This document shows, one piece after another, positions 1 through 64,000 of a DNA stretch of 64,000 nucleotides. How positions within the stretch are numbered: the first letter of the stretch is position 1; each line of letters begins with the position of its first letter. Source of the DNA: Escherichia coli. Lineage in GTDB: Bacteria; Pseudomonadota; Gammaproteobacteria; Enterobacterales; Enterobacteriaceae. Location of the stretch: the NCBI RefSeq assembly GCF_003334785.1, contig NZ_QOWV01000006.1; one strand, 5' to 3'. A model generated the notes under the pieces. That model was not told the origin of the DNA, did no database searches, and worked only from the letters and a program-made list of their open reading frames with translations. Made by a program: the position numbers and the translations under genes.

Positions 1-881
1 ACATTCAAAAGATCATAGACAAACGGCGTTGCGCCGAGCATACAGGTGCAACGCTGCTGCTCAAGCAGCGCGAGACACGCATCAGGAGTGAAAATATCTA
101 ACAACACGCTGCGAGCGCCAATTAAGAATGGTGCCGTTACGCCATGCAGAAAGCCCGTTGCGTGACCAAGTGGCGCAGGCATCATAAAGACATCCTGCCA
201 GGTCAGATTCAGTCGCGCGCAATAAGCCCGCTCACTGGCGAGAATATTGTTATGCGTTAGCATCACGCCCTTTGGCAGACCCTCGGTTCCGGAGGTAAAC
301 AGCACCGCAGCTAATTCATCGCCGTGGGTCGTTATCGCCGTGGTCAGTGAGGTATTGTCGGCGATAATCTGACTTAATGAGAGGGAAGAGGTGGCGGGAG
401 CCAGTTTGTCCACGCCGACAATTTGTTGTAGTTGTGGAAGCTGATTTTGCAGCGGCAGGATTAAATCTACCGGACGCGTTTGTTTAAACAACGTCGGTGC
501 AAAGAACATTTTTGCCTGACACTTATTGAGCACCCACACCAGTTCTGCTTCCCGCCAGGAAGGCAACAGCGGCACGGAAACTGCACCGATTTTCAGGCAG
601 GCAAGATAGATAACGGTAAATTCACACCAGCCAGGCAGTTGAAATGCGATGCGATCGCCTGATTCAATACCCTTCGCTAACATCCAGTTTGCCAGACAGT
701 TCGCGGCGTGATCGAGCGCGCTATAGGTGTACGATGCACCATGATTATCGACCACGGCAATTTTGTCTGGCATCGCACGAGCGGTCTGCTGCCAGTAATC
801 GGCCAGCGAAGCATCGCCCCATAACCCTTGCTGACGATACGCCGCACGACGTTGTTCGTTAAACGTTAATGTCACTTTCAT
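1..881 (-). CDS. fadK: Short-chain acyl-CoA synthetase, N-terminal part only (3' end lies beyond window position 1)
   Basis: Minus-strand ATG at 881..879; frame open to the window edge; translation begins MKVTLTFNEQRRAAYRQQGLWGD..., matching my recollection of E. coli FadK. Not in the ORF track because no stop falls inside the window. Confidence 0.8.
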   Translation of the reverse strand, partial: MKVTLTFNEQRRAAYRQQGLWGDASLADYWQQTARAMPDKIAVVDNHGASYTYSALDHAANCLANWMLAKGIESGDRIAFQLPGWCEFTVIYLACLKIGAVSVPLLPSWREAELVWVLNKCQAKMFFAPTLFKQTRPVDLILPLQNQLPQLQQIVGVDKLAPATSSLSLSQIIADNTSLTTAITTHGDELAAVLFTSGTEGLPKGVMLTHNNILASERAYCARLNLTWQDVFMMPAPLGHATGFLHGVTAPFLIGARSVLLDIFTPDACLALLEQQRCTCMLGATPFVYDLLN

Positions 882-937
882 GTTGGACTCTCGAAACAGA
901 ACATCAGGCCCGAGATGCGGGCCTGTGGGATGCATGA

Positions 938-1231
938 TTAGCCGTAGCGAAAATCAATACCGAAGGTGCCTGCGGGATATTGCCACTGTTCGAGAATAGT
1001 GTTACCGCACAGCACCCGACAGGTGCCGCACTCCAGACAACCGGCGGAATCAAAATGAATGTTTCCTGCGTCATCCTGCTTATAAAGTCCGGCAGGGCAG
1101 GCTTTCATTAATTTATGGAATTCATTGATATCGGGATTTTCCGCCAGAATGATATGCGGGTGGCCCTCATCAACATGGAATTTATTGACGCCTAATTTGA
1201 TGTCGACGTTAACCGTAGCGTTCTGGCTCAT
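938..1231 (-). CDS. ydiT: Ferredoxin-like protein, FixX family
   Basis: ORF track 97 aa; Cys cluster CLECGTCRVLC; 4-nt overlap with ydiS stop; position downstream of ydiQRS. Confidence 0.9.
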   Translation of the reverse strand: MSQNATVNVDIKLGVNKFHVDEGHPHIILAENPDINEFHKLMKACPAGLYKQDDAGNIHFDSAGCLECGTCRVLCGNTILEQWQYPAGTFGIDFRYG

Positions 1232-2517
1232 AGCGCGGTTGCTCCCTTAATGCCATCTTTCAGCAAGTTGATCAGCCCAATTTTCTTCGCATGTCCCATG
1301 ATCATTTTTCGTACCGGCTGGTTTGGTTTGCCGTCGATGGTGAACATCTCGTTCATGATGTCGGCTACCATTCGTGGGTATTGGCTAAACAGGCGCGGGT
1401 TTTCCATCAGCGCCGGGATCTTGCGAAAATGCTGCATATCACGCATGACGCAGCTTTGTTCCAGCTCACGTTTGTATTGCGCCAGACTGCTGGCGGAGAA
1501 ATCCGCGCGTTCTTTGGCGGCGATCACCGTTGTGGCGGCAGCCTGAGCCGATGCAATGGCTAAATCCATGCCGCGGACCGTAAAACCCAAATTCAGGCAG
1601 AAGCCTGCGGCGTCACCAACGATCATCACGCCCTCGTTAACCAGTTGCGGCACCATTGCCAGACCGCCTTCCGGCACCATATGCGCGGAATATTCAAGCA
1701 GTTTGCCGCCGCTAATCAGCGGGCGAATGGCGGGGTGTTGTTTAAAATCTTCCAGCATTTGCGGCACGCTTTTTTGCGCATGGGCGATATCACCCAATCC
1801 ACAAACCAGCCCCAAGGATATGGAATCCTTGTTGGTATAGAGAAATCCCCCGCCCATCAGGCCGTCAGAAGGGGAACCGGCAAACAGCCAGGCGGCACCT
1901 TCCTCGCCCGTAATATTAAAGCGATCGTTGATCTGTTCTGGTGTGAGGCCAATAACCTCTTTAACACCAACAGCGTAATGATGCGGATCGGAAGCGGGAA
2001 CCATTCCCAGCGAGCGGCCAAGCATCGAGTTAACGCCATCAGCCAGAATCACCACATTCGCTTCGAGAATATCATCCCCAGCCTGCACGCCAGTGACCTT
2101 GTTTCCTTCACGAACCAGCGCGTCGACGCGAACGCCTGGGATAAACTGCGCGCCCGCCTGCTCGGCTTGTTCCATCAACCACGGGTCCAGACGATTACGC
2201 AATACGGTATAAGATGCGTGTTGCGGAACATCTGGCTGCTCGCGGTGAAAATCGAGGGTAACGGCGCTTTCTTCGGTTAAGAAGGAGATTTTCTCGCGTG
2301 TGACCTTGCGTTCTACCGGCGCTGATACTGCAAAGCCTGGAATGATTGCTTCAAGTGTGTGGGCATAAAGACGCCCGCCGGTCATGTTTTTACATCCGGC
2401 ACTGTCGCCGCGTTCTATCACCAGGACATCCAGCCCGGCTCGTGCCATGACCAGTGCGGCAACGCTACCAGCAACGCCCGCACCGACCACAATGGCATCA
2501 AATTTGTCATCCGACAT
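1228..2517 (-). CDS. ydiS: FAD-dependent oxidoreductase, FixC family (ETF-quinone oxidoreductase-like)
   Basis: ORF track 429 aa; N-terminal dinucleotide-binding motif VVGAGVAGSVAA; ATG at 2517..2515 checked in sequence. Confidence 0.9.
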   Translation of the reverse strand: MSDDKFDAIVVGAGVAGSVAALVMARAGLDVLVIERGDSAGCKNMTGGRLYAHTLEAIIPGFAVSAPVERKVTREKISFLTEESAVTLDFHREQPDVPQHASYTVLRNRLDPWLMEQAEQAGAQFIPGVRVDALVREGNKVTGVQAGDDILEANVVILADGVNSMLGRSLGMVPASDPHHYAVGVKEVIGLTPEQINDRFNITGEEGAAWLFAGSPSDGLMGGGFLYTNKDSISLGLVCGLGDIAHAQKSVPQMLEDFKQHPAIRPLISGGKLLEYSAHMVPEGGLAMVPQLVNEGVMIVGDAAGFCLNLGFTVRGMDLAIASAQAAATTVIAAKERADFSASSLAQYKRELEQSCVMRDMQHFRKIPALMENPRLFSQYPRMVADIMNEMFTIDGKPNQPVRKMIMGHAKKIGLINLLKDGIKGATAL

Positions 2518-2572
2518 GCGTTATGCTCCCTTCCCGCTGCGTTTACAGCGGGAGATGTGGTTGAAAGGGGAA

Positions 2573-3511
2573 TTAGCGGCTCAACTGGCTAATCAGGGCA
2601 GGGACGACTTTGTAGATATCGCCCACCAGACCGTAGTCGGCATAGTTGAAGATTGGCGCATTTTTATCTTTATTGATGGCGACAATCACTTTTGCGCCGT
2701 TGCCGCCAACCATATGCTGGATCTGCCCGGAGATCCCCAGCGTCAGGTAGAGATCGGATTTCAGCAACACGCCGGAGACACCGATATAACGTTCACGCTC
2801 CATCCAGTTCTCGCCTTCGGCAATTGGACGTGAACAGCCGACTTCAGCATTCAGCACCGCCGCCAGTTCGTGGACCATTTTTAGGTCATCCTGCGCCGCC
2901 AGTCCACGACCGACGCCAACCACACGTTTTGCTTTGCTCAGGTCCACGCTGCTTGCGGCTTTCGCACGGCGTTCGCGACAGAGAATTTCATGACGCGGAG
3001 CAACATAAGGTACCGTTTCTGTCGGGCACTGATGAGAGGTATCACTGGTGCACGGTTCCTGAACACCGGGTGCAAGGGTAATGATCGCCAGCGGGCTGTT
3101 GATCTTTTCCTGAGCGAACGCTAACCCGCCATACATCCGGTGTTCGGCGCAAATGTGACCATCGACAATATCCACCGCCGTGGCATCGTTCACCAGCGCC
3201 GCATTCAGTTGCACACTTAACCGTGCTGCCAGCGCTTTACCACGTTTCGTCGCGGCCAACAGCAACATAGCGGGGTGTTTATCTTTCAGCAGGGCAGCAA
3301 TGCTTTCGGCGTAATTTTCAGTGCGTTGCAGCGCGTCGTTTTGCGCAAGAACATAAAGACATTTTGGACCATAAGGCATAACTGCCTGCGCCTGGTCGGT
3401 ATTTTGTACAATGGCATACACCTGTTGGCCCCATTGCTGAGCGCCGCCAAACAGTTCAGCATAACGTTCAGGATTATCGCTAAAGACCCAGACGCTGTTT
3501 AATTGACTCAT
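2573..3511 (-). CDS. ydiR: Electron transfer flavoprotein alpha subunit (FixB-like)
   Basis: ORF track 312 aa; ETF-alpha-like sequence; ATG at 3511..3509. Confidence 0.9.
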   Translation of the reverse strand: MSQLNSVWVFSDNPERYAELFGGAQQWGQQVYAIVQNTDQAQAVMPYGPKCLYVLAQNDALQRTENYAESIAALLKDKHPAMLLLAATKRGKALAARLSVQLNAALVNDATAVDIVDGHICAEHRMYGGLAFAQEKINSPLAIITLAPGVQEPCTSDTSHQCPTETVPYVAPRHEILCRERRAKAASSVDLSKAKRVVGVGRGLAAQDDLKMVHELAAVLNAEVGCSRPIAEGENWMERERYIGVSGVLLKSDLYLTLGISGQIQHMVGGNGAKVIVAINKDKNAPIFNYADYGLVGDIYKVVPALISQLSR

Positions 3512-3530
3512 CGTTTCTTCTCCGTAGGCT

Positions 3531-4295
3531 TCAGTTCAGGGCTTTCTTCAGATGTTCCGCCAGCTCGGCAATGGCCTCCGGCGAATCGTTATCGATAATG
3601 ATGTGCTTACGTTCTGTTTGCGGCGGTACGCGAATGCCGACCAGTTCAGCAAGTGGCGCGCTCTGGCTCCAGTCAATATCACTTGCCTGCCACTGATTTA
3701 CCGGTTTTTTACCCGCGCCGAGAATGGCTTTCATCGAAGGAATGCGTGGCACGTTAATATCGGAGGTGACGCAGAGCACGGCTGGAACAGAGAGTTCAAT
3801 AACTTCAACATCATCTTCAAGCGTGCGTTCAATCACCAGTGTATTGCCCTGACGCTGAATAGCACTCACTGCATTAATCACCGGAAGTTGCAGAATTTCT
3901 CCGACCAGCAAGCCAACCTGCTGGGCATAAAGGTCGCCGGAACCTTCACCAAAGATCAGTAAATCGAAGCCGATCTTTTCAATTGCTGCCGCCAGCGCTT
4001 TTGCGGTATCGAGAGGCAGTGCATGTTCAAGTTGCGCATCCTGCACCAAATACAGGCTGTGCGGCCCGCGGGATAGCACGTCTTTGCGCACTTTCGAGTT
4101 CTGCAACAATGAGCCGCCAACGGTCAGCGCGGCTATCTCATCGTCATCTGTTGCGAGCTGGCTTGCAGCTTCAATGGCATTGAGATCGAACTGGCTGATT
4201 TTGGCGTCGGCATTGTCGAAATTCAGGGTGTATTCTGGAGTGACAACAATGTCCTGTTCTTCAGGCACCAGCTTAAAGCAGGTTATTATTTTCAT
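3531..4295 (-). CDS. ydiQ: Electron transfer flavoprotein beta subunit (FixA-like)
   Basis: ORF track entry 3531..4394 trimmed to the internal ATG at 4295..4293 (MKIITCFKLV...), giving the 254-aa length I recall; the upstream extension is a GTG/TTG artefact. Confidence 0.85.
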   Translation of the reverse strand: MKIITCFKLVPEEQDIVVTPEYTLNFDNADAKISQFDLNAIEAASQLATDDDEIAALTVGGSLLQNSKVRKDVLSRGPHSLYLVQDAQLEHALPLDTAKALAAAIEKIGFDLLIFGEGSGDLYAQQVGLLVGEILQLPVINAVSAIQRQGNTLVIERTLEDDVEVIELSVPAVLCVTSDINVPRIPSMKAILGAGKKPVNQWQASDIDWSQSAPLAELVGIRVPPQTERKHIIIDNDSPEAIAELAEHLKKALN

Positions 4296-4610
4296 GATTT
4301 CTCCTGTGAGTCGCATACGGAACCATCTCCGATGGAAGGTAAAAATGGCCTGAAAATAGTGTGCGATAGCGGTGCGGGGTTTTCGACGGAGCAAGCTGTT
4401 TTCCTTGCCAACAATCTTGCAAAAAAAATGCGATCGCTAAAACAAAAGTGCAATTTGCGGCAATATAGTTATTCCATGACCGTACAATCTTGCATTCAGT
4501 GTAAATAATCTTGTTTAGCTCTCGCTAAACGCGGTTGTATAACCGCAATACACGCCGTATTTTATCCGGCATATATTGTTTTTGCTTGCTCATGGAATAG
4601 GGAGGTTGTC

Positions 4611-5522
4611 ATGTATCAACGCTGTTTTGATAACGCCAGTGAAACGCTGTTTGTCGCCGGTAAAACGCCACGGCTTTCACGTTTTGCATTTAGCGATGAT
4701 CCAAAATGGGAGTCCGGACATCACGTTCATGACAATGAAACCGAGTTGATTTACGTCAAGAAAGGGGTTGCAAGGTTTACCATCGATTCTTCGTTATATG
4801 TCGCACATGCGGATGACATTGTGGTGATAGAACGCGGCAGGCTGCATGCGGTGGCCTCTGACGTTAACGATCCGGCAACGACGTGTACCTGTGCGCTGTA
4901 CGGCTTTCAGTTTCAGGGGGCTGAGGAAAATCAGCTACTGCAACCGCATTCTTGTCCGGTAATTGCCGCGGGGCAGGGAAAAGAAGTCATAAAAACCTTA
5001 TTTAATGAGCTAAGTGTGATTTTGCCGCAAAGTAAAAATAGCCAAACATCTTCGTTATGGGATGCATTTGCCTATACGTTAGCCATTCTTTACTACGAAA
5101 ATTTTAAAAATGCTTATCGTTCGGAGCAGGGGTATATTAAAAAAGATGTTCTGATAAAAGATATTCTTTTCTATCTGAATAATAATTATCGCGAAAAAAT
5201 CACTTTAGAACAGTTATCGAAAAAATTTCGTGCCAGCGTCAGTTATATTTGCCATGAATTTACCAAAGAGTATCGTATTTCCCCTATTAACTATGTTATT
5301 CAACGGCGTATGACGGAAGCAAAATGGTCACTCACTAATACTGAATTATCACAGGCAGAGATCTCCTGGCGTGTGGGTTATGAAAATGTCGATCACTTTG
5401 CCAAACTGTTTTTGCGCCATGTCGGTTGTTCGCCCAGCGATTACCGTAGACAATTTAAAAACTGTTTTGCGGAACAAGAAATCCTATCTGAATTTCCTCA
5501 ACCGGTAAGTCTTGTTGGATAA
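4611..5522 (+). CDS. ydiP: AraC-family transcriptional regulator
   Basis: ORF track 303 aa; C-terminal AraC-type HTH region; divergent from ydiQRST with a 315-bp shared intergenic region. Confidence 0.9.
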   Translation: MYQRCFDNASETLFVAGKTPRLSRFAFSDDPKWESGHHVHDNETELIYVKKGVARFTIDSSLYVAHADDIVVIERGRLHAVASDVNDPATTCTCALYGFQFQGAEENQLLQPHSCPVIAAGQGKEVIKTLFNELSVILPQSKNSQTSSLWDAFAYTLAILYYENFKNAYRSEQGYIKKDVLIKDILFYLNNNYREKITLEQLSKKFRASVSYICHEFTKEYRISPINYVIQRRMTEAKWSLTNTELSQAEISWRVGYENVDHFAKLFLRHVGCSPSDYRRQFKNCFAEQEILSEFPQPVSLVG

Positions 5523-5564
5523 ATCTGGCGGCGCAGTTTGTTAAGAAGCTGCGCCGCCTGCAGA

Positions 5565-6716
5565 TTATTTGTTCTGATAGTCTTTCAGGATCTGCCGACC
5601 TGCTACGTAAATCATAATTTCGTCTGTACCGCCGCCGATACGTTCACAACGGACATCACGCCAGAAGCGGGAGACGCGCGCCTCATCGGTATAGCCCAGA
5701 CCGCCCATGATTTGAATCGCATCATCAATGACTTCCATTGCGGTACGTGCACAGTACAGTTTTGCCAGCGCCGCGCTGGTGCGCAGTGACTGATGCTGAT
5801 CGGCTTGCCATGCCACTTTCAGCACCATGTTGCGCATGTTGTCGATCTTAATCGCCATCAGCGCCAGTTTTTCCTGGATCATCTGGTTATGACCAATGGG
5901 CTTACCAAAAGCGATACGTTGGTTGGCATAGCGGGCGGCATCTTCAAAGGCGCATTCGGCAAAGCCGGTGCTGCGCGCGGCGTTGATCAGGCGCTCCATC
6001 TCAAAGTTGTACATCACATTGAGGAAACCCATTCCTTCTTCGCCCACCATGTCGCTCTCTTCAACCTCCACGTTGTCGAGATAGACTTCGCAGGTGCTGA
6101 GCATATGCCAGCCGATTTTATGCAGCGGGTTAATCTTAATGCCGGGCTTACTGGAGTCGACCCACCACAGGGTGAAGGCTTTTTTGGGATCTTTCGGTTG
6201 CGGATCGCGCGCCAGCACCAGCATATACGGGTACTCTTTCGCACCGGTAATAAAGGTTTTTTGTCCGTTGATGTAGACCTTGCCGTTTTTACGCGTGTAA
6301 GTGGTAGTGGCACTGTTGTTATCTGAGCCAGCACCTGGTTCCGTCAACGCCAGGGCATAGGCGGGATCACCCGTTTCCAGGGTGCTCTCTGCCGTTTTAC
6401 GTAGCTGCTCTGCAGAACCGAAACGGCGCATACTGTGAATACATTGACCGTTGGTAATTAAAAATGCCGGAGCACCGCATTTTGACACTTCCATCAGCGC
6501 CAGCATTTGGGTGACGTAATCCGCAGGGATACCACCAAATTCTTCCGGCACGCCAAGCATGGAAATACCGTTATCCGCCAGCGCCCGCATAAACTCACGC
6601 GGATATGTCCCGTTTTGATCGCAGGTGCGGAAATACTCTTCCGGAAAGTTAGTCGTAATCAGTTCGCGAATACTGGCCAGCAGCAGTTCTTGTTCTTCAG
6701 TTAAAGAAAAATCCAT
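5565..6716 (-). CDS. ydiO: Acyl-CoA dehydrogenase family protein
   Basis: ORF track 401 aa trimmed to the second of two adjacent ATGs (6716..6714) with AGGAG 7 nt upstream, giving 383 aa MDFSLTEEQ...; acyl-CoA dehydrogenase-like. Confidence 0.85.
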   Translation of the reverse strand: MDFSLTEEQELLLASIRELITTNFPEEYFRTCDQNGTYPREFMRALADNGISMLGVPEEFGGIPADYVTQMLALMEVSKCGAPAFLITNGQCIHSMRRFGSAEQLRKTAESTLETGDPAYALALTEPGAGSDNNSATTTYTRKNGKVYINGQKTFITGAKEYPYMLVLARDPQPKDPKKAFTLWWVDSSKPGIKINPLHKIGWHMLSTCEVYLDNVEVEESDMVGEEGMGFLNVMYNFEMERLINAARSTGFAECAFEDAARYANQRIAFGKPIGHNQMIQEKLALMAIKIDNMRNMVLKVAWQADQHQSLRTSAALAKLYCARTAMEVIDDAIQIMGGLGYTDEARVSRFWRDVRCERIGGGTDEIMIYVAGRQILKDYQNK

Positions 6717-6729
6717 CATTATACTCCTG

Positions 6730-8325
6730 TTAATGAGCCGCTTCAGGCAGGACAAAACCCATCGCCGCATCGATAAATAATCTTTCGTCCATCAGTTTGA
6801 GTTCTGGCGAAATCACTGGGGTGAAATCCATTTTGTCGAGAATATCTTTTTGTAAATCGACGCCAGGGGCGATTTCGATTAAATGCAGGCCGTCTTCTTT
6901 CAGCGTGAATACTGCGCGCTCAGTGATATAACGAACATCCAGCCCTCGCTCGAGAGCGATTTTTCCGCTGAAAGTAATTTCCGGTAGTTCCCGAATAAAT
7001 TTCTTCACCCGTCCTTCCTGGACGATATTTAATTTGCCGTCGGTAATTTCTGTTTTTAAACTGCCCGCAGTTAATGTGCCGCAGAAAATGATTTTCTTCG
7101 AAGTGGCACTGATATCAATAAATCCACCGGTGCCCATGATTTTACCATTGAATTTATGCACGCCGACGTTACCGTGCTGGTCGACTTCAGCAAAACTCAA
7201 ATAACAAACATCCAGACCGCCACCGTGATAAAAATCAAACTGGGACGTCATATCCAGAATGGCACGGGTATTCACGTTCGCGCCAAAGGCGATCCCCTGT
7301 GAAGTAATTCCGCCAATCGGACCTGTTTCTACCGTCAGAATAAAGTCATCAGCACAACCTTCTTCTCGGGCGACCAGGCCAATGCCGTCAGCAATACCGA
7401 CGCCGACATTCCCCACCGCGCCTTTACGCATTTCGAATAATGCGCGCCGCGCAACTAATTTACGTTGGTTTAGGGGCAGGCTAAGTTTGGTACTGTCATC
7501 AAGGGTGAAGTCACCAGAAATAAAGCGGTTAACCGGTGCACCGCCATACAGTTGGGTTTGATCCGGATCGACCACCACAATATCCACCAGATAACCCGGA
7601 ATACGGACAGATTTAGGATGCAGCGTGGCTTTCTTAACCATTTTCTGCACCTGCATCATCACAATACCGCCGTTATTGTGCACCGCCTGGGCAATAACCA
7701 ATGCGTCGAGATACATCACCTCATCTTCAAAAGTGGCGTAGCCTTCACTGTCGCAGGTGGTAGCGCGAATGAAGGCAATATCTGGCGCAATCGCTTTGTA
7801 ATAGAGATATTCTTTGTTATCAAACTCGACCAGTTTAATCAGGTCTTCTTTAGTGACTTCATTCAGTTTGCCGCCTTGCTGGCGTGGATCGACAAATGTC
7901 CCGATGCCAATATCACTAATAATACCAGGCTGGTGGGCTGCGGCGGCGCGTAAGGTTTGTGTAAGTACACCTTGTGGGTAGTTATAAGCAATAATTTTAT
8001 TTTGTTCTGCGAGTTCAGAAATACGCGGCGATTGTCCCCAGTGACCACATAATGCCCATTTCACCAGACCTTCTTGCGCCAGAGGACTAATACCACGGTC
8101 GGCGCGATCGCCAAGCCCTGTTGGACTAATAATCGATAAATTACGTGGTGTTTGAGTCTGTTTATATTTATCAGCAAGAGCAGTAATTAACGTGGTGGCT
8201 TCCAGAATACCGCCGCCAGCGCCTAACACACAAAGTGTTGCTTCGTCGGGAATATAATTCACCGCTTCCTGTGCCGACAGGACCGGCACTCGTCCATTAA
8301 TACGAGGTGGTTTTACAGGTTTCAT
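6730..8325 (-). CDS. ydiF: Short-chain acyl-CoA:acetate CoA-transferase, fused alpha/beta subunits
   Basis: ORF track 531 aa; stop 11 nt upstream of the ydiO start (tight operon). Confidence 0.9.
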   Translation of the reverse strand: MKPVKPPRINGRVPVLSAQEAVNYIPDEATLCVLGAGGGILEATTLITALADKYKQTQTPRNLSIISPTGLGDRADRGISPLAQEGLVKWALCGHWGQSPRISELAEQNKIIAYNYPQGVLTQTLRAAAAHQPGIISDIGIGTFVDPRQQGGKLNEVTKEDLIKLVEFDNKEYLYYKAIAPDIAFIRATTCDSEGYATFEDEVMYLDALVIAQAVHNNGGIVMMQVQKMVKKATLHPKSVRIPGYLVDIVVVDPDQTQLYGGAPVNRFISGDFTLDDSTKLSLPLNQRKLVARRALFEMRKGAVGNVGVGIADGIGLVAREEGCADDFILTVETGPIGGITSQGIAFGANVNTRAILDMTSQFDFYHGGGLDVCYLSFAEVDQHGNVGVHKFNGKIMGTGGFIDISATSKKIIFCGTLTAGSLKTEITDGKLNIVQEGRVKKFIRELPEITFSGKIALERGLDVRYITERAVFTLKEDGLHLIEIAPGVDLQKDILDKMDFTPVISPELKLMDERLFIDAAMGFVLPEAAH

Positions 8326-8467
8326 TGTTAATTCCTGATTCAGATGTGATTTTCCCTACGCCAAATGGAGAATTAGCGCACAGAGACTCACGAAATATTT
8401 TTATTAAATACGATTGAATATATTTTTTAGTTCGGCGGGGAGGGTGTTCCCGCCGAAATATTATTGC

Positions 8468-9226
8468 TTATGCCTGGTGTAAAATAGTTAATACCGTGCG
8501 CAAATCATTTACCGAGATTTGCCCTGGCGCAGACGCTTTTTTTACCGCACCAAAAGTTGCCGCCGAGCCAAATACTTCACCAGCCAGACGAGAAATTACG
8601 CCAGTTTTTGCCATCGACATCGTGATAATTGGACGATCGGCATACTGCTCCTGCATCTCCAGGGTCGCGGCAAGCAACGTCAGCACATCGCTGGTACTTT
8701 GCGGCATCAGCGCAATCTTAGGAATATCGGCGTCGAAGGATTGCATTTTGCGCAGACGGGCAATGATTTCTTCGGCTTCCGGCGTTTTATGGAAGTCATG
8801 GTTGGACATGACTACTTTCACATCATGCGCGTGGGCGTAGGCGACGGTTTCTTTAACCTGATCATCACCGGTAAATAACTCCAGATCGATCATATCAACC
8901 AGGCCGCTGTCGATGGCTGCACGATTGAGTGCAATATAAGCCTCGGTGGAAATCGCCTGCTCGCCGCCTTCTTTGGCACTGCGGAAGGTAAACAGCAGCG
9001 GTTTTTCTGGCATGGTCTCACGGAGAATTTTTGCTGCCGCCATGACAGACTCCACATTGGAGAGGTCGGCATAGTGGTCCACACGCCATTCCAGAATATC
9101 AAAGTCCGCTTCACGATAGGCGAGAGCTTCGGATTTCACGCTGGCGATATCTTTCGCCATCAGCGAGACGATGATTTTAGGTGCGCCCGTACCAATGACG
9201 AGATCTTTTACAGTTACGGTTTTCAT
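8468..9226 (-). CDS. aroD: 3-dehydroquinate dehydratase (type I)
   Basis: ORF track 252 aa; recognised AroD sequence and length. Confidence 0.92.
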
Positions 9227-9256
9227 TTTTTACCCTTTCTGCACGCGGTCAGCCTG

Positions 9257-10123
9257 TCAGGCACCGAACCCCATGACCTGTTTAACATATTCCAGAGGGA
9301 AATCTTTGCCAGTCCATAATGTGAACTGTTCAGCCCCTTGCCACAACAACATGCCGTATCCATCAATCGTTTTGCAACCAGCTTGTTGCGCCTGCTGCAA
9401 TAACTTCGTCATATGCGGGTTATACACGCATTCAGTGACCAGAAGTCCCGGATGTAACAGACTGATATCATTAACCAATGATTCATTCTCAAGGGGTTTC
9501 ATACCCACTTTTGTGCCATTGGTTAAAATGTCGGCGGAAGCCAGGGCTTCAGCAAAGGCTTGCTGATCGGCGAGATCGGTGACCGTGACGACACAATCGG
9601 TGTTTTCATTAACCCGCTGCGCGAAGGCGAGGGCTTTATCGAAGAACTCATCCCGACGGTTAAAGAGTTTAATTTCTTTTAAACCTTCAATTGCCCCCTG
9701 CGCGCCAATTGCCGTTGAGGCACCACCGGCCCCTAACAGCACCATCGTTTTGCCTTTGATATCAAAACCGCTCTCTTTAATGGCGCGAATATGGCCCGTG
9801 CCGTCGGTGTTATAGCCACGCAGATAGCCATCATCATTAACGATGGTGTTGATGGCCCCCACCAGTTTGGCAGCTGGTGTTAATTCATCAACATATTCAC
9901 ACGCCAGTTGTTTGTTCGGCATCGATACACCAGTTCCGCGCATTTTGAGGGCTTTTAATCCTTCAATTGCTCCAGGAAAGCTATCGTTATCCACTTCGAA
10001 GGCCATATAGGTAAATGGCAATCCCGCTTTTTCTAAGGCTTTATTCTGCATTTCGGGCGATAAACTGTGGCGGATAGGATAGGCCATCAACCCAATCAAT
10101 TCGTATTTTGCGGTAACATCCAT
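9257..10123 (-). CDS. ydiB: Quinate/shikimate dehydrogenase, NAD(P)-dependent
   Basis: ORF track 288 aa; shikimate dehydrogenase family; 30 nt upstream of aroD. Confidence 0.9.
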
Positions 10124-10134
10124 AATTAACTCCT

Positions 10135-11400
10135 TTAACCTCTATGCTTAATTGTGTTTAACCGGGTGCAAAATTTACGCTCGCCAAACCGCACATCATT
10201 TTCAGGAATAATGAAAACGCGGTAATAGCGGATAAAAACAATAATTGCGGTAATCAGGGCCAGCAGCGCGAAAGTAAAATCGAGAACAATGATATATTGC
10301 AGGCCGATGTTCGACAGATAACCGGTAATCAGTGGAATAACAAAGTTAGCCAGTCCACCCATCATCATATAAATACTGGTGACTTTGGCTTTGCTTTTGG
10401 GAAAAAACTCTGACATGACCGAAACGCCGAGCTGTAAAATGCCGCCAGCTGCTGAGAAACCGATAACAAAGGCTCCGGCATTGCACACCAGTGGAGAAGG
10501 GTACAGGTAGATAATGGCTGCTGTTATTGTTGCCAGTGCAGAGTTAAATACATTAGCCCAGATGGGCCGGACCATTTTTTTCAGTAGTGCGGCAAAAATA
10601 AAGACACAGACCAACGAGCCCATACTGTAATAAGAGATGGTTTTTAATGCCTCAGCTTCTGACATACCAGCAAAAGCCATCGCATATTTGGGCATCCACA
10701 CCACAATCACATAAAAGGTCGAGAATGCGGCTACACCGAACAGTACCGATGAAACACCTTCCAGCCAGACTAACGGTTTGCTGTTCATTTGCGGTAATTC
10801 ATTAGTTACGCTGGCGTCCACCAACTGGCTGGGGAATTTGCTTTTCAACAGCATCAGCGTGATCAGTACAAATAGAATACCCGGAATAATCAGCCCATAG
10901 CCGTACCAGATATTATTGAGCAACATATAGCTCACCAGCATTGGGTAGAACATTTGCCCAAATGACACCATCGCTTTAACCAGTATGACCGCCGAACCAG
11001 AGGCTTTCGGAAAGCATTCCATGAGCGCGGGGTAGCCACCCGTATCCAGCGCTGAGTTAGCGATACCTACGCACACTGCCAGACCGTAGGCGAGAGTTAA
11101 ATTCGGGCAAGCGGGAATACCAAAGAAGAATAGCAGATACATTATTACTGCCATTAATATCACCGCCCGACGACCAAACTTATCGGAGATCACACCGAAG
11201 AATAAAATACTGATCAATCGCCCCAAACCGATACCGGAAATTAAGTAGGCAATGCCCGCGTTGTCAGTGGAAAACTTTTCCGCCAGAGATGACATATTTT
11301 GGGCAAGCGTAATAACACTAATGCCGTGCAGGAAGTAGCTGAAGTAAATACAAAGAACAGCCAGGATAAATGGCGTGCTGAAAGCCTTATTTTGAGACAT
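10135..11400 (-). CDS. ydiN: MFS-family transporter
   Basis: ORF track 423 aa (GTG at 11406) trimmed to ATG 11400..11398 with AAGGAG 8 nt upstream; polytopic hydrophobic sequence. Confidence 0.85.
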
Positions 11401-11626
11401 TTTCACAGCTCCTTGCTGAAAGATAATTTCGTTACCGTACGTATTGTTCTCCGACGGTTTACATAATTACTATACTGAAGATGATTTTCCCTGGGTACAT
11501 GGCATAAAGTTTATGTTTCCAGGAATATTGCATGTCATAGTTTGTTTTTGATCGCGATTTTCCTTAGTTAGCGCAGAAAGAGTTATTTATCCGTAAGATC
11601 TTGCATGACCTGAAAAGAATATTGCA

Positions 11627-12841
11627 TTACCCACCCGGAGCGACATTTTCCTTTAGCGAGTGATGCCGCGTTTTTTTGCGGCTGCGTAAGCCGATAAACA
11701 GTGCCAGTAAAAAACCGATGGCAGCGATGGCGGTATCGAACCACATAATATCGGCAATACTTCTTTGGGACAGATGAGCCGTAATCAACGGAATAGTAAA
11801 GGTCGCAATACTGCCCGCACTGTAATAGATCCCTGTAGCTTTACCTTTAGCGTAAGGGAAACGTTCAGCCATTAACGTCAGGCCAATTTGCACAACACCT
11901 CCAGCAGAGGTAAAACCAATGACAAAAGCAAATATTATCACCACATAAAATGTGGGATGCAGGCAGACGGTAAACAGAGCAATAAATGAGATAAAGGTGT
12001 ACAGCATCAGTAATGTTGTTGGGCGAACGGTATTACGAATGAGTGGAGCGGTAATAAATACACAAAGCAGCGAACCCACGGTGTAGATACTGAGTAGTTT
12101 GATCGACATAGTGTATGACATGCCTGCAACAAATTGTCCGTACTGTGCCAGCCACTGGCTAACCAGATAAAACGTTGCCATTGAGATATAGCCATATAAG
12201 GTATAACTGGCTAAATCGATAATTGAACAGCGATGTTCCGTAGAGCTGGTGGTTTTCTTTATGACAGGTAAGCGACGACCCGGATGGGGTGGGAACGTAC
12301 AACGGTATAAAAACAGAGCGTTAATAAACATAATGCCTGCAGCAATCATAAAGGACCAACCGAACCACAGTTCAGCCCACACTAACAGGCTAATGATTAG
12401 CGGTAATAAAAATTGTCCGCTGGAAACAAATGCTTTAATTAAAATATTGGCTGTCCCAGGTGAGCGTGGAAAAGCTTCCATCAAACTGGGATAAGTGCCT
12501 GCATCGAGAAAACTGTTTGCCATTCCCGCCAGAAAGCCAAAAACATAAGCGATAATGATGTTATTGGTCTGCAGGATGCCAAAAAAGAAGGCCATATAGC
12601 AGCACATCCCGAGCATGATAAAAGGGCGGCGACCAAAGCGATCGGATAATAATCCTGCAAAAAGCAAGACACTTAATCGACCAATGCCCAGCGATGAGAT
12701 AACTATCGAGACACCCGCGGCATTAGTCTGCCAAAGTGTCTCCAGCGAGGCCATATTCAGGCTCATCAAAAGGACGCCCATACCATGCACCAGGTAATTA
12801 AAATACAACCCAAGTGCGGTAGGGAAATAGGGATTTTTCAT
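11627..12841 (-). CDS. ydiM: MFS-family transporter
   Basis: ORF track 404 aa; paralogous in sequence to ydiN. Confidence 0.88.
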   Translation of the reverse strand: MKNPYFPTALGLYFNYLVHGMGVLLMSLNMASLETLWQTNAAGVSIVISSLGIGRLSVLLFAGLLSDRFGRRPFIMLGMCCYMAFFFGILQTNNIIIAYVFGFLAGMANSFLDAGTYPSLMEAFPRSPGTANILIKAFVSSGQFLLPLIISLLVWAELWFGWSFMIAAGIMFINALFLYRCTFPPHPGRRLPVIKKTTSSTEHRCSIIDLASYTLYGYISMATFYLVSQWLAQYGQFVAGMSYTMSIKLLSIYTVGSLLCVFITAPLIRNTVRPTTLLMLYTFISFIALFTVCLHPTFYVVIIFAFVIGFTSAGGVVQIGLTLMAERFPYAKGKATGIYYSAGSIATFTIPLITAHLSQRSIADIMWFDTAIAAIGFLLALFIGLRSRKKTRHHSLKENVAPGG

Positions 12842-12940
12842 AGGTTCTACTTAGCAAAGGTGCTTTAAAAAGTGAAGCGATGTTGTGTCAGCATCCGTTC
12901 ATTATTGTTGTAACAACGACAATTCCTTTCTGTGGAAAAA

Positions 12941-13297
12941 TTAACAAAGCCGCTCCAGATCGTGTGCATATAATTCAGCAGCTACCGATTGATAGATCTT
13001 CCAGTCAATAAAATTGCCATCAGGGTAGACTCGTTGAAATGCGGTTAAGTCGGGGAAAAAACGCATGGTGTTGTTGCCGATGCGGTTATTTATTTTCTCT
13101 ATGATGGCATGAAGATGTTTTTTTCTTTGCTGACGCATAGCCAACAGTTGCTCGACTACACGATCAGGAATGGCACACTTGCCATTTTCCCACTGACGCC
13201 AGCTTTCACTGTCACCGGTCTGGGCAATCCAGGTCGCGCATTCATCAATAGTCATGGCAAAAATATGGCGGAGTGCCTGGAGTTCATAAGCGTTCAT
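12941..13297 (-). CDS. ydiL: Small DUF1870-type protein
   Basis: ORF track 127 aa starts at a TTG; trimmed to ATG 13297..13295 (MNAYELQALRH...), 118 aa as I recall for YdiL. Confidence 0.75.
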   Translation of the reverse strand: MNAYELQALRHIFAMTIDECATWIAQTGDSESWRQWENGKCAIPDRVVEQLLAMRQQRKKHLHAIIEKINNRIGNNTMRFFPDLTAFQRVYPDGNFIDWKIYQSVAAELYAHDLERLC

Positions 13298-13434
13298 CGT
13301 GTAATGGCTGCATGAAATAAACAATAAAATATAAATAACATTATCAGCCTGCTGACGGCTTGAAGAGAGTCACAGTATCTTGTGCAACATTATTGGAAAG
13401 AGTGAGGGGCGAGGTAGCGAAGCGGAAAAATGTT

Positions 13435-13540
13435 AAAAAAAAGCCCATCGTGGGAGATGGGCAAAGACTACACACAGCAATTCGTTGTTTCACTCAGGGG
13501 ATTTCCATGCTTATAAATCAATATGTTGATTTATAACCGT
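13435..13540 (-). ncRNA. rprA: RprA small regulatory RNA (Hfq-dependent activator of rpoS translation)
   Basis: Minus-strand sequence ACGGTTATAAATCAACATATTGATTTATAAGCATGGAAATCCCCTGAGTGAAACAACGAATTGCTGTGTGTAGTCTTTGCCCATCTCCCACGATGGGC followed by a T-run; matches my recollection of E. coli RprA, including the terminal GC hairpin (CCCATCTCCCACGATGGG). Confidence 0.9.
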
Positions 13541-13725
13541 GAGCTAATAGTAGGCATACGGACTTTTTGCGTCGATCAGATTCGTCTCATTAGTTTAAAA
13601 ACTGTAAAGAATTTGCGACAGGTACTACCAGCTGAATGGCGGTAAGCAGGAAAATATGGGGAAGAGCAAGCAAATATCAATTAGCGGTGGTTAACAATCA
13701 GGCGGCAGAGCCGCCTGATGAGAAA

Positions 13726-14838
13726 TTACTTATTCGGTTTCTCGATTTCGCCAAGTTCTTCGAGAATTTCTTCCGGTTGGTCCGTCGGCGGCGGGACTTC
13801 TTCCACCCACGCGGCAAACAGACGCCAGGAAACGGCTAACAGAACCGGACCAATAAACAGACCGATCATCCCGAAAGCAATCAAACCACCAATAACGCCA
13901 GAGAGAATCAGGATCAGCGGTAAATCGGCACCCATGCGAATTAACATTGGGCGGATGACGTTATCCAGCGTGCCAACCACACCGCTCCACACTAACAATA
14001 CCGTTCCCCAGGTGGTATCGCCAGTCCAGTAGAGCCAGATAATCGCCGGAATCAGTACCGGCAACGGGCCAAGCTGGACAAGGCAGGAGAGGATCATTAA
14101 CACCGTTAGCAACGTTGCATAAGGTACGCCGGATACGGCGAGGCCGATACCGCCAAGCACTGCCTGTACTAACGCCGTCACCACCACACCCAGCGCCACC
14201 GCGCGGATAGCCTGTGCCGCCAGCAGCACGGCGGCATCTCCGCGAACGCCTGCCAGACGGGTTGCAAAATGGCGAATGCCTTGTGCCACCTGTTCACCGC
14301 GCCAGTACAGCAGGGCACTGAAGAGAAGCATCAGCGCACAATGCACCATAAAGCGCCCGATATGCGCCGCCTGCCCAACGAACCAGGTGGTGGTGGTGCC
14401 AATATAAGGGCGGACTTTCGCCATGATCGCCGTCCCCCCCATATCCAGCAAGTTGTGCCAGCCTGCATACAGCTTCGCGCCAATCACCGGAATGGTATTA
14501 AGCCACGCCAGATCGGGTAACGTCATGTCACCGCTGGAAATGGCTTTAATTAGCGGGCCGCTGCCGTCGACGATACTGTTAACCAGCAAAGCAATAGGGA
14601 TGATAAACACCATCACTAATAACAGCGTCATCACCAGAACGGCGAGAGAGCGGCGGCCAAACATGATCTTTTGCAAACGTAACAATACCGGCCAGGTGGC
14701 GATAACCACCGTACCGGCCCATGCAAAGCCGAGAATAAAGGGTTGAACAATCCACAGACATGCCACAATCATGATGGCTAAAAACAGCACCGAAAGCAGA
14801 ATTTGTGCGACATCCCTGGGCTGACGAACATTTACCAT
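13726..14838 (-). CDS. ydiK: Inner-membrane transporter, AI-2E / UPF0118 family
   Basis: ORF track 370 aa; polytopic membrane protein. Confidence 0.88.
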   Translation of the reverse strand: MVNVRQPRDVAQILLSVLFLAIMIVACLWIVQPFILGFAWAGTVVIATWPVLLRLQKIMFGRRSLAVLVMTLLLVMVFIIPIALLVNSIVDGSGPLIKAISSGDMTLPDLAWLNTIPVIGAKLYAGWHNLLDMGGTAIMAKVRPYIGTTTTWFVGQAAHIGRFMVHCALMLLFSALLYWRGEQVAQGIRHFATRLAGVRGDAAVLLAAQAIRAVALGVVVTALVQAVLGGIGLAVSGVPYATLLTVLMILSCLVQLGPLPVLIPAIIWLYWTGDTTWGTVLLVWSGVVGTLDNVIRPMLIRMGADLPLILILSGVIGGLIAFGMIGLFIGPVLLAVSWRLFAAWVEEVPPPTDQPEEILEELGEIEKPNK

Positions 14839-15226
14839 AACTACTTTTCACCTTTTTTGTGCGTCAAATCGTCGACGCGACGTGAACACGCGAAACTCAC
14901 CTGCATAATGATGAGCAATTTCAGCGGTTTTTAACAGGCCGATTCTGCCCTTAATTCTGATGGGCGTGTTAGAAAAAAATGTGGTACAACAACTCAGGCA
15001 ACACGCAAACGATTTACTCGTCGTATTTCAAGTTGCATGTGCTGCGGCTACGTTCGTTCACCCCAGTCACTTACTATTGTAAGCTCCTGGAGTTCACTCG
15101 CTTGCCGCCTTCCTGCAACACGAAATCCATAGAGTAAACAAACATCACCTTTCAGTGCGCTATTGCAGCAGCCTGAAAGAATAGTGTATCGACCTACATC
15201 ACAGACCGCAGGAAAGGGTCAATATA

Positions 15227-18200
15227 ATGATTCCACAGATTTCCCAGGCACCCGGCGTCGTTCAACTGGTGCTTAATTTTTTGCAAGAGCTGGAGCAACA
15301 AGGTTTTACCGGCGATACGGCGACAAGTTATGCCGATCGTCTGACAATGTCGACCGACAACAGTATTTACCAACTTCTCCCCGATGCGGTGGTATTTCCG
15401 CGTTCAACCGCAGATGTGGCGCTGATCGCCCGTCTTGCCGCGCAGGAACGCTATTCATCGCTGATCTTTACCCCCCGCGGCGGCGGCACCGGCACTAACG
15501 GTCAGGCGCTCAACCAGGGGATTATTGTTGATATGTCCCGCCATATGAACCGCATCATCGAAATTAACCCTGAAGAGGGCTGGGTGCGCGTTGAGGCCGG
15601 GGTGATAAAAGATCAACTCAATCAGTACCTGAAACCGTTCGGCTACTTTTTTGCGCCGGAACTTTCGACCAGCAACCGGGCAACGCTCGGTGGGATGATC
15701 AATACCGATGCATCCGGTCAGGGATCGCTGGTCTATGGCAAAACGTCAGATCACGTACTTGGCGTACGCGCGGTGTTGTTGGGGGGCGATATTCTCGATA
15801 CGCAACCTTTACCCGTCGAATTGGCGGAAACGCTGGGTAAATCCAATACCACAATCGGGCGAATTTATAACACGGTTTATCAACGTTGCCGTCAGCAACG
15901 CCAGTTAATTATCGACAACTTCCCCAAACTTAACCGCTTTCTTACCGGTTACGATCTGCGTCATGTCTTTAACGATGAGATGACCGAGTTCGACCTGACG
16001 CGCATTCTGACGGGTTCAGAAGGGACGCTGGCCTTTATTACCGAAGCGCGGCTGGATATTACACGCTTGCCTAAAGTGCGCCGTCTGGTGAACGTCAAAT
16101 ATGACTCTTTTGACTCTGCGCTGCGTAACGCGCCGTTTATGGTTGAGGCGCGGGCGCTTTCGGTAGAGACGGTGGACTCAAAAGTGCTGAATCTGGCGCG
16201 GGAAGATATTGTCTGGCATTCCGTCAGCGAGTTGATTACCGATGTGCCTGACCAAGAGATGCTCGGGCTGAACATTGTGGAATTTGCTGGTGATGATGAG
16301 GCGCTGATTGATGAGCGGGTAAATGCACTCTGTGCGCGGTTGGATGAGCTGATCGCCAGTCATCAAGCAGGTGTCATCGGCTGGCAGGTGTGCCGTGAGC
16401 TGGCGGGGGTTGAACGTATCTATGCAATGCGCAAAAAAGCCGTTGGTCTGCTTGGCAATGCCAAAGGTGCCGCTAAGCCAATTCCGTTTGCTGAGGATAC
16501 CTGCGTACCGCCGGAACACCTGGCGGATTATATTGCTGAATTTCGCGCGCTGCTCGACAGCCACGGCTTAAGCTACGGTATGTTCGGTCACGTCGACGCA
16601 GGTGTCTTGCACGTCCGTCCAGCGCTGGATATGTGCGATCCTCAACAAGAGATTTTGATGAAGCAAATCTCTGATGACGTGGTGGCGCTGACTGCGAAAT
16701 ACGGTGGTTTGTTGTGGGGCGAGCACGGCAAAGGTTTTCGCGCTGAATACAGCCCGGCGTTTTTCGGTGAGGAACTTTTTGCAGAACTGCGCAAAGTGAA
16801 AGCGGCATTTGACCCGCATAACCGACTCAACCCAGGGAAGATTTGCCCGCCAGAAGGTCTCGATGCGCCGATGATGAAAGTGGACGCGGTGAAGCGCGGT
16901 ACATTCGATCGGCAGATCCCCATTGCGGTACGCCAGCAGTGGCGCGGTGCGATGGAGTGTAACGGCAACGGTTTATGCTTCAACTTTGATGCCCGTAGTC
17001 CGATGTGTCCGTCGATGAAGATCACCCAGAACCGGATTCATTCACCGAAAGGGCGCGCAACGCTGGTGCGTGAATGGCTGCGTTTGTTGGCGGATCGCGG
17101 CGTTGATCCACTCAAACTGGAACAAGAACTGCCTGAATCCGGCGTCAGTTTGCGGACGTTAATTGCCCGCACGCGCAATAGCTGGCATGCGAATAAAGGC
17201 GAATATGACTTCTCACACGAAGTCAAAGAGGCGATGTCGGGCTGTCTGGCCTGTAAAGCGTGTTCGACCCAGTGCCCCATCAAAATTGATGTGCCGGAGT
17301 TTCGCTCTCGTTTTCTGCAGCTCTATCACACCCGTTATTTACGCCCGCTGCGCGACCACCTCGTCGCTACGGTCGAGAGCTACGCGCCGCTGATGGCACG
17401 CGCGCCGAAAACCTTTAACTTCTTCATTAACCAGCCGCTGGTGCGCAAACTCTCGGAAAAACATATCGGCATGGTTGATTTGCCGCTGCTGTCGGTCCCC
17501 TCGCTACAACAACAAATGGTGGGGCATCGCTCGGCAAACATGACGCTGGAACAGCTTGAATCTCTCAATGCAGAGCAGAAAGCGCGCACAGTGTTGGTGG
17601 TGCAGGACCCCTTTACCAGCTATTACGATGCGCAAGTGGTGGCGGATTTTGTCCGTCTGGTCGAAAAATTAGGTTTCCAGCCTGTGTTACTGCCATTTTC
17701 GCCAAATGGCAAAGCCCAGCATATTAAAGGTTTTCTTAATCGTTTTGCGAAGACGGCGAAAAAGACGGCGGATTTCCTCAACCGTATGGCGAAGCTGGGT
17801 ATGCCAATGGTGGGCGTCGATCCGGCGCTGGTACTTTGTTATCGCGATGAATATAAACTGGCGCTGGGCGAGGAGCGTGGCGAGTTTAACGTCTTACTGG
17901 CGAATGAATGGCTGGCAAGCGCACTTGAGTCACAGCCAGTGGCTACAGTCAGCGGTGAATCATGGTATTTCTTTGGTCACTGTACCGAAGTTACCGCCTT
18001 GCCGGGTGCGCCAGCACAATGGGCCGCGATATTTGCCCGTTTTGGCGCGAAACTGGAAAATGTCAGCGTGGGTTGCTGCGGCATGGCAGGGACTTACGGA
18101 CATGAAGCGAAAAACCATGAAAATTCGCTCGGGATCTATGAGTTATCCTGGCATCAGGCTATGCAGCGACTGCCGCGTAACCGCTGTCTGGCGACCGGAT

Positions 18201-18283
18201 ATTCCTGCCGTAGCCAGGTAAAACGGGTTGAAGGCACGGGGGTACGCCATCCTGTGCAGGCTTTACTGGAGATTATTAAATGA
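15227..18283 (+). CDS. ydiJ: FAD-linked oxidase fused to an Fe-S domain (D-2-hydroxyglutarate dehydrogenase)
   Basis: ORF track 1018 aa; N-terminal FAD-binding region; Fe-S motif CLACKACSTQCP; a second Cys cluster near the C-terminus. Confidence 0.9.
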   Translation: MIPQISQAPGVVQLVLNFLQELEQQGFTGDTATSYADRLTMSTDNSIYQLLPDAVVFPRSTADVALIARLAAQERYSSLIFTPRGGGTGTNGQALNQGIIVDMSRHMNRIIEINPEEGWVRVEAGVIKDQLNQYLKPFGYFFAPELSTSNRATLGGMINTDASGQGSLVYGKTSDHVLGVRAVLLGGDILDTQPLPVELAETLGKSNTTIGRIYNTVYQRCRQQRQLIIDNFPKLNRFLTGYDLRHVFNDEMTEFDLTRILTGSEGTLAFITEARLDITRLPKVRRLVNVKYDSFDSALRNAPFMVEARALSVETVDSKVLNLAREDIVWHSVSELITDVPDQEMLGLNIVEFAGDDEALIDERVNALCARLDELIASHQAGVIGWQVCRELAGVERIYAMRKKAVGLLGNAKGAAKPIPFAEDTCVPPEHLADYIAEFRALLDSHGLSYGMFGHVDAGVLHVRPALDMCDPQQEILMKQISDDVVALTAKYGGLLWGEHGKGFRAEYSPAFFGEELFAELRKVKAAFDPHNRLNPGKICPPEGLDAPMMKVDAVKRGTFDRQIPIAVRQQWRGAMECNGNGLCFNFDARSPMCPSMKITQNRIHSPKGRATLVREWLRLLADRGVDPLKLEQELPESGVSLRTLIARTRNSWHANKGEYDFSHEVKEAMSGCLACKACSTQCPIKIDVPEFRSRFLQLYHTRYLRPLRDHLVATVESYAPLMARAPKTFNFFINQPLVRKLSEKHIGMVDLPLLSVPSLQQQMVGHRSANMTLEQLESLNAEQKARTVLVVQDPFTSYYDAQVVADFVRLVEKLGFQPVLLPFSPNGKAQHIKGFLNRFAKTAKKTADFLNRMAKLGMPMVGVDPALVLCYRDEYKLALGEERGEFNVLLANEWLASALESQPVATVSGESWYFFGHCTEVTALPGAPAQWAAIFARFGAKLENVSVGCCGMAGTYGHEAKNHENSLGIYELSWHQAMQRLPRNRCLATGYSCRSQVKRVEGTGVRHPVQALLEIIK

Positions 18284-18690
18284 TATGGAAACGGAAAATC
18301 ACCCTGGAAGCACTGAATGCTATGGGTGAAGGAAACATGGTGGGGTTCCTGGATATTCGCTTTGAACATATTGGTGATGACACCCTTGAAGCGACAATGC
18401 CAGTAGACTCGCGGACAAAGCAGCCTTTCGGGTTGCTGCATGGAGGAGCATCCGTGGTACTGGCCGAAAGTATCGGTTCCGTTGCCGGTTATTTATGTAC
18501 CGAAGGTGAGCAAAAAGTGGTTGGTCTGGAAATCAATGCTAACCACGTCCGCTCGGCACGAGAAGGGCGGGTGCGCGGCGTATGCAAACCGTTGCATCTC
18601 GGTTCGCGTCACCAGGTCTGGCAGATTGAAATCTTCGATGAGAAAGGGCGTTTGTGCTGTTCGTCACGATTGACGACCGCCATTTTGTGA
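18280..18690 (+). CDS. menI: 1,4-dihydroxy-2-naphthoyl-CoA hydrolase (hotdog-fold thioesterase)
   Basis: ORF track 136 aa; start overlaps ydiJ stop (ATGA). Confidence 0.9.
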   Translation: MIWKRKITLEALNAMGEGNMVGFLDIRFEHIGDDTLEATMPVDSRTKQPFGLLHGGASVVLAESIGSVAGYLCTEGEQKVVGLEINANHVRSAREGRVRGVCKPLHLGSRHQVWQIEIFDEKGRLCCSSRLTTAIL

Positions 18691-18789
18691 CGTTGTCACC
18701 AGAAAAGTGTGACGCATATTGCTTTTGGTCATTATCTGCACAGTAAACGGTGGTATACTGTGCAGGTCTTGTCTAAAAGCGAGGATGCT

Positions 18790-18978
18790 ATGTCTACTCA
18801 ACTTGATCCCACCCAGCTGGCCATTGAATTTTTACGCCGTGACCAGAGCAATCTTTCACCTGCCCAATATCTCAAACGTCTGAAACAACTAGAACTTGAA
18901 TTTGCTGACCTGCTTACTCTCTCTTCTGCTGAATTAAAAGAAGAAATCTACTTTGCCTGGCGTCTGGGCGTGCATTGA
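18790..18978 (+). CDS. ydiH: Small protein of unknown function
   Basis: ORF track 89 aa trimmed to ATG 18790 (MSTQLDPTQLAIEF...), 62 aa as I recall for YdiH. Confidence 0.7.
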   Translation: MSTQLDPTQLAIEFLRRDQSNLSPAQYLKRLKQLELEFADLLTLSSAELKEEIYFAWRLGVH

Positions 18979-19131
18979 TCCTGACTTAATGCCGCAAGTT
19001 CGCCAAATCGACCTGGATTAACCTCCGTCCAGGTTCGATGACCTTCTTAATACTGCTTATCTACCGCCTGATATTGTTCAAAAATAATACTAATCGCAGT
19101 TTGTGTTAAAACGGCGGGTTAGCTTTATGAG

Positions 19132-19245
19132 ATTATTCTTATCGCCCCTTCAAGAGCTAAGCCACTGAGAGTGCCGGAGATAAGCGCCGGATGGGGTAGA
19201 AACCCTTAAGCCTGTGTCGCACAGACTTAAGGGTTTTCTTATTTC
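19132..19245 (+). ncRNA. rydB: Candidate RydB sRNA locus with rho-independent terminator hairpin (exact ends uncertain)
   Basis: Intergenic ydiH-sufA position where rydB lies in E. coli; strong hairpin AACCCTTAAG...CTTAAGGGTT (19201..19235) followed by TTTCTTATTTCT on the + strand. The sequence itself was not matched from memory. Confidence 0.35.
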
Positions 19246-19465
19246 TGAACGCTGCACTTTTTTACCTATCTCTTAAATAGTCATTTTCAATACAACTTTT
19301 TCTTTTTCATCACAGCCTTAATGCTCCTTAGATAATAACCATTATCTAACAATGAGATACCTAATTCTTAGCGTGCCTGTTAACCCACACATCAGGGTCT
19401 ATGCTTATTAAAAGCAGGCAAAAAGCATGTTTTACGGTAAAGCCCCTGCGTTTGCTGGGTTGAAC

Positions 19466-19480
19466 TGATAATCATTATCA
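19466..19480. promoter_or_regulatory. Fur box in the suf operon promoter
   Basis: TGATAATCATTATCA about 46 nt upstream of the sufA ATG; close match to the GATAATGATAATCATTATC Fur consensus. Confidence 0.8.
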
Positions 19481-19525
19481 CTAACATGCTGTTATACGCT
19501 GAAAGCGATGAAGTGAGGTAAATCG

Positions 19526-19894
19526 ATGGACATGCATTCAGGAACCTTTAACCCACAAGATTTCGCCTGGCAAGGCTTAACGCTGACACCCGCAGCGGCG
19601 ATACACATCCGTGAGCTGGTGGCAAAGCAGCCGGGTATGGTCGGCGTGCGCTTAGGCGTGAAGCAAACGGGCTGCGCGGGCTTTGGCTATGTGCTCGACA
19701 GTGTTAGCGAGCCGGACAAAGACGATCTGCTGTTTGAACACGACGGCGCGAAGCTGTTTGTCCCGCTGCAAGCGATGCCGTTTATTGATGGCACGGAAGT
19801 CGATTTCGTTCGTGAAGGACTTAATCAGATATTCAAATTTCACAACCCTAAAGCCCAGAATGAATGTGGCTGTGGCGAAAGCTTTGGGGTATAG
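19526..19894 (+). CDS. sufA: Fe-S cluster A-type carrier
   Basis: ORF track 122 aa; C-terminal CGCGESF motif. Confidence 0.93.
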
Positions 19895-19902
19895 GCGGTA
19901 CT

Positions 19903-34352: not shown

Positions 34353-35165
34353 ATGATCATTACACAAGCAGACCTGCGAGAATGGCGTATCGGAGCGGTG
34401 ATGTATCGCTGGTTCCTGCGCCATTTCCCACGCGGCGGTAGTTATGCCGATATTCATCATGCACTGATTGAGGAAGGATATACGGACTGGGCGGAGAGTC
34501 TGGTTGAGTATGCGTGGAAAAAATGGCTGGCGGATGAAAACTTCGCGCATCAGGAAGTTTCCTCTATGCAAAAACTGGCCACAGACCCCGGAGAGAGACC
34601 ATTTTGCAGTCAGTTTGCCCGCAGCGACGATCATGCTCGCATCGGCTGTTGTGAGGATAACGCCAGAATCGCAACCGCTGGGTATGCCGCGCAAATTGCC
34701 AGTATGGGTTATAGCGTGCGGATTGGAAGTGTCGGCTTTAACAGTCACATTGGCAGCTCCGGTGAACGCGCACGGGTTGCTGTAACCGGTAATTCTTCGC
34801 GGATAAGCAGCGCTGGAGATAGCAGTCGGATTGCGAATACCGGAATGCGAGTACGCGTTTGTACATTGGGTGAACGGTGTCATGTCGCCAGTAATGGTGA
34901 CCTGGTGCAAATCGCCAGCTTTGGCGCAAACGCCAGAATTGCCAACAGCGGCGACAATGTACACATCATTGCCAGCGGTGAAAATTCAACGGTAGTGAGC
35001 ACGGGCGTGGTCGACTCAATTATTCTCGGGCCAGGAGGAAGCGCCGCACTGGCATATCATGACGGCGAAAGAGTTCGCTTCGCCGTCGCCATTGAAGGTG
35101 AAAACAATATTCGAGCCGGAGTCCGCTATCGTCTTAATGAACAGCATCAGTTTGTTGAGTGCTGA
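34353..35165 (+). CDS. ydhT: Protein of unknown function with tandem nonapeptide repeats
   Basis: ORF track 270 aa; residues 93-218 are 14 consecutive 9-residue repeats (x-x-x-[RQH]-[IV]-x-x-x-G). Confidence 0.88.
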   Translation: MIITQADLREWRIGAVMYRWFLRHFPRGGSYADIHHALIEEGYTDWAESLVEYAWKKWLADENFAHQEVSSMQKLATDPGERPFCSQFARSDDHARIGCCEDNARIATAGYAAQIASMGYSVRIGSVGFNSHIGSSGERARVAVTGNSSRISSAGDSSRIANTGMRVRVCTLGERCHVASNGDLVQIASFGANARIANSGDNVHIIASGENSTVVSTGVVDSIILGPGGSAALAYHDGERVRFAVAIEGENNIRAGVRYRLNEQHQFVEC

Positions 35166-35176
35166 TAGCTTTACCT

Positions 35177-36781
35177 TTAATCAAACGAAAGACGCCGACG
35201 AGCACGGGATGCAGGCTTTACGACCGCCCGAGCCATCGCCTCACCAATTTCTGCACATGCCGTAAGTCCCTGAACGAAAGGCTGGTCGTGCATCAACCAG
35301 GGCAACGCGCCGAACGCTACGCGCCCACGAATATCTTCGGGTTGCTGTAACGTATAATCTTCGCCAACATCAGGGATTTCATCCCCTGTTTTCTGTAATT
35401 GCTCGCGTAGCCCAGGGAAAGGGATATCTTTCACTTTAAGCGGACGTTGTCCGCGGGCATCAATAAAAACGTCAAACGAGTAGCTGTTGTCTTCCGTTTT
35501 CAGGACGGTGCGCGACTCATTAATTTCCATTTTGTAGTCTTCACCGAGGGCGAGAATATGAATGATTCCCGCTTCACGTAAGGCAAGTAGGCGACGAATA
35601 GACTCTGAAGGGATTGCCGCATAATTATCGATGAAAACCCGGGCAAGGCCTTTACTGAACCGTTTATGGTCGTGTTCATTCAGATGTGGAACAATTTCCT
35701 GTACGGCTTCATGCAGGCGCAGAATGACATAACGCCAGGGAACAGTATGTTTTTCTCGTTTATTGCGTTCGACTTCCTGGAGATTTTTTTCTGCCCAGTC
35801 AAATGGGTCGCGTTGTTTGCGCTCGGCAAACCAGGCTTGAGCAAAGGAATCGACATTCAGGCTCTCTAAGGCTATGCGTTGACTCCAGTCTGGATCAGCA
35901 AACTTGATTTCCTCTACTATCAATCTAAATACCCGATCCAAAAGGCCCTCTTCGCCTTTTTGAATCTCAGCATTTAATGCCTGATCGGTGACGATGTGTA
36001 AGGGCTCGTAGGGAATAGGGCAATAGAAATCGGCTTCGGGTAAAATACCCGTGCGCGACAACAACGTGATATTTAGCTTTTCACTTGCGTTATCGCGGTG
36101 AAAAACGACGTGTTGTTTATCATCTTCAATGAACGAACCATGCTGAATAGCCACTGCCATTGCCGCATCCAGTCCGCTCAAGGATGTTCCCATAATACCC
36201 ACGTTACACGCATCGACCTTTGCTTCCATCAGGCCTGACCACGGGCTGGGAAAATACGTTCGGGTTGCTTCTTCTTCATCAGGCCAGACGTGACCCGTGG
36301 CGATCACCGCTAAATCAAACGTCTCGCTGGGTAAATCCTGATTTGTAGCGAGCATGACGCCAGCATTTGTAATTTGCAGATCGGTAACCTGGCATGATTC
36401 ATAAACAGCCACTGCAAATTTTTGCTGTCGTGCCTGGTCTACTAGTCGTAAAAATTGATCGCGGAAATATTCGCCCAGCAGAATTCGCGGTAAAAACTGA
36501 CGATCGTGCAAGGTTTCTTTTTTAACGCCATAACGCTGGAGATGGCTGTCTTCTTGCTTTTGTAGCCATTCGAGATACGTACAATAAATCGGCGGTATTT
36601 CAATACTGGCAATATTTGCCAGCATCATTTTTGAGTTTTCCTCATCACTGTATGGCATCCCGACACCGGCCTCGTCAGCCTGCTCGAAGATAGAAATAGA
36701 AAGTGGAGTTTGTTGCTGTAGAAGCGAGAATAAGGTGTAGATCCCCGTAGGCCCGGCACCCACAATAGCAATTTTTTTCAT
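35177..36781 (-). CDS. ydhS: FAD/NAD(P)-binding protein of unknown function
   Basis: ORF track 534 aa; N-terminal GxGxxG motif IVGAGPTG. Confidence 0.88.
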   Translation of the reverse strand: MKKIAIVGAGPTGIYTLFSLLQQQTPLSISIFEQADEAGVGMPYSDEENSKMMLANIASIEIPPIYCTYLEWLQKQEDSHLQRYGVKKETLHDRQFLPRILLGEYFRDQFLRLVDQARQQKFAVAVYESCQVTDLQITNAGVMLATNQDLPSETFDLAVIATGHVWPDEEEATRTYFPSPWSGLMEAKVDACNVGIMGTSLSGLDAAMAVAIQHGSFIEDDKQHVVFHRDNASEKLNITLLSRTGILPEADFYCPIPYEPLHIVTDQALNAEIQKGEEGLLDRVFRLIVEEIKFADPDWSQRIALESLNVDSFAQAWFAERKQRDPFDWAEKNLQEVERNKREKHTVPWRYVILRLHEAVQEIVPHLNEHDHKRFSKGLARVFIDNYAAIPSESIRRLLALREAGIIHILALGEDYKMEINESRTVLKTEDNSYSFDVFIDARGQRPLKVKDIPFPGLREQLQKTGDEIPDVGEDYTLQQPEDIRGRVAFGALPWLMHDQPFVQGLTACAEIGEAMARAVVKPASRARRRLSFD

Positions 36782-36906
36782 TGTTACTTACCTGTACGCA
36801 TTCTTTCGAATTTAGTGTTATCAGATAAGTTTGGTTGAGATTTTTAGAATTTGAGAAATTTCAGACAGGGATGAAAAGGGCGCTAACCGCCCTTGATTAA
36901 ATTCTG

Positions 36907-37212
36907 TCAGGCGAGTTTTGCCTGATTGATTTGACTAAGTGGCTCATTGACATCGAAAACTTTGGCGACAACTTCCTCAACGCCGAGATTTTTCAGTCGG
37001 GCAGTATGTTTTTCCAGATAGGCAAGGGCGCTTTTTTCATCAGTGAAAAGGTAGATCCCACCGGCTTCGTGGTTCTTTTCACTTTCTGTCCATACCTTCC
37101 ACAGAAAACCAGGTTCCTGATTAATCGACTCAGCAAGTGGTTTAAGCTGCTCAGCCATTGCGTCGCCAAATGGGCCATTAAAAGCAAAATGAAGTTGTAA
37201 CAAAGTTGCCAT
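36907..37212 (-). CDS. ydhR: Small protein, putative monooxygenase-like
   Basis: ORF track 101 aa. Confidence 0.85.
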
Positions 37213-37319
37213 AGCGATTCTCCTTCTGATAACGCATACGAAGACAGTGTAAATCTTTTAACGTATTGGATACAGAGAAGAAACAGAGGGAAAAAGGAGA
37301 AGACCAGATTAAGAAAATC

Positions 37320-37396
37320 TGGTGCGTCCGAGTGGACTCGAACCACCGACCCCCACCATGTCAAGGTGGTGCTCTAACCAACTGAGCTACGGACGC
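37320..37396 (-). tRNA. valW: tRNA-Val (anticodon GAC)
   Basis: Reverse complement GCGTCCGTAGCTCAGTTGGTTAGAGCACCACCTTGACATGGTGGGGGTCGGTGGTTCGAGTCCACTCGGACGCACCA; anticodon loop CTTGACA; encoded CCA. Confidence 0.95.
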
Positions 37397-37400
37397 AGGA

Positions 37401-37477
37401 TGGTGCGTTCAATTGGACTCGAACCAACGACCCCCACCATGTCAAGGTGGTGCTCTAACCAACTGAGCTATGAACGC
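37401..37477 (-). tRNA. valV: tRNA-Val (anticodon GAC)
   Basis: Reverse complement GCGTTCATAGCTCAGTTGGTTAGAGCACCACCTTGACATGGTGGGGGTCGTTGGTTCGAGTCCAATTGAACGCACCA; a near-duplicate of valW with compensatory acceptor/T-stem changes. Confidence 0.95.
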
Positions 37478-37503
37478 AACGTTGTAGGTGACAACGGGGA
37501 CGA

Positions 37504-37532
37504 ATATTAGCGGCAGAGTGGGAAGGTGGCAA
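37504..37532 (-). promoter_or_regulatory. Candidate sigma70 promoter for valV-valW
   Basis: Minus strand -35 TTGCCA, 17-nt spacer, -10 TAATAT, then a GC-rich discriminator (CGTCCCC) typical of stable-RNA promoters, about 20 nt upstream of the tRNA 5' end. Confidence 0.55.
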
Positions 37533-37784
37533 GAGGCAAAACGTAATTTTCTGCGCTATTTCGACCGTTTGCAGAGCTTTTAAGCAAATTGGCTATATTT
37601 TGTTGATTTGCAAGGGTGATTTTTATTCAGGATCGCATTTACATCTGATACAACCCAATAATTCGTGTATCAGAGTTTAAACAGAGTTGTTTGCCACCAT
37701 CTCAAATCTGTCGTGGATAAATCCTCCGTAGCCTTTACACTTAGGTAGCAATAAAGGCACACAGATGCAGCAAAGGAATAAATC

Positions 37785-39041
37785 ATGGGATCTGATGCGA
37801 AAAACTTGATGAGCGACGGGAACGTGCAAATTGTTAAGACCGGCGAGGTCATTGGCGCGACGCAACTTACTGAAGGCGAGTTGATTGTTGAAGCTGGCGG
37901 AAGAGCCGAAAATACCGTGGTCACGGGGGCTGGCTGGTTGAAAGTGGCAACCGGTGGGATCGCCAAATGCACACAGTACGGTAACAATGGCACGCTATCG
38001 GTCAGCGATGGTGCCATTGCCACAGATATTGTTCAGTCCGAGGGAGGCGCAATTAGTCTCTCTACGCTCGCTACGGTTAATGGCCGCCATCCCGAAGGTG
38101 AATTCAGCGTTGATAAAGGTTATGCCTGCGGTTTGTTGCTGGAAAATGGCGGTAACCTGCGTGTACTGGAAGGACATCGCGCGGAAAAAATCATTCTCGA
38201 TCAAGAGGGCGGCCTGTTGGTTAATGGGACAACCTCAGCGGTCGTGGTAGATGAAGGTGGTGAATTGTTGGTGTATCCAGGTGGGGAAGCCAGCAATTGT
38301 GAGATTAATCAGGGCGGCGTTTTTATGCTGGCCGGGAAAGCCAGTGATACGTTGCTTGCTGGTGGCACCATGAATAATCTCGGTGGTGAAGACTCTGACA
38401 CTATTGTTGAGAATGGATCCATTTATCGTCTGGGGACGGATGGCCTTCAGCTCTACAGTTCCGGTAAGACGCAAAACCTGTCCGTGAATGTGGGTGGTCG
38501 GGCTGAAGTGCATGCCGGTACGCTGGAAAACGCGGTAATACAAGGTGGGACAGTGATCCTGTTGTCACCCACCAGCGCGGACGAAAATTTTGTCGTAGAG
38601 GAAGATCGCGCACCGGTTGAACTGACCGGGAGTGTTGCATTACTGGACGGCGCTTCAATGATTATTGGTTATGGCGCAGAGCTGCAACAATCAACGATTA
38701 CTGTACAGCAGGGCGGTGTGTTGATTCTAGACGGCAGTACGGTAAAAGGTGACGGTGTCACTTTCATTGTTGGTAACATCAATCTGAATGGTGGAAAACT
38801 GTGGCTGATCACTGATGCGGCAACGCATGTGCAACTGAAAGTGAAACGCCTGCGCGGAGAGGGAGCGATTTGCCTGCAAACCAGTGCAAAAGAAATTTCA
38901 CCTGACTTCATCAATGTGAAAGGGGAAGTTACCGGGGATATACACGTTGAGATAACAGATGCCAGTCGGCAAACTCTGTGTAACGCTCTGAAATTACAGC
39001 CAGACGAAGACGGGATTGGCGCAACGCTCCAGCCTGCGTAA
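37785..39041 (+). CDS. ydhQ: Autotransporter-passenger-like beta-helix repeat protein, no obvious signal peptide or beta-barrel
   Basis: ORF track 418 aa; recurring Gly-Gly-containing pseudo-repeats about every 20 residues. Confidence 0.85.
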   Translation: MGSDAKNLMSDGNVQIVKTGEVIGATQLTEGELIVEAGGRAENTVVTGAGWLKVATGGIAKCTQYGNNGTLSVSDGAIATDIVQSEGGAISLSTLATVNGRHPEGEFSVDKGYACGLLLENGGNLRVLEGHRAEKIILDQEGGLLVNGTTSAVVVDEGGELLVYPGGEASNCEINQGGVFMLAGKASDTLLAGGTMNNLGGEDSDTIVENGSIYRLGTDGLQLYSSGKTQNLSVNVGGRAEVHAGTLENAVIQGGTVILLSPTSADENFVVEEDRAPVELTGSVALLDGASMIIGYGAELQQSTITVQQGGVLILDGSTVKGDGVTFIVGNINLNGGKLWLITDAATHVQLKVKRLRGEGAICLQTSAKEISPDFINVKGEVTGDIHVEITDASRQTLCNALKLQPDEDGIGATLQPA

Positions 39042-39047
39042 AAATAC

Positions 39048-39073
39048 AGGCGCAACCCGTGAAGGTTGCGCCT
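39048..39073. terminator. Bidirectional terminator hairpin between convergent ydhQ and mdtK
   Basis: Inverted repeat AGGCGCAACC / GGTTGCGCCT with a 6-nt loop, inside the 40-bp gap between the two stops. Confidence 0.7.
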
Positions 39074-39081
39074 TGTCTTTA

Positions 39082-40476
<1,395 letters not shown>

Positions 40477-40669
40477 TTATATGAGAGACTAAAAAGCCGC
40501 CTGAATGGGCAGCAAAAAGAAGAAGCAGGGGAAATTCAGTCTATTGTAGCGAGGATTTATTAATTCTCCAGTGAAAAAATAGCCATTCTTACCCCTTCAC
40601 TGGTAAGGGCGTTTTCCACCTGCTATTGTGCTGAACAGAATGTCTTAACTGATTTCAGGAGTTGTAAGT

Positions 40670-41311
40670 ATGTTTACGGGGATTGTACAGGGCACCGCAA
40701 AACTGGTGTCGATTGACGAGAAACCAAATTTTCGTACGCATGTGGTGGAGTTACCCGACCACATGCTGGACGGCCTGGAAACCGGTGCTTCCGTGGCGCA
40801 TAACGGTTGCTGCCTGACCGTGACGGAAATTAACGGCAACCATGTCAGTTTTGACCTGATGAAAGAAACGTTACGCATTACCAATCTTGGCGATTTAAAA
40901 GTGGGGGATTGGGTAAACGTTGAGCGTGCGGCGAAATTCAGTGATGAAATTGGCGGACACTTAATGTCAGGTCATATTATGACCACTGCTGAAGTGGCGA
41001 AAATATTAACCTCAGAAAATAATCGCCAGATCTGGTTTAAAGTCCAGGATAGTCAGTTGATGAAATATATTCTGTACAAAGGATTTATTGGCATCGACGG
41101 TATTAGCCTGACCGTCGGCGAAGTCACGCCAACGCGTTTTTGCGTCCATTTAATTCCGGAAACACTGGAACGCACGACTCTTGGGAAGAAAAAACTTGGC
41201 GCACGCGTCAACATTGAAATCGATCCACAAACTCAGGCAGTGGTAGATACGGTAGAACGTGTGCTGGCGGCACGAGAAAATGCCATGAATCAACCAGGCA
41301 CAGAAGCCTGA
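40670..41311 (+). CDS. ribC: Riboflavin synthase
   Basis: ORF track 213 aa [15 protein letters not shown]...; internally duplicated lumazine-binding halves. Confidence 0.92.
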
Positions 41312-41317
41312 TCTGAA

Positions 41318-41340
41318 ATCGCCCCCGGAGAGGGGGCGAT
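41318..41340. terminator. Bidirectional terminator hairpin between convergent ribC and cfa
   Basis: Inverted repeat ATCGCCCCC / GGGGGCGAT with a 5-nt loop. Confidence 0.75.
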
Positions 41341-41350
41341 AGAATAGCCT

Positions 41351-42499
41351 TTAGCGAGCCACTCGAAGGCCGTTTTCAACACCGCGTGAGAACACGACCT
41401 GCCAGAGCTGAATATCACGGGCGCGGAAAGCACCTGCACAGGCATTCAGATAATAGGTAAACATTCGTTTAAAGCGTTCACTATAGTTATCCGCAATTTC
41501 TGGCCATGCGGCGAGGAATCGTTCATACCACGCCATCAACGTAGTATCGTAATCAGCACCGAAGTTATGCCAGTCTTCCATCACAAAGTGGGGTTCGCTG
41601 GACTGAGCAATCTGGCGTACAGAGGGCAGGCAACCGTTCGGAAAAATATATTTATTAATCCAGGGATCAACATTCAGATCGGTTTTTTTCGAACCGATAG
41701 TATGGAGCAGGAATATGCCTTCCGGTTTCAAATTACGATCCACCACCGCAAAATAGGTATCGTAATTTTTCGGTCCGACGTGCTCGAACATCCCCACAGA
41801 AACAATACGATCAAACTGGTCGTTCAGGTCACGATAATCTTGCAGCAAAATGGTGACATCCAGGCCTTCACAGCGTTCCTGAGCCATTTTTTGCTGTTCG
41901 GCAGAAATGGTGACGCCCACCACGCTTACGTCATAATTAGATGCCATGTAGTGTGCCAGTCCGCCCCAGCCGCAGCCAATATCCAGTACGCGCATCCCTG
42001 GTTTTAACTGCAATTTTTCACAAATCATTTTGAGCTTCGCCTGCTGGGCAGATTCCAGATTATCGGCATCTTTCCAGTAAGCGCAGGAATATTGCATGAA
42101 GGGATCAAGCATGCGGCTGAACAAGTCATTACCCAAATCGTAATGCTCTTTGCCGACTATCCAGGCACGTTTTTTACTCTGCAGATTGAAGAGACGAGCG
42201 CCGGCAATACGCAGCGTGTCTTTGAAATGATGGGGGAGTTGGTTCTCGAGACCTGCGCGTAAGACTTTGCTAAAAAACATATCCAGTCGGTCACATTCCC
42301 ACCAGCCATCCATATAACTTTCGCCTAACCCCAAAGAGCCTTCTTGCAGAACGCGTTTAAAAAAATCGGGGTTTTTCACACGAATATCCGCCGGGGCAGA
42401 ACCGTTAATGGCTATACCGGCACGGCTAAGTAATTCGTTGGCGATACGGTACCAGTTGTCATCCGGTACACTGACTTCTTCTATACACGATGAACTCAT
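41351..42499 (-). CDS. cfa: Cyclopropane-fatty-acyl-phospholipid synthase
   Basis: ORF track 382 aa; SAM-methyltransferase motif VLDIGCGWGG. Confidence 0.93.
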   Translation of the reverse strand: MSSSCIEEVSVPDDNWYRIANELLSRAGIAINGSAPADIRVKNPDFFKRVLQEGSLGLGESYMDGWWECDRLDMFFSKVLRAGLENQLPHHFKDTLRIAGARLFNLQSKKRAWIVGKEHYDLGNDLFSRMLDPFMQYSCAYWKDADNLESAQQAKLKMICEKLQLKPGMRVLDIGCGWGGLAHYMASNYDVSVVGVTISAEQQKMAQERCEGLDVTILLQDYRDLNDQFDRIVSVGMFEHVGPKNYDTYFAVVDRNLKPEGIFLLHTIGSKKTDLNVDPWINKYIFPNGCLPSVRQIAQSSEPHFVMEDWHNFGADYDTTLMAWYERFLAAWPEIADNYSERFKRMFTYYLNACAGAFRARDIQLWQVVFSRGVENGLRVAR

Positions 42500-42789
42500 A
42501 GTTTCTCCATCACTGGTCGGTGATCAGAACCTTAAAACAGCGTAGACGCTTTTTGGGCTTTGTGAGAAATCTCGCAGAAAAAACCGCGAGTCTATAATCC
42601 GACGTAGAACAGAGGGAAAGGAGGAACCCTTGCCGAAATGACTATCCATAGTGAGTCGGGAACGATCCTGTCCCCGTAAAAACATAATATTTATCGTAGC
42701 TTTAACAACTCGAAATTAGTATAGGCCGCTAATTTCAATCATACAACAAAATTTTGTTAGCAGCCTAAGTATAAGTATATCGATATAGA

Positions 42790-44001
42790 TCAGTGTGATT
42801 CGCTATGAGCGACTTCGGCATTGCCATGATTCTGGCAGCCAACTTCTTCACAACGTTGCATCATGTAACCCAGCGCGACCAGCACTACTGTTGATAACAT
42901 CACGCTGGTGGTGGTGAGCAATGGCGTGCTGATACTGATCAGCCAGGAAACTACCAGACTTGCGAGGAAGCACAGACCCAGTTGAAGAGTGTTCTGCAAC
43001 GCTGCGGCGCGACCAGTTGCGTGTGGGAAGGGACGCAGCGCCTGGGCGACAACAATAGGGTAGATCGCGCCATTGGCAATCGCCATCACACAGAATGGGA
43101 TCAGGATTTCGACCAGCGACACATGGCTAATGAAGCCCGCAGCCCAGGTCGCAATGACGCTGACAGCAAACAGCACCAGCAACCACGGTAATAACTGCTT
43201 GCCTTGCCATTTCTGCAGCGCGGCGCGACAGCCATAACCACCAATCAGAAACGCGATAGTTTGCGGGACATAACTTAAACCAATAACTGCCGGGCTGTAG
43301 CCCATTTCACTAAGGATGAACGGTGAACCGGTCAGCCATGCAAAAAAACTGGCTGAACAGGCTGCGTATATCAGCACGTTGCCGCGATAGGTTTTAGAAC
43401 GTAGCAGGTCGGTAAAGGTCAGACCATCCTGACTATTGTTACGGGCCTTCGTCGTGGGTTTGAGCCAGAAAATAGGCAGAATCAGCACCACGGTAATGGC
43501 AAACAGGGTGGCGAAAATCGCCTGCCAGGAAAAATGGACCAGCAGCCAGCTTCCTAACAGAGGAGCCAGTGCCGGAGATAGACCCACCAGCGGCATGATG
43601 GTCGCAAAAATACGGTTAACTTTCTGTGAAGGATAATAATCTGTCACTAATGCTTGCCAGATAACCGCCGCGGCGCAGACACCCACAGCCTGTACAAAAC
43701 GCAATACCAGCAGCGTAGCGGCGTTTTCTACCCACAGCATCCCCAGACTACCTAACGCAAAAATTGTCAGGCCGATTAATAATACCGGTTTACGACCATA
43801 ACGGTCGGAGAGCGGCCCCCACAGAAGCTGGGCTGCGGCAAAACCGGCAAGGAACAGACTAAGGCTGGCACTGACAGCAGACGCAGGCGTTTGCAGGTCG
43901 GCCTGTATGGCGGCGAAAGCAGGCAGATACATATCGGTTGCCAGAAAACCGAGTACGCTCAAACCCGCCAGCCAGACTAAAAATCTTTTCCCAGGTTGCA
44001 T
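42790..44001 (-). CDS. punC: MFS transporter (purine nucleoside transporter PunC / YdhC)
   Basis: ORF track 403 aa; divergent from the LysR regulator gene. Confidence 0.88.
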
Positions 44002-44113
44002 GTATATTCTCTAAATCTCTCAATTAAACACCGCCGCAAAGTGTAGGGAGTGAAATTAGTGTTGTGAAACGGTAATATTTGATGACTGGTTTCAAAAATT
44101 TTGCAGGCAGACT

Positions 44114-45046
44114 ATGTGGTCAGAATATTCACTCGAAGTTGTTGATGCGGTAGCGCGTAATGGTAGTTTTAGCGCTGCGGCACAGGAGCTGCATCGCGTT
44201 CCTTCTGCGGTCAGCTATACCGTGCGTCAGCTGGAAGAGTGGCTGGCGGTGCCGCTCTTTGAACGACGGCACCGTGATGTGGAGCTGACCGCTGCTGGAG
44301 CGTGGTTTCTCAAAGAAGGGCGCTCTGTTGTCAAAAAAATGCAGATCACCCGCCAGCAATGTCAGCAGATAGCGAACGGCTGGCGCGGTCAGTTAGCTAT
44401 CGCAGTGGATAATATTGTCAGGCCAGAACGTACACGGCAGATGATCGTTGATTTTTATCGCCATTTTGATGATGTCGAACTTCTTGTCTTTCAGGAAGTG
44501 TTCAACGGTGTCTGGGATGCGCTTTCCGACGGGCGCGTGGAACTGGCGATTGGCGCAACACGCGCGATTCCGGTAGGCGGTCGTTATGCCTTCCGGGATA
44601 TGGGGATGCTAAGCTGGAGTTGCGTTGTTGCCAGTCACCACCCGCTGGCGTTGATGGATGGCCCGTTCAGCGATGATACGTTGCGCAACTGGCCGTCGTT
44701 GGTGCGCGAAGACACCTCGCGAACGCTACCTAAACGTATTACCTGGTTGCTGGATAACCAAAAAAGAGTTGTCGTGCCTGACTGGGAATCATCGGCAACC
44801 TGTATCTCGGCAGGATTATGCATAGGGATGGTGCCAACACATTTCGCCAAACCGTGGCTTAATGAGGGGAAGTGGGTAGCATTAGAACTGGAAAACCCCT
44901 TTCCGGATTCGGCATGTTGTCTGACATGGCAGCAAAATGATATGTCGCCTGCGTTAACCTGGTTGCTTGAGTATCTCGGCGATAGTGAGACGCTGAATAA
45001 GGAGTGGCTGCGGGAGCCGGAAGAGACTCCCGCAACGGGTGATTAA
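44114..45046 (+). CDS. punR: LysR-family transcriptional regulator (PunR / YdhB)
   Basis: ORF track 310 aa; N-terminal LysR HTH. Confidence 0.88.
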
Positions 45047-46068
45047 CGACGATAGTCGCGGAACGGGCCGTCAGCCACGGAGCGGCGTTCAATCAAGCGC
45101 GGATGCACTTCAATAGACTGCGGTTCTTCACGTTTGTTGACGATACGATCCAACAGCATGTTGAACGCTGTTTCACCCAGCGAATCTTTTGGCTGATGGA
45201 TCGTGGTCAGCGCCGGCGTAAAATAGCGCGCGTTGCGCACGTTATCATAACCGATCAGCGAAACATCCTGCGGGACGCGCAGGCCCATTTCATCAGCAGC
45301 ACAAAGTGCGCCCATTGCCATGATATCGCCACCACAGAAGACGGCAGTAGGGCGATGCGGCTGCGACAGGATTTGCTGCATGGCGCGATAACCGGATTCA
45401 GGTTCAAAGTCACCCTGCACAATCCAGCTTTCCGGCACCTTGATCATCGCTTCTTCCATCGCCTTCATAAAACCGGCAAGGCGGCCTGCGCCGGTGTTAC
45501 GTTCCAGCGGGCCGGGGATGACGCCGATTTCGCGGTGACCGCGTTCAATCAGATAACGCCCGGCCATGTAGCCGCCTTCGAACGCGTTATCAATGACCGC
45601 ATCGGTGAAGTCAGCTTTTGCTTCACCCCAGTCCATGACCACCATTGGGATATGGCGATACTCTTCCAGCATCGCCAGCAACGGCTCTGGGTACTCAGAA
45701 CACATCACCAGCAGACCATCGACGCGTTTTTGCGCCATCATCGACAGATAAGCCCGCTGTTTCTCAAGATTGTTCCACGCATTGCCCAGAATCAGGGTGT
45801 AACCTTTCTGGAAGCAATTTTTTTCAACTGCTTCAATGATCTCGGCAAAATAGGCCGCTTCGCTGCTGGTCGCCAGCAAACCGATAGACTTGGTGTGGTT
45901 AACCTTCAGGCTACGCGCCACCGCGCTAGGGGAGTAGTGTAATTCTTTAATCGCTGCCCACACGGCGTTGCGCGTTTCTTCAGCGACGAAACGTGTTTTG
46001 TTGATCACGTGTGACACAGTTGTAGTGGAAACGTTTGCTCGTTTCGCTACATCTTTTATTGTTGCCAT
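45043..46068 (-). CDS. purR: Purine repressor (LacI family)
   Basis: ORF track 341 aa [33 protein letters not shown]... Confidence 0.95.
46027..46042. promoter_or_regulatory. PurR operator inside the purR coding region (autoregulation)
   Basis: Minus strand ACGAGCAAACGTTTCC matches the PurR box core AAACGTTT. Confidence 0.65.
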
Positions 46069-46112
46069 TCCATTTCACTCCAGACCCTAACTTCAGCTCC
46101 TGCAAAATCGCA

Positions 46113-46128
46113 AGGTAAACGTTTGCCT
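46113..46128. promoter_or_regulatory. PurR operator in the purR 5' leader (autoregulation)
   Basis: Minus strand AGGCAAACGTTTACCT, 45-60 nt upstream of the purR ATG. Confidence 0.7.

Positions 46129-64000: not shown

Follow-up and report, generated by a model that had tools for sequence, protein, structure and literature searches.

The DNA analysed here is a 64,000-nucleotide stretch of an Escherichia coli contig (the window), and its positions 1-8325 are the already known E. coli K-12 ydi cluster, fadK-ydiTSRQ / ydiP / ydiOF. Window positions 1-9000 differ from MG1655 (NZ_CP032667.1, 2098686-2107685) by a single mismatch, at position 700 inside fadK, and at least 80% of this stretch was found in 5346 of the 5426 complete E. 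coli genomes. On the minus strand lie ydiQ (3531-4295) and ydiR (2573-3511), which encode the ETF beta (small) and alpha (large) subunits as assigned with NCBIfam, ydiS (1228-2517; a FixC / ETF-quinone-oxidoreductase-like flavoprotein, with a 4-nt overlap with ydiT), ydiT (938-1231; a FixX-like ferredoxin, NF011993, 144 bits) and, last in the unit, the acyl-CoA ligase gene fadK (<1-881; NF004758, 1087 bits at full length). The window holds the 5′ part of fadK, codons 1-293 of 548, so the gene is cut by the window edge. Gaps of 19, 55, -4 and 56 nt make ydiQRST-fadK compatible with a single operon, as a preliminary description of the sequence had proposed; its gene content and strands are borne out, and NCBIfam supports every identity. 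A G+C-rich stem-loop (905-925, minus strand; -17.7 kcal/mol, z = -2.0) with no clear U-tract lies in the 56-nt ydiT-fadK gap.

The product of ydiP (4611-5522, plus strand) is an AraC-family regulator with a cupin ligand-binding domain and HTH_18. A gap of 315 nt separates this gene from the divergently transcribed ydiQ; towards the convergent ydiO the gap is 42 nt and holds a 13-bp perfect hairpin (5527-5558; -27.1 kcal/mol, z = -5.4), probably a bidirectional terminator. The minus strand continues with ydiO (5565-6716; a CaiA-family acyl-CoA dehydrogenase / enoyl-CoA reductase, NF008997, 787 bits) and ydiF (6730-8325; a fused family I CoA-transferase that matches PDB 2AHU/2AHV/2AHW across all 531 residues). 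The distance between the two genes, earlier given as 11 nt, is 13 nt from the ydiF stop (TAA, 6732-6730) to the annotated ydiO ATG at 6716, which is preceded 7 nt upstream by AGGAG; with a tandem in-frame ATG at 6719 as the ydiO start the gap is 10 nt.

The main new point of the analysis concerns the size of the functional unit, which does not end at position 8325 and takes in, on the same strand, aroD (8468-9226; type I 3-dehydroquinate dehydratase), ydiB (9257-10123; NAD(P)-dependent quinate/shikimate dehydrogenase, NF009390, 670 bits against a cut-off of 349) and ydiN (10135-11400; an MFS transporter), with ydiN the first gene of ydiN-ydiB-aroD. The preliminary description had the genes up to 8325 right and missed this continuation, whose genes supply a concrete candidate substrate for the ydi system. 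A 9-bp G+C-rich hairpin (8431-8457; -17.6 kcal/mol, z = -4.1) is located directly 3′ of aroD; as a minus-strand U-tract is lacking, read-through from aroD into ydiF is possible.

Comparison with other bacteria shows four independent arrangements in which aroD, ydiB and ydiN accompany ydiF, ydiO and the ETF genes. The ydiF and ydiO genes are adjacent in 45 of 45 species-level loci, and aroD-ydiB-ydiN is present at every locus with a long enough flank, from Escherichia to Yersinia, Serratia and Dickeya. In the betaproteobacterium Sutterella the order is fadK-ydiTSRQ <> ydiN-ydiB-aroD-ydiF-ydiO; ydiP is absent between the two divergent units, and the G+C content of the cluster is similar to that of its flanks. 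Two metagenome contigs carry the orders MFS-ydiF-ydiO-etfB-etfA-DHquinase_I-fixC-fixX-ligase (L052) and AraC <> MFS-ydiF-ydiO-etfB-etfA-shikimate_DH-DHquinase_I-fixC-fixX (L055). Thus, a dehydroquinase gene lies between etfA and fixC in both, and in L055 a shikimate dehydrogenase gene does so too. Extra aldo-keto reductase or HAD genes are also found in these two contigs. No thiolase or hydratase/dehydrogenase genes were observed beside the cluster in any arrangement examined.

The ydiQ and ydiN promoters have a common operator. Upstream of ydiQ, a three-site operator (4414-4515, minus strand) is formed by site A (4508-4515, AACAAGAT), site B (4487-4494, TGCAAGAT) and site C (4414-4421, TGCAAGAT), spaced A-21-B-73-C, with C 119 nt before the ydiQ ATG. 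TGCAA-N-AT sites with the identical spacing are found upstream of ydiN (11525-11626, minus strand; C 11525-11532, B 11598-11605, A 11619-11626), where C lies 125 nt before the ATG, and an ungapped alignment of the two upstream regions spans all three sites. The three-site pattern occurs at these two places only in the 64 kb (4e-7 expected), and the 21-nt site pair is unique in the window (0.05 expected). Conservation of these sites extends to 10 enterobacterial genera, to Sutterella and to the region beside the YdiP orthologue of L055. It is probable that the candidate AraC-type regulator YdiP binds the operator at both promoters. The ydiP/ydiQ region is also a published FNR ChIP-chip target, with a predicted FNR site (TTGAC-N4-ATCAA; 4741-4764, minus strand) that falls within the ydiP coding sequence (PMC1802558), which supports the anaerobic operation suggested in the preliminary description.

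On sequence grounds, the ydi locus and the E. coli carnitine system (caiTABCDE plus fixABCX) are paralogues. Identity to the E. coli paralogues is 56% for YdiQ-FixA, 45% for YdiR-FixB, 61% for YdiS-FixC, 62% for YdiT-FixX and 48% for YdiO-CaiA; FadK and CaiC are more distant (29%). YdiO scored 452 bits on the CaiA NCBIfam model, below the 540-bit cut-off, and hence is not a CaiA equivalog. In four other clusters a YdiO homologue is encoded directly upstream of YdiQ/YdiR-type etfB-etfA; such clusters come from Desulfovibrio desulfuricans (L050), E. albertii (L051) and metagenome contigs (L052, L053 and L055). Together with the 45-62% Fix/Cai paralogy, this argues for the ETF-coupled acyl-CoA dehydrogenase or enoyl-CoA reductase envisaged earlier. 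Both systems have divergent operons and a dedicated regulator (AraC-type YdiP versus CaiF), and both would combine ligase priming, CoA transfer and ETF-fed anaerobic enoyl-CoA reduction; fixA and fixB are needed for carnitine to be reduced anaerobically, according to Walt & Kahn 2002 as cited in PMC11007987. Unlike the carnitine system, the ydi cluster lacks the CaiD hydratase, the CaiT antiporter and CaiE, has quinate/shikimate genes as neighbours, and encodes a family I CoA-transferase (YdiF, PDB 2AHU), whereas CaiB belongs to family III.

The preliminary description had left both ferredoxin and quinone coupling open, and of the two, quinone is the better supported. YdiS has a PF21162 ETFQO_UQ-bd domain and matches Thermotoga maritima FixC (7koe_C, E = 5.6e-70). 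Aligned to 7koe_D (E = 3e-14), YdiT retains the cysteines for one [4Fe-4S] cluster and lacks the first Cys motif, one of the two present in T. maritima EtfX. In the alignment, YdiQ has DLYAQQ where bifurcating ETFs have DGDTAQ and canonical ETFs DDDxNQ, and DLYAQQ is found throughout the YdiQ/FixA clade. Given that YdiQ carries neither signature, that YdiT is a one-cluster protein and that YdiS contains a domain for quinone binding, simple electron flow from quinol through the ETF to YdiO would fit these sequences better than bifurcation. The placement of YdiQR among bifurcating or non-bifurcating ETFs, proposed earlier as a check, therefore ends with a signature that fits neither group: the ETF idea is not refuted, and bifurcation is not favoured.

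A flavin-based bifurcating complex such as Bcd-EtfAB / CarCDE, or the FixABCX/EtfABCX of Azotobacter vinelandii and T. maritima, would oxidise NADH at a second YdiQ FAD and send one electron to the enoyl-CoA or quinone and the other to ferredoxin or flavodoxin. The best PDB matches of YdiQ/YdiR are indeed the bifurcating CarD/CarE, C. difficile EtfAB and LctBC, with mitochondrial-type ETFs behind, and T. maritima EtfC and EtfX match YdiS and YdiT. The N-terminal KLVPEEQD of YdiQ resembles the KQVPD of bifurcating ETFs, and R125 of YdiR ('HRMYGG') appears to align with the bifurcating-site Arg, a position at which E. coli FixB, judged by eye, has Met. However, in the DGDTAQ "zipper" the Thr is present in 100% and the Gly in 95% of 216 bifurcating ETFs (PMC8958531), and the whole YdiQ/FixA clade has replaced it. 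Furthermore, YdiQ has Pro for the first of the two ribose-binding Thr (DTWAT), and the Cys of one of the EtfX clusters are missing from YdiT. YdiQRST shares the four-subunit composition of FixABCX/EtfABCX (PDB 7KOE), but would serve an acyl-CoA dehydrogenase and a CoA-transferase rather than nitrogenase electron supply. We consider a bifurcating complex very improbable.

To run a product-to-substrate CoA loop, a reductase needs a CoA-transferase beside it, as with CaiB and CarA; beta-oxidation needs none. We propose that the ydi genes encode such a "CoA-loop" reductase module, in which an acid with a double bond next to its carboxyl group would be handled as the CoA thioester. FadK would spend ATP to make the first thioester, YdiF would then move CoA from the product onto fresh substrate, and the CaiA-family FAD enzyme YdiO would reduce the C=C bond. 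The menaquinol pool would supply the electrons, which would reach YdiO by way of membrane-associated YdiS (FAD, quinone site), then YdiT (one [4Fe-4S]) and the ETF YdiQR; NADH-dependent electron bifurcation would have no part in this path. The caffeate system of Acetobacterium woodii, CarABCDE, is built alike, with a CoA-transferase (CarA), a ligase (CarB), a reductase (CarC, which matches YdiO; 6fah_C) and an ETF (CarDE). CarCDE is soluble and bifurcating, uses NADH and ferredoxin, and has a ferredoxin domain in CarE, whereas in YdiQR both the bifurcating signature and the additional domain are absent, and its partners are a membrane-associated pair of the FixC/FixX type.

In published work FadK is reported to act on C6-C8 fatty acids and YdiF on short-chain acyl-CoAs, and ydiO/ydiQRST are assigned to anaerobic fatty-acid beta-oxidation (reportedly Campbell 2003; Gulevich et al. 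2016). This role is the main rival to a reductive one: YdiO would oxidise straight-chain acyl-CoAs made by FadK, electrons would run through YdiQR and YdiT/YdiS to quinone and on to nitrate or another terminal reductase, and aroD-ydiB-ydiN would be unrelated. The assignment appears in the title of Gulevich et al. 2016, as given in the reference list of PMC10318755, and in a statement in PMC3967523; in addition, the NCBIfam name of FadK is medium-chain fatty-acid--CoA ligase, the ETF-QO-like YdiS is suited to passing electrons to quinone, and the FNR target (PMC1802558) agrees with an anaerobic role. Yet beta-oxidation has no need of a CoA-transferase, whereas ydiF-ydiO is the pair with the highest conservation and is never split. 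The E. coli and Yersinia versions of YdiF and YdiO have 88-93% identity, compared with 65-79% for the ETF, the ligase and the regulator; for YdiO orthologues alone, identity is 92-93% in Yersinia and 80-84% in Sutterella. Dehydroquinase or shikimate dehydrogenase genes within the etf-fixCX operon of two other lineages, the operator common to ydiQ and ydiN, the lack of thiolase or hydratase/dehydrogenase genes in the arrangements examined, and the reductase activity of CaiA, the closest YdiO paralogue, also speak against beta-oxidation. We regard it as doubtful as the principal function, and it could be a side activity of the ydi system.

Shikimate, a ring acid from plants, is a cyclohex-1-ene-1-carboxylate. 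It is the most likely substrate of the ydi module because aroD, ydiB and ydiN are part of the unit and the operator at the ydiN promoter recurs at that of ydiQ. The comparison with other bacteria suggests that the ydi cluster and the quinate/shikimate genes together reduce shikimate anaerobically as its CoA ester, and that fatty-acid degradation is not their main task. YdiN would import shikimate, or YdiB and AroD would form it from quinate and 3-dehydroshikimate, and shikimoyl-CoA would be reduced to 3,4,5-trihydroxycyclohexane-1-carbonyl-CoA (hydroshikimate). Our best hypothesis, with a probability of roughly 0.5, is CoA-dependent reduction of shikimate/quinate with shikimate as an anaerobic electron acceptor, for which we infer the substrate, the direction, the quinol donor and the binding of YdiP. 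What the analysis itself shows is the identity of the genes, their paralogy and synteny, the common operator and the sequence features of the ETF and the ferredoxin. Some observations count against it: the Enterobacterales synteny could reflect inheritance and not selection, aroD has a biosynthetic role too, and no operator site was found in the aroD-ydiF gap or at the shiA promoter. In the literature searched, we found no experiment on shikimate reduction by E. coli, or on YdiF, FadK or YdiO acting on hydroaromatic substrates. As circumstantial support for the hypothesis, the ydiQ, ydiR, ydiS and ydiT genes are among ~50 listed as upregulated in a shikimate-accumulating E. coli culture, a comparison that had no shikimate-free control (PMC4015609).

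The net reaction proposed here, shikimate to hydroshikimate as an electron sink, is identical to that of gut shikimate respiration (Little et al., bioRxiv 10.1101/2022.12.26.521950). Sutterella wadsworthensis, one of the two organisms shown there to respire shikimate, grows by reducing its enoate group to give hydroshikimate, and the type strain carries the ydi cluster (L038). The shikimate reductase of E. lenta is of another type, namely a flavin reductase like those for fumarate and urocanate, and acts on the free acid (same source), whereas the proposed ydi route would be cytoplasmic, CoA-dependent and ETF-fed. Since Sutterella has many such flavin reductases, its shikimate respiration may bypass the ydi cluster.

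The same CoA-loop machine might instead have another or wider substrate range, such as 3-dehydroshikimate or compounds further along the route to cyclohexanecarboxylate, or run oxidatively, turning hydroshikimate from other gut bacteria into shikimate for aromatic biosynthesis. The gene-context evidence is identical to that for shikimate reduction, and gut microflora reportedly turn shikimate into cyclohexanecarboxylate (work of Brewster et al., summarised in PMC7558350). The additional aldo-keto reductase or HAD genes of L052 and L055 would suit such a range, and YdiO matches cyclohexane-1-carbonyl-CoA dehydrogenase models, although well under their cut-offs. The second-best NCBIfam match of FadK is cyclohexanecarboxylate-CoA ligase, also well under the model cut-off, but at 417 bits it barely exceeds generic fatty-acid ligase models (403 bits). 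However, the E. coli cluster has no dehydratase genes for removal of the ring hydroxyls, and hydroshikimate is the only product measured in a cluster-bearing organism (bioRxiv 10.1101/2022.12.26.521950), which makes these variants unlikely.

Positions 1-9000 of the window correspond to the ydi region of E. coli K-12. They differ from the MG1655 record NZ_CP032667.1 (2098686-2107685) by one mismatch at position 700, the second base of fadK codon 61, with a T in the window (Asn) and a C in the record (Ser). Of 5426 complete E. coli genomes, 5346 contain at least 80% of this segment. On the minus strand, ydiQ (3531-4295), ydiR (2573-3511), ydiS (1228-2517), ydiT (938-1231) and fadK (<1-881) follow one another with gaps of 19, 55, -4 and 56 nt, the negative value being a 4-nt overlap between ydiS and ydiT. 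The ydiP gene (4611-5522) lies on the plus strand, and ydiO (5565-6716) and ydiF (6730-8325) on the minus strand. Past the span covered by the preliminary description, the minus strand also carries aroD (8468-9226), ydiB (9257-10123), ydiN (10135-11400) and ydiM (11627-12841). The gene identities that had been assigned within 1-8325 were all borne out by NCBIfam and Pfam profile matches. The layout proposed for the locus was also confirmed, except that fadK is cut by the window edge (codons 1-293 of 548 are inside) and that the ydiF stop is 13 nt, not 11, from the annotated ydiO start (10 nt if a tandem ATG three bases upstream is taken). An AGGAG at 6728-6724 is spaced better for the annotated ydiO ATG than for the tandem one.

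The Rfam scan of window positions 1-13000 gave zero matches. Consensus scans returned 8 promoters (10.7 in shuffled sequence) and 14 terminators (11.9 in shuffled sequence), counts not above the shuffled level; only individual hairpins were used. A perfect hairpin of 13 bp (-27.1 kcal/mol, z = -5.4) fills nearly all of the 42-nt convergent gap between ydiP and ydiO (5523-5564) and probably terminates transcription in both directions. For the ChIP-chip target 'ydiP/ydiQ' (PMC1802558), the predicted FNR site maps to 4741-4764 on the minus strand; it is not intergenic, being ∼140 nt inside the coding region of ydiP, and it precedes the start of ydiQ by ∼450 nt. Disrupted versions of the region were also observed. 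In the laboratory strain E. coli ET12567 (NZ_CP045457.1, 1470790-1481127) the 9-kb query matched as two pieces over 10.3 kb, and an IS4-like ISVsa5-family transposase is annotated beneath the match, hence an insertion sequence lies inside the ydi region. E. coli E69 (CP089930.1) retains after ydiF only about the first 71 ydiO codons (76% identity over the matched segment), followed by ppsA, which looks like a natural deletion of ydiO-ydiP-ydiQRST-fadK. Enterobacter sp. EA-1 has a degraded cluster, with ydiS, ydiP and ydiN without a match.

To define the extent of the conserved unit, one genome per species was scanned for YdiO relatives with 10-kb flanks, and thirteen proteins of the E. coli region were mapped onto the resulting 45 loci. 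The ydiF and ydiO genes were adjacent in all 45, and the order ydiN-ydiB-aroD-ydiF-ydiO / ydiP / ydiQRST-fadK was retained wherever the contig was long enough, in Escherichia, Citrobacter, Kosakonia, Intestinirhabdus, Yersinia, Serratia, Dickeya, Brenneria, Prodigiosinella and Symbiopectobacterium. The most conserved proteins in a comparison of E. coli with Yersinia are YdiO (92-93% identity), YdiF (88-90%) and YdiB (∼85%), with the ETF, ligase and regulator at 65-79%. Such conservation of YdiO, still 80-84% identical in a betaproteobacterium, is unusually high for an enterobacterial metabolic enzyme.

Synteny among relatives alone proves little, but three other arrangements are independent of the Enterobacterales order. 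Firstly, the betaproteobacteria Sutterella seckii and S. wadsworthensis carry fadK-ydiTSRQ divergent from ydiN-ydiB-aroD-ydiF-ydiO, with no ydiP between them; their YdiO and YdiF are 80-84% identical to those of E. coli, the G+C content is near that of the flanks, and the genes after ydiO are unrelated. Secondly, a metagenome contig of 43% G+C (L052) encodes on a single strand MFS-ydiF-ydiO-etfB-etfA-DHquinase_I-fixC-fixX-ligase, an operon with no match in a plasmid collection. Thirdly, in a metagenome contig of 42% G+C (L055) a YdiP orthologue (45%) is divergent from MFS (YdiN, 69%)-ydiF-ydiO (83%)-etfB-etfA-shikimate dehydrogenase (77%)-DHquinase_I (69%)-fixC-fixX. In both contigs a dehydroquinase gene, and in L055 also the shikimate dehydrogenase gene, lies between etfA and fixC, a position difficult to account for unless these enzymes act in the pathway that the ETF and YdiFO serve. 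The YdiB and AroD assignments in the window are above the curated model cut-offs: YdiB scored 670 bits on NF009390 (cut-off 349; Sutterella copy, 520 bits) and AroD 292 bits on TIGR01093 (cut-off 139; Sutterella copy, 247 bits). In three YdiO-family clusters that have a family III CoA-transferase (L050, Desulfovibrio desulfuricans; L051, E. albertii; L053, a metagenome contig) no dehydroquinase or shikimate dehydrogenase genes were found; hence, the hydroaromatic link is specific to the YdiF/YdiO clade. Judged from these sequence comparisons, the ydi unit includes aroD-ydiB-ydiN, and the evidence for this is new as far as the searched literature goes.

The same neighbourhoods bear on fatty-acid beta-oxidation under anaerobic conditions as the main role of the cluster. 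Published assignments link FadK with C6-C8 acids and YdiF with short acyl-CoAs. A part for ydiO and ydiQRST in anaerobic beta-oxidation is indicated by the title of Gulevich 2016, listed in PMC10318755, and by a statement in PMC3967523. Against this, neither thiolase nor hydratase/dehydrogenase genes were present within 10 kb in any arrangement examined, the conserved neighbours being aroD, ydiB and ydiN. The published fatty-acid activities may be genuine and of physiological relevance, or may be by-products of another function; as the main role we regard beta-oxidation as unlikely.

To relate the system to known ones, the cai/fix locus was taken from the same genome and its proteins were compared with those of the ydi cluster. 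Identities were 56% for YdiQ and FixA, 45% for YdiR and FixB, 61% for YdiS and FixC, 62% for YdiT and FixX, 48% over 382 residues for YdiO and CaiA, and 29% for FadK and CaiC, and each of the NCBIfam FixA, FixB, FixC and FixX models was matched in the ydi cluster. On the CaiA model (NF002885) YdiO reached 452 bits against an equivalog cut-off of 540, so that it belongs to the CaiA family but is a different enzyme. A CoA-transferase (YdiF) and an ATP-dependent ligase (FadK) are both encoded. YdiF has no paralogue in cai/fix because CaiB is a family III transferase, whereas YdiF is of family I: it is the sequence of PDB 2AHU/2AHV/2AHW, 'putative enzyme ydiF' (residues 1-531, 1188 bits), with the fused alpha/beta CoA_trans fold of that family. 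A trapped glutamyl-CoA intermediate is reported in the literature. The ydi locus thus repeats the design by which carnitine is reduced anaerobically; for the carnitine system, fixA and fixB are reported to be necessary (Walt & Kahn 2002, as cited in PMC11007987). The carnitine and caffeate systems share the layout of a CoA-transferase beside a reductase and a priming ligase, in which CoA is handed from the product to the new substrate, and we classify the ydi system with Cai/Fix and Car as a CoA-loop, ETF-fed enoate reduction. In YdiO, as in CaiA, alignment places a Gly at the position of the MCAD-type catalytic Glu (YEGT to GGGT) and a Glu immediately before a conserved Arg (E241-R242). The latter position is the one used by isovaleryl-CoA and long-chain dehydrogenases. 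These residues may be read as a small hint towards the function proposed below. FadK was also considered as a cyclohexanecarboxylate-CoA ligase, but its score on that model (417 bits) was barely over those of generic ligase models (403) and far under the cut-off, and the assignment was dropped.

Whether YdiO uses this ETF had been left open in the preliminary description. YdiO homologues were therefore drawn from a large protein collection and their gene neighbourhoods inspected. In five of them (L050, L051, L052, L053 and L055) the YdiO homologue is directly upstream of YdiQ/YdiR-type etfB-etfA, and this adjacency, which recurs in unrelated arrangements, is good comparative evidence that YdiO-family enzymes probably work with this ETF type. 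According to its title, as given in the reference list of PMC10318755, Gulevich 2016 treats ydiO and ydiQRST as one dehydrogenase complex. Two YdiO homologues (P0027, 74%; P0006, 89%) had no ETF genes within the stretch inspected; hence, the ETF linkage is common but not universal.

Some of these neighbourhoods had further features. In two metagenome contigs (L048/L049, 5847-11143) a YdiO homologue (74%) stands alone, adjoining an aldo-keto reductase and neighbouring a cytochrome c / 4Fe-4S / NrfD-type membrane module, with ETF genes absent within 10 kb. E. albertii (L051, Logan SRR13061442, 4504-12872) has a further paralogous module: an AraC regulator, a family III CoA-transferase, an MFS transporter and an acyl-CoA dehydrogenase are encoded on one side, and a YdiO-like gene (68%) with etfB-etfA diverges from them, with no FixC/FixX genes nearby. 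D. desulfuricans (L050, CP036295.1, 7271-19772), and similarly L053, has a co-directional and mostly tightly spaced set in the order family III CoA-transferase, MFS, YdiO-like (63%), etfB, etfA, fixC, fixX, metallo-beta-lactamase-fold protein, acyl-CoA ligase and dCache chemoreceptor. The chemoreceptor suggests that the enoate substrate of an L050-type cluster is sensed.

The next question was whether the ETF is of the bifurcating type, and the ETF group signatures of PMC8958531 were applied. In that work the small subunits of 216 bifurcating ETFs carry D-G-D-T-A-Q (Thr in 100%, Gly in 95%) and those of 449 canonical ETFs D-D-D-x-N-Q, and two Thr residues (T94 and T97 of RpaETF) hydrogen-bond to the ribose of the bifurcating FAD; we infer that these two belong to the D-T-W-A-T segment. 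The EtfB alignment comprised YdiQ, E. coli FixA, the Sutterella, Desulfovibrio and E. albertii homologues, the bifurcating 6FAH and 5OL2, and the canonical 1EFP and human proteins. At the zipper position, where DGDTAQ binds the second FAD, the YdiQ/FixA clade reads D-L-Y-A-Q-Q across the alignment, in columns where human ETF has DDDCNQ and Paracoccus ETF DNDMNA. At the D-T-W-A-T segment the clade has L-P-x-x-T; in YdiQ (LPLDT) the first Thr is replaced by Pro and the second is kept. The placement of YdiQR among ETF groups, raised in the preliminary description, was thus settled in part: YdiQ lacks the bifurcating motif, and it does not carry the canonical signature either. In overall similarity YdiQ is closer to bifurcating ETFs (CarD, 1e-22) than to mitochondrial-type ones (∼1e-12 to 1e-13).

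The partner proteins were analyzed in the same way. The cysteines of YdiT are C65-x2-C68-x2-C71-x3-C75 plus a single C45-P, and E. coli FixX has four cysteines in total. T. maritima EtfX (7koe_D) has an additional C-x3-C-x4-C-x2-CCP, so that the alignment gives two full motifs in EtfX versus one in YdiT. YdiS matched T. maritima FixC at 5.6e-70 and has an ETF-QO ubiquinone-binding domain. NADH-driven electron bifurcation by YdiQRST is very improbable, since YdiQ is without the bifurcating zipper and YdiT without the second [4Fe-4S] motif of EtfX. These features favour instead a simple wire, in which electrons would pass between quinol, YdiS, YdiT, YdiQR and YdiO. Menaquinol is at about -74 mV and the enoyl-CoA/acyl-CoA couple near -10 mV; at these potentials, the wire could run in either direction. 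That the same machine acts on another substrate or in the opposite direction is, in our judgement, quite unlikely. The ETF/FixX clade with DLYAQQ and a single cluster appears to be distinct, and we found no earlier description of it in the literature searched.

Analysis of the non-coding regions revealed a candidate operator. Two exact copies of ACAATCTTGCA lie in the ydiP-ydiQ gap at a spacing of 73 nt, and phylogenetic footprinting showed the core TGCAAGAT at two places in this gap, kept in 10 of 10 enterobacterial genera. A search for TGCAA-N-AT pairs upstream of ydiN, with one mismatch allowed, located a pair exactly 21 nt apart in nearly every genus examined (22 nt in Kosakonia); the exception was an Enterobacterales MAG (L035) with one exact site in the scanned stretch upstream of ydiN and the 21-nt pair in the ydiP-ydiQ gap. 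Pairs at 21 nt are also present in the ydiQ-ydiN gap of both Sutterella species and beside the YdiP orthologue of L055. In the window, sites A, B and C are at 4508-4515, 4487-4494 and 4414-4421 for ydiQ (C to ATG, 119 nt) and at 11619-11626, 11598-11605 and 11525-11532 for ydiN (C to ATG, 125 nt), all on the gene strand. The A-B distance is 21 nt and the B-C distance 73 nt at both promoters, and the two regions align without gaps across all three sites. The 21-nt pair is unique within the 64-kb window (0.05 expected), in which the three-site pattern occurs at the ydiQ and ydiN promoters only (4e-7 expected). The single 8-mer TGCAANAT is not enriched (22 found versus 17.7 expected), hence it is the spaced arrangement alone that is significant.

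YdiP has a cupin/AraC ligand-binding domain (PF07883/PF02311) and an HTH_18 domain (PF12833), and AraC-family proteins bind direct repeats two helical turns apart. We infer from the arrangement of sites that YdiP may co-regulate ydiN-ydiB-aroD and ydiQRST-fadK through this candidate operator. The motif was absent from the aroD-ydiF gap and from the promoter of the shikimate transporter gene shiA; hence, ydiFO lacks a separate operator and shiA is outside the putative regulon. The hairpin that follows aroD lacks a U-tract on the gene strand and, as the aroD-ydiF gap has no site either, transcription from the ydiN promoter may continue into ydiFO. Within the literature searched, the three-site operator, conserved and common to both promoters, is new. 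The ydiQ-ydiN gap of Sutterella (L038, 3655-5018; L034, 3464-4949) is ∼1.4 kb long, of lower G+C (49-54%), and contains no ORF of at least 90 aa; it holds its operator pairs without an adjacent ydiP, so that the regulator must be encoded elsewhere.

Shikimate is a cyclohex-1-ene-1-carboxylate, so that shikimoyl-CoA is an enoyl-CoA whose ring double bond is placed exactly where enzymes of the CaiA/acyl-CoA-dehydrogenase type act. Quinate and 3-dehydroquinate are interconverted by YdiB, as are shikimate and 3-dehydroshikimate, and AroD joins the two keto acids; shikimate can therefore be reached from quinate, from dehydroquinate and from dehydroshikimate. With the CoA-transferase beside the reductase and a priming ligase, as in the carnitine and caffeate systems, the following steps are proposed: i) the substrate would be taken up through YdiN; ii) YdiB and AroD would convert it to shikimate; iii) YdiF would form shikimoyl-CoA, with FadK priming the cycle; iv) YdiO would reduce shikimoyl-CoA to 3,4,5-trihydroxycyclohexane-1-carbonyl-CoA, with electrons passing from quinol to YdiS, YdiT and YdiQR; and v) CoA transfer would free hydroshikimate. 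YdiP would turn on the whole regulon through the common three-site operator. We give this reading of the ydi cluster as a shikimate-type CoA-loop reductase, which is drawn from gene content and homology, a probability of about 0.5. It is also quite possible, and is put forward tentatively, that the cluster from ydiN to fadK represents an unrecognised CoA-dependent, ETF/quinol-fed respiration of dietary hydroaromatic acids in E. coli, Sutterella and further Proteobacteria associated with the gut or with plants.

Published observations point in both directions. S. wadsworthensis grows on formate plus shikimate and makes hydroshikimate (bioRxiv 10.1101/2022.12.26.521950), and its type strain carries the ydi cluster (L038). 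Conversion of shikimate to cyclohexanecarboxylate by gut microflora has long been reported, as summarised in PMC7558350. In the shikimate-accumulating E. coli strain PB12.SA22, ydiQ, ydiR, ydiS and ydiT are among a few dozen upregulated genes, in a comparison without a shikimate-free control (PMC4015609); this support for a shikimate link is circumstantial. Against the ydi reading, shikimate reduction by E. lenta was attributed to a flavin reductase (bioRxiv 10.1101/2022.12.26.521950), and that Sutterella has many flavin reductases also speaks against ydi-based shikimate respiration. A preprint on E. coli Nissle supernatant lists '3-hydroshikimate', called there a shikimate-pathway product, and it was not counted as evidence. 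Prior knowledge covers the locus, its genes and, in general terms, the linkage of YdiO to an ETF. In the literature searched, the coverage of which is incomplete, nothing connected the ydi cluster with shikimate reduction, and to that extent the testable hypothesis of shikimate/quinate as physiological substrate is new.

The ydiO, ydiF and ydiQRST genes have been named among the E. coli genes that are poorly understood (PMC6412132), and engineering of reverse beta-oxidation makes use of them with no natural substrate known (PMC10318755). Should the shikimate/quinate link prove right, a question open for ∼20 years could be settled cheaply, and about 10 y-genes would acquire a physiological function. 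A distinct, probably non-bifurcating ETF/FixCX clade would then serve CaiA-family reductases. Quinate and shikimate are abundant in plant foods. Their reduction by this route would give enterobacteria in the gut a new electron acceptor, would put a molecular basis under the long-standing finding of shikimate and quinate reduction by gut flora, and would provide a candidate enzyme system for the shikimate respiration of Sutterella. It would also be a first step towards explaining how microbes convert shikimate to cyclohexanecarboxylate, a feeder of hippurate in the host.

Follow-up and report, generated by a model that had tools for sequence, protein, structure and literature searches.

Why does Escherichia coli keep a gene for an MFS permease, ydiN, directly ahead of genes for a quinate/shikimate dehydrogenase and a dehydroquinase, and what does the permease carry? 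The question of what YdiB and YdiN do physiologically is about 20 years old. We addressed the question in a 64-kb stretch of DNA (here called the window), which has 100% identity to MG1655, i.e., E. coli K-12, where the gene string is already annotated. That YdiN and YdiM may be quinate or shikimate carriers is a published hypothesis (2006, 2009, and 2023) and not new. The operon and the transport hypothesis alone add little, being annotated in K-12 and already used in shikimate production strains; the extension to the neighboring genes ydiF, ydiO, and ydiQRST is the new part and a testable lead. Our best explanation, which as a whole we believe somewhat more than we doubt, is that ydiN-ydiB-aroD is an operon, that YdiN transports hydroaromatic compounds, and that the three genes would be the front end of a larger ydi module comprising ydiF, ydiO, ydiQRST (electron supply), and ydiP (regulator).

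Gene layout and transcription units

The operon and its upstream neighbors are laid out as follows.

Positions 8431-8457, no strand assigned: G+C-rich hairpin after aroD, without a U-tract on the aroD strand (spacer fold z = -3.95)
Positions 8468-9226, minus strand: aroD, type I 3-dehydroquinate dehydratase (TIGR01093)
Positions 9257-10123, minus strand: ydiB, NAD(P)-dependent quinate/shikimate dehydrogenase (NF009390 equivalog)
Positions 10135-11400, minus strand: ydiN, 421-aa MFS permease, first gene of the inferred operon (RefSeq annotation, ORF list)
Positions 11627-12841, minus strand: ydiM, 404-aa MFS paralogue of ydiN (RefSeq annotation, ORF list)
Positions 12941-13297, minus strand: ydiL, Aca2-type helix-turn-helix protein; upstream of ydiM and kept in Enterobacterales (synteny)

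The first-pass annotation had ydiN ending 11 nt before ydiB and ydiB ending 30 nt before aroD, all on the minus strand, and the coordinates agree exactly (gaps at 10124 to 10134 and 9227 to 9256). A strong Shine-Dalgarno sequence for ydiB (AAAGGAG) lies within the 11-nt gap, and its aroD counterpart is AAAGGG. Translation of ydiN starts at the ATG at 11400, 8 nt past an AGGAG, rather than at 11406, where the ORF opens with GTG. No terminator-like site was found at the ydiN/ydiB or ydiB/aroD junction in a consensus scan. Because the three genes lie on the same strand, are separated by gaps of only 11 and 30 nt, and have no terminator between them, we infer a three-gene operon; a single transcript across all three is suggested indirectly by their published co-induction (PMC4585142). 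The hairpin downstream is a possible leaky 3' end of the aroD transcript. It is very likely that aroD also has its own promoter inside ydiB, where a weak candidate (CTGGCA-17-TATGTT) can be read upstream of aroD.

The second MFS gene, ydiM, had been noted as a paralogue just upstream of ydiN, and this held: the gap is 226 nt, and the two proteins share 36% identity (E = 8e-86; both MFS_1). As a transcription unit, ydiM looks separate: the spacer that parts it from ydiN contains a conserved promoter region, and in Yersinia and Dickeya a divergent regulator gene is located there. The product of ydiL matched PDB entry 1S4K with an E value of 5e-47 and Aca2 entries at ~1e-14.

Protein families and linkage across genomes

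YdiB scored 670 bits against NF009390 (cutoff, 349), which identifies it as a quinate/shikimate dehydrogenase of the YdiB type, and AroD scored 292 bits against TIGR01093 (cutoff, 139), as a type I dehydroquinase. AroD is the cell's biosynthetic dehydroquinase. We took membership in the MFS to mean a match to the MFS_1 profile plus a length fitting 12 transmembrane helices; PF07690 is present in YdiN and all its homologues, with motif A (DKFGRR) conserved. No family model assigned a substrate to YdiN or YdiM, and no solved structural relative of YdiN was found by sequence. YdiN aligned over its full length, at subthreshold scores, to several MFS equivalogs. Against TIGR00895, the model for the aromatic acid:H+ symporter family, YdiN reached 41 bits and YdiM 39 bits, well short of the cutoff of 418.55. 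TCDB places YdiN at 2.A.1.15.13 and YdiM at 2.A.1.15.12 (per PMC10588857), and by our scores the two would at best be distant members of that family (TC 2.A.1.15). A relationship of YdiN to ShiA as a paralogue was rejected: the BLASTP match (E = 0.003) covered only 57 residues in the generic MFS motif A region, and YdiN scored 22 bits against TIGR00883, the model for ShiA-type metabolite:H+ symporters (cutoff, 443).

A YdiB-type dehydrogenase gene was present within the ~20-kb locus in 71 of 73 loci encoding a YdiM/YdiN-type MFS protein, usually adjacent to it and, in 68 of those 71, no more than 300 nt from an MFS gene. A dehydroquinase gene was present in 70 of the 73. Gene orders vary by lineage (MFS-SDH-DHQ; SDH-MFS-DHQ; type II DHQ-SDH opposite the MFS gene), and metagenome loci L003 to L010 and L086 to L089 agree with the linkage of transporter, dehydrogenase, and dehydroquinase. 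Previous work reported that ~75% of homologues adjoin a shikimate-pathway gene (PMC10588857). Within E. coli, the region was found in 5426 of 5426 complete genomes, with ydiN and ydiB intact. The arrangement is not due to chance: it occurs in every one of these genomes, and the adjacency recurs in Proteobacteria and Firmicutes in several gene orders.

In Telmatospirillum-type loci, a YdiN homologue sits in a quinate catabolic cluster with a QuiC-like dehydroshikimate dehydratase; the dehydratase gene lies beside YdiN homologues in L003/L052 and L092. The synteny gives good support to a hydroaromatic transport-and-conversion module. The QuiR-type regulator found in most lineages (see below) and these YdiN homologues within true clusters for quinate catabolism add to it, as do the published co-expression of ydiN, ydiB, and aroD and the shikimate titer of a ydiN deletion strain (both below). 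The first-pass annotation had proposed such a module of transporter, dehydrogenase, and dehydroquinase and had likened it to the quinate-utilization clusters of other bacteria. The synteny and the QuiR-type regulator beside the cluster in most lineages strengthen the first part of that proposal, while the likeness to classical clusters fell away, since the locus lacks a dehydratase and its partners are ydiF, ydiO, and ydiQRST. A tblastn search of the window with a QuiC-like protein found no dehydroshikimate dehydratase, so the cluster is without the QuiC/QsuB-type enzyme of a classical catabolic cluster; given also that aroD is biosynthetic, the ydiN locus is not a classical quinate-utilization cluster.

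Linkage to both the dehydrogenase and the dehydroquinase, together with the QuiR-type regulator in relatives, narrows the substrate to quinate or shikimate, and we consider hydroaromatic transport by YdiN likely. Quinate is probably a primary substrate, since a dehydroquinase is linked to the transporter and shikimate alone would need the dehydrogenase only. YdiN would carry hydroaromatic carboxylates (quinate, shikimate, and perhaps 3-dehydroshikimate) through the inner membrane, most likely into the cell and by proton symport. YdiB, an NAD-linked enzyme, and AroD would interconvert quinate, 3-dehydroquinate, 3-dehydroshikimate, and shikimate. For the imported compound there would then be two possible fates: salvage into chorismate, or activation as a CoA thioester followed by reduction.

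Neighboring CoA and electron transfer genes

Downstream of aroD lie the following genes.

Positions 1-881, minus strand: fadK (ydiD), acyl-CoA ligase, truncated by the window edge
Positions 938-1231, minus strand: ydiT, FixX-like ferredoxin, 62% identical to FixX
Positions 1228-2517, minus strand: ydiS, FixC-like oxidoreductase, 61% identical to FixC
Positions 2573-3511, minus strand: ydiR, ETF alpha subunit, 45% identical to FixB
Positions 3531-4295, minus strand: ydiQ, ETF beta subunit, 56% identical to FixA
Positions 4611-5522, plus strand: ydiP, AraC-family regulator, divergent from ydiQ
Positions 5565-6716, minus strand: ydiO, acyl-CoA dehydrogenase-family protein, 13 nt after ydiF
Positions 6730-8325, minus strand: ydiF, fused family I CoA-transferase (PDB 2AHU), 142 nt downstream of aroD

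YdiO has 48% identity to CaiA, and its best family matches after its own family were CaiA and then the clostridial acryloyl-CoA reductase AcrC (234 bits). Among E. coli paralogues, CaiA and FixABCX, which form an enoyl-CoA reductase system, are the closest to YdiO and YdiQRST. The gene set is cai/fix-like in that it combines a CaiA-type YdiO, a FixABCX-type YdiQRST, and the CoA-transferase YdiF, along with a putative shared operator (see below).

In every non-enterobacterial context sampled, ydiF orthologues adjoin a dehydrogenase and/or dehydroquinase gene, and the reciprocal test recovered a dehydroquinase and/or dehydrogenase in three of three sampled YdiF contexts. Orthologues of ydiF, ydiO, and ydiQRST (70 to 83% identity) are interleaved with ydiB and aroD in one same-strand array in L010 and L087. 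Sutterella wadsworthensis DSM 14016 (L049) carries ydiN-ydiB-aroD-ydiF-ydiO plus ydiQRST with 52 to 83% identity to E. coli in a different layout. YdiP-like genes (45 to 50% identity) occur near the cluster in L010, L088, and L046, and an AMP-binding fadK homologue follows the ydiT-like gene in L009 and L088. In L092 and L093, YdiF-type transferases lie beside type II dehydroquinases, a case of non-orthologous displacement. Taken on this evidence, a functional link of ydiN-ydiB-aroD to ydiF, ydiO, and ydiQRST stands at even chances. We did not find this link in the literature, nor any paper pairing ydiO with ydiB, in a search of papers outside the subscription journals, so earlier publication is possible.

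The operon could instead serve salvage only, with YdiN importing plant quinate or shikimate, YdiB and AroD feeding chorismate so as to save on making aromatic amino acids, and ydiF, ydiO, ydiQRST, and fadK being unrelated neighbors for anaerobic fatty acid beta-oxidation. The biosynthetic role of aroD fits such an arrangement, as do L086 (shikimate kinase-MFS-SDH-DHQase) and most Lactobacillaceae loci (bare triad only), which are without CoA genes. In addition, ydiFO, ydiQRST, and fadK are conventionally assigned to anaerobic beta-oxidation (PMC3967523; the same assignment by Gulevich et al. 2016, as cited in PMC10318755). Salvage alone is difficult to reconcile with the interleaved orthologues of L010 and L087, the whole block in another layout in Sutterella, the YdiF-type genes beside type II dehydroquinases, and the putative operator shared by ydiN and ydiQ, and we judge it unlikely.

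The joint action of these genes could take the form of a reductive, CoA-dependent pathway of the cai/fix kind for plant hydroaromatics, with the ydi locus, including ydiP and fadK, as a single regulon; we advance this tentatively and give it somewhat less than an even chance. Quinate or shikimate imported by YdiN would be brought by YdiB and AroD to the level of shikimate or dehydroshikimate, and YdiF would then form the CoA thioester. Judged by structure, shikimoyl-CoA would be a 2-enoyl-CoA, the ring C=C of which YdiO would reduce with electrons from YdiQRST. The outcome would be an anaerobic electron sink with dihydroshikimate as the product. In Firmicutes, an OYE/FadH-type reductase would carry out the YdiO-type reduction instead. 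We found no biochemical data in the literature for YdiF or YdiO on hydroaromatic substrates. If the pathway is real, it would provide a physiological role for YdiB and several long-unexplained y-genes, and if enteric bacteria use hydroaromatics in this way, genes labeled as anaerobic fatty acid oxidation would need to be reannotated. It also raises the question of whether dietary quinate (from coffee, fruit, and chlorogenic acid) or shikimate may serve as an anaerobic electron acceptor via a CoA-dependent route.

Regulatory elements and the loss of a QuiR-type regulator

In six further genera of enterobacteria (Yersinia, Dickeya, Brenneria, Serratia, Symbiopectobacterium, and Prodigiosinella) and in almost all Firmicute loci, a LysR regulator gene is transcribed divergently from the cluster. 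The best solved relative of the Yersinia LysR protein is Listeria QuiR, a shikimate-dependent activator (5TED, with shikimate; 226 bits versus 94 bits for the next match), and the Firmicute LysR genes are 31 to 49% identical to the Yersinia copy. A QuiR-type gene is absent from the window, which accordingly has no divergent LysR gene marking a QuiR-controlled hydroaromatic regulon, and from the Escherichia, Citrobacter, Kosakonia, and Intestinirhabdus loci. The sole match to a possible QuiR-like remnant in the window, at 22% identity, was to an unrelated LysR-family gene at 44132 to 44659. E. coli has lost the QuiR-type regulator, and in K-12 induction of the operon may therefore be poor, or the operon may be cryptic.

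Other elements are conserved in the spacers upstream of ydiN and ydiQ.

Positions 4398-4421, minus strand: second putative operator copy TGCAAGATTGTTGGCAAGGAAAAC, 5' end 126 nt upstream of the ydiQ ATG
Positions 4487-4494, minus strand: another invariant element, TGCAAGAT, in the ydiP-ydiQ spacer
Positions 4746-4759, no strand assigned: FNR-like box TTGATTTACGTCAA, inside the 5' end of ydiP
Positions 11469-11474, minus strand: putative -10-like TATAGT, inferred from the conservation alignment (TATAGT or TATATT in most aligned genera)
Positions 11509-11532, minus strand: putative operator TGCAATATTCCTGGAAACATAAAC, 5' end 132 nt upstream of the ydiN ATG
Positions 11598-11627, minus strand: two further ATGCAAKAT repeats, spaced at 21 nt, in the ydiM-proximal part of the spacer

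The pattern TGCAAKATTNNTGGNAANNNAAAC has only two matches in the 64-kb window, in the ydiN and ydiQ spacers. Upstream of ydiN, the element stands out as conserved while the rest of the spacer has diverged, and its position is unchanged in 24 loci from Escherichia, Citrobacter, Kosakonia, and their relatives. The ydiQ copy is near-invariant over ten aligned sequences from seven genera, including Yersinia, Dickeya, Brenneria, and Serratia. In E. coli, ydiN and ydiQ share a conserved 24-nt putative operator. The shorter motif ATGCAATAT, with one mismatch allowed, is not enriched window-wide (16 found versus 22.7 expected); the informative signals are limited to the way it clusters within these two spacers and to the longer composite pattern. 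Candidates for the operator-binding protein are YdiP and the Aca2-like YdiL. YdiP could not be taken as a proven binder, as the five sites in published ChIP-exo data from glucose minimal medium are weak and lie elsewhere, with neither ydiN nor ydiQ among them. The FNR-like box in ydiP agrees with a site predicted under an FNR ChIP peak at ydiP/ydiQ (PMC1802558).

Several further candidates were set aside. One was a TGCAAKAT pair (41837 and 42089), which falls within cfa and which we attributed to chance. No CRP site was found in the spacer before ydiN at up to two mismatches, and the window total was below chance. An Rfam scan of 8000 to 14500 (E values up to 1), covering the 226-nt ydiM-ydiN spacer for riboswitches and known RNAs, returned RprA only. 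At the promoter-scan threshold, there was no sigma-70 consensus match upstream of ydiN.

The regulator's absence raises the prospect that the Escherichia and Citrobacter module is a decaying remnant, kept mainly because aroD is essential for prototrophy, with ydiN and ydiB near-silent in K-12. Besides the missing QuiR-like gene, of which the window holds no trace, IS elements occur in the region of some E. coli strains. Set against this are the intact ydiN and ydiB in all complete genomes and a spacer that keeps the putative operator and the -10-like element; moreover, the genes are inducible under carbon limitation, ydiN, ydiB, and aroD having been co-induced in a carbon-limited shikimate producer (PMC4585142). 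We regard decay as quite unlikely, and it is compatible with a hydroaromatic function in the ancestor.

Direction of transport and alternative cargo

No published transport assay came to light for either YdiN or YdiM, and evidence on direction comes from deletion strains and gene context. Deletion of ydiN raised the shikimate titer 1.3-fold (PMC8788726), which is consistent with shikimate re-uptake by YdiN. Aromatic auxotrophy has been reported for ydiN and ydiB deletions and could be a polar effect on aroD. An overflow valve, in which YdiN would export quinate or dehydroshikimate when the pathway backs up and YdiB and AroD would run in reverse, was one of the two original 2006 transcriptome readings, the proposal having also weighed YdiN as a by-product exporter, and engineered strains do excrete quinate and dehydroshikimate (PMC4585142). 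The ydiN deletion, however, raised rather than lowered extracellular shikimate. Uptake also fits better with relatives that lie in substrate-inducible clusters with a shikimate-sensing activator and with catabolic or reductive enzymes beside them, and an export role is in our view improbable.

YdiN and YdiM could also carry a metal (copper) or solvents (isoprenol), with only an indirect aro linkage. In favor of this, no family model gives a substrate, a ydiM deletion lowered bo3 oxidase activity and copper uptake, and YdiM is entered in TCDB as a putative exporter of isoprenol (PMC10588857). Against it, the copper data concern ydiM and not ydiN, and the near-universal dehydrogenase/dehydroquinase adjacency across phyla and gene orders, together with the QuiR-type regulator, is hard to explain otherwise; we regard such a cargo as highly improbable.

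Comparison with known systems

The ydi locus resembles the classical clusters (Acinetobacter qui, Corynebacterium qsu, Pseudomonas quiC1, and fungal qut/qa) in that transporter, dehydrogenase, and dehydroquinase are clustered. Classical clusters usually encode a type II dehydroquinase and a dehydroshikimate dehydratase and feed the beta-ketoadipate pathway, whereas the E. coli locus has the type I AroD, which is also biosynthetic, and no dehydratase. Telmatospirillum-type loci place a YdiN homologue in a classical-type cluster with a QuiC1-like AP_endonuc_2 plus Glyoxalase dehydratase. Listeria qui1/qui2 is similar in pairing a YdiB-type dehydrogenase with an AroD-type dehydroquinase under the shikimate-sensing LysR protein QuiR (Lmo0488, 5TED), and clear QuiR relatives are found beside ydiN in Yersinia, with related LysR genes flanking the Firmicute loci. 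In contrast to the E. coli window, Listeria converts dehydroshikimate to protocatechuate by a dedicated dehydratase and has kept its QuiR gene. ShiA, the characterized E. coli shikimate/dehydroshikimate permease, is likewise an MFS protein and takes up shikimate, and ShiA and YdiN have been named together as two putative shikimate transporters in the production literature (PMC8788726). YdiN belongs to a different MFS family, however, and shiA is not linked to aro genes.

Among CoA-dependent systems, caiTABCDE plus fixABCX offers the same kinds of parts: a transporter, a CoA-transferase, a CoA ligase, an enoyl-CoA reductase-type enzyme, and an ETF/FixC/FixX electron supply. The cai/fix system reduces crotonobetainyl-CoA as an anaerobic electron sink. 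It differs from ydi in that CaiT, a BCCT antiporter, lies outside the MFS, CaiB belongs to transferase family III and YdiF to family I, and CaiD makes the enoyl group on the CoA ester while the substrate of AroD is the free acid. Clostridial acryloyl-CoA reductase with propionate CoA-transferase follows the same logic of CoA-transferase, acyl-CoA dehydrogenase, and ETF, and YdiF belongs to the same fused transferase family as propionate CoA-transferase, although that family is large. The caffeyl-CoA reductase of Acetobacterium woodii shares this logic. Unlike ydi, the acryloyl and caffeyl systems use small or phenylpropanoid enoates and have no dehydroquinase or shikimate dehydrogenase linkage.

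A physiological parallel comes from work on shikimate respiration by anaerobes of the gut, in which S. wadsworthensis DFI.4.78 grew with shikimate as an electron acceptor, reducing the enoate to hydroshikimate (Little et al., bioRxiv 10.1101/2022.12.26.521950). Those authors credit respiratory-type flavin reductases, name no Sutterella shikimate enzyme, and do not mention acyl-CoA or ETF proteins. We infer a tie between this respiration and the ydi block by comparing the genome of DSM 14016 with the growth of DFI.4.78. If it is correct, the ydi genes would be a candidate enzyme system for shikimate respiration in Sutterella.

Gene layout

A 6-kb query around ydiN-ydiB-aroD matched MG1655 at 100%, the window being E. 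coli K-12, and the region was found in all complete E. coli genomes (5426/5426). The following features, all on the minus strand, were placed by RefSeq annotation and the ORF list unless stated otherwise:

8468-9226, minus strand, aroD (type I dehydroquinase)
9257-10123, minus strand, ydiB (dehydrogenase)
10135-11400, minus strand, ydiN (MFS transporter)
11627-12841, minus strand, ydiM (MFS transporter)
12941-13297, minus strand, ydiL, annotated only as "YdiL family protein"
13433-13540, minus strand, RprA small RNA gene (Rfam RF00034, 118.5 bits), already annotated

The same-strand gaps of 11 nt (ydiN-ydiB) and 30 nt (ydiB-aroD) described in the first-pass annotation are exact in the sequence, and its second MFS paralogue upstream of ydiN was confirmed: YdiM and YdiN are MFS proteins with 36% identity, encoded 226 nt apart. 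A strong ribosome-binding site lies within the 11-nt gap, and a consensus scan found no terminator-like sites at the ydiN-ydiB and ydiB-aroD junctions. YdiB and AroD widely exceeded curated family cutoffs. The aroD-ydiF spacer (8326-8467) had an unusually good fold (z = -3.95), with two hairpins, one G+C-rich and directly 3' of aroD but lacking a U-tract on that gene's strand, the other ahead of ydiF; these may represent a leaky 3' end or processing site governing read-through into ydiF. RprA, with a terminator at ~13443-13462, adjoins ydiL on the upstream side and has no evident connection to ydiN-ydiB-aroD. IS4-like or IS5-like elements have inserted into the equivalent of 6500-12500 in some E. 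coli strains, among them ET12567 and HZ13; in one of these, ydiM is annotated without a gene name.

Genomic context and putative substrate of YdiN

YdiN was rejected as a ShiA paralogue (E = 0.003, over a generic MFS motif), scored far under every curated cutoff for substrate-defined MFS families, and had no solved relative by sequence; its sequence alone therefore names no substrate. Genomic context was more informative. One genome per species was scanned with an alignment of YdiN relatives, and the 75 loci returned were scored by tblastn with E. coli Ydi proteins and three proteins from relatives. A YdiB-type dehydrogenase was present within the ~20-kb locus in 71 of the 73 loci with a YdiM/YdiN-type gene and lay ≤300 nt from an MFS gene in 68 of those 71; the two loci lacking it are truncated contigs. 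Dehydroquinase was also present in 70/73. Gene order depends on lineage, with transporter-dehydrogenase-dehydroquinase in Proteobacteria and dehydrogenase-transporter-dehydroquinase in Lactobacillaceae, Megasphaera, and Sporolactobacillus, while Telmatospirillum has a type II dehydroquinase and a dehydrogenase opposite the MFS gene. Metagenome contigs were consistent with this linkage. Since dehydroquinase is required for quinate and not for shikimate, quinate is likely a primary substrate. Uptake by YdiN is more likely than export. Two MFS paralogues of the family occur in 55/73 loci (among L011-L084), and it is tempting to speculate that they pair an importer with a product exporter.

Two single gene calls join neighboring functions: P0007 (668 aa; MFS and dehydrogenase domains, a YdiN-YdiB fusion) and P0175 (651 aa; dehydrogenase N-terminal domain and YdiF-type CoA-transferase). 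These may be frameshifts, assembly artifacts, or real fusions, which would tie YdiN to YdiB, and the dehydrogenase to the CoA-transferase, more closely.

The ydiN-ydiB-aroD finding itself is already known, and a hydroaromatic-transport role for YdiN/YdiM is a sound hypothesis already in print. As described in later papers (PMC4585142, PMC8788726), Johansson and Liden (2006) found ydiN, ydiB, and aroD co-induced in a carbon-limited shikimate producer and proposed that YdiN transports shikimate or its by-products. Genomic context led Hu et al. (2009, PMC2672614) to tie YdiN, YdiM, and YdiL to aro genes; they also reported aromatic auxotrophy in ydiN and ydiB deletions, which polarity on aroD could equally explain. 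About 75% of YdiM/YdiN homologues adjoin a shikimate-pathway gene according to a 2023 study, which also gives TCDB 2.A.1.15.12 and 2.A.1.15.13 for YdiM/YdiN and connects ydiM with copper uptake and bo3 oxidase activity (PMC10588857). As a "putative shikimate transporter," ydiN is routinely deleted in production strains, with a 1.3-fold-higher shikimate titer in one study (PMC8788726). The literature yielded no direct transport assay for YdiN/YdiM; our analysis strengthens and refines the hypothesis for these putative transporters.

A QuiR-type regulator lost from E. coli

Six other enterobacterial genera (Yersinia, Dickeya, Brenneria, Serratia, Symbiopectobacterium, and Prodigiosinella) carry a 300-aa LysR gene in the ydiM-ydiN interval, divergent from ydiN, as in two of the loci compared:

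L033, 8124-9026, minus strand, QuiR-type LysR gene
L038, 8252-9253, minus strand, QuiR-type LysR gene

Nearly all Firmicute clusters are likewise flanked by LysR homologues (31 to 49% identity). The best solved relative of the Yersinia protein is Listeria QuiR (5TED; E = 8.6e-66, 226 bits), compared with 94 bits for the second match, BenM. 5TED is the QuiR effector domain crystallized with shikimate, and QuiR activates, in a shikimate-dependent manner, the qui operons of Listeria, whose products include YdiB- and AroD-type enzymes. This kinship independently supports a response of the ancestral cluster to shikimate or quinate. The gene is absent from Escherichia, Citrobacter, Kosakonia, Intestinirhabdus, and Sutterella loci, including the ydiM-ydiN spacer of the window (11401-11626), and no remnant was detectable in the window. 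Loss of the cognate activator from the E. coli operon may explain its nearly cryptic appearance in K-12.

Linkage to ydiF, ydiO, and ydiQRST

Every Enterobacterales locus has ydiF (CoA-transferase) and ydiO (acyl-CoA dehydrogenase family, ACAD) after ydiN-ydiB-aroD on the same strand, and ydiP and ydiQRST (ETF/FixC/FixX-like) come next; this order alone could be inherited. The betaproteobacterium Sutterella keeps ydiN-ydiB-aroD-ydiF-ydiO (YdiF, 83% identity; YdiO, 80 to 84%), with ydiQRST on the opposite side and other strand, as also in L009 and L088. Two low-GC metagenome contigs (L010 and L087) carry MFS-ydiF-ydiO-ydiQ-ydiR-ydiB-aroD, followed by ydiS-ydiT in L010 and by ketoreductase and MaoC dehydratase genes in L087. 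Their ydi genes are true orthologues, with identities to E. coli of 83% (YdiO), 70% (YdiF), 76 to 77% (YdiB), and 68 to 69% (AroD), and 55% for YdiS in L010. Host contigs of the block range in GC content from 0.41 to 0.66. In Sutterella and a high-GC metagenome organism (L046, L049, L088, and L009), the block is 60 to 84% identical to E. coli proteins, well above expectation for beta- versus gammaproteobacteria, which suggests that the module was transferred horizontally as one unit.

Sporolactobacillus (L077) has ACAD-ETFbeta-ETFalpha-FixC-FixX, a divergent LysR gene, and then ACAD-dehydrogenase-dehydroquinase-MFS-MFS. Megasphaera, Colibacter, Sporolactobacillus vineae, and some lactobacilli encode a 690-aa flavoenzyme at the equivalent position; among solved structures, it is closest to 2,4-dienoyl-CoA reductase and to a PDB entry labeled "NCR," presumably 2-naphthoyl-CoA reductase.

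YdiF belongs to a large family (5980 matches). In a small reciprocal sample of homologues outside Enterobacterales (76%, 69%, and 65% identity; n = 3), hydroaromatic enzymes adjoined YdiF in 3/3 contexts. Positions of CoA-transferase-associated genes, with locus gene orders for the three samples, were as follows:

L087, 19618-21127
L091, 13000-14865; dehydrogenase-CoA-transferase-ACAD-ketoreductase
L092, 9868-11794; ACAD-CoA-transferase-ketoreductase-MaoC-VOC-MFS-type II dehydroquinase-dehydrogenase, QuiC-like dehydratase adjacent
L093, 11598-14082; CoA-transferase-MaoC-type II dehydroquinase

Replacement of type I by type II dehydroquinase is nonorthologous displacement, and this favors a genuine functional link over mere inheritance of gene order. 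Recurrent partners of the YdiF-type CoA-transferase outside Enterobacterales are an ApbA/PanE-like ketoreductase, a MaoC-type dehydratase, and a small protein of the VOC/glyoxalase fold; they suggest that the CoA-ester pathway acting on the hydroaromatic ring is longer there than the one encoded in E. coli.

A putative shared operator

The ydiM-ydiN spacer, aligned for nine sequences representing four genera of Enterobacteriaceae, has diverged overall but retains conserved islands: ATGCAAKAT repeats, a longer block, and a -10-like TATAGT. Start-codon and ribosome-site regions aside, the longest invariant blocks of the ydiP-ydiQ spacer (ten sequences, seven genera, out to Yersinia and Dickeya) contain TGCAAGAT. 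The ydiN- and ydiQ-proximal blocks are identical at 17/25 positions, and the window contains exactly two matches to the composite pattern TGCAAKATTNNTGGNAANNNAAAC; as these sites served to define the pattern, the count does not test it independently. Each 24-nt copy is oriented with its gene; an FNR-like box near the ydiQ-side copy is listed with them:

11509-11532, minus strand, putative operator, 5' end 132 nt upstream of the ydiN start codon
4398-4421, minus strand, putative operator, 5' end 126 nt upstream of the ydiQ start codon
4746-4759, FNR-like box TTGATTTACGTCAA within the 5' end of ydiP, differing from consensus at one position

Across 38 other enterobacterial loci (20 kb each), TGCAAKATTNNTGGNAANNNAAAC matched only at the two homologous positions, which is independent support for a shared operator. 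The two copies are identical at 22 to 24 of 24 positions in Citrobacter amalonaticus; in the group with the QuiR-like gene, the ydiQ-side copy is kept and the ydiN-side copy is mostly absent. Candidate binders are YdiP (AraC family) and YdiL. Published ChIP-exo of YdiP in aerobic glucose medium gave no site at either operator, which argues against YdiP as the binder, or at least against inducer-free binding. YdiL, whose gene is conserved on the upstream side of ydiM in Enterobacterales, is clearly related to Aca2, an anti-CRISPR-associated helix-turn-helix repressor (PDB matches, ~1e-14), and could regulate the locus. The FNR-like box, which matches the site predicted under a published FNR ChIP peak at ydiP/ydiQ (PMC1802558), hints at anaerobic control.

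A single regulon for ydiN-ydiB-aroD and ydiF/ydiO/ydiQRST is a lead, and the sole part of this analysis that might surprise a specialist. Our search, which covered literature outside subscription journals, found no paper naming both ydiO and ydiB.

Possible roles of the ydi block

By convention, ydiFO, ydiQRST, and fadK (an acyl-CoA ligase gene at the window edge) are assigned to anaerobic fatty acid oxidation (PMC3967523), and the title of a 2016 paper cited in PMC10318755 claims such a role for ydiO and ydiQRST. The transporter-dehydrogenase-dehydroquinase triad also fits plain salvage: most Lactobacillaceae loci consist of the triad alone, and L086 adds shikimate kinase. The block may run in an oxidative, beta-oxidation-like direction, above all in loci with MaoC and ketoreductase genes.

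A CoA-dependent reductive pathway for hydroaromatics is a further possibility that we consider plausible, though less likely than not. Beyond its own family, YdiO best matches crotonobetainyl-CoA dehydrogenase and clostridial acryloyl-CoA reductase, and cyclohexane-1-carbonyl-CoA dehydrogenase is also among its family matches. As cyclohex-1-ene-1-carboxylates, shikimate and dehydroshikimate would form CoA esters of the 2-enoyl-CoA type. The ydi parts fit such a reductive route, each biochemical step being inferred. Sutterella wadsworthensis and Eggerthella lenta grow with shikimate as a respiratory electron acceptor, reducing the enoate (Little et al., bioRxiv 10.1101/2022.12.26.521950); that study assigns no Sutterella enzyme, and acyl-CoA and ETF proteins go unmentioned in it. 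The whole ydi block is present in the type strain of S. wadsworthensis (L049), although Little et al. grew a different strain. The block also resembles the E. coli carnitine system (cai/fix), with YdiO 48% identical to CaiA and YdiQ, YdiR, YdiS, and YdiT 56, 45, 61, and 62% identical to FixA, FixB, FixC, and FixX, respectively. In cai/fix, substrate import, CoA ester formation, and enoyl-CoA reduction together serve as an anaerobic electron sink.

Follow-up and report, generated by a model that had tools for sequence, protein, structure and literature searches.

An intact rprA small RNA gene between ydiK and ydiL on an Escherichia coli contig

Identification of the rprA gene

The window, that is, the whole 64,000-nt stretch of E. 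coli DNA analysed here, contains the gene of the small RNA RprA. Mapping of the RefSeq annotation places ydiK upstream and ydiL downstream of it, the location that the original prediction had given from the sequence. A 67-aa open reading frame (ORF) lies nearby on the opposite strand. These features are:

12941..13297, minus strand: ydiL, the downstream neighbour (RefSeq annotation mapped to the window)
13433..13540, minus strand: rprA, gene of the RprA sRNA, with the transcription start at 13540 and the 3' end in the U-run at ~13435 (full-length RF00034 match and identity to K-12 rprA)
13636..13839, plus strand: 67-aa ORF, a shadow of the ydiK 3' end and presumed terminator, outside rprA (ORF list; unannotated in RefSeq)
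13726..14838, minus strand: ydiK, coding for an AI-2E family transporter, the conserved upstream neighbour (ORF list and RefSeq annotation)

The whole window was scanned with Rfam 15 at curated thresholds, which yielded six matches. One of them is the RprA covariance model RF00034, aligned to 13540->13433 on the minus strand with a score of 118.5 bits against a gathering score of 70 (E = 1.6e-16). The alignment covers model positions 1-108 of 108 and is not truncated. The minus-strand sequence of 13433..13540 is ACGGUUAUAAAUCAACAUAUUGAUUUAUAAGCAUGGAAAUCCCCUGAGUGAAACAACGAAUUGCUGUGUGUAGUCUUUGCCCAUCUCCCACGAUGGGCUUUUUUUUAA, and the K-12 MG1655 feature 'rprA: antisense sRNA RprA' maps exactly onto window positions 13540..13433. 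A 501-nt query (13300..13800) aligned with 100% identity to many complete E. coli genomes, K-12 MG1655 included, and the only RefSeq features under the match were rprA and 'ydiK: AI-2E family transporter YdiK'. Of 5426 complete E. coli genomes, 5424 contain the 108-nt RNA, with at least 99% identity in 5422 records. The gene is thus intact and canonical, given its 108-nt identity to K-12 and its presence in nearly every E. coli genome of that set.

The interval 13433..13540 is almost certainly the chromosomal rprA gene, coding for the ~105-nt Hfq-associated trans-acting sRNA RprA with the mechanism described in the literature. As judged from its sequence it belongs to RF00034 and is indeed the type gene of that family, and all of the sequence-level defining features that were tested were found in it; nothing in the sequence counts against this identity. 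Compared with RprA of K-12 (RF00034; rprA in the ydiK-ydiL gap), the window copy is alike in sequence (108 of 108 nt), length, structure and terminator, and also in its RcsB-box promoter, gene neighbourhood and complementarity to rpoS and csgD. No difference was seen; this is the same gene.

The full RprA sequence that had been recognised by eye on the minus strand is therefore borne out by the full-length 118.5-bit RF00034 match together with the K-12 identity; the covariance-model search that had been named as the check matched the interval full length and well above threshold. The predicted coordinates, 13435..13540, hold apart from two A residues that follow the U-run and belong to the annotated feature 13433..13540. 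An end at 13435 agrees with the size of 105-106 nt given in the literature. As had been anticipated, rprA is an RNA gene that an ORF track cannot show, and it is present and intact. The finding is correct, already known and ordinary. For the window, its value is that an RNA gene unseen by ORF calling has been shown to be present and intact and that a shadow ORF has been set aside, which makes the annotation useful and not new.

Structure and sequence covariation of the RNA

The minimum-free-energy fold of the RNA comprises a 5' hairpin (nt 5-15 with nt 20-30), a long and mostly unpaired middle, the terminator hairpin and U8. The structural elements and the conserved seed map to the window as follows:

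13511..13536, minus strand: 5' stem-loop of RprA, nt 5-15 / nt 20-30 (fold and covariation in 118 sequences)
13469..13509, minus strand: single-stranded middle, nt 32-72, complementary to rpoS leader positions -135..-93
13460..13482, minus strand: conserved seed AAUUGCUGUGUGUAGUCUUUGCC, nt 59-81, directly 5' of the terminator, complementary to csgD 5'UTR site I
13435..13462, minus strand: Rho-independent terminator, hairpin GCCCAUC-UCCCAC-GAUGGGC (13462..13443) followed by U8 (13442..13435)

A terminator scan of 13200..14000 returned one site, GCCCATCTCCCACGATGGGC followed by TTTTTTTT, at 13462..13443 on the minus strand. The hairpin pairs nt 79-85 with nt 92-98 through 7 pairs, 5 of which are G-C, and T8 comes after it in the DNA, in agreement with the GC-rich hairpin and T-run that had been described at the end of the gene. 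The z-score of the whole-RNA fold was only -1.99. Modest z-scores are usual for an sRNA that has a long single-stranded region.

Homologous loci were collected by scanning one genome per species (GTDB representatives) for an exact match to the 23-mer of nt 59-81, which gave at least 120 loci; the exact seed 23-mer is thus present in at least 120 Enterobacterales genomes. The loci span Escherichia, Citrobacter, Salmonella, Enterobacter, Klebsiella, Pantoea, Erwinia, Serratia, Yersinia, Dickeya, Pectobacterium, Hafnia, Providencia and others. The 118 distinct Enterobacterales sequences were aligned with MAFFT, without fitting of the alignment to any structure. The invariance of nt 59-81 in this alignment arises by construction, because the loci were chosen by exact match to these nucleotides.

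Across the 118 sequences the two hairpins were 87.3% paired, as compared with 28-47% when the 3' partners were slid by 1-3 columns. The Rfam consensus structure on the same MAFFT alignment gave a slightly lower value, 84.7% paired. Changes on both sides of a pair occurred in 12 of the 18 pairs of the two hairpins, and at every pair in the outer helices of the 5' stem-loop. In the terminator hairpin 99.5% of the cells were paired, with compensatory changes at 3 of the 7 pairs. Cells with both-side changes numbered 75, as against 32.9 +/- 4.2 in column shuffles, and none of 500 shuffles reached 75.

Promoter and gene neighbourhood

Two promoter elements were located upstream of position 13540:

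13547..13575, minus strand: weak sigma-70 core promoter with -35 TCGACG (13575..13570), a 17-nt spacer and -10 TACTAT (13552..13547), read by eye
13576..13589, minus strand: RcsB box TGAGACGAATCTGA at -49..-36, which fits TN(G/A)GAN4TC(T/C)NA and adjoins the -35 element

The RcsB-box consensus TN(G/A)GAN4TC(T/C)NA was defined in the study in which RcsB was crystallised with Salmonella PrprA (-53..-33) (PMC7913699). With 13540 taken as +1, the corresponding stretch 13593..13573 is CTAATGAGACGAATCTGATCG and agrees with the crystallised Salmonella PrprA at 20 of 21 positions. A match to the box stands at the equivalent distance in 114 of the 117 loci listed that have enough upstream sequence; the count in control windows was 5 of 5428 (0.09%). 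The core promoter scores 4/6 + 4/6 (8/12), and the consensus scan, which needs 9, left it unflagged. Weak core elements are expected, because the promoter strictly requires the activator RcsB (PMC6298664). The -10 region is conserved in the MAFFT alignment. Judged by these motifs, rprA has its own promoter, with a predicted RcsB box beside the -35 element, and transcription of rprA from its own promoter in an RcsB-dependent manner has been reported (PMC6298664). Two promoter calls made by the consensus scan at 13680..13651 lie upstream of the rprA promoter and were set aside, being without support.

All three genes are on the same strand. The start of rprA is 186 nt past the ydiK stop codon and its end is 135 nt ahead of the ydiL start. 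A ydiK homologue adjoins it upstream on the same strand in 109 of the 120 loci listed; in nine of the other 11 loci the upstream sequence is shorter than 400 nt, and the remaining two are second copies. Such an arrangement would suit a conserved sequence that belongs to one of the neighbouring genes, as a 3'UTR or terminator element in the case of ydiK or as a 5' leader in the case of ydiL, and is not an independent gene. This explanation is, however, highly improbable. The conserved RcsB box and -10 element lie directly upstream of the RNA 5' end (114 of 117 loci listed), rprA is reported to have an RcsB-dependent promoter of its own (PMC6298664), and the strong U8 terminator stands between rprA and ydiL. 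Moreover, ydiL is missing downstream in most species that keep the RNA, with its presence seen in only 8 of the 120 loci listed, and ydiK has a stem-loop of its own (~13695..13725) ahead of the rprA promoter. The sequence is thus better described as the independent gene rprA.

The ydiK stem-loop, CAGGCGGC-UCU-GCCGCCUG, is encoded on the minus strand right behind the stop codon of ydiK and presumably acts as the terminator of that gene. It lacks a clear T-run, the terminator scan did not flag it, and it falls within the 67-aa ORF of the opposite strand. The adjacency of rprA and ydiL was seen only in Escherichia, Citrobacter and close relatives. In E. coli SCPM-O-B-8794 (L040 1468-1600), ydiK (99% identity) is followed by a near-identical rprA, the sequence diverges right after the terminator, and no ydiL homologue occurs within 1.5 kb downstream of rprA. 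The rprA-ydiL junction is thus variable even inside Escherichia.

Small open reading frames

The ORF list holds three small ORFs, which exist mechanically: a 49-aa GTG ORF at 13344..13493 (minus strand), a 58-aa ORF at 13360..13536 (plus strand) and the 67-aa ORF at 13636..13839 (plus strand). That the interval codes for a small protein through any of the three is nonetheless scarcely credible, since RefSeq annotates none of the three in E. coli genomes and the conservation pattern of the RNA is one of paired covariation without codon periodicity.

The 67-aa ORF is antisense to the last 38 codons of ydiK over 114 of its 204 nt (13726..13839), and its remainder runs across the ydiK stem-loop and the distal part of the ydiK-rprA spacer. 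A tblastn search with the 67-aa peptide, in which stops were counted, found no full-length stop-free counterpart among the 120 loci listed, and the similarity was confined to the stretch that mirrors ydiK. In E. albertii the peptide has 58% identity over 50 aa, as compared with 98% for YdiK. A test of conservation by the longest antisense ORF at the equivalent interval was rejected because it picked other ydiK shadow ORFs.

The original prediction that the 67-aa ORF is probably spurious holds: the ORF is an antisense shadow of the ydiK 3' end. The overlap with the rprA promoter region that had also been proposed for it is not borne out: its start at 13636 corresponds to -96 from the rprA start at 13540, which is 47 nt beyond the RcsB box (13589..13576) and upstream of the -35/-10 elements. 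At most, the ORF reaches into the distal portion of those promoter fragments that have served for reporter fusions.

Target complementarity and proposed function

RprA is a 105-nt sRNA that activates rpoS by an anti-antisense mechanism (PMC3465796). RprA nt 31-78 was compared with sliding 45-nt windows along the K-12 rpoS leader. The best site was -135..-93, which pairs with RprA nt 32-72 at -32.4 kcal/mol, and 2 of 200 shuffles were as good. A duplex calculated by RNAduplex between full-length RprA and the 281-nt rpoS leader (-57.3 kcal/mol, 3 of 200 shuffles as good) contained huge interior loops and was discarded as unrealistic.

In csgD, site I has been located at -119..-84 and the corresponding anti-site I at RprA nt 60-97; the processed RprA60-105, which spans the most conserved region, is enough for csgD repression (PMC3465796). 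RprA nt 62-74 and csgD -98..-86 form a 13-nt perfect Watson-Crick match inside this published site I. The seed duplex has an energy of -25.4 kcal/mol, and none of 500 shuffles was as good.

Identity, structure, promoter motif, synteny and the rpoS and csgD complementarity are established for the window copy. By analogy with published work on the identical K-12 gene, the same expression, Hfq involvement, RcsB dependence and regulatory outcomes would be expected. RcsB, the response regulator of envelope stress, would bind the box at -49..-36, whereupon the weak promoter would fire from 13540 on the minus strand and transcription would stop at the Rho-independent terminator 13462..13435. The rpoS 5' leader contains an inhibitory hairpin, with whose upstream arm the middle of RprA would then pair, freeing the ribosome-binding site and turning translation on. 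Pairing of nt 59-81 with the csgD and ydaM (dgcM) mRNAs would lead to less synthesis of curli and biofilm matrix. Through RprA, envelope stress sensed by the Rcs phosphorelay is linked with RpoS, the sigma factor of the general stress response, and with the control of curli and biofilm.

The other two sRNA activators of rpoS that depend on Hfq, DsrA and ArcZ, resemble RprA in mechanism, as both base-pair with the upstream arm of the hairpin in the rpoS leader and thereby open the ribosome-binding site (PMC3465796, PMC4152358). However, their sequences and promoters are unrelated to those of RprA, as are their inputs (low temperature for DsrA and ArcAB for ArcZ). In the Rfam scan neither the DsrA nor the ArcZ family matched 13433..13540.

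The RprA seed on phages and other mobile elements

While the uniqueness of the sequence was being checked, the 3' half of RprA was also found away from ydiK. A P1-like phage-plasmid of E. coli CH468 (L123 2501-2548) carries RprA nt 60-107 with 95.8% identity; this copy is unannotated and lies near pacase, Lpa and tRNA genes. RprA is matched in 17 GenBank phage records. The match covers nt 59/61-104 in the Escherichia phages vB_EcoM-606R2, 689R2 and 611R5 and in the Erwinia N4-like phages Ea9-2, Tellus, Frozen, Rexella and Gutmeister, and nt 60-85 in the Escherichia phages LLS, Eeyore and Flotzy; in four records (three Salmonella phages) only the terminator region, nt 76-107, is matched. The phage loci extracted are L124 1501-1546, L125 1501-1544 and L126 1501-1526. 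Carriers of the seed comprise temperate E. coli phages (LLS, vB_EcoM-606R2) and lytic Erwinia phages of the N4-like group (Ea9-2, Frozen).

The exact 22-mer of nt 60-81, ATTGCTGTGTGTAGTCTTTGCC, occurs in at least 120 IMG/VR viral contigs (L127-L246), the scan being one by exact match, which cannot tell how far the seed is conserved within phage families. By our own estimate a chance 22-mer should be met much less than once in such a collection. The contigs listed represent 91 distinct contexts, in every one of which the seed is followed directly by a hairpin with a T-rich tail. The hairpins of the contigs listed have 37 different sequences, and the 5' parts fall into at least 8 unrelated groups. 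None of the 120 IMG/VR contigs listed has a ydiK homologue. The idea that the phage copies are flanks of the host rprA caught up in prophage predictions was rejected on this count of 0 of 120 and on 5' parts that are unrelated to RprA.

The phage copies look like sRNAs that reuse the RprA seed. It is conceivable, although we hold it only tentatively, that a much wider set of mobile-element sRNAs, in which its seed stands directly before a terminator hairpin on at least 8 unrelated bodies, has its chromosomal archetype in rprA. If these RNAs are expressed, phages would, by copying the RprA seed, act on RprA targets of the host, csgD and dgcM (curli and biofilm) among them, without Rcs signalling. 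They would then form a broad case of phage sRNAs that mimic the seed of a core-genome sRNA, which is the sole item of this analysis with discovery potential. No account of phage copies of the RprA seed turned up in the literature outside subscription-only papers, and the observation of the seed and terminator on phages may be new.

One viral contig (L133 8201-8401) has the RprA seed and terminator on a body that scores as STnc100 (RF02076, 48.9 bits), and the RprA model stays below its threshold there with 54.5 bits. The contig seems to carry a chimeric or modular sRNA in which a prophage scaffold bears a core-genome seed. The likeness between RprA and the prophage STnc100 / PasD sRNAs (RF02076; bioRxiv 10.64898/2026.05.13.724894) runs via this viral contig and is a side observation alone. 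The RprA of the window has no STnc100-like body, and the STnc100 consensus differs in sequence where RprA has its seed. The preprint on the prophage Pas/STnc100 sRNAs does not mention RprA (bioRxiv 10.64898/2026.05.13.724894).

Second chromosomal copies of the RprA 3' part were seen in Phytobacter massiliensis (L049 1160-1292) and in a Citrobacter metagenome-assembled genome (L095 6575-6707). Both copies have an unrelated 5' part, with no ydiK and no RcsB box at the usual distance, and each of the two genomes also has a normal rprA (L048 and L096, respectively). The Citrobacter copy resembles one of the viral groups (...CATGCGGGAAAGACCGCAA...).

Other RNA matches in the window

The gene of the rydB sRNA lies at 19144..19204 on the plus strand, with a full-length match of 81.6 bits against a threshold of 50, and is another RNA gene that the ORF track would miss. 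Two tRNA genes occupy 37323..37477 on the minus strand. A match to the HPnc0260 'antisense RNA' family at 37196..37358 on the plus strand scored 112 bits, and its well-aligned 3' part is the reverse complement of one of these tRNAs. This match probably does not represent a true member of the family, which is one of Helicobacter, and is probably an artefact of tRNA-antisense sequence in the Rfam model. STnc550 was matched full length at 46069..46459 on the plus strand, with 396.5 bits. This stretch contains the 29-codon cydH (ynhF), coding for the cytochrome bd-I accessory subunit, and the STnc550 'sRNA' family thus overlaps the mRNA of a small protein.

Follow-up and report, generated by a model that had tools for sequence, protein, structure and literature searches.

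YdiJ is a D-2-hydroxyglutarate (D-2-HG) dehydrogenase of Escherichia coli (Samsonov 2022); the purified E. coli protein is specific for D-2-HG and a knockout accumulates this compound (PMC9504171). D-2-HG arises from SerA, and the D-2-HG role of YdiJ has been confirmed genetically (PMC12297413). The protein has been described as a fusion of GlcD and GlpC (PMC9504171, PMC12297413), and both domains are required in vivo (PMC12297413). YdiJ assays in the literature used PES/DCIP. A 2025 paper took the Fe-S D-lactate dehydrogenase PP4737 as an analogue in proposing that YdiJ uses quinone; the basis was the GlpC-like Fe-S domain of YdiJ, not menI (PMC12297413, discussion). PP4737 of Pseudomonas putida is a multidomain, quinone-reducing enzyme (Jiang 2017, as cited in PMC12297413). 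As described there, it is the same kind of fusion as YdiJ, joining an FAD-linked GlcD-like dehydrogenase to an Fe-S/GlpC-like module, and it provides a published precedent for direct quinone reduction, which for YdiJ is a proposal; its substrate is D-lactate while that of YdiJ is D-2-HG, and the likeness is drawn from the descriptions of the two enzymes.

The second relevant protein, MenI (YdiI), is reported to be the DHNA-CoA thioesterase of the menaquinone pathway (Chen 2013). It is 60% identical to its paralog EntH (YbdB), yet the roles of the two differ. Further papers naming ydiJ together with menI list them only in gene tables or as part of a large deletion.

The ydiJ-menI-ydiH locus and its proteins

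We examined these genes in a 64,000-nucleotide stretch of E. coli DNA (the window). The locus is that of E. coli K-12 and has been annotated before: the ydiJ-menI-ydiH stretch is 100% identical to K-12, is carried by 5421 of 5426 complete E. coli genomes, and has CDS coordinates identical to those of the RefSeq annotation of K-12 MG1655 for all three genes. The genes and their immediate surroundings are as follows.

15227..18283, + strand: ydiJ CDS, 1018 codons (ORF, RefSeq, NCBIfam NF049975, enzymology in PMC9504171)
18280..18283, + strand: ydiJ stop codon over menI start codon, ATGA (11 of 15 Enterobacterales loci share this sequence)
18280..18690, + strand: menI CDS, 136 codons (NCBIfam NF007631, RefSeq)
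18790..18978, + strand: ydiH CDS, 62 codons, ATG at 18790 (Pfam YdiH PF15930, RefSeq)
19144..19204, + strand: rydB small RNA, same-strand neighbor downstream of ydiH (Rfam RF00118, 81.6 bits, gathering score 50)
19199..19237, + strand: strong terminator hairpin with a trailing U-run, predicted by folding to end rydB and any ydiH read-through

The TGA of ydiJ (18281-18283) overlaps the ATG of menI, the junction reading ...ATT AAA TGA / ATG ATA TGG, and a spacer of 99 nt separates menI from ydiH. The original prediction had placed the stop of a 1018-codon ydiJ over the menI start as ATGA, with ydiH 100 nt further on the same strand, and both coordinates and junction agree with it. Its gene identities are also correct, each of the first two proteins scoring above its equivalog cut-off: YdiJ reaches 1727.9 bits against NF049975 (cut-off 1350), with amino acids 1-1016 aligned to model positions 1-1017 of 1018, and MenI reaches 312.2 bits against NF007631 (cut-off 226). 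The same MenI protein obtains 197.1 bits with the EntH model (cut-off 237) and is annotated as MenI. YdiH matches PF15930 over positions 1-62 of 62 (E=2.7e-43) and has no NCBIfam match. Set beside the YdiJ-type D-2-HG dehydrogenases (E. coli and P. ananatis YdiJ, P. putida PP4493), the window protein is K-12 YdiJ, with no difference. The NF049975 match and the published biochemistry (PMC9504171) bear out the earlier assignment of YdiJ as a 2-hydroxyacid-type dehydrogenase.

Domain analysis of YdiJ resolved the following elements.

15380..15802, + strand: FAD_binding_4, aa 52-192 (Pfam PF01565, E=7e-38)
16067..16843, + strand: FAD-oxidase_C, aa 281-539 (Pfam PF02913, E=3e-68)
16958..17011, + strand: degenerate Fe-S motif C578-x5-C584-x9-C594-P595 (regular expression on the translation)
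17216..18274, + strand: GlpC-like C-terminal half, aa 664-1016 (GlpC model PRK11168, E=1.3e-31)
17243..17278, + strand: single canonical CxxCxxCxxxCP, aa 673-684, CLACKACSTQCP (inside the Fer4_8 match)

The FAD-linked oxidase domain that had been predicted for YdiJ is recovered by Pfam, but the CxxCxxCxxxCP motifs claimed in the plural amount to one canonical copy (C673-LA-C-KA-C-STQ-CP684) and one degenerate copy upstream; a Fer4_8 match covers aa 577-687. A third, CCG-like group of cysteines consists of C919, C950-C951-G952 and C994, on which the Pfam CCG model is silent even at E<=10. In our first search the relatives of YdiJ among the matches listed were all at least 89% identical; a diverse alignment was drawn from a library clustered at 50%. 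Among its 35 homologs, at 33-58% identity, all 11 cysteines of the three groups are invariant (C578, C584 and C594 of the first; C673, C676, C679 and C683 of the second; those of the CCG-like group), as are P595 and P684. In its N-terminal half YdiJ is similar to GlcD of GlcDEF (TIGR00387, E=9e-56) and in its C-terminal half to GlpC of GlpABC, the PRK11168 match spanning model positions 51-398 of 401 with a score under the equivalog cut-off. Unlike GlcDEF and GlpABC, YdiJ has the modules fused in one 1018-aa chain, scores far under the equivalog cut-offs of both families, and differs further in its degenerate first Fe-S motif and silent CCG model. In the PDB we found no full-length YdiJ-type structure; the matches were N-terminal relatives of the VAO/GlcD family only.

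Given that YdiJ has its own GlpC-like Fe-S half, quinone-coupled oxidation is plausible, and this half is presumed to be the exit route of electrons to quinone. The original prediction had suggested such a coupling from the adjacency of menI; in print it is proposed from the GlpC-like half, and the argument from adjacency is weak. D-2-HG, a SerA by-product, is oxidized to 2-oxoglutarate at the FAD site, as published work has shown; the electrons would then most likely reach the quinone pool by way of the Fe-S clusters in the fused GlpC-like half. Which quinone serves would depend on the host: Pseudomonas-type hosts would use ubiquinone, and E. coli could draw on ubiquinone, menaquinone or demethylmenaquinone. 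MenI, as published work has also shown, hydrolyzes DHNA-CoA in menaquinone synthesis.

Two proposed transcription units in the locus

We favor, with a probability of roughly 0.7, the reading that ydiJ and menI form a conserved two-gene operon of separately established functions, and that ydiH is separate, recently acquired and served by its own promoter. Both the co-transcription of ydiJ and menI and the ydiH promoter are proposed from sequence features together with an in vitro SELEX study. The elements involved are listed below.

18268..18271, + strand: GGAG Shine-Dalgarno-like site for menI, within Leu-Glu codons of ydiJ (sequence, conservation)
18693..18720, + strand: sigma-70 promoter-like TTGTCA-16-CATATT, assigned to ydiH (scan)
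18719..18782, + strand: long imperfect hairpin/palindrome in the menI-ydiH spacer (fold, pairing map)
18751..18759, + strand: extended -10-like TGgTATACT, candidate alternative ydiH promoter element (conservation)

The two genes would share a transcript, and their translation would end and begin at overlapping codons. The junction is ATGA in 11 of 15 Enterobacterales loci and a 1-nt overlap in three more; in 13 of 14 Enterobacterales loci GGAG precedes the menI ATG by 9-12 nt (Superficieibacter has GGAA). A scan of the junction found neither a promoter-like nor a terminator-like site. Overlaps of 4 nt are present in 4 of the 30 same-strand adjacent CDS pairs of the surrounding 44.5 kb (ydiT/ydiS, ydiJ/menI, sufD/sufS and ydhX/phsC), and that of ydiJ/menI is by itself nothing unusual, though it is a conserved feature. 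As in other ATGA-overlapped bacterial operon pairs, the Shine-Dalgarno site lies inside the preceding gene, with nothing distinctive about it. This is an ordinary operon arrangement, and there is no specific evidence that YdiJ and MenI work together.

The title of the original prediction implies a unit of all three genes, which does not agree with genomic SELEX, where 'ydiJI' and 'ydiH' are listed as separate units and the hexamers of the sigma-70 site are a constitutive RpoD promoter for ydiH (PMC3946193). Nor does it agree with the narrow taxonomic range of ydiH, whose homologs, in the 79 loci compared, were confined to Escherichia and Citrobacter, or with a meta-analysis in which ydiJ goes down and ydiH goes up under multiple stresses. 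A single operon in which ydiH is expressed chiefly by read-through from the ydiJ promoter would be compatible with the common strand, the 99-nt gap, and a menI-ydiH spacer that lacks a canonical intrinsic terminator, its hairpin having no U-run. We nevertheless consider it improbable: most Enterobacterales are without ydiH, and there menI ends directly in a GC hairpin with a T-run. In addition, TGnTATACT is kept, with n = G, T or C, in E. coli, E. albertii and two Citrobacter; the -35 part of the TTGTCA-16-CATATT site is deleted in Citrobacter. The spacer hairpin is very stable (-48.3 kcal/mol for 18685-18795, z=-7.6, none of 200 shuffles as stable) and would, in a read-through RNA, pair half of the ydiH Shine-Dalgarno sequence and the AUG. 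Thus ydiH appears to be a recent addition, separate from ydiJ-menI.

The hairpin itself is unannotated and matched no Rfam family; E. coli genomes carry it once each, and it is not a dispersed repeat. Across six Escherichia and Citrobacter sequences we saw no compensatory change; two pairs are broken, and four changes are one-sided and wobble-compatible, a pattern that would fit conservation of an RNA structure, a DNA operator or a promoter alike. Inspection of the palindrome by eye gave no convincing LexA or Fur box.

Distribution of the pair and a possible link to menaquinone

Comparison of the 79 YdiJ loci found a YdiI-family thioesterase gene after ydiJ in 15 of 16 Enterobacterales, mostly overlapping, as well as in 3 of 4 Pasteurellaceae, in Aeromonas and in two Psychromonas, with a relic in a gammaproteobacterial MAG. 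Adjacency is not retained throughout: a hotdog neighbor is absent from the ydiJ loci of Vibrionaceae (0 of 6) and Shewanellaceae (0 of 4), and among the 79 loci none stands beside ydiJ in any Pseudomonas, Halomonas, alpha-proteobacterial or SAR324 locus. In Vibrio, Alteromonadales, Shewanella and Oceanospirillales, ydiJ is followed by small same-strand ORFs (136-175 aa), which were considered as divergent hotdog thioesterases and rejected; two of the products are unknowns, and the others are an isoprenylcysteine-methyltransferase-like membrane protein, a MarR regulator and RraA. A search for YdiI-family genes of Vibrio and Shewanella, with the Psychromonas protein as query, gave Psychromonas sequences only among the at least 120 matches listed.

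Enterobacterales, Pasteurellales, Aeromonadales and Psychromonas probably inherited the pair from their common ancestor. Gene order at such evolutionary depth is usually lost unless selected. Conservation over four gammaproteobacterial orders speaks in favor of the pair being more than a family-level accident, and since adjacency was kept over so long a distance there may be some functional reason for co-expression. The unrelated ppsA, ydiK and sufA are also kept in the ydiJ syntenic block.

One such reason would be that YdiJ feeds menaquinone or demethylmenaquinone specifically, for example in anaerobic serine synthesis, and that co-expression of MenI matches quinone supply. The four orders with the conserved pair make menaquinone or demethylmenaquinone, and YdiJ bears a module like GlpC, which belongs to the anaerobic, menaquinone-linked glycerol-3-phosphate dehydrogenase GlpABC. 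However, Pseudomonas, Halomonas and alpha-proteobacteria, including Bradyrhizobium and Methylobacterium, are not known to have a quinone other than ubiquinone, and the YdiJ orthologs of these four genera, 46-52% identical, retain every Fe-S cysteine. Vibrio and Shewanella are menaquinone producers, yet keep ydiJ without an adjacent thioesterase gene. In Aeromonas the pair is split by an extra ORF and a terminator. No other men genes are annotated in RefSeq at the ydiJ-menI locus, and because MenI is one of nine pathway steps its co-expression alone would not control quinone supply. We therefore regard a menaquinone-specific link as unlikely. The absence of the thioesterase gene beside ydiJ in Vibrio, Shewanella, Pseudomonas, Halomonas and alpha-proteobacteria argues that the pair is an old operon of one clade and that YdiJ, as a family, would need neither MenI nor menaquinone.

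It is very improbable that the thioesterase has a second job on a 2-hydroxyglutarate-, 2-oxoglutarate- or glutarate-derived CoA thioester, or that the link runs through MenD, which uses 2-oxoglutarate and could draw on that regenerated by YdiJ: outside Enterobacterales the neighboring hotdog proteins (Haemophilus, Aeromonas, Psychromonas) do score alike on the MenI (113-171 bits) and EntH (122-170 bits) models, below both cut-offs, so that they are assigned to the YdiI/EntH family only and homology does not fix their substrate, and EntH and YdiI themselves show that close relatives can differ in role, but 2-oxoglutarate is an abundant central metabolite and the substrate of YdiJ is a free acid, not a CoA ester. 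The broader idea that the pair, conserved in overlapping or near-touching form in all these groups, reflects a physiological coupling is a long shot; examples would be recycling of D-2-HG in anaerobic serine synthesis that depends on menaquinone or demethylmenaquinone, or a second, 2-hydroxyglutarate-linked thioesterase substrate. The two-gene operon that we favor would, through the pairing of ydiJ and menI, bring about co-expression rather than a demonstrated shared pathway.

Implications for D-2-HG metabolism

The ydiJ-menI-ydiH locus is already known, all three of its genes are annotated and two have published biochemistry; as it stands, the observation matters little, and the idea that YdiJ uses quinone has been published before, on the better grounds of its own GlpC-like domain. 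What is new here is comparative: the ydiJ-thioesterase pair predates the family to which E. coli belongs and is dispensable in related lineages, which makes a menaquinone-specific link inexpensive to test but not a likely discovery. The physiological electron acceptor of YdiJ-type enzymes bears on how bacteria sustain SerA-driven serine synthesis, and on engineering the production or removal of D-2-HG.

Gene layout and transcription units

The ydiJ-menI-ydiH locus is already known. Window positions 14900-19400 match E. coli K-12 MG1655 with 100% identity, and this stretch occurs in 5421 of the 5426 complete E. coli genomes. The region also has three plasmid matches across the E. coli collection, and in the chicken isolate L9 (NZ_CP142044.1, 2191877-2197449) it is ~1.07 kb longer than in K-12, with an ISApl1 (IS30-like) transposase annotated alongside the three genes. 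Once the locus offset is removed, the gene coordinates of the original prediction equal the RefSeq annotation exactly:

15227-18283, + strand: ydiJ, D-2-hydroxyglutarate (D-2-HG) dehydrogenase gene, 1018-codon ORF with stop TGA at 18281-18283
18280-18690, + strand: menI, YdiI-family DHNA-CoA thioesterase gene, 136-codon ORF with ATG at 18280
18790-18978, + strand: ydiH, 62 codons with ATG at 18790

The ORF coordinates confirm the proposed overlap between the ydiJ stop and the menI start, in which TGA and ATG have three bases in common. The overlap is unremarkable: of the 30 adjacent same-strand CDS pairs within the surrounding 44.5 kb, 4 have an overlap of exactly 4 nt. A GGAG lies 9-12 nt 5' of the menI ATG in 13 of the 14 Enterobacterales junctions displayed (Superficieibacter has GGAA) and also codes for Leu-Glu at the YdiJ C-terminus. 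No promoter-like or terminator-like site was found at the junction by consensus scan. The divergent ydiK-ydiJ intergenic region (window 14839-15226, 388 nt) has no + strand sigma-70 consensus match at the scan threshold, and the ydiJ promoter is therefore not obvious from sequence; beyond ydiK, the other strand encodes the RprA small RNA (13433-13540, - strand, 118.5 bits).

The 99-nt spacer between menI and ydiH (18691-18789) contains three features:

18693-18720, + strand: promoter-like TTGTCA-16-CATATT, from the consensus scan
18719-18782, + strand: long hairpin/palindrome, from folding
18751-18759, + strand: extended -10-like TGgTATACT; E. coli, E. albertii and two Citrobacter share TGnTATACT, with n being G, T or C

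For ydiH, a genomic-SELEX survey of constitutive RpoD promoters records exactly the TTGTCA and CATATT hexamers, and it names the upstream unit 'ydiJI' (PMC3946193). Because this -35 (TTGTCA, window 18693-18698) is deleted in Citrobacter and TGnTATACT is conserved, the true ydiH promoter may be the extended -10 and not the published pair of hexamers. Among the 79 YdiJ loci compared, ydiH homologs occur in Escherichia and Citrobacter only, and Enterobacterales without ydiH have a GC hairpin with a T-run directly 3' of menI. Under multiple stresses, ydiJ goes down and ydiH goes up (transcriptome meta-analysis). Taken together, the spacer promoter, the SELEX units, the narrow range of ydiH and the opposite stress response argue that the conserved unit is ydiJ-menI and that ydiH joined later, under a promoter of its own. 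The original prediction had joined all three genes and named independent promoters, together with a lack of quinone dependence, as what would refute the coupling; an independent promoter is present for ydiH, which thus falls outside the unit, and none was found at the junction for menI.

The spacer hairpin is remarkably stable: the fold of 18685-18795 has an energy of -48.3 kcal/mol versus -26.2 +/- 2.9 for shuffled sequences (z=-7.6). It is unannotated, lacks a U-run, matches no Rfam family and occurs as one copy in E. coli. It covers both candidate ydiH promoters, and in a read-through RNA it is predicted to pair half of the ydiH Shine-Dalgarno site and the ydiH AUG. Six Escherichia and Citrobacter sequences differ in the hairpin mostly by wobble-compatible changes and show no compensatory pairs. 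It may serve as an operator, a 5'UTR structure or a processing site. Past ydiH, the same strand encodes the rydB small RNA (19144-19204, + strand, Rfam 81.6 bits), whose end is a strong terminator, a hairpin plus U-run (19199-19237, + strand).

Conservation of the ydiJ-thioesterase pair

From species-representative genomes we took 79 YdiJ loci, each with 5 kb on either side (individual loci carry L numbers), and we aligned diverse YdiJ relatives. In 15 of 16 Enterobacterales loci, the gene directly 3' of ydiJ, in the same orientation, encodes a YdiI-family hotdog thioesterase; Rosenbergiella is the only one without it. The junction is an ATGA overlap in 11 cases and a 1-nt TGATG/TAATG overlap in three; Rahnella has a gap of ~18 nt. 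The hotdog gene is also 3' of ydiJ in three of four Pasteurellaceae loci, two with gaps (13 and 69 nt) and one with an inserted ORF (Rodentibacter L045, 8269-8706; DUF559/endonuclease-like by eye), and downstream on the same strand in Aeromonas caviae and one Psychromonas MAG. The two Aeromonas genes are separated by a 160-190 aa ORF plus a terminator-like hairpin; in A. caviae (L048, ~8057-8545) the extra ORF overlaps the ydiJ stop (TGATG) and precedes the terminator. In a complete Psychromonas genome, approached from the thioesterase, ydiJ lies upstream and is frameshifted in that assembly (Psychromonas sp. KJ10-10, L081 1617-4672), and in a gammaproteobacterial MAG only a truncated hotdog relic remains beside ydiJ (L016, 7381-7638). 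Beyond Enterobacterales, the ydiJ-adjacent hotdog proteins score about equally as MenI and as its paralog EntH, in both cases below cut-off.

No hotdog gene was found within 5 kb of ydiJ in six Vibrionaceae loci, four Shewanellaceae loci, 13 other Alteromonadales and Rheinheimera, or at any Pseudomonas, Halomonas, Oceanospirillales, alpha-/beta-proteobacterial or SAR324 ydiJ locus. The small ORFs that recur 3' of ydiJ in hotdog-free lineages are unrelated (methyltransferase-like membrane protein, MarR, RraA, unknowns).

The wider block also keeps ydiK, sufA and, upstream in Alteromonadales and most Enterobacterales, ppsR-ppsA; the region is therefore a vertically inherited syntenic block with functionally unrelated genes. 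In Alteromonadales, ppsA (~790 aa, same strand, 90-425 nt away) and divergent ppsR lie just 5' of ydiJ, and in most Enterobacterales ppsA lies beyond ydiK (ppsA-upstream loci: L022, L023, L025-L027, L030, L037-L039, L041 and most Enterobacterales). The ppsR-ppsA-(ydiK)-ydiJ arrangement is an old syntenic block, in which clusters c2 and c5 were given putative identities by their size and their place on the E. coli map. The ydiJ-thioesterase pair is itself old, going back to an ancestor that Enterobacterales, Pasteurellales, Aeromonadales and Psychromonas share. Since it has also been kept tight, co-expression was probably selected in that clade.

Other lineages have other neighbors. A divergent LysR/GcvA-type regulator of ~300 aa is encoded upstream of ydiJ, on the opposite strand, in Pseudomonas, Marinobacterium, Nitrincola and Amphritea (L043, L044, L047, L050, L051, L053-L055, L057, L058, L061), and is possibly HgcR, the D-2-HG-responsive activator (PMC12297413). 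Vibrio has a different protein of ~230 aa in its place. An RraA / 4-hydroxy-4-methyl-2-oxoglutarate-aldolase-family gene follows ydiJ on the same strand in Nitrincola, Marinobacterium and Amphritea (L043, L051, L054; RraA equivalog score 229 bits). This 2-oxoacid-related neighbor may say more about the metabolic context of YdiJ in these genera than menI does in E. coli.

YdiJ function and its relation to menaquinone

The gene identities originally proposed are correct by family-model scores and the literature. MenI scores 312 bits against the DHNA-CoA hydrolase equivalog (cut-off 226) and 197 bits against the EntH model (cut-off 237); Chen et al. in 2013 are said to have established its role in menaquinone synthesis. 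The only match of YdiH is the Pfam family of unknown function bearing its name. YdiJ scores 1728 bits against the NCBIfam equivalog 'D-2-hydroxyglutarate dehydrogenase YdiJ' (cut-off 1350).

YdiJ contains the Pfam domains FAD_binding_4 and FAD-oxidase_C and a Fer4_8 dicluster region; residues 664-1016 cover the NCBIfam GlpC model almost end to end (E=1.3e-31, below the equivalog cut-off). Several CxxCxxCxxxCP motifs had been proposed, of which one canonical copy exists (aa 673-684) and no other; the motif upstream of it is degenerate (C578-x5-C584-x9-C594-P). A single CCG-like cysteine set (C919, C950-C951-G952, C994) is present, with no match to the Pfam CCG model. All eleven motif cysteines are invariant in 35 aligned homologs at 33-58% identity to the query.

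Samsonov et al. 2022 purified E. coli YdiJ and found it strictly D-2-HG-specific (Km 83 uM); D-2-HG from SerA builds up in ydiJ knockouts, and the assays used the artificial acceptors PES/DCIP, the physiological acceptor being stated as unknown by the authors (PMC9504171). The SerA/YdiJ cycle was confirmed in vivo in 2025 in Nature Communications, where the GlcD and GlpC domains of YdiJ were both indispensable and direct quinone use via the GlpC domain was proposed by analogy with PP4737, the Fe-S D-lactate dehydrogenase of Pseudomonas putida (PMC12297413).

According to the literature, then, YdiJ oxidizes D-2-HG to 2-oxoglutarate at its FAD site and needs its C-terminal domain, and MenI hydrolyzes DHNA-CoA; no result connects the two chemistries. 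Pseudomonas, Halomonas and alpha-proteobacteria are generally regarded as ubiquinone-only, and Vibrio and Shewanella as menaquinone producers. Because YdiJ is intact in the former and has no adjoining thioesterase in the latter, we conclude that the YdiJ family has no requirement for MenI or menaquinone. A specific menaquinone/MenI link to YdiJ, as the original prediction hinted, is thus improbable (roughly one chance in ten). Quinone coupling as such is plausible, being an idea already published on grounds other than menI: electrons would travel via the dicluster region and the CCG-like cluster into the quinone pool of the membrane, and the acceptor would be whichever quinone the host makes.

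Follow-up and report, generated by a model that had tools for sequence, protein, structure and literature searches.

The sequence analysed was a stretch of 64,000 nucleotides of Escherichia coli DNA (the window), in which the segment from 18.2 to 21.4 kb was found by ORF mapping to carry menI, ydiH, an intergenic region, sufA and sufB, all on the + strand. The features of the ydiH to sufA interval are as follows, with positions counted from the first base of the window.

18790 (ATG) to 18976-18978 (stop codon), + strand: ydiH
19093-19112, + strand, forward orientation: putative class II soxbox/marbox-like element ATCGCAGTTTGTGTTAAAAC, centred at -41.5 from G19144
19128-19136, + strand: predicted extended -10 element TG-a-GATTAT (TG at 19128-19129, GATTAT at 19131-19136), based on its presence in 30/30 loci and on the Salmonella start
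19144-19204, + strand: mature RydB sRNA, most likely 61 nt, based on RF00118, the E. coli Term-seq end and the Salmonella dRNA-seq start
19199-19237, + strand: putative terminator hairpin of the rydB precursor, with core stem CCCUUAAG...CUUAAGGG, one C/A mismatch and the loop UCG
19234-19246, + strand: U-tract TTTTCTTATTTCT, read from the sequence, the predicted 3' end of the primary transcript
19526-19894, + strand: sufA

An earlier note, written from the letters of the sequence, had proposed that the structured part of this intergenic region (19132-19245) was likely to be the locus of the small RNA RydB, with the + strand given only tentatively, and had suggested an Rfam covariance-model search as a check. 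The proposal was borne out on each of these points. The Rfam rydB model (RF00118) matched inside the interval at 19144-19204 on the + strand, over its full length (model positions 1-61/61) and with a score of 81.6 bits (E 9.2e-18) against a gathering score of 50, while the same segment scored 89.6 bits under our own covariance model. Between 19100 and 19260 the window was 100% identical to E. coli K-12 MG1655, and the MG1655 RefSeq ncRNA rydB (b4430; 1764713-1764780(-)) translates to window positions 19132-19199 when the sufA ATG is used as the anchor, in the same orientation as the Rfam match. RydB (RF00118; b4430; synonyms tpe7 and IS082) and the window locus agree in sequence, position and strand, with no sequence difference, and the 571-nt intergenic query was found in 5422 of 5426 complete E. 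coli genomes. A small transcript is also documented, by a published E. coli Term-seq 3' end and a Salmonella dRNA-seq start, both of which are described below. The interval is the known E. coli K-12 sRNA gene rydB, lying on the + strand and transcribed codirectionally with ydiH and sufA; the gene was described in 2001 and is present in Rfam, RefSeq and EcoCyc, and the identification, correct but ordinary, matters little by itself.

Two open reading frames at the locus were considered and rejected. A 13-codon frame from ATG 19127 begins upstream of the mapped start and is disrupted in Salmonella and Citrobacter, where an indel of 1 nt precedes GCCCC, and a 35-codon frame on the - strand (19150-19257) is broken by length changes in loop 1 and in the hairpin.

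Other Rfam matches in the window were to RprA (13433-13540, - strand, 118.5 bits) and to STnc550 (46069-46459, + strand, 396.5 bits, full length). Two adjacent tRNA genes were also identified on the - strand, at 37323-37396 and 37404-37477; the 3' part of an HPnc0260 'antisense' match on the + strand, in 37196-37477, is merely the complement of one of these tRNAs.

Orthologous loci were collected by anchoring on YdiH in a single genome of each species, which gave a total of 78 loci. By BLAST, rydB was present in 29 of the 78, from Escherichia, Citrobacter, Salmonella, Pseudenterobacter and one Leclercia MAG. The 49 further ydiH loci (from Enterobacter, Lelliottia, Kluyvera, Kosakonia, Trabulsiella and others) gave no rydB with our own covariance model, and in these sufA was outside the 2.5-kb flank, so that the negative applies to the flanks scanned and not to the whole genomes. 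Three blocks were found to be conserved together between stretches of variable DNA, namely an upstream block, the motif TG-n-GAnnnT and the RNA body, and promoter, body and hairpin travel together as a single unit across the 29 related loci.

The body was aligned from 29 sequences (E. coli and 28 related loci). In this alignment 39 columns were invariant and 9 more were at least 90% conserved, and the only variable parts were the 3' tail and 4-5 nt of loop 1. The Rfam structure was compatible with the same 29 sequences, 99.2% of the cells being able to pair, and two independent compensatory changes to U:A were observed, one in Pseudenterobacter (pair 2-53) and one in Leclercia (pair 3-52); both belong to the outer CCCC/GGGG stem, and 0/500 shuffles reached this number. 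The two inner Rfam helices are invariant apart from one unpaired cell, and hence uninformative for covariation. The predicted fold of the 61-nt RNA was no more stable than the folds of shuffled sequences (z -0.01), and its minimum free energy structure matches the Rfam structure in the outer stem only. Mature RydB is closed by a 4-5 bp CCCC/GGGG helix, with a sequence that is almost invariant across genera.

Published Term-seq data for E. coli (Adams et al. 2021, PMC7815308, supplementary file 1) list one dominant rydB 3' end, 1764708(-), under three growth conditions, with read counts of 2.2e6 and 4.1e6. When checked on the MG1655 sequence, this position was found to be the second C of AAACCC, which corresponds to window position 19204 and to the last position of the Rfam model, and which falls four to six nt inside the 5' arm of the hairpin. 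The table lists no 3' end at the U-tract, but as the Term-seq pipeline retains only the strongest peak within 100 bp, a weaker end near 19240 would be hidden behind the peak at 19204 and its absence is uninformative. For the 5' end, a primary start of RydB was mapped by dRNA-seq in Salmonella SL1344 (Ramachandran et al. 2014, PMC3963941), with a -50 to +1 string that ends ...TATGAGATTATTCTTATG. The Salmonella +1 is the G that opens GCCCCTTC (GCCCC), and its counterparts are G19144 in E. coli and position 1 of the Rfam model. The convention of the string was checked on the rows for RybB and RydC against what we take to be the 5' ends of those RNAs. By analogy with this Salmonella start, and in keeping with the promoter geometry and the Rfam model, the E. 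coli start is most likely G19144 (or C19143).

Salmonella rydB has also been listed as 105 nt (Sittka et al. 2008, PMC2515195), a length that includes the terminator and which indicates a precursor of approximately 100 nt, running from 19144 to about 19243. From this precursor of about 95-100 nt, a mature RydB of 61 nt (19144-19204) is most likely cut. Compared with these experimentally supported ends, the RefSeq ends (19132-19199) are off by 12 nt at the 5' side and by 5 nt at the 3' side; the RefSeq 5' end sits within the -10 hexamer GATTAT, and neither the RefSeq nor the Rfam entry takes in the terminator hairpin. The misplaced RefSeq coordinates affect deletion constructs, overexpression constructs and target predictions. 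The interval given in the earlier note began at the RefSeq 5' end, 19132, but the likeliest 5' end is G19144, while its other limit, 19245, lies inside the T-rich run.

An inverted-repeat search identified the arms of the hairpin at 19200-19216 and 19220-19236, each of 17 nt, which are complementary at 16/17 positions (94%) and separated by a 3-nt loop. The hairpin reads AACCCTTAAG (19201-19210), C, CTGTG, TCG, CACAG, A and CTTAAGGGTT (to 19235), followed by TTCTTATTTCT, exactly the near-perfect hairpin and T-rich run that had been described before. When 19197-19246 was folded alone, a free energy of -22.0 kcal/mol was obtained, compared to -7.45 +/- 2.2 kcal/mol in 200 dinucleotide shuffles (z -6.61), and 0/200 shuffles were equally stable. 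The hairpin starts approximately 222 nt past the ydiH stop codon and ends approximately 288 nt short of the sufA ATG at 19526, where distances of about 220 and 280 nt had been estimated. With the tail UUUUCUUAUUUCU 3' of the stem-loop, the site combines the stable stem-loop and the U-rich tract of an intrinsic terminator. A consensus terminator scan made no call at 19199-19246, which we regard as a false negative, probably due to the single C/A mismatch within the stem. The hairpin was also considered as a REP element, a reading that was unsupported, as RepRanger labels rydB as an intrinsic terminator and not as REP.

A hairpin was found at the equivalent place in 30/30 loci, with free energies of -17 to -36 kcal/mol and, in most orthologues, with T-rich tails on its 3' side. 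The sequence of the lower part (ACCCTTAAG/CTTAAGGGT) is conserved in 25/30 loci and the apical stem varies among loci by compensatory substitutions, while in five loci (L013, L016, L017, L025 and L030) the hairpin is replaced by an unrelated, GC-rich one. The apical covariation and the five unrelated replacements indicate that the structure is needed as RNA on the + strand. Together these sequence features support the hairpin at 19199-19237 and its U-tract as the intrinsic terminator of rydB, and as a putative termination site. The hairpin had been put forward as a feature of the RydB locus, and it is retained as such in the role of a terminator 3' of the body; it is not the body of the sRNA itself, being absent from the dominant RNA that ends at 19204.

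The explanation that best accounts for these data overall, and which we hold to be highly probable, is that rydB is an autonomous unit made up of a promoter, a body and a terminator, the product of which is a 3'-trimmed RNA of 61 nt. Transcription would start at G19144 or C19143, cross the 53-nt conserved body and stop at the hairpin and U-tract, and the primary transcript of approximately 100 nt would then lose the terminator hairpin and U-tail by 3' trimming. The route may involve endonucleolytic cleavage within the hairpin or close to it, after which 3'-to-5' trimming would stall 8 nt past the closing helix, the GGGG of which ends at 19196; 3' exonucleases generally halt a few nucleotides short of a stable helix. 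The terminator would also insulate the suf control region, which begins about 30 nt downstream, from rydB transcription.

The suf promoter region is presumably under the control of OxyR, IHF and Fur. It contains the palindrome CTATCTCTTAAATAG (19266-19280), conserved across genera, which we take to be an OxyR-type site, and GATAATCATTATC (about 19467-19479), which we take to be a Fur box. At 19328-19349, approximately 130 nt upstream of the promoter-proximal GATAATCATTATC, the sequence TTAGATAAT-aacc-ATTATCTAA forms a Fur-box-like element, a perfect inverted repeat of 9 bp, and it is overlapped by the sigma-70-like sequence ATCACA-16-GATAAT (19309-19336), the 'sufA constitutive promoter' of a genomic SELEX paper. 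On the other side of rydB, the ydiH leader is taken up by a long imperfect inverted repeat at 18721-18780 on the + strand, whose 28-nt arms are 79% complementary and enclose a 4-nt loop. A predicted promoter, TTGTCA-16-CATATT (18693-18720), precedes this repeat, and the Shine-Dalgarno sequence and start codon of ydiH (ATG at 18790) follow it; the repeat may form a structured 5' UTR.

Among the alternatives, the one that survives best is that the functional form of RydB is the full transcript of about 100 nt, with its hairpin and U-tail, and that the 61-nt species is a stable remnant of decay. The annotation of Salmonella rydB as 105 nt and the weak Hfq enrichment reported with it (PMC2515195) would agree with this, and the retention of the lower hairpin sequence in 25/30 loci favours a full-length RNA. 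Nevertheless it is unlikely, since 19204 is among the strongest 3' ends in the cell under all three conditions, the invariant columns sit in the body and not in the hairpin, in five loci the whole hairpin sequence has been exchanged but the body is still invariant, and RydB is listed as Hfq-independent.

The possibility had also been raised that the hairpin is the terminator of ydiH, in which case RydB could be a fragment processed from the ydiH 3' UTR. The hairpin is on the same strand as ydiH, and the hairpin that directly follows ydiH in E. coli (about 19007-19039) is without a U-tract, so that transcripts reading through from ydiH may reach 19237 and end at the rydB terminator, which would thereby have a secondary role as a backstop. 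As an account of the primary function of the hairpin, this was largely rejected, and with it an origin of RydB in the ydiH 3' UTR is quite improbable. In Salmonella the primary start mapped by dRNA-seq is at the first base of the RydB body, and a conserved extended -10 element lies at the right distance from that body. In 18 loci labelled Citrobacter or related, ydiH is approximately 2 kb upstream of rydB and its hairpin, with sufA roughly 300 nt downstream, and in the only locus of this type that was detailed (L008) the gap is filled, at 2757-4606, by a divergent Vmh-family MBL-fold hydrolase gene on the - strand and a LysR gene on the + strand. A two-gene gap of this size in most Citrobacter loci argues that the hairpin is not primarily a ydiH terminator. 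Other species have a canonical terminator of their own directly after ydiH, upstream of the rydB promoter, and Intestinirhabdus alba (L019, 2687-3258) has kept ydiH, a ydiH-sufA spacing of 573 nt and the suf boxes while the promoter-body-hairpin cassette is absent. The comparison of loci thus supports rydB as a self-contained transcription unit and not as the tail of ydiH.

Several further observations were made on these loci. The hydrolase of L008 is a secreted Vmh-family MBL-fold metallo-hydrolase, and the LysR-family gene ends approximately 85 nt before the rydB start. In Intestinirhabdus alba the place of the rydB cassette is taken by an unrelated GC-rich sequence with a terminator-like hairpin of its own. 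In two Salmonella loci rydB adjoins ydiH, and sufA is about 0.8 to 1.8 kb away. In one of these (L024, Salmonella enterica subsp. diarizonae) rydB and sufA are separated by a - strand gene (2977-4323) for a 448-aa GltP/DctA/SstT-type transporter, the stop codon of which is approximately 25 nt from the rydB hairpin, and this places the hairpin between convergent genes; in the other (L037, subsp. arizonae) the distance from rydB to sufA is approximately 0.8 kb.

That the palindrome acts as DNA, either as an operator for a dimeric suf regulator or by terminating transcription in both directions, including that of an antisense transcript, is the least probable alternative: a near-perfect 17-bp palindrome is indeed present, with the conserved OxyR-type palindrome about 30 bp further downstream, and the convergent transporter gene of Salmonella, ending about 25 nt from the hairpin, would favour a bidirectional terminator, but the compensatory apical changes and the five unrelated hairpins are the pattern of an RNA structure and not of a DNA recognition sequence, the stem is followed on the - strand by TTTCTACCCC or TTCCGGCCCC, both poor U-tracts, and E. 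coli has no - strand gene near the hairpin.

For rydB as an autonomous unit, the promoter can be described from its conserved blocks. In Salmonella SL1344 the hexamer GATTAT is at -12 to -7 and the TG at -15/-14 from the mapped start (PMC3963941 supplement). A frame of TG and GAnnnT (usually GAnnAT) was found in 30/30 loci, the spacer at 19113-19127 was not conserved, and no recognisable -35 hexamer was found at 16-18 bp from the rydB -10. Upstream of the spacer, ATCGCAGTTTGTGTTAAAAC agrees at 12/14 specified positions with the soxbox/marbox consensus AYNGCACNNWNNRYYAAAYN, as quoted in PMC2064960. The corresponding alignment position scored 11-13/14 as a soxbox in 30/30 rydB loci, although the orthologue sequences are mutually related and this agreement does not represent 30 independent observations. 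Box and -10 hexamer are separated by 18 bp in 29 loci and by 19 bp in the remaining one. Among the sequences that diverge most, GCA (RE1), W10 and RYYAAA (RE2) are fixed and the N positions 8, 9 and 11 vary, and in Salmonella RE1 is GCC instead of GCA. Soxbox matches with two or fewer mismatches were not enriched in the window (15 compared to 18.4 expected), which is the chance level for a degenerate consensus. The sequence TTTGTGT was also considered as a CRP site and rejected, being a single half-site whose partner half would lie in the non-conserved spacer.

Forward marbox sites of class II cluster near -41, at promoters without a -35 (PMC10268841, PMC12052159). The soxbox-like element of rydB would stand in for the -35 in such a class II layout, as at micF. 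When micF was scored as a control with the same scorer, the best box was ACAGCACTGAATGTCAAAAC, which matched at 13/14 positions in the forward orientation, with its centre at -41.5 and 18 bp from the -10. The two promoters thus share a forward soxbox (putative at rydB) at -41.5, an 18-bp gap, 7 nt to the +1 and the lack of a -35; their RE2 sequences are similar (GTGTTAAAAC against ATGTCAAAAC), and both RNAs belong to the SoxR-dependent paraquat response. They differ in that the putative rydB box is without the C at consensus position 7 and is combined with a TG-extended -10, and in that binding to the micF box is established.

RydB has been reported as one of three SoxR-dependent sRNAs in the paraquat response (Blanchard et al. 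2007, PMC2064960), and Table S1 of that study places rydB in the SoxR-dependent, paraquat-induced cluster 3 with marR and marB, an effect which is possibly indirect. In two marbox mapping studies, over the main text and the supplements covered, rydB, ydiH and sufA are not mentioned. On balance, direct activation of rydB by SoxS/MarA/Rob appears moderately likely. The micF-like promoter offers a concrete candidate binding site behind the reported SoxR-dependent induction of rydB, and it would tie a very abundant, function-poor sRNA to the oxidative-stress circuitry beside suf.

In Hfq co-immunoprecipitation, RydB was enriched 2.5-fold compared to 25-49-fold for classic Hfq sRNAs (PMC2515195), and RydB has been listed as Hfq-independent. 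No (ARN)x motif was found in RydB. The features of an Hfq-dependent base-pairing sRNA are therefore not seen in RydB, whose end at 19204 is without a hairpin and U-tail and whose enrichment is 2.5-fold; the loss of the terminator and U-tail fits the weak co-immunoprecipitation, the Hfq-independent listing and the absence of an (ARN)x motif.

In the literature covered, the only activity reported for RydB is a lowering of rpoS expression upon overproduction, and RydB has been stated in the literature to have no known targets. Pairing of RydB with the rpoS leader was predicted to be better than that of shuffled sequences both with duplexfold (-54.9 compared to -45.2 +/- 3.6 in shuffles; a fraction of 0.010 of 500 were as good) and with cofold (ddG -21.4 compared to -13.8 +/- 3.3; 6/200 shuffles were as good). 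In the MG1655 leader (L081) the predicted site spans -447 to -370 relative to the AUG; it falls within nlpD and is distant from the known sRNA site. It would be contacted mainly by two segments of RydB, GCGCCGGAUGGGGUAGA, which pairs with CCUAUCUCCACCUGGCGC, and the 5' CCCCUU, which pairs with GAGGGG. As the site is remote and the pairing is partly built on the non-conserved 3' tail, it is a weak lead only. Pairing of RydB with the sufA leader or with the ydiH mRNA was no better than that of shuffles and was rejected.

In the same Term-seq data, counts of 1.2e6 and 3.9e6 are given for csrB and of 7.5e6 and 8.6e6 for 4.5S RNA (PMC7815308). The 3'-end counts of RydB are comparable with those of csrB, within 2-4 fold of those of 4.5S RNA and approximately 5-9 times those of 6S RNA, and are far above those of rprA. 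An abundance of 2-4 million 3'-end reads is unexpectedly high for an sRNA with almost no known function.

Taken as a whole, the proposal that RydB is a second SoxS/MarA/Rob-activated sRNA besides MicF, made from a conserved class II promoter with an extended -10 that directly precedes the OxyR-controlled suf operon, that it is an unusually abundant, Hfq-independent and nearly invariant RNA of 61 nt which sheds its terminator, and that its database ends are wrong, is a tentative one, for which we would allow slightly less than an even chance. If it is true, the properties of RydB would be more in keeping with an RNA of the protein-binding or housekeeping type than with a classic seed-pairing sRNA. 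To our knowledge RydB has no known protein partner.

The rydB terminator resembles the intrinsic terminators of enterobacterial sRNAs in that a GC-containing stem-loop is followed immediately by a U-run, that an upstream A-tract pairs with this U-run, and that the structure is retained while the sequence turns over. In most Hfq-dependent sRNAs, however, the terminator is kept on the mature RNA and the U-tail is the handle for Hfq, whereas the dominant RydB species discards the terminator. RydB is much shorter than CsrB, 6S and 4.5S RNA and is without repeated motifs such as the GGA of CsrB, and what it shares with these abundant protein-binding RNAs is a likeness only, consisting of comparable Term-seq counts, Hfq-independence and the high conservation of both loops and stem.

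Follow-up and report, generated by a model that had tools for sequence, protein, structure and literature searches.

The window analyzed here is a 64,000-nucleotide stretch of Escherichia coli DNA that corresponds to the reverse strand of NC_000913.3 from 1783911 to 1719912, the genome coordinate being equal to 1783912 minus the window coordinate. The local gene order is ydiJ-menI-ydiH-rydB-sufABCDSE, and a 1-kb query around the Fur box in front of sufA finds a match in 5,422 of the 5,426 complete E. coli genomes, the identity to K-12 MG1655 being 100%. The map in Table 1 sets the known and predicted regulator sites of the sufA promoter on window coordinates.

Table 1. Features of the sufA upstream region and the suf operon in window coordinates (an empty strand cell marks a feature listed without strand)
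Feature	Coordinates	Strand	Basis
Intrinsic terminator hairpin and U-tract 3' of rydB	19199..19244	+	RNA fold
Far-upstream OxyR-type region, about -239 to -195	19255..19300		Conserved periodic elements; exact borders inferred
Predicted NsrR-type 11-1-11 site AATAGTCATTTTCAATACAACTT, -218 to -196	19276..19298		NsrR matrix; overlaps OxyR region
IHF core, TAACAATGAGATA in E. coli (7/9 to WATCAANNNNTTR), -146 to -134	19348..19360	+	Cross-genus alignment
IscR type 2 activator site GGTAAAGCCCCTGCGTTTGCTGGGTTGAA, -58 to -30	19436..19464	+	Identical to published sufA site
-35 hexamer TTGAAC of sufA promoter	19460..19465	+	Position relative to mapped start site; TTGAA conserved across genera
Full 19-bp (9-1-9) Fur dimer site ACTGATAATCATTATCACT, -30 to -12	19464..19482		Matrix from 17 non-suf sites
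Fur box core, perfect 7-1-7 inverted repeat, -28 to -14 from sufA start site	19466..19480		Sequence
-10 hexamer TAACAT of sufA promoter	19482..19487	+	7 nt upstream of mapped start site
sufA transcription start site (A), 32-nt 5'UTR	19494	+	Start site list of Kim et al., 2012
Shine-Dalgarno GAGG of sufA	19515..19518	+	7 nt 5' of ATG; invariant across genera
sufABCDSE operon, regulated target, complete	19526..25038	+	ORFs; RefSeq annotation of identical K-12 sequence

The upstream bound of the suf regulatory region is the rydB terminator. The RNA fold of 19144-19250 has an energy of -36.7 kcal/mol (z = -2.5) and consists of a long perfect stem followed by UUUUCUUAUUU. The Rfam match of rydB scores 81.6 bits, and the boundaries of the gene differ by source (RefSeq, 19132-19199; Rfam model, 19144-19204; mapped transcription start site, 19144). 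Given that the strong terminator hairpin with its U-tract ends at 19244, the rydB transcript is perhaps ~100 nt long rather than 68 nt. The fold of the 5'UTR of sufA is unremarkable (z = 0.07). Inside the operon, a weak start site (5 reads) has been mapped within sufS, 328 nt 5' of sufE and at about 24294 in the window (Kim et al., 2012; PMC3415461), which suggests that sufE is partly transcribed independently of the Fur-controlled promoter.

The start site of sufA itself is listed at NC_000913.2 1762442, with a UTR of 32, in the table of start sites of Kim et al. (2012; PMC3415461), and the upstream sequence printed there ends at the A of window position 19494. The numbering used by the Kiley laboratory agrees with this assignment: -26ATA-24 corresponds to 19468-19470, and the IscR-site mutation -50C to the C at 19444. 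With the start site at 19494, the 15-mer that forms the core of the Fur box falls at -28 to -14, that is, between the -35 and -10 hexamers. The spacer between these hexamers is 16 nt long, and the 19-bp Fur site fills it and touches both of them. Each hexamer matches the consensus at 4/6 positions, and a simple promoter scan missed this real promoter, the two hexamers together reaching 8/12 at a scan threshold of 9.

The Fur box in the sufA promoter spacer

The original prediction had placed a near-consensus Fur operator about 46 nt upstream of sufA, at 19466-19480, and had taken it as consistent with iron-responsive control of the operon. The sequence TGATAATCATTATCA lies exactly there on the plus strand and has no second exact match in the window; the figure of 46 nt is correct by subtraction, with 45 nt lying between the box and the sufA ATG at 19526. 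The core reads TGATAAT-C-ATTATCA, the opposite strand differs from it at the centre base only, and this centre, at 19473, is 53 nt from the ATG. When the window was searched with the classical 19-bp Fur consensus GATAATGATAATCATTATC, a single match with at most three mismatches was found, at 19467-19485 on the minus strand, with 0.02 expected; the identity to the consensus is 16/19.

A weight-matrix scan, which had been proposed as a check on the site, was run with a symmetric 9-1-9 log-odds matrix derived from 17 experimentally supported E. coli Fur sites, none of them from suf, because circularity was to be avoided. The training sites are footprinted or gel-shifted sites with coordinates given by Chen et al. 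(2007; PMC2189734); the promoters were fetched from NC_000913.3, and the register of each 19-mer was checked against the distance-to-gene column of that study. At centre 19473 the matrix gives 16.1 bits, which ranks second among the 63,982 positions of the window, and the exact score distribution yields P = 1.2e-6 per position, which corresponds to an expectation of 0.076 matches in 64 kb and of about 5 in the genome. The site thus passes the scan, as it also does in the 24-site model of Chen et al. (2007), where sufA scores 21.3 bits and counts as one of the genome's strong clusters, with its centre 53 nt ahead of the start codon, at window position 19473. The leave-one-out scores of the training sites span 7.7-28.0 bits with a mean of 20.2, so the suf site is within their range; it scores below the mean because its outermost positions are C/G rather than A/T (ACT...ACT vs AAT...ATT).

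Taken together, TGATAATCATTATCA is almost certainly the operator through which Fur acts on the sufABCDSE promoter in E. coli. The reading that the palindrome is kept for a reason unrelated to Fur, such as spacer structure or another regulator with a similar AT-rich palindrome, with the likeness to Fur sites incidental, could draw on the fact that AT-rich palindromes are common in promoters and on the 8 sites within three mismatches of the 15-mer that were observed in the window against 1.8 expected. It is nevertheless highly improbable given that a matrix free of suf sequence ranks the palindrome second in 64 kb, that published ChIP and mutant data contradict it, and that the conservation of the site follows the Fur pattern, as described below.

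The conservation was assessed with a SufA scan of species-representative genomes that yielded 80 loci, spread over about 25 Enterobacteriaceae genera and encoding SufA proteins of 77-98% identity, and with an alignment of 81 distinct enterobacterial upstream sequences, in which identity was measured to the E. coli base. In 80/80 species, the best Fur-matrix match in the 400 bp upstream of sufA reaches at least 13 bits, and in 76/80 it is located 53-56 nt from the sufA ATG; among the four remaining species, three are offset solely by the assignment of the start codon and one by an insertion. Across the 80 species, the Fur box varies at three positions only: arm position 4 is T or G, the base that opens the right arm is A or G, and the centre base changes as well. 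These are the same positions at which the training-set Fur sites vary, which argues against a palindrome that merely resembles a Fur site. The mean identity over the 81 sequences is 0.96 for the Fur 15-mer, 0.99 for the -10 hexamer and 0.58 for the 5'UTR, whereas the stretches between the mapped upstream sites fall to 0.46-0.61. Across genera, the Fur box is the most conserved stretch of the sufA intergenic region. Base-by-base conservation, as seen here, is not usual in a promoter spacer and points to a bound protein and not to promoter constraint alone. Within E. coli, footprinting by conservation gives no information, the 331-bp region showing 97-100% identity over 5,422 genomes; the 41-mer from -41 to -1 is identical in 4,667/5,415 genomes, and two sampled variants differ outside the box.

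The insertion mentioned above is found in Intestinirhabdus alba. With a length of 96 bp, it intervenes between the Fur box and the place of the -10 hexamer, roughly 55-150 nt ahead of sufA. It carries long terminal inverted repeats, TTAGGCTGTGTCCCTTAACCG...CGGTTAGGGAACACAGCC, and looks like a miniature mobile or REP-type element. The Fur site of this species scores 22.6 bits, lies at -151 from the ATG and is separated by the insertion from the rest of the promoter.

As to the number of Fur dimers at suf, an overlapping site 6 bp downstream, with its centre at 19479, scores a weak 1.3 bits, and therefore suf is essentially one strong Fur dimer site. Chen et al. (2007) describe the sufA site as three overlapping sites within 31 bp. 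The number of dimers bound, which we infer, looks more like that of a single-dimer site than of the multi-dimer arrays found at siderophore promoters.

Several other matches to the Fur matrix are present in the window. The top match, AATGATAATAAATATCAGT with 18.0 bits, is the strongest element, at 29180, of a cluster of matches spanning 29136-29229 within the fumD-ydhY spacer, 255 bp ahead of ydhY; this is the 'ydhY -255' cluster of Chen et al. (2007), with no experimental evidence cited there. A 12.1-bit match to the NsrR matrix described below, at 29158-29180, overlaps it. Another Fur-matrix match, TTTAAAAATGCTTATCGTT at 5103-5121 (centre 5112; 15.9 bits), is located inside the ydiP coding sequence, without promoter context. 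Closer to sufA, the A/T-rich arm of the IHF site contains the palindrome TAGATAATAACCATTATCTA at 19330-19349, an 8-4-8 inverted repeat with GATAAT/ATTATC arms. As a candidate second Fur site it was rejected: it scores 8.4 bits, a value expected about 3 times per window, and its conservation does not extend beyond Escherichia. The resemblance to a Fur box is probably incidental.

Known and predicted binding sites of IscR, IHF, OxyR and NsrR

The expectation that IscR and OxyR sites would be found in the same 300-bp region is borne out by a published site for IscR and by a predicted one for OxyR. The known IscR type 2 site of sufA is GGTAAAGCCCCTGCGTTTGCTGGGTTGAA (PMC4055776, Table S4), and an IscR matrix built from five non-suf type 2 sites ranks the same 29-mer first in the window, with 16.4 bits. 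In the 81 aligned sequences, the half-sites are conserved and the centre is variable. The IscR site ends where the Fur 19-mer begins, with an overlap of 1 bp. The same five-site matrix gives two further matches on the minus strand, 19409-19437 (13.1 bits), just upstream of the known site, and 40164-40192 (15.1 bits), which have little meaning alone given the small size of the matrix.

For OxyR, a conserved array of the CTAT-N7-ATAG-N7-CTAT type is present at about 19255-19300, its elements following each other at 11-bp intervals: CTAT (19266), ATAG (19277) and CAAT/CTAT (19288). Three of the four OxyR-type elements are conserved across genera, which supports the predicted OxyR site. The OxyR consensus ATAGnTnnnAnCTAT-N7-ATAGnTnnnAnCTAT, reportedly that of Toledano (1994), is matched at 13/20 positions at 19255-19291; two other places in this region match equally well, and there are 16 such matches in the window, so the consensus alone does not discriminate between them. 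The IHF site could be placed through alignment only: the strict core consensus WATCAANNNNTTR has no match in E. coli, and the perfect core of other genera (e.g., TATCAATGTATTG) aligns with TAACAATGAGATA of E. coli. Footprints by Lee and colleagues in 2004 are said to cover -236 to -197 for OxyR and -156 to -127 for IHF, and the positions found here presumably fall inside them. OxyR has been placed 'far upstream' of suf (PMC8593673), and IHF is described in reviews as bending the DNA between OxyR and the suf promoter (PMC8300815, PMC7229158, PMC8593673).

The NsrR matrix was compiled from 25 non-suf sites, ChIP-supported or predicted, of PMC5320621 (Table 4). It ranks 19276-19298 first in the window, with 17.4 bits, and the position of the best match is kept in 72/80 species. 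This is the site previously predicted for 'ydiC', the old name of sufA, which had no ChIP-seq peak in CFT073 (PMC5320621). A review cites Partridge (2009) for repression of suf by NsrR. The overlap of the predicted NsrR site with the OxyR region suggests that the nitric-oxide and peroxide regulators may share or compete for the same upstream DNA.

An invariant block upstream of the IscR site

Outside all the sites placed for Fur, IscR, IHF, OxyR and NsrR, the alignment contains a 15-bp block, CAGGGTCTATGCTTA, at 19393-19407 (-101 to -87), that is invariant across about 25 enterobacterial genera and is as invariant as the Fur box and the -10 hexamer. This block is the sole point of discovery value in the present analysis. 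We tentatively propose, as a rather doubtful assignment, that it could be the extended -10 of an unannotated sigma-S-type upstream suf promoter or the site of a regulator new to suf. Were it such a promoter, read-through transcription would likewise be subject to the Fur and IscR sites.

The corresponding reading of the Fur box, namely that it also serves as a roadblock to transcripts from an upstream promoter with its -10 in the block at 19398-19408, is a little less probable still. Beyond the invariance of the block, the case for it consists of the match of TCTATGCTTAT/A, 19398-19408, to the sigma-S extended -10 consensus KCTAYRCTTAA (Weber, 2005, as quoted in PMC5650638), at 10/11 positions in E. 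coli and 11/11 in 39/81 sequences, and of ChIP data from Salmonella, in which RpoS but not RpoD was detected upstream of sufABCDSE and RpoS was called an activator (PMC11548764). However, chance alone would give about 7 matches of 10/11 in 128 kb, so the match is not significant, conservation of the -35 region is poor, and the Salmonella RpoS peak at 1,462,167-1,462,216 could equally represent the sigma-S holoenzyme at the known promoter. Furthermore, no start site is reported at this place by Kim et al. (2012; PMC3415461), in a study of glucose M9 cultures only, with no stationary-phase sample described. Genomic SELEX does not list sufA among the RpoS targets, and the peak that it places between sufA and rydB belongs to the RpoH holoenzyme, not to RpoS.

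Three other interpretations of the block were rejected. As a small ORF (ATG at 19401, 20 codons), it has stop positions that vary, and three genera have ATC in place of the ATG. The NsrR matrix has no match over the block, the nearest one being at 19409-19431 with 8.3 bits. As an IscR half-site, the block has the wrong spacing to the nearest CC and no matrix match. Elsewhere in the window, the only 11/11 match to the sigma-S extended -10 is TCTATGCTTAA at 10141-10151 (+); it shares its core with the block upstream of suf and is located at the ydiN/ydiB junction, on the strand opposite to ydiN/ydiB.

Fur repression of suf and comparison with known systems

The iron-responsive Fur control of sufABCDSE that the original prediction had assumed agrees with the literature, which describes Fur repression through this site. 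According to Fur ChIP-seq combined with expression profiling, sufABCDSE belongs to the operons that Fur regulates directly (PMC4676285), and the reporter PsufA(Fur*) of the Kiley laboratory carries the change of -26ATA-24 to TAT, inside the Fur box. It has been described that Fe2+-Fur bars both RNA polymerase and IscR from the suf promoter (PMC7229158), that the binding of Fur and apo-IscR is mutually exclusive (PMC8300815, a review) and that iron loss relieves Fur and permits IscR-dependent suf expression, with OxyR acting far upstream via the IHF bend (PMC8593673). Constitutive expression of suf has been obtained using a fur deletion strain, chosen because Fur blocks the initiation of suf transcription in LB (PMC12533949). 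Fur occupancy, the effects of mutations in the site and the competition with IscR are thus known from the literature, and they agree with the geometry seen here.

On this basis, when iron is sufficient, an Fe2+-Fur dimer would occupy the 7-1-7 repeat, possibly together with a second dimer, weakly positioned, 6 bp downstream. With the repeat filling the 16-bp spacer and reaching both hexamers, bound Fur would sterically exclude the sigma-70 RNA polymerase, and because the Fur site abuts the IscR type 2 site, Fur would also exclude the activator apo-IscR. When iron falls or oxidants inactivate Fur, the Fur site would be vacated; IscR would then bind and recruit the polymerase, and the operon would be transcribed from the A at 19494, with far-upstream OxyR adding peroxide induction through the IHF-induced bend.

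The balance between these two effects could conceivably be tilted toward IscR: Fur at suf might be mainly an anti-activator directed against apo-IscR rather than a direct occluder of the polymerase, and the promoter would be nearly silent without IscR, with or without Fur. This emphasis is consistent with the abutment of the IscR 29-mer (19436-19464) and the Fur 19-mer (19464-19482), with the reported mutual exclusion of the two proteins, with the weakness of the core hexamers, and with the observation that there is almost no suf expression without iscR, IscR being called the major regulator (PMC7229158). However, a box that occupies the entire -35/-10 spacer makes occlusion of the polymerase geometrically unavoidable, and Fur has been described, in the same source, as blocking the access of RNA polymerase as well as that of IscR. 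We therefore consider a mainly anti-activating Fur unlikely, albeit the least unlikely of the alternatives discussed here; occlusion and anti-activation are not exclusive, so the difference is one of emphasis. The preferred interpretation remains a Fur dimer that excludes both the polymerase and apo-IscR.

The suf promoter is a model of signal integration, in which iron is sensed through Fur, Fe-S status through IscR, peroxide through OxyR together with IHF, and nitric oxide presumably through NsrR. The Fur box itself serves here as a positive control: a reading of the raw sequence picked a real operator, and the matrix, the mapped start site and the conservation across genera all agree on it. 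It is the already known, experimentally established element, i.e., a re-observation with nothing new. Fur binding at the sufA promoter of E. coli K-12 was reportedly described by Outten, Djaman and Storz in 2004 and by Lee, Yeo and Roe in 2008. Compared with the known K-12 sufA Fur site (Chen et al., 2007, Table 4; PsufA(Fur*) of Mettert and Kiley, 2014), the element in the window is the same DNA, with no difference.

The box also corresponds exactly to the 7-1-7 minimal Fur unit, TGATAAT-n-ATTATCA, of Baichoo and Helmann (2002), in the form in which that model is presented by Chen et al. (2007; PMC2189734), where such a repeat is stated to suffice for one dimer to bind with high affinity; the model was derived for the Fur protein of Bacillus subtilis and is applied here to the E. 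coli protein. The suf promoter resembles fepA-fes, entC, fhuA, cirA, ryhB and sodA in having a 9-1-9 / 7-1-7 motif over the core promoter and in being repressed by Fe2+-Fur. At classical Fur promoters, two to several strong sites usually follow each other in steps of 6 bp, and Table 3 of Chen et al. (2007; PMC2189734) counts 3-13 overlapping sites in a footprint, whereas suf has one strong unit with a weak neighbour. Furthermore, unlike in the classical promoters, the suf Fur site lies beside an IscR activator site, and its repression therefore includes anti-activation.

Follow-up and report, generated by a model that had tools for sequence, protein, structure and literature searches.

Which transcription unit is formed by two valine tRNA genes that lie head to tail on one strand of an Escherichia coli chromosome segment, how is it started, processed and ended, and what should be made of the open reading frame and the antisense RNA family match found on the opposite strand? 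These questions were addressed in a 64-kb stretch of E. coli DNA, analysed as a whole and called the window below. The locus is the E. coli valV-valW valine tRNA operon, an ordinary and already known one. We are close to certain of the explanation as a whole, in which the published promoter and processing of valV-valW are combined with inferred steps of regulation and termination.

Two tRNA-Val(GAC) genes that differ by three compensated pairs

Analysis of the window with ARAGORN revealed exactly two tRNA genes, both tRNA-Val(GAC) and both on the minus strand:

37401 to 37477, minus strand: valV, tRNA-Val(GAC), 77 nt, with encoded CCA (ARAGORN, Rfam, RefSeq)
37397 to 37400, minus strand: intergenic spacer TCCT (UCCU in the RNA), 4 nt (sequence)
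37320 to 37396, minus strand: valW, tRNA-Val(GAC), 77 nt, with encoded CCA (ARAGORN, Rfam, RefSeq)

The matches to the Rfam model RF00005, which cover model positions 1-71, scored 70.1 and 69.6 bits (gathering score 29; E-values about 1e-14), values that place the tRNA calls far beyond chance. ARAGORN and Rfam thus agree on what the earlier note had read from the letters alone, namely a tandem minus-strand pair of 77-nt tRNA-Val(GAC) genes 4 nt apart.

Both genes fold into a cloverleaf with a 7-bp acceptor stem, a D stem, 5-bp anticodon and T stems and the conserved loop bases, and every stem pair of the two copies is standard except for one G-U in the T stem. The anticodon called by ARAGORN is gac in both, within an anticodon loop UUGACAU that has U33 and a purine at position 37. 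The identity elements of valine tRNAs are A35, C36 and the discriminator base A73; both genes carry A35, C36 and an A before CCA, giving a 3′ end ACCA. Both are genes for tRNA-Val2, whose GAC anticodon reads GUC and GUU. Of the 7 valine tRNA genes of E. coli, valV and valW are the only two of valine isotype 2 (Agrawal et al. 2014, PMC4176162).

Comparison of valV with valW revealed six differing positions (linear 5, 7, 51, 65, 67, and 69), which make up the three pairs 5:69, 7:67, and 51:65, or 5:68, 7:66, and 50:64 in canonical numbering. Between the two genes, pair 5:68 changes from U-A to C-G and pair 7:66 from A-U to G-C, both in the acceptor stem, while pair 50:64 changes from U-A to G-C in the T stem. 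As each of these pairs exchanges U-A or A-U for C-G or G-C, pairing is kept in both copies. The earlier claim that the copies differ only by compensatory changes in the acceptor and T stems was therefore correct for all six positions.

To place these differences in a wider frame, species-representative genomes were scanned for pairs of Val(GAC) anticodon arms at a distance of 56-86 nt, which gave at least 120 loci. At 35 or more of them, a valV-type gene is followed by a valW-type gene, both 100% identical to those of E. coli and showing the same six differences; the genera concerned include Citrobacter, Enterobacter, Lelliottia, Kosakonia, Pseudescherichia, Siccibacter, Mangrovibacter, Shimwellia, and Superficieibacter. 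Among the matches listed, the valV-type and valW-type genes are set apart by a pyrimidine-rich spacer of 3-17 nt. Judged by their sequences, valV and valW are isodecoders three compensated pairs apart, each of which has been kept unchanged across many genera despite so short a distance between them. The pattern extends beyond this pair of genes. Among the matches listed, 158 adjacent Val(GAC) gene pairs from all taxa contain 490 compensated stem-pair changes, next to 36 one-sided G-U changes, 50 changes at unpaired positions and 2 non-standard pairs; the 490 compensated changes against 2 non-standard pairs indicate that the compensatory pattern between neighbouring Val(GAC) genes is general.

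The locus and its context in E. coli genomes

The 1-kb region around the genes is 100% identical to E. coli K-12 MG1655 and to many other strains, and the RefSeq annotation has two tRNA-Val genes at this place, flanked by the divergent ydhQ and by ydhR, which is on the same strand. A 271-nt query comprising promoter, genes and trailer was matched in all 5426 of the 5426 complete E. coli genomes, with at least 99% identity in 5372 of them. The locus is a textbook E. coli K-12 tRNA operon; work that appeared between 2007 and 2020 describes its promoter, its start sites and its RNase P-dependent processing.

The window is collinear with K-12 and K-12-like, but it differs from the one MG1655 record compared by 7 substitutions and a 59-nt insertion. 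The latter, at 47867-47925, falls between ydhP and sodB, in intergenic sequence that is REP-like (GCCGGATGCGG...). Three further Rfam matches above threshold were observed in the window, all to RNA families described in Rfam: STnc550 at 46069-46459 (plus strand, 396 bits), RprA at 13433-13540 (minus strand, 118 bits, annotated as rprA in RefSeq) and rydB at 19144-19204 (plus strand, 82 bits).

We also considered the locus as an integration site for mobile elements and rejected this reading, given a context that is constant in E. coli and an IS3 element in only 1 of the 5426 genomes. In that genome, E. coli CEC96047 (L004, NZ_AP026104.1, 247-1586), an IS3-family element replaces the promoter and valV up to its CCA, so that valW alone is left.

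A conserved sigma-70 promoter upstream of valV

Transcription of the operon involves the following elements, all located upstream of the mature valV sequence:

37535 to 37556, minus strand: A-tract/T-tract stretch GCGCAGAAAATTACGTTTTGCC, putatively UP-element-like (sequence; pattern largely conserved)
37527 to 37532, minus strand: -35 hexamer TTGCCA, 5/6 consensus match (consensus scan; published valV promoter)
37504 to 37509, minus strand: -10 hexamer TAATAT, 4/6 match, 17-nt spacer from the -35 hexamer (consensus scan; published valV promoter)
37498 to 37503, minus strand: discriminator TCGTCC, 4/6 G+C, with C as the second base after the -10 hexamer (sequence; near-invariance)
37496 to 37497, minus strand: transcription start sites, two adjacent C (published primer extension, PMC2190699, placed on the window)
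37478 to 37497, minus strand: 5′ leader, 19-20 nt, removed by RNase P (literature; folding)

The minus strand thus reads TTGCCA, 17 nt and TAATAT from 37532 to 37504, then TCGTCC, then CC. The primer extension of Mohanty & Kushner 2007 located two starts, at C residues 18 and 19 nt upstream of mature valV, and they described a valV promoter with 4/6 matches in its -10 and 5/6 matches in its -35 element (PMC2190699). These match counts are the scores of TAATAT and TTGCCA, which identifies the promoter found here as the published one, and the mapped starts, 37497 and 37496, lie 7 and 8 nt past the -10 hexamer, at the canonical distance. The -35/-10 pair that the earlier note had placed upstream of the tRNAs was thus recovered by the consensus scan and agrees in hexamer scores and starts with the published primer extension (PMC2190699); its G+C-rich discriminator was likewise confirmed, with 4/6 G+C in TCGTCC and 6/8 when the two start Cs are counted. 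As shown by the published experiments, this sigma-70 promoter, TTGCCA-17 nt-TAATAT, starts transcription at the two C residues upstream of valV.

An alignment of the upstream regions of 34 Enterobacteriaceae species, among the matches listed, reads as a clean phylogenetic footprint of the published valV promoter. In the -35 region, CTTG is invariant and the next CC nearly so; the -10 hexamer is invariant and the discriminator TCGTCC nearly invariant, while the 17-nt promoter spacer varies freely. The block GCCGCTAATATTCGTCCCCGTTGTC, which comprises the last spacer bases, the -10 hexamer, the discriminator, the starts and the first leader bases, is invariant or nearly so, and the first leader bases CCGUUGUC are almost invariant in related species. 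Such constancy of the discriminator and start region next to a variable promoter spacer points to selection on the discriminator and the initial transcribed sequence.

Folding of the leader predicted a hairpin CGUUGU-CACCU-ACAACG just past the start site, with 37496-37491 paired to 37485-37480 on the minus strand. Of 18 distinct leaders from related species, nearly all form a similar small hairpin when folded; RNAalifold returned no consensus structure for the related 5′ leaders (alignment gaps), although single leaders do fold.

Farther upstream, a AAAATTACGTTTT tract lies at about -53 to -41 of the valV promoter, and a GAAAA..T...TTT pattern upstream of the -35 hexamer is largely conserved in the 34 Enterobacteriaceae species. 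Apart from this A/T-tract pattern, no clear match to a UP or Fis consensus was found upstream of the valV promoter. A separate conserved block was observed at 37557-37590 (minus strand), in the interval that separates the valV promoter from the divergent ydhQ and about 60-90 nt ahead of the start. It reads GCAATCG.GTGAAAT in most genera and GCAAACGGTCGAAAT in E. coli, with no match to a regulator or Fis consensus found in it, and it could be a candidate regulator or Fis-type site.

Stringent control of the valV promoter

As a class, the tRNA and rRNA promoters of E. coli are inhibited by ppGpp/DksA through short-lived open complexes. These are associated with G+C-rich discriminators and with a C two bases after the -10 hexamer, a position at which rRNA P1 promoters have a C. 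By analogy with other stable-RNA promoters, the G+C-rich discriminator would render the valV promoter sensitive to ppGpp/DksA and to growth rate. Stringent control of this promoter, with which the earlier note had found the discriminator consistent, is in our view a reasonable inference from that segment, and the conservation of the discriminator supports a functional role for it.

The valV promoter might instead be an ordinary sigma-70 promoter, free of specific stringent or growth-rate control, in which the G+C-rich discriminator is incidental. TCGTCC is indeed merely 4/6 G+C, the sequence in which a UP element or Fis site was sought shows only the A/T tracts, and the literature searched yielded no paper that tests ppGpp, DksA, Fis or growth rate at the valV promoter. 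An incidental discriminator is nevertheless hard to reconcile with a segment that, together with the start region, stays almost invariant in 34 species beside a variable spacer, and a valV promoter lacking such control would depart from the class-wide inhibition of E. coli tRNA and rRNA promoters by ppGpp/DksA. We therefore regard an uncontrolled promoter as unlikely and retain stringent control as the preferred reading.

Processing of the dicistronic precursor

Expression and processing of valV-valW have been followed by Northern blots and primer extension (PMC2190699). According to the published experiments, RNase P cuts the dicistronic precursor at the 5′ end of each tRNA, which both separates the two tRNAs and generates their mature 5′ ends without RNase E. 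RNase P alone is reported to separate the valV-valW precursor (PMC2190699, PMC4176162, PMC7049720), with no significant role for RNase E in its processing (Mohanty & Kushner 2007 and successors; PMC2190699, PMC7049720), a result explained in the published work by a UCCU spacer devoid of an A/U-rich site. Removal of the trailer is attributed to PNPase and RNase II (PMC2190699, PMC7049720), and 3′ exonucleases trim the tRNAs to the encoded CCA, as also published.

In the Term-seq data of Adams et al. 2021, a 3′ end with about 1.1e7 reads lies exactly at the valV CCA (PMC7815308 supplement 1). A weak 3′ end (about 1845 reads), which stems from one growth-condition table of the same study, was also noticed at 37211 (minus strand), which is the T in the ATG of ydhR and lies 109 nt past valW (PMC7815308 supplement 1); it might reflect read-through from valVW or attenuation at ydhR.

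A conserved hairpin in the valW trailer

The sequence following valW was described by Mohanty & Kushner 2007 as without predicted structure, and termination as Rho-dependent (PMC2190699); the latter claim cites as support that ydhR is not co-transcribed (PMC2190699). Our scan and folding point to two elements at this place:

37303 to 37323, minus strand: predicted trailer hairpin ACCAGAUU-UUCUU-AAUCUGGU, whose 5′ arm starts with the valW ACCA (scan, folding, covariation)
37291 to 37302, minus strand: pyrimidine tract CUUCUCCUUUUU past the trailer hairpin (scan, sequence)

The hairpin has 8 bp with only 3 G-C pairs, and the tract behind it is interrupted. For the 46 nt around it, folding gave -12.3 kcal/mol (z = -4.0), and a simple terminator scan found 2 such sites against 1.2 expected by chance. 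Citrobacter, Enterobacter, Lelliottia, Pseudescherichia, and others have a longer equivalent hairpin, GCACCA...UGGUGC, and the sequences of its inner stems differ. The valW 3′ end thus contributes ACCA to the 5′ arm in Escherichia and GCACCA in Citrobacter, Enterobacter, Kluyvera-like and Pseudescherichia loci. In E. coli CEC96047, the strain with the IS3-family element, the loop of the valW trailer hairpin shows a C to G change and the stem is intact.

RNAalifold was applied to 18 related trailer hairpins, mutually related sequences that had been chosen because they fold, and predicted 10 pairs, 3 of them with double compensatory changes. In the same 18 trailers, selected in this way, 92.8% of the cells are paired, as against at most 43% when the partner is slid, and 11 cells show double changes; shuffling gives 4.2, and none of 500 shuffles came to 11. 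Other Enterobacteriaceae have a trailer without any hairpin, and many of the hairpin-bearing relatives have no U tract. A conserved trailer hairpin, as these comparisons predict it, is in conflict with the published description of the valW trailer as unstructured.

For termination itself, the evidence bears on two mechanisms. With a base count of T 34, C 16, A 13, and G 7, the first 70 trailer nucleotides in E. coli show the richness in pyrimidines and the low G content expected of a Rho-loading site. The tract CUUCUCCUUUUU could close a weak intrinsic terminator, or it could open a Rho-loading region that is C-rich and G-poor. The published species VWT still carries the trailer and exceeds the trimmed precursor by about 35 nt, a length that fits a 3′ end just beyond the hairpin. 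At this locus, the only 3′ ends in Adams et al. 2021 are the mature valV end and the weak one at the ydhR ATG, and no Rho-termination region is listed near the locus in that study. Transcription would end about 30-35 nt past valW, at or just beyond the hairpin that includes the valW ACCA end, by an intrinsic or a Rho mechanism.

That the hairpin is a real, conserved functional element is a tentative proposal, which we rate somewhat below even. It might act as a weak intrinsic terminator, in which case it would set the trailer of about 35 nt, or it might hide the RCCA end, in which case the action of RNase P or of exonucleases on the last tRNA of the operon would be delayed. The hairpin is the only point at this locus that is new, and it is only mildly so.

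Two signals on the opposite strand

Two features of the plus strand could suggest that the locus encodes something besides the operon. One is an open reading frame:

37322 to 37510, plus strand: 62-codon open reading frame with a GTG start, program-listed, antisense to both tRNAs and unannotated

Its open frame and GTG start are what could be expected of a gene for a small protein. The frame is, however, wholly antisense to the two tRNA genes, its peptide contains an internal two-fold repeat that mirrors the tRNA gene duplication, and RefSeq annotates no CDS at these positions on the plus strand. Among the matches listed, 35 species have identical tRNAs; in 23 of them, whose spacers measure 4, 10 or 13 nt, the frame is open across both tRNAs, and in the remaining 12 it is broken. 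A frame that stays open only when the spacer length keeps phase, is broken in 12 of 35 such species and carries no annotation is not a gene, as the earlier note had already concluded, and a small protein encoded here has a negligible chance. On the sequences compared, this frame is best described as arising incidentally, from an antisense frame of the tRNA sequence that has no stop codons.

The other feature is a match to RF02194 (HPnc0260 antisense RNA) at 37196-37358, also on the plus strand, which lies opposite the 3′ half of valW, the spacer from there to ydhR and the initial ydhR codons. It covers the full model length with 112.1 bits, well above the gathering score of 59, and further matches of this family occur at the corresponding position in E. 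albertii (103.5 bits) and, with 62-68 bits, in Enterobacter, Citrobacter, Pseudescherichia, and Superficieibacter, as would suit a functional HPnc0260-like antisense RNA overlapping valW and the start of ydhR. About 37 bits of the score, however, merely come from the reverse complement of a tRNA 3′ half, the second copy alone scoring 36.6 bits. Outside Escherichia the scores lie just above threshold, and no match was found in Pantoea, Aeromonas or Malikia. A consensus scan of 36800-37900 detected no sigma-70-like promoter on the plus strand. HPnc0260 itself is listed as an uncharacterised antisense transcript of H. pylori and is elsewhere merely tabulated, as one antisense RNA detected by RNA-seq in Pectobacterium and in one Rfam-based core ncRNA list. 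These scores fit a conserved RNA less well than a model that carries tRNA-antisense together with Escherichia-like trailer sequence. HPnc0260 was consequently rejected as the main reading, and a functional antisense RNA in addition to the operon appears very improbable. The match is probably a property of the model, and we do not file the locus under RF02194.

Nothing was found that speaks against identifying the locus as valV-valW. The main use of this check is as a control, since an unaided first reading proved accurate to the base for the tRNAs, their compensation, the hexamers and the spurious reading frame.

Comparison with known tRNA operons

The closest known system is valV-valW of E. 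coli K-12 itself. Its sequence is identical over the whole locus, with the same neighbours ydhQ and ydhR, and the 4-nt UCCU spacer, the promoter and the start sites are common to both, so that no difference exists at the locus.

The leuQ-leuP-leuV operon of E. coli resembles valV-valW in that RNase P alone separates the tRNAs and PNPase and RNase II remove the trailer (PMC2190699), and the same authors termed it Rho-dependent as well (PMC2190699). Unlike valV-valW, it contains three leucine tRNAs with longer spacers; it is known here from its description. The valU-valX-valY-lysV and lysT operons, which encode tRNA-Val1 (UAC), share with valV-valW the tandem valine tRNAs and their RNase P-dependent separation (PMC4176162), but they carry a different isoacceptor with lysine tRNAs mixed in (PMC4176162). 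They have canonical Rho-independent terminators, which RNase P removes first, before processing continues in the 3′ to 5′ direction (PMC4176162).

Head-to-tail Val(GAC) arrays of 2-5 genes with short spacers, like valV-valW, are also found in Aeromonas, Pseudoalteromonas, Shewanella, Pantoea, and Erwinia. The neighbouring genes of such gammaproteobacterial arrays likewise differ almost only by compensated stem changes, whereas copy numbers and isodecoder sets are their own. Five Aeromonas loci (L011, L024, L031, L079, and L124) have five tandem tRNA-Val(GAC) genes alternating between two isodecoder classes, which differ at 13-14 positions, nearly all compensated, and canonical G+C-rich terminators are found at the end of these five-gene arrays. 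Many of the gammaproteobacterial arrays, those of Aeromonas for example, end in a canonical G+C-rich terminator with a U tract and have no hairpin that pairs with ACCA, in contrast to the valW trailer.

What the first reader, a model, noticed from the sequence alone, without database searches (positions are those of the whole stretch)
37785..39041. YdhQ: autotransporter-like repeat protein without export signals
Seen in sequence: the 418-aa product contains recurring Gly-Gly-centred pseudo-repeats (EAGGRAEN, TGGIAK, SEGGAIS, ENGGNLR, QEGGLLV, DEGGELLV, NQGGVFML, NVGGRAEV, IQGGTVIL, QQGGVLIL, LNGGKLWL) typical of adhesin-passenger beta-helices. The N-terminus (MGSDAKNLMSDGNVQ) is hydrophilic with no signal peptide, and the protein ends without a beta-barrel translocator domain. 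Inference: either a cytoplasmic beta-helix protein of unknown role or a decayed autotransporter remnant.
Basis: partly seen in the sequence, partly recalled or inferred. Interest (0 to 1): 0.4.

Follow-up and report, generated by a model that had tools for sequence, protein, structure and literature searches.

The report
YdhQ: orphan cytoplasmic autotransporter-passenger beta-helix
This is the known E. coli gene ydhQ: a piece of an adhesin "passenger" beta-helix with no export signal and no membrane anchor, which has nevertheless been kept intact by selection across the genus Escherichia, so it is a working, probably cytoplasmic, protein rather than a decaying remnant.

Summary
Window 37785-39041 (+) is a 418-aa ORF, all eleven quoted Gly-Gly peptides are present, and the repeat is real (Pfam AIDA E=2e-22; ~18-residue periodicity).

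It is E. coli ydhQ (b1664): NCBIfam equivalog PRK09945 at 940 bits, annotated "AIDA repeat-containing protein".

- **No export parts.** There is no signal peptide, an in-frame stop lies two codons upstream, and there is no beta-barrel. Only 40 nt and a shared terminator separate it from the convergent mdtK.
- **Truncated at both ends.** Full-length relatives (916-978 aa) show that YdhQ corresponds to the C-terminal part of a passenger. It ends inside the pertactin-like autochaperone domain.
- **Fold.** AlphaFold gives a confident beta-helix (pLDDT 90.7). The closest solved structures are Ag43 and TibA.
- **Not decaying.** It is intact in 5422 of 5426 complete E. coli genomes. It is syntenic and 418-419 aa in E. 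albertii, E. marmotae, E. ruysiae, E. whittamii and a deeper lineage. dN/dS is about 0.1 with dS saturated.
- **Origin.** Salmonella and Enterobacter lack the ~1.5-kb segment.
- **Published data.** The native protein is detected, and fusions without a signal peptide are cytoplasmic.

Verdict: a known gene whose function is still unknown. Interest is low to moderate.

The parts
37785..39041 (+). ydhQ coding sequence (418 aa plus stop): 42.8 kDa, pI 4.4, net charge about -27
   Evidence: NCBIfam PRK09945 equivalog at 940.6 bits against a cut-off of 830; RefSeq annotation 'ydhQ: AIDA repeat-containing protein'
37773..37781 (+). Shine-Dalgarno AAGGA (37773-37777) and in-frame TAA stop (37779-37781) just upstream of the ATG, which rules out an N-terminal extension
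   Evidence: The block is nucleotide-invariant across Escherichia lineages
37809..38417 (+). AIDA-type ~19-residue strand-loop-strand repeats (aa 9-211), forming beta-helix rungs
   Evidence: Pfam PF16168, best copy aa 99-159 at E=2.2e-22 with further copies; TIGR04415; periodicity; the AF2 model is all-beta
38769..38993 (+). N-terminal two thirds of a pertactin-like (autochaperone) domain (aa 329-403, model positions 1-78 of 121). The protein ends 15 residues later with a conserved, structured tail
   Evidence: Full-length relatives carry the complete domain (model 2-120) followed by the PF03797 barrel. The tail is conserved and predicted as strands with pLDDT about 87
39048..39073 (.). Bidirectional intrinsic-terminator hairpin shared by ydhQ and the convergent mdtK
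37553..39047 (+). Roughly 1.5-kb segment (ydhQ plus its 5' region) present in Escherichia and the deeper L016 lineage. It lies between the valV-valW promoter and the mdtK terminator and is absent from Salmonella and Enterobacter
   Evidence: blastn homology to Salmonella and Enterobacter stops at window 37552, and tblastn finds no YdhQ remnant in either; contexts
37320..37477 (-). Flank: two divergently oriented tRNA-Val(GAC) genes (valV/valW)
39082..40455 (-). Flank: mdtK (MATE efflux pump), convergent with ydhQ. No secretion partner gene is adjacent

Best explanation
ydhQ encodes a stand-alone, soluble, very acidic right-handed beta-helix. It descends from the C-terminal part of the passenger of an AIDA-I/Ag43/YpjA-type (type Va) autotransporter. 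Compared with that architecture it lacks the signal peptide and N-terminal passenger (roughly 140-200 residues). It also lacks the last part of the autochaperone domain, the linker and the whole 12-strand beta-barrel (roughly 370 residues). The ~1.5-kb gene segment sits between the mdtK terminator and the valV-valW promoter. That arrangement dates from before the radiation of the genus Escherichia, and the gene has since been kept under purifying selection. With neither export element, the protein stays in the cytoplasm.

Shown: the anatomy, the fold, the truncation points, the age, the selection, native expression, and the cytoplasmic location of fusions.

Inferred: it acts inside the cell as a beta-solenoid binding scaffold and not as a surface adhesin. 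The only hints at a partner are weak. It was recovered in the UV-crosslinked RNA-bound proteome, it co-purified with EF-Tu, and its mRNA was proposed as a CsrA target.
For: Identity: PRK09945 equivalog at 940 bits and the RefSeq name.

No export parts: there is no hydrophobic N-terminal region and a stop lies two codons upstream. No PF03797 hit appears even at E<=10. Only 40 nt and a terminator precede mdtK.

Fold: AF2 pLDDT 90.7, pTM 0.88, all beta. Foldseek's best solved structures are Ag43 (7koh, 7ko9, 4kh3), TibA and pertactin. In AFDB, YpjA/EhaD and Ag43 follow YdhQ itself. PDB sequence hits to Ag43 reach E=1e-25.

Truncation: the collinear alignment reaches into the pertactin domain. Relatives P0174 and P0154 have a full pertactin domain plus the autotransporter beta-domain and clear signal-peptide h-regions.

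Selection and age: dN/dS is 0.06-0.14, against 0.012-0.02 for mdtK, 0.07-0.10 for ydhS and mostly 0.06-0.07 for ydhR (0.17 in the closest pair). Orthologs of 418-419 aa are syntenic in at least 5 Escherichia species. A deeper lineage, whose mdtK is only 82-83% identical at nucleotide level, also has it. It is intact in 5422 of 5426 E. coli genomes. No version longer than 419 aa exists at 71% identity or above.

Absence elsewhere: not found in Salmonella or Enterobacter.

Expression and location: native YdhQ was quantified by label-free proteomics (PMC6561319). It is listed among OOPS RNA-bound proteins (bioRxiv 10.1101/2023.07.03.547468). SignalP 6 is negative, and fusions without a signal peptide are cytosolic and functional (PMC13101318). 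It co-purified with EF-Tu (PMC2672614).

Cysteines: YdhQ orthologs have 3-6 Cys, two of them invariant, against 0-2 in the aligned passenger segments of close relatives.
Against: No intracellular function or partner has been demonstrated. EF-Tu co-purification and OOPS recovery are both prone to false positives, and a protein of pI 4.4 is an odd RNA binder. The Keio deletion mutant is used as a neutral control strain with no known T7 phenotype (PMC6962156 and the GMT preprint). PMC9110714 cites earlier work for a role in early adhesion, and PMC13101318 reports surface display when a foreign signal peptide is added. YDHQ appears in the COG3468 gene list of a review's table of protein clusters common in vesicle proteomes. 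dN/dS of about 0.1 is 5-10 times higher than for mdtK. The cysteine enrichment is only about twofold against all distant hits (0.55%).
Confidence: 0.68

Rival explanations
1. YdhQ still works outside the cell as an adhesin-like factor. It would be released by a non-classical route (lysis, vesicles, or an unknown transporter). It would then contribute to early adhesion or aggregation, for example by docking onto Ag43/YpjA-type beta-helices on neighbouring cells.
For: The fold and sequence match self-associating autotransporter passengers. PMC9110714 cites earlier work for a role in early adhesion. YDHQ appears in the COG3468 gene list of a table of protein clusters common in vesicle proteomes. 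PMC13101318 reports reporter activity at the surface when an exogenous signal peptide is fused.
Against: There is no signal peptide, no barrel, no TPS domain and no adjacent transporter gene. Without an added signal peptide the fusion protein is cytosolic and agarase is inactive. The surface-display claim rests on plate assays and a membrane-permeant fluorogen and does not explain outer-membrane passage without a barrel. YdhQ has five cysteines, which is unusual for a type V passenger among its close relatives. I could not read the primary adhesion paper (Roux et al. 2005).
Confidence: 0.12
2. YdhQ is a functionless relic of a broken autotransporter gene that happens to be transcribed and translated. 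The apparent constraint would reflect only selection against toxic misfolded variants.
For: It is truncated at both ends relative to every full-length relative. The deletion has no known phenotype and is used as a neutral control. Its dN/dS is higher than that of the housekeeping neighbour mdtK. Rare IS-disrupted alleles are tolerated, for example ISEcp1 in strain AR_0013.
Against: The ORF has stayed open with the same start and stop, and with a single 1-codon indel, across lineages whose synonymous sites are saturated (dS 0.4 to >1.5). By inference, neutral drift at dS about 1 would introduce tens of stop codons into 1257 nt. It is intact in 99.9% of complete E. coli genomes. The disordered N-terminal peptide and the new C-terminal tail are both conserved.
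Confidence: 0.1
3. YdhQ is a cytoplasmic substrate or decoy for autotransporter heptosyltransferases (Aah/TibC/BAHT family). These enzymes modify AIDA-type repeats in the cytoplasm in strains that carry them.
For: YdhQ matches TIGR04415 'O_hepto_targRPT' above its cut-off (43.2 against 30 bits). It resembles the hyper-glycosylated TibA fragment 4q1q. From general knowledge, heptosylation of AIDA-I and TibA takes place in the cytoplasm.
Against: ydhQ is a core gene in essentially all E. coli, whereas, from my own knowledge and untested here, these glycosyltransferases are accessory and absent from K-12. No such gene is adjacent. There is no experimental hint.
Confidence: 0.05

Closest known systems
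Antigen 43 (Flu) / AIDA-I / TibA self-associating autotransporters (type Va secretion)
   Same: YdhQ shares the AIDA-type 19-residue strand-loop-strand repeats and the right-handed beta-helix. These are the best solved-structure matches by sequence (E=1e-25 to 1e-13) and by fold (E=4e-11 to 2e-7). NCBIfam auto_Ag43 and auto_AIDA-I give partial hits.
   Different: YdhQ has no (extended) signal peptide, no alpha-helical linker and no beta-barrel. It covers only about 400 residues of passenger and stops inside the autochaperone domain. Its scores lie far below the family cut-offs (88 and 54 bits against 1200). Identity is only about 32%.
YpjA/EhaD and YcgV-type E. coli autotransporters
   Same: These are the closest collinear full-length relatives through the C-terminal passenger. 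A YpjA-like segment is 34% identical and a second E. coli-type segment, which I only guess is YcgV/YcgH-like (not checked), is 32% identical. YpjA (P52143) is among the top AFDB fold hits. They share the motif G-x-H-x-G-x-F-S-V-x-x-G-x-A-x-x-L-L-L-E-N-G-G-x-L-x-V-L, which is the most constrained block of YdhQ (codons 71-140, omega 0.02).
   Different: They are 955-1526 aa with a signal peptide, a full pertactin domain and a barrel. YdhQ is too diverged to be a recent truncation of any of them.
Interrupted autotransporter pseudogenes of E. coli K-12 (such as yaiT, ycgH, ydbA; from my own knowledge, not examined here)
   Same: Both are autotransporter-derived reading frames lacking parts of the canonical architecture.
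   Different: By annotation, those are strain-specific disruptions by IS elements or frameshifts. ydhQ is one intact frame, conserved genus-wide under purifying selection.

Membership tests
Classical (type Va) autotransporter | N-terminal Sec signal peptide | tested here: not met
   The N-terminus is hydrophilic: the best 10-aa Kyte-Doolittle window scores 1.19, against 2.3-2.9 in true relatives. An in-frame stop lies two codons upstream. SignalP 6.0 is negative in PMC13101318.
Classical (type Va) autotransporter | C-terminal 12-strand beta-barrel translocator (Pfam PF03797) | tested here: not met
   There is no PF03797 hit even at E<=10. The AF2 model is beta-helix to the last residue. Only 40 nt precede mdtK. 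Relatives P0174 and P0154 do have the barrel.
Classical (type Va) autotransporter | Beta-helical passenger built of AIDA-type repeats | tested here: met
   PF16168 at E=2.2e-22; TIGR04415 above its cut-off; AF2 and Foldseek match Ag43 and TibA.
Classical (type Va) autotransporter | Complete pertactin-like autochaperone/junction domain | tested here: inconclusive
   Only model positions 1-78 of 121 are matched (E=2.5e-5). The rest is replaced by a conserved 15-residue tail.
YdhQ orthologous family (NCBIfam NF007409 / PRK09945) | Full-length match above the curated cut-off | tested here: met
   940.6 bits against a cut-off of 830, residues 1-418 on profile positions 1-418.
Self-associating autotransporters (SAAT: Ag43, AIDA-I, TibA) | Surface-exposed passenger that mediates cell-cell aggregation | not testable with these tools
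   Only sequence and fold resemblance could be tested. Surface exposure is unlikely without export elements.
Two-partner secretion exoprotein (TpsA) | N-terminal TPS domain and an adjacent TpsB transporter gene | tested here: not met
   No such Pfam hit. The neighbours are tRNA-Val and mdtK.
Pseudogene / decaying remnant | Disrupted frame or neutral evolution (dN/dS about 1), with patchy retention | tested here: not met
   dN/dS is 0.06-0.14 with saturated dS. The frame is the same in all orthologs. It is intact in 5422 of 5426 genomes.

The most novel reading that the evidence does not exclude
YdhQ is a domesticated adhesin fragment: a secreted beta-helix module exapted about a genus-age ago into a cytoplasmic protein with an RNA- or translation-associated role, possibly under CsrA control. 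Three things point that way. It was recovered in the UV-crosslinked RNA-bound proteome. It co-purified with EF-Tu. Its translation-initiation region, rich in GGA motifs, is invariant at nucleotide level across lineages whose synonymous sites are otherwise saturated.
Probability: 0.15. Interest if true: 0.55.

Novelty: already known. Interest (0 to 1): 0.27.

Why it matters
ydhQ is a named, annotated K-12 gene of unknown function. The literature (PMC13101318) already notes its lack of a signal peptide but still files it as an autotransporter or adhesin, without addressing the missing barrel. This analysis adds three things:

- **Architecture.** YdhQ fails both defining export features of the family. 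It ends inside the autochaperone domain.
- **Stability.** This truncated architecture is old and held by purifying selection, so it is neither an adhesin in the usual sense nor junk.
- **Origin.** The gene is a genus-specific insertion next to the valV tRNA hotspot.

These points matter for three groups of users:

- People who count ydhQ as an adhesin or biofilm gene in genomic surveys.
- People who use the deletion strain as a "neutral" control.
- People who use YdhQ as a surface-display "anchor".

It would also be a clean case for studying how a secreted beta-solenoid can be reused inside the cell.

Tried and rejected
- **GG count.** Counting GG dipeptides against shuffles gave 14 against 9.7 +/- 2.6 (p about 0.075), which is not significant alone. 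I relied instead on profile matches and periodicity.
- **Upstream and downstream frames.** I looked for an N-terminal extension or frameshifted leader in all three upstream frames, and for a translocator in the downstream frames. Only stops and the antisense of mdtK were found.
- **Genome scan.** The genome-contig scan used two narrow peptide patterns and returned only 5 Escherichia loci. It cannot prove absence elsewhere, and it did not settle E. fergusonii. I therefore examined the mdtK-valV locus of Salmonella and Enterobacter directly.
- **Shorter relatives.** Hits of 378-657 aa (P0069, P0107, P0110, P0118, P0127, P0128) looked like other stand-alone versions. They read as fragments or frameshifted pieces of Ag43/YpjA-like genes, so I did not use them as evidence.
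- **Cysteine enrichment.** As a mark of cytoplasmic adaptation it is only suggestive: 0.7-1.4% against 0.55% in all distant hits, and 0-2 Cys in close aligned segments.
- **Acidity as a nucleic-acid-mimic hint.** Rejected, because the aligned passenger segments are about as acidic.
- **Defence and phage libraries.** PADLOC gave no hit. PHROGs gave only unannotated families that match the repeat region.
- **Literature.** Roux et al. 2005, the source of the adhesion claim, is not held. The 'b1664' search returned nothing relevant.
- **Promoter.** No consensus sigma-70 promoter for ydhQ was found by the simple scan.

Full report
**1. Observation**

Window 37785-39041 (+) is an ATG-initiated ORF of 418 codons plus a stop.

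- The N-terminus, MGSDAKNLMSDGNVQ, is hydrophilic. The most hydrophobic 10-residue window in the first 70 residues scores 1.19 on the Kyte-Doolittle scale. The signal-peptide h-regions of proteobacterial relatives score 2.3-2.9.
- An in-frame TAA lies at 37779-37781, two codons before the ATG. It is preceded by an AAGGA Shine-Dalgarno sequence. The protein therefore cannot start further upstream.
- Forty nucleotides after the stop codon lies the stop of the convergent mdtK gene. A bidirectional terminator hairpin occupies 39048-39073 in between. There is no room for a translocator domain.
- The GG count alone is not significant (p about 0.075).
- The repeat is established by three other results. 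Pfam AIDA matches at E=2.2e-22 with further copies. TIGR04415 scores above its cut-off. Self-similarity has an ~18-residue periodicity (lags 17-19, 36, 54; z about 4).

**2. Identity**

The protein matches the NCBIfam equivalog PRK09945 over its full length, at 940.6 bits against a cut-off of 830. The DNA is 99.9-100% identical to E. coli chromosomes, where the gene is annotated "ydhQ: AIDA repeat-containing protein". It lies between two tRNA-Val genes and mdtK. This is the known K-12 gene ydhQ.

**3. Anatomy compared with full-length relatives**

Pfam finds AIDA repeats in residues about 9-211. It also finds the first 78 of 121 positions of the pertactin domain in residues 329-403. It finds no autotransporter beta-domain.

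An exhaustive search of 1.84 billion representative proteins found no orthologous cluster other than YdhQ's own. Every other substantial hit is a large repeat protein at 38% identity or less. Two collinear relatives, P0174 (916 aa) and P0154 (978 aa), show the ancestral architecture:

| Feature | P0174 | P0154 |
|---|---|---|
| Signal-peptide h-region | present | present |
| Pertactin domain (model 2-120) | 456-575 | 519-634 |
| PF03797 barrel | 658-896 | 717-956 |

YdhQ residues 154-400 align to the stretch just before and into their pertactin domains. YdhQ therefore corresponds to the last ~400 residues of a passenger. Relative to these relatives it lacks two parts:
- about 140-200 N-terminal residues, including the signal peptide;
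- about 370 C-terminal residues, comprising the end of the autochaperone domain, the linker and the barrel.

AlphaFold2 gives a confident all-beta model (pLDDT 90.7, pTM 0.88). Only residues 1-12 and 266-273 are disordered. The best solved-structure matches are Ag43, TibA and pertactin. In AFDB, YdhQ orthologs are followed by YpjA/EhaD and Ag43. Identity to the closest collinear segments is 25-34%, so YdhQ is not a recent truncation of any extant paralog.

**4. Is it decaying?**

No.

- The 1.9-kb query spanning tRNA-Val, ydhQ and the end of mdtK is at least 80% covered in 5422 of 5426 complete E. coli genomes. One exception that I examined carries an ISEcp1 insertion.
- Orthologs of exactly 418 aa sit at the same site in E. 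albertii, E. marmotae, E. ruysiae, E. whittamii and unnamed Escherichia species.
- A 419-aa ortholog at 71% identity occurs at the same site in a deeper lineage. Its mdtK is only 82-83% identical at nucleotide level to Escherichia species. Those species are 87-89% identical to each other, and all are 79-81% identical to Salmonella and Enterobacter.
- Nei-Gojobori dN/dS for ydhQ is 0.06-0.14, with dS from 0.41 to above 1.5. That is comparable to ydhS (0.07-0.10) and mostly to ydhR (0.06-0.07; 0.17 in the closest pair). It is higher than mdtK (0.012-0.02).
- Constraint is strongest in codons 71-140 (omega 0.02). That block holds the family motif ...VNGRHPEGEFSVDKGYACGLLLENGGNLRVLEGH....
- The disordered N-terminal peptide and the new C-terminal tail are both conserved.
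- By inference, neutral drift at dS about 1 would have introduced tens of stop codons.

**5. Origin**

In Salmonella and Enterobacter, the mdtK stop is followed by about 150 bp and then the two tRNA-Val genes. Homology to the window ends at 37552, and tblastn finds no YdhQ remnant. The ~1.5-kb segment 37553-39047 was thus found only in Escherichia and the deeper L016 lineage among the lineages examined. Its GC content (51.5%) and codon usage are host-like, which is consistent with an old acquisition.

The valV locus is a known kind of hotspot. On the 3' side of the tRNAs, Salmonella carries type III secretion genes, which I recognise as SPI-2 from general knowledge. Enterobacter carries type VI secretion genes there. 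ydhQ lies on the other side of the tRNAs.

**6. Published evidence**

- PMC13101318 (2026) reports that SignalP 6.0 predicts no signal peptide. A YdhQ fusion without a signal peptide is cytosolic and functional, and agarase fused to YdhQ alone is inactive. The paper also claims surface display when a foreign signal peptide is added. It calls YdhQ a "leaderless autotransporter" but does not address the missing barrel. I treat the display claim as unexplained rather than as evidence for translocator function.
- Native YdhQ was quantified by label-free proteomics, falling 5.5-fold with vanillin (PMC6561319).
- It is among 17 unannotated proteins recovered by OOPS RNA-interactome capture.
- It co-purified with EF-Tu.
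- Its mRNA was proposed as a direct CsrA target.
- A FlhDC SELEX site lies in the ydhQ-valV spacer.
- The Keio deletion strain serves as a neutral control in phage work.
- PMC9110714 lists ydhQ as a biofilm/adhesin gene under positive selection and cites earlier work for early adhesion. I could not read that primary paper.

**7. Explanation and rivals**

- **Best explanation (0.68).** YdhQ is an orphaned passenger fragment kept as a cytoplasmic beta-solenoid, with an intracellular binding role that is not yet defined.
- **Extracellular adhesin-like role via non-classical release (0.12).** This fits the fold and the secondary literature but not the anatomy or the fusion data.
- **Functionless relic (0.10).** This fits the lack of a phenotype but not the selection data.
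- **Substrate or decoy for autotransporter heptosyltransferases (0.05).** This is speculative.

**8. Classification**

YdhQ works and looks like an autotransporter passenger module. It fails both defining export features of a type Va autotransporter, so it should not be filed as one. It is a full member of its own orthologous family (PRK09945).

The gene, its odd architecture and the missing signal peptide are already on record, so the finding is "already known". The evidence for selection, for the age of the truncation and for the insertion site is a modest addition. Interest: 0.27.

Noticed in passing
window 37196-37358 (+): Rfam RF02194 'HPnc0260 bacterial antisense RNA' matches at 112 bits (gathering score 59, E=1.4e-15). 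The match lies antisense to the 5' end of ydhR and to part of the adjacent tRNA-Val gene. It may reflect the tRNA-flanking sequence rather than a real antisense RNA.
   Followed up: no
window ~37735-37830: The ydhQ translation-initiation region is almost invariant at nucleotide level, synonymous positions included, across Escherichia species and the deep lineage L016, although dS elsewhere in the gene is saturated. The region covers TAGCCTTTACACTTAGG...GCAAAGGAATAAATCATGGGATCTGATG... and codons 1-12. It contains several GGA motifs, and PMC5389547 names ydhQ as a CsrA target. This suggests an RNA-level regulatory constraint.
   Followed up: partly
window 37553-37620: A spacer block upstream of the valV-valW promoter is invariant within Escherichia but has no counterpart in Salmonella or Enterobacter. 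The published FlhDC gSELEX site (PMC9962212) lies just beside it and partly overlaps it, at about 37527-37569. The block could hold the ydhQ promoter.
   Followed up: partly
L013 (Salmonella) 7835-13362; L014 (Enterobacter) 9791-13374: The 3' side of the same tRNA-Val pair carries type III secretion genes in Salmonella (SPI-2-like: Bac_export, FliP, SsaO/P, ATPase). It carries type VI secretion genes in Enterobacter. In Escherichia the ydhR/ydhS genes lie there. The locus is a classic tRNA-linked variable region.
   Followed up: partly
L016 / L017 / L003 (Logan runs SRR26188688, SRR26188687, SRR31578456): An unnamed lineage has mdtK 82-83% identical at nucleotide level to Escherichia species, outside the 87-89% range seen among the named species. 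It carries a 419-aa ydhQ (71% identity) at the same site. It may be an undescribed deep Escherichia-like species.
   Followed up: partly
L018 (E. coli AR_0013, NZ_CP032204.1) 4486-7403: ydhQ is split by an ISEcp1 (IS1380-family) transposase insertion. This is one of only four complete E. coli genomes without an at least 80% contiguous match.
   Followed up: yes
L001 (E. albertii) 4251-5432: In this E. albertii contig ydhS is absent, so ydhT lies directly next to ydhR. The other Escherichia loci keep ydhS.
   Followed up: no

Follow-up and report, generated by a model that had tools for sequence, protein, structure and literature searches.

The punR and purR genes of Escherichia coli converge at a junction that leaves no intergenic DNA between them. 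The window analyzed here is a 64,000-nucleotide stretch of an E. coli genome (GCF_003334785.1, NZ_QOWV01000006.1), and positions are counted along it unless MG1655 is named. The punR gene (ydhB) lies at 44114..45046 on the + strand and encodes the LysR-type activator of punC, a protein of 310 amino acids; its stop codon is the TAA at 45044..45046. The purR gene lies at 45043..46068 on the - strand and encodes the purine repressor, a protein of 341 amino acids, and its stop codon is the reverse complement of 45043..45045. Both genes are supported by open reading frames, NCBIfam models, and RefSeq annotation, and purR is also supported by structures in the PDB. The sequence at 45038..45049 reads GGT GAT TAA CGA. 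The two TAA codons are contained in the TTAA at 45043..45046, read from both strands, and have 45044..45045 in common, so that the genes share two stop-codon bases and four coding bases. The initial annotation had reported this overlap of stop codons, and it is confirmed by the sequence, by the open reading frames, and by the RefSeq annotation of MG1655, where purR at 1737844..1738869 (+) and punR at 1738866..1739798 (-) have the identical 4-bp overlap (MG1655 position = 1783912 - window position). A 2.2-kb query around the junction found a match in 5425 of 5426 complete E. coli genomes, with punC, punR, and purR annotated in that order.

The overlap is genuine and not an artefact of annotation, since there is no in-frame punR stop in the window ahead of 45044 and the end of PurR is that of the crystallized protein. 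Residues 2-341 of PurR match the crystallized E. coli PurR over their whole length (1bdi, 1pnr, 1qpz, and others), as far as the terminal ...FRDYRR, and the match to the NCBIfam equivalog NF007979 covers positions 1-341 of 341. PunR scores 527.9 bits against the equivalog NF008294, for which the cut-off is 345, and its residues 1-300 align with the 300 positions of the model. The last ten residues of PunR fall outside this model and hence outside the conserved core of the family. Homology-based revision of the gene ends had been named as the result that could overturn the overlap, and it leaves both ends in place.

Overlaps of this kind are common, and this one is already annotated; it is known both in kind and for this locus in databases and the literature. 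The modal length of prokaryotic overlaps is 4 bp, and four 4-nt sequences, CTAA, TTAA, CTAG, and TTAG, can end both genes of a convergent pair (Lillo & Krakauer 2007, Biol Direct 2:22, PMC2174442). In that study the E. coli annotation contained 58 convergent overlaps, and 58 genomes together contained 1890, of which 1218 were 5 nt or longer, so that about a third were 4 nt or shorter. The phase statistics agree with overlaps that arose when a stop codon mutated and translation read through, and the authors had already made the point that any terminator of such a pair must sit within the coding sequence of the partner (PMC2174442). punR and purR both code for proteins, meet tail to tail from opposite strands, and share exactly 4 nt, which places them in this YTAR class. 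They have the TTAA tetramer, the modal length, and probably the same origin by stop loss followed by read-through, and nothing essential sets them apart. The initial annotation had treated the TTAA as a peculiarity; it belongs instead to the textbook modal class of convergent overlaps. What the present analysis adds to the class is a reconstruction lineage by lineage and a hidden stop that is guaranteed by the purR TAA and the CGY codon before it.

The arrangement of the two genes is conserved among relatives of E. coli, and the distance between their stop codons is not. A scan of GTDB species genomes for PunR gave 257 matches, and the closest 80 of these, all from Enterobacteriaceae and thus biased toward close relatives, were used for comparison. 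The two genes are adjacent and convergent in 78 of the 78 loci among these best 80 matches that hold both. Stop-to-stop distances were counted in 79 loci from the same set, the window included, with the punR frame anchored at residue 285 of PunR. The distance is -4 in 27 loci (23 with TTAA and four with TTAG), +1, +3, or +5 in five, +14 to +22 in 46, and +45 in one; long overlaps were found in none of the 79. A coding overlap is therefore absent from 52 of the 79 lineages drawn from the best 80 of 257 matches, and it is also absent from E. coli VCSW7. PunR has 310 amino acids in every -4 locus and 303 in 47 of the 79 loci, including the 46 with spacers of 14 to 22 nt. The taxon distribution, used here in place of a rooted tree, suggests that the 303-amino acid form is ancestral.

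The end of purR supplies a stop codon to punR wherever the frame is right. Past the purR stop, the + strand always reads YTA followed by A or G in the 79 loci from the best 80 of 257 matches, because purR has CGT or CGC as its last codon. This thus always sets up a TAA or TAG, out of frame, for one of the three punR frames, and for this reason chance is not really at issue in the appearance of the overlap. A spacer of 17 nt sets the punR frame on the hidden stop, and loss of the old stop then adds seven codons, taking PunR from 303 to 310 residues. The -4 state occurs with three registers of a hairpin that lies at the junction and is described below: register 33 in Escherichia, most Citrobacter, and S. 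enterica arizonae; register 36 in Trabulsiella, Silvania, Leclercia, and Pluralibacter gergoviae; and register 34 in Pseudocitrobacter. The tail peptides of these groups are unrelated to one another. The three registers and the unrelated tails indicate that the -4 overlap arose several times independently.

One isolate of E. coli shows how close the two states are. VCSW7, a soil isolate that diverges further than any other E. coli in the collection, has an annotated punR of 303 amino acids and a 17-nt spacer. A single base in 86 nt separates it from the window, G45023T, which changes GAG (Glu304) to TAG. Codon 304, at 45023..45025 on the + strand, lies in the hairpin loop, and it is here that punR stops in the 303-amino acid lineages. 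The G45023T allele is a singleton among 5424 genomes. Since this base alone separates the two states, the spacer and the overlap are one point mutation apart and the step that gives rise to such overlaps can be seen directly, and the shorter VCSW7 protein shows that a natural isolate can lose the seven-residue tail of PunR.

A stable hairpin is found at the junction in all of the lineages that were compared. In the purR-sense RNA of the window it occupies 45007..45036 on the - strand, with arms at 45036..45025 and 45018..45007, a loop at 45024..45019, and 12 pairs with G-U counted. The + strand version has a stem that pairs 45009..45016 with 45027..45034. In E. coli the hairpin starts 6 nt past the purR stop and lies inside punR codons 298-308. 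A 76-nt segment of the - strand folds with -28.6 kcal/mol (z -4.97), and the punR-sense (+) fold is weaker (z -2.11). Strand asymmetry was not relied on to decide whether the hairpin works for one mRNA or the other; the - strand is the stronger in E. coli, and the preference is inconsistent across taxa. The palindromic hairpin could serve punR, or both genes, and not purR alone. Among the best 80 of the 257 PunR matches, it was seen in 79 of 79 loci. Across the lineages its stem starts between -3 and +10 nt from the purR stop, with a median of 5, and its folding energy has a median z of -4.05 against shuffled sequences, 68 of 77 values being below -2.

The sequences of the arms vary in a way that preserves pairing. 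The 5' arm of the inverted repeat corresponds to the PunR codons L-R-E-P, and the loop holds the stop codon in the 303-amino acid lineages. The common form has the arms GGGAGCC and GGCTCCC, and the corresponding pairs are GGGTGCC and GGCACCC in Trabulsiella, GGACACCC and GGGTGTCC in Kluyvera, GCGAACGC and GCGTTCGC in Pseudocitrobacter, and GGAGCAG and CTGCTCC in Phytobacter and Kosakonia. The third base of the proline codon forms a G-C, A-T, T-A, or C-G pair according to lineage, a pattern that is partly fitted since each sequence was given its own minimum free energy structure. A plain MAFFT alignment of the junction misaligned the 3' arm, and loop lengths differ, so pairs were counted in sequences grouped by register instead. 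The unfitted test of covariation used 34 ungapped register-36 sequences, which are phylogenetically related. In this related set 86.2% of the cells are paired, as against 28-48% in slid registers, and five of the ten pairs have changes on both sides. The 28 double-change cells compare with 7.4 +/- 1.9 in shuffles, and the covariation score of 0.229 compares with 0.089; none of 500 shuffles reached the observed value for either measure. In the -4 lineages translation takes in the 3' arm, as GCT or ACT followed by CCC GCA (A/T-P-A), and it follows that the RNA structure shapes the tail of PunR and not the reverse.

The hairpin resembles neither a known RNA family nor a canonical terminator. An Rfam cmscan of 42000..48000 (E<=1) gave no match at 44990..45060, so that no REP element or other known RNA family was identified at the hairpin. 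A canonical intrinsic terminator has a GC-rich stem followed after 0-2 nt by a U-tract of 7-9 nt, and the hairpin does not have this form. A U-tract past the stem is absent from both strands in almost all lineages, most of which carry one to three U, and a consensus terminator scan did not call the junction hairpin. The same scan of 43500..46700 found nine terminator-like sites where 3.8 +/- 1.8 were expected from shuffles, most of them within coding sequences on the - strand, as at 45241..45227 in purR.

The hairpin coincides with the 3' end of the purR mRNA. Term-seq data list a primary purR 3' end, classed as antisense to ydhB, at MG1655 1738907 (+) in LB at OD 0.4 with 1560.89 reads and at 1738908 (+) in M63 at OD 0.4 with 889.975 reads (Adams et al. 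2021, eLife, PMC7815308, supplementary file 1). Coordinate conversion places this end at 45004..45005 on the - strand of the window. The 61-nt strings of the Term-seq table hold 50 nt upstream, the 3' end itself, and 10 nt downstream, and this layout was checked with SgrS, where position 51 is the last U of the terminator. The purR mRNA thus ends ...GGCUCCCGCAGC-C-A, 2-3 nt past the last pair of the stem and without a U-tract. The end is 38-39 nt beyond the purR stop and 42-43 nt, or 14 codons, inside punR. The sequence that follows the stem, CACUCCUUA, has three U in nine nucleotides. The purR end is not listed for LB at OD 2.0, and the bicyclomycin (Rho) table of the same study has no purR or ydhB row (PMC7815308). 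A literature search for bicyclomycin together with purR returned only an unrelated paper on SgrS targets.

These data alter two statements of the initial annotation, that no intergenic terminator can exist and that each transcript must extend into the other gene. Intergenic DNA is indeed absent. A covarying hairpin within the punR codons nevertheless coincides with the purR 3' end, and a junction without intergenic DNA can still carry a 3'-end element. The extension of purR into punR is borne out by the mapped end. For punR the statement holds only in the trivial sense of at least 3 nt; the Term-seq table of PMC7815308 contains no punR-sense 3' end, and neither purR nor ydhB appears in the SMRT-Cappable-seq tables.

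The RNA on the two sides of the junction differs in composition. Past the hairpin, at 44855..45003 on the - strand, the purR-sense RNA is C-rich, G-poor, untranslated, and unstructured, with a C/G ratio of 1.58-1.72 over 60-150 nt and a fold z of +0.41, and it is a candidate Rho-loading region. The punR-sense RNA past the punR stop has a C/G ratio of 0.82-0.98. Nothing distinctive in the way of a terminator or structure was found for punR within the antisense of purR (z -1.09 over 150 nt), where the lone consensus match, at 45166..45182, has a stem of only 5 bp.

Overall it appears, with a probability of about 0.7, that the TTAA overlap is a near-neutral by-product of a shift of the punR stop, and that the hairpin is the selected element and sets the purR end by way of Rho and trimming. 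The starting state would have been a PunR of 303 residues with its stop in the loop of the hairpin, 14-22 nt from the purR stop. Once the loop stop had been lost, and given a spacer of suitable phase such as +17, ribosomes would have read seven more codons and stopped at the TAA or TAG made by the complement of the purR stop (TTA) together with the following A or G, giving a PunR of 310 residues and a 4-nt overlap. Such gains would have happened several times independently, and one base would be enough for reversal, as in VCSW7. The hairpin would be a junction element under selection that in E. coli has come to lie within the last codons of punR, and it would define the steady-state 3' end of the purR mRNA. 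RNA polymerase would pass the hairpin into the antisense of punR, Rho would probably terminate transcription diffusely on the untranslated C-rich RNA, and PNPase and RNase II may then trim the transcript back to the protective stem-loop.

The route by Rho and trimming is favored because the end is precise and lies just past the stem, there is no U-tract, and the downstream RNA is C-rich and unstructured. Rho-dependent transcripts have been found to end precisely after stable stem-loops that lack a U-tract; termination is diffuse and downstream, PNPase and RNase II trim the RNA back to the hairpin, and rut sites lie just downstream (Dar & Sorek 2018, NAR 46:6797, PMC6061677). The purR end is like these in lying 2-3 nt past a stable stem, without a U-tract, and with C-rich RNA downstream. 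Unlike the stem-loops of that class, the purR hairpin is inside the coding sequence of the partner gene, its 3' arm encodes T/A-P-A of PunR, and the parts played by Rho and the exonucleases are deduced from the features of the sequence.

An alternative is that the hairpin is an overlapping bidirectional terminator, so that both mRNAs end on the flanks of one structure. In the model described for convergent E. coli pairs, for which a stem-loop is needed, the hairpin pauses both polymerases, head-on collisions block read-through, and trailing polymerases release the complexes (bioRxiv 10.1101/2022.10.23.513370). In favor of this model, the junction has a palindromic hairpin exactly at the convergent boundary that is conserved with covariation, lacks a U-tract in both directions, and is a poor intrinsic terminator either way. 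It differs from the bidirectional terminators in that only the purR-side end is documented and the hairpin precedes the E. coli punR stop. A punR mRNA that ended past the hairpin, at about 45036-45037, would lack the stop at 45044-45046; with the stop codon beyond it, the hairpin cannot mark where a productive punR message ends in the -4 lineages. The tables that list the purR end supply no punR counterpart, and the model applies best to highly expressed pairs, whereas punR and purR are regulators with modest Term-seq reads (1561 and 890). Termination by collision is therefore regarded as unlikely.

The excludon concept is said to go back to Sesto and colleagues in 2013. It offers a reading in which the overlap and the 3' antisense read-through are themselves selected, with transcription of one regulator (purR) damping the other (punR) through interference or RNase III cleavage of the duplex and so coupling repression of purine synthesis to purine nucleoside uptake. 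The transcripts of purR and punR, as opposite-strand neighbors, do overlap, and the pair is explicitly listed among the 165 convergent excludons of MG1655 (ExcludonFinder, NAR 2025, PMC12288877). Both genes act in purine metabolism (PMC8376909), the purR mRNA is antisense to 14 punR codons, and convergent adjacency is universal in the loci compared from the best 80 of 257 matches. However, the coverage criterion of ExcludonFinder is satisfied almost automatically by overlapping expressed coding sequences, so the listing is not independent evidence, and shared ancestry may be enough to account for conserved synteny inside one family. The stable, mapped overlap is only about 42 nt, and the coding overlap, missing from most of the 79 lineages and from VCSW7, is not a conserved feature. 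Mutually exclusive expression and RNase III processing would be hypothetical for purR-punR, and the paper on PunR reports no such coupling (PMC8376909). The chance that the overlap was selected as an excludon seems rather remote.

A related idea starts from the hairpin lying upstream of the punR stop in the -4 lineages. A punR mRNA terminated there, or trimmed back that far, would be a message without a stop codon, production of PunR in E. coli would need read-through into the antisense of purR, and the arrangement could be a conserved coupling device whose seven-codon tail is recurrently selected and not neutral. This is very unlikely, and if it were true the junction would be an excludon-like post-transcriptional switch between two purine regulators.

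Another proposal is that the hairpin and the downstream CACUCCUUAUUC form a weak Rho-independent terminator of purR. The stem is stable and GC-rich and is followed by some U (three in the first nine nucleotides, and UUAUU at +8 to +12), and intermediate cases with reduced U content were noted by Dar and Sorek (PMC6061677). The mapped end, however, is 2-3 nt past the stem and not 7-9 nt into a U-run, the consensus scan made no call, and the tail is constrained by the punR codons N-K-E-W-L, a U-tract being missing in almost all lineages. Weak intrinsic termination is highly improbable. The chance that one gene truly ends earlier and that the overlap is an artefact is negligible: the last ten residues of PunR lie beyond the family model and most genera have a PunR of 303 residues, but translation cannot end earlier in the open frame of the window, the C-terminus of PurR is that of the crystallized protein, the MG1655 annotation concurs, the 310-residue form recurs in 27 loci, and the sequencing error at 45023-45046 that this would need is ruled out by identity over thousands of genomes.

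The overlap carries little weight as a discovery, as it was annotated, its class was described in 2007, the pair is in the list of excludons, and the purR end was mapped in 2021. The additions made here are small and consist of the lineage reconstruction, the one-base variant of E. coli, and the covariation of the hairpin. The junction is useful as a worked example in which a spacer of 17 nt and an overlap of 4 nt are interchanged by one mutation, with a natural isolate of E. coli carrying the alternative state, and in which the constraint on a coding tail comes from an RNA hairpin and not from the protein. Annotators and genome engineers should note that the structure at the purR 3' end would be broken if punR were recoded with synonymous codons or tagged at its C-terminus. 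The general lesson is that missing intergenic space is not a missing 3'-end signal.

Several other features of the locus were observed. The locus is wholly absent from one of the 5426 genomes, and one extra copy is located on a plasmid. In E. coli HB101 (NZ_CP178859.1, 2140801..2144224) the 2.2-kb query is 100% identical and split into two pieces over 3424 bp with an annotated IS30 transposase, a sign that IS30 has inserted at some place within punC-punR-purR of this laboratory strain. In E. coli B27 (NZ_AP027424.1) the match is confined to the 43% of the query that covers purR, and punR and punC appear to have been deleted or replaced. Most of purR is also covered in antisense by a 279-amino acid ORF on the + strand, at 45103..45942, whose frame is one of the two open to punR read-through. 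No sign that it is a gene was found, and its appearance is that of an ordinary antisense frame with few stops.

Further mapped RNA ends are found toward the start of purR and beyond it. Two 3' ends on the - strand were recorded in both LB and M63 (PMC7815308), one at 46079 (MG1655 1737833), 11 nt upstream of the purR start, and one at 45960 (MG1655 1737952), 108 nt inside the purR ORF. The end at 46079 is about 40 nt downstream of the PurR-box-like sequence GCAAACGTTTAC, and both ends may represent premature termination or processing tied to purR autoregulation. The intergenic region between purR and ydhP has a full-length match (396.5 bits) to STnc550, which Rfam classes as an sRNA, at 46069..46459 (+). 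This match contains the cydH (ynhF) ORF at 46367..46456 (+), which encodes a 29-amino acid subunit of cytochrome bd-I (MSTDLKFSLVTTIIVLGLIVAVGLTAALH), and a very abundant primary ynhF 3' end with 655,382 reads was mapped to MG1655 1737422 (-), or 46490 (+) in the window (PMC7815308). STnc550 therefore has the look of a coding transcript, the cydH mRNA, and not of a non-coding RNA.

The one locus with a 45-nt spacer among the 79 loci from the best 80 of 257 matches belongs to Enterobacter sp. kpr-6. Its hairpin is longer, with 20 pairs and -30.1 kcal/mol, and an extra or different GC-rich inverted repeat, GCAGGCCTGC...GCAGGCC, is present between punR and purR. This repeat may be an inserted palindromic element.
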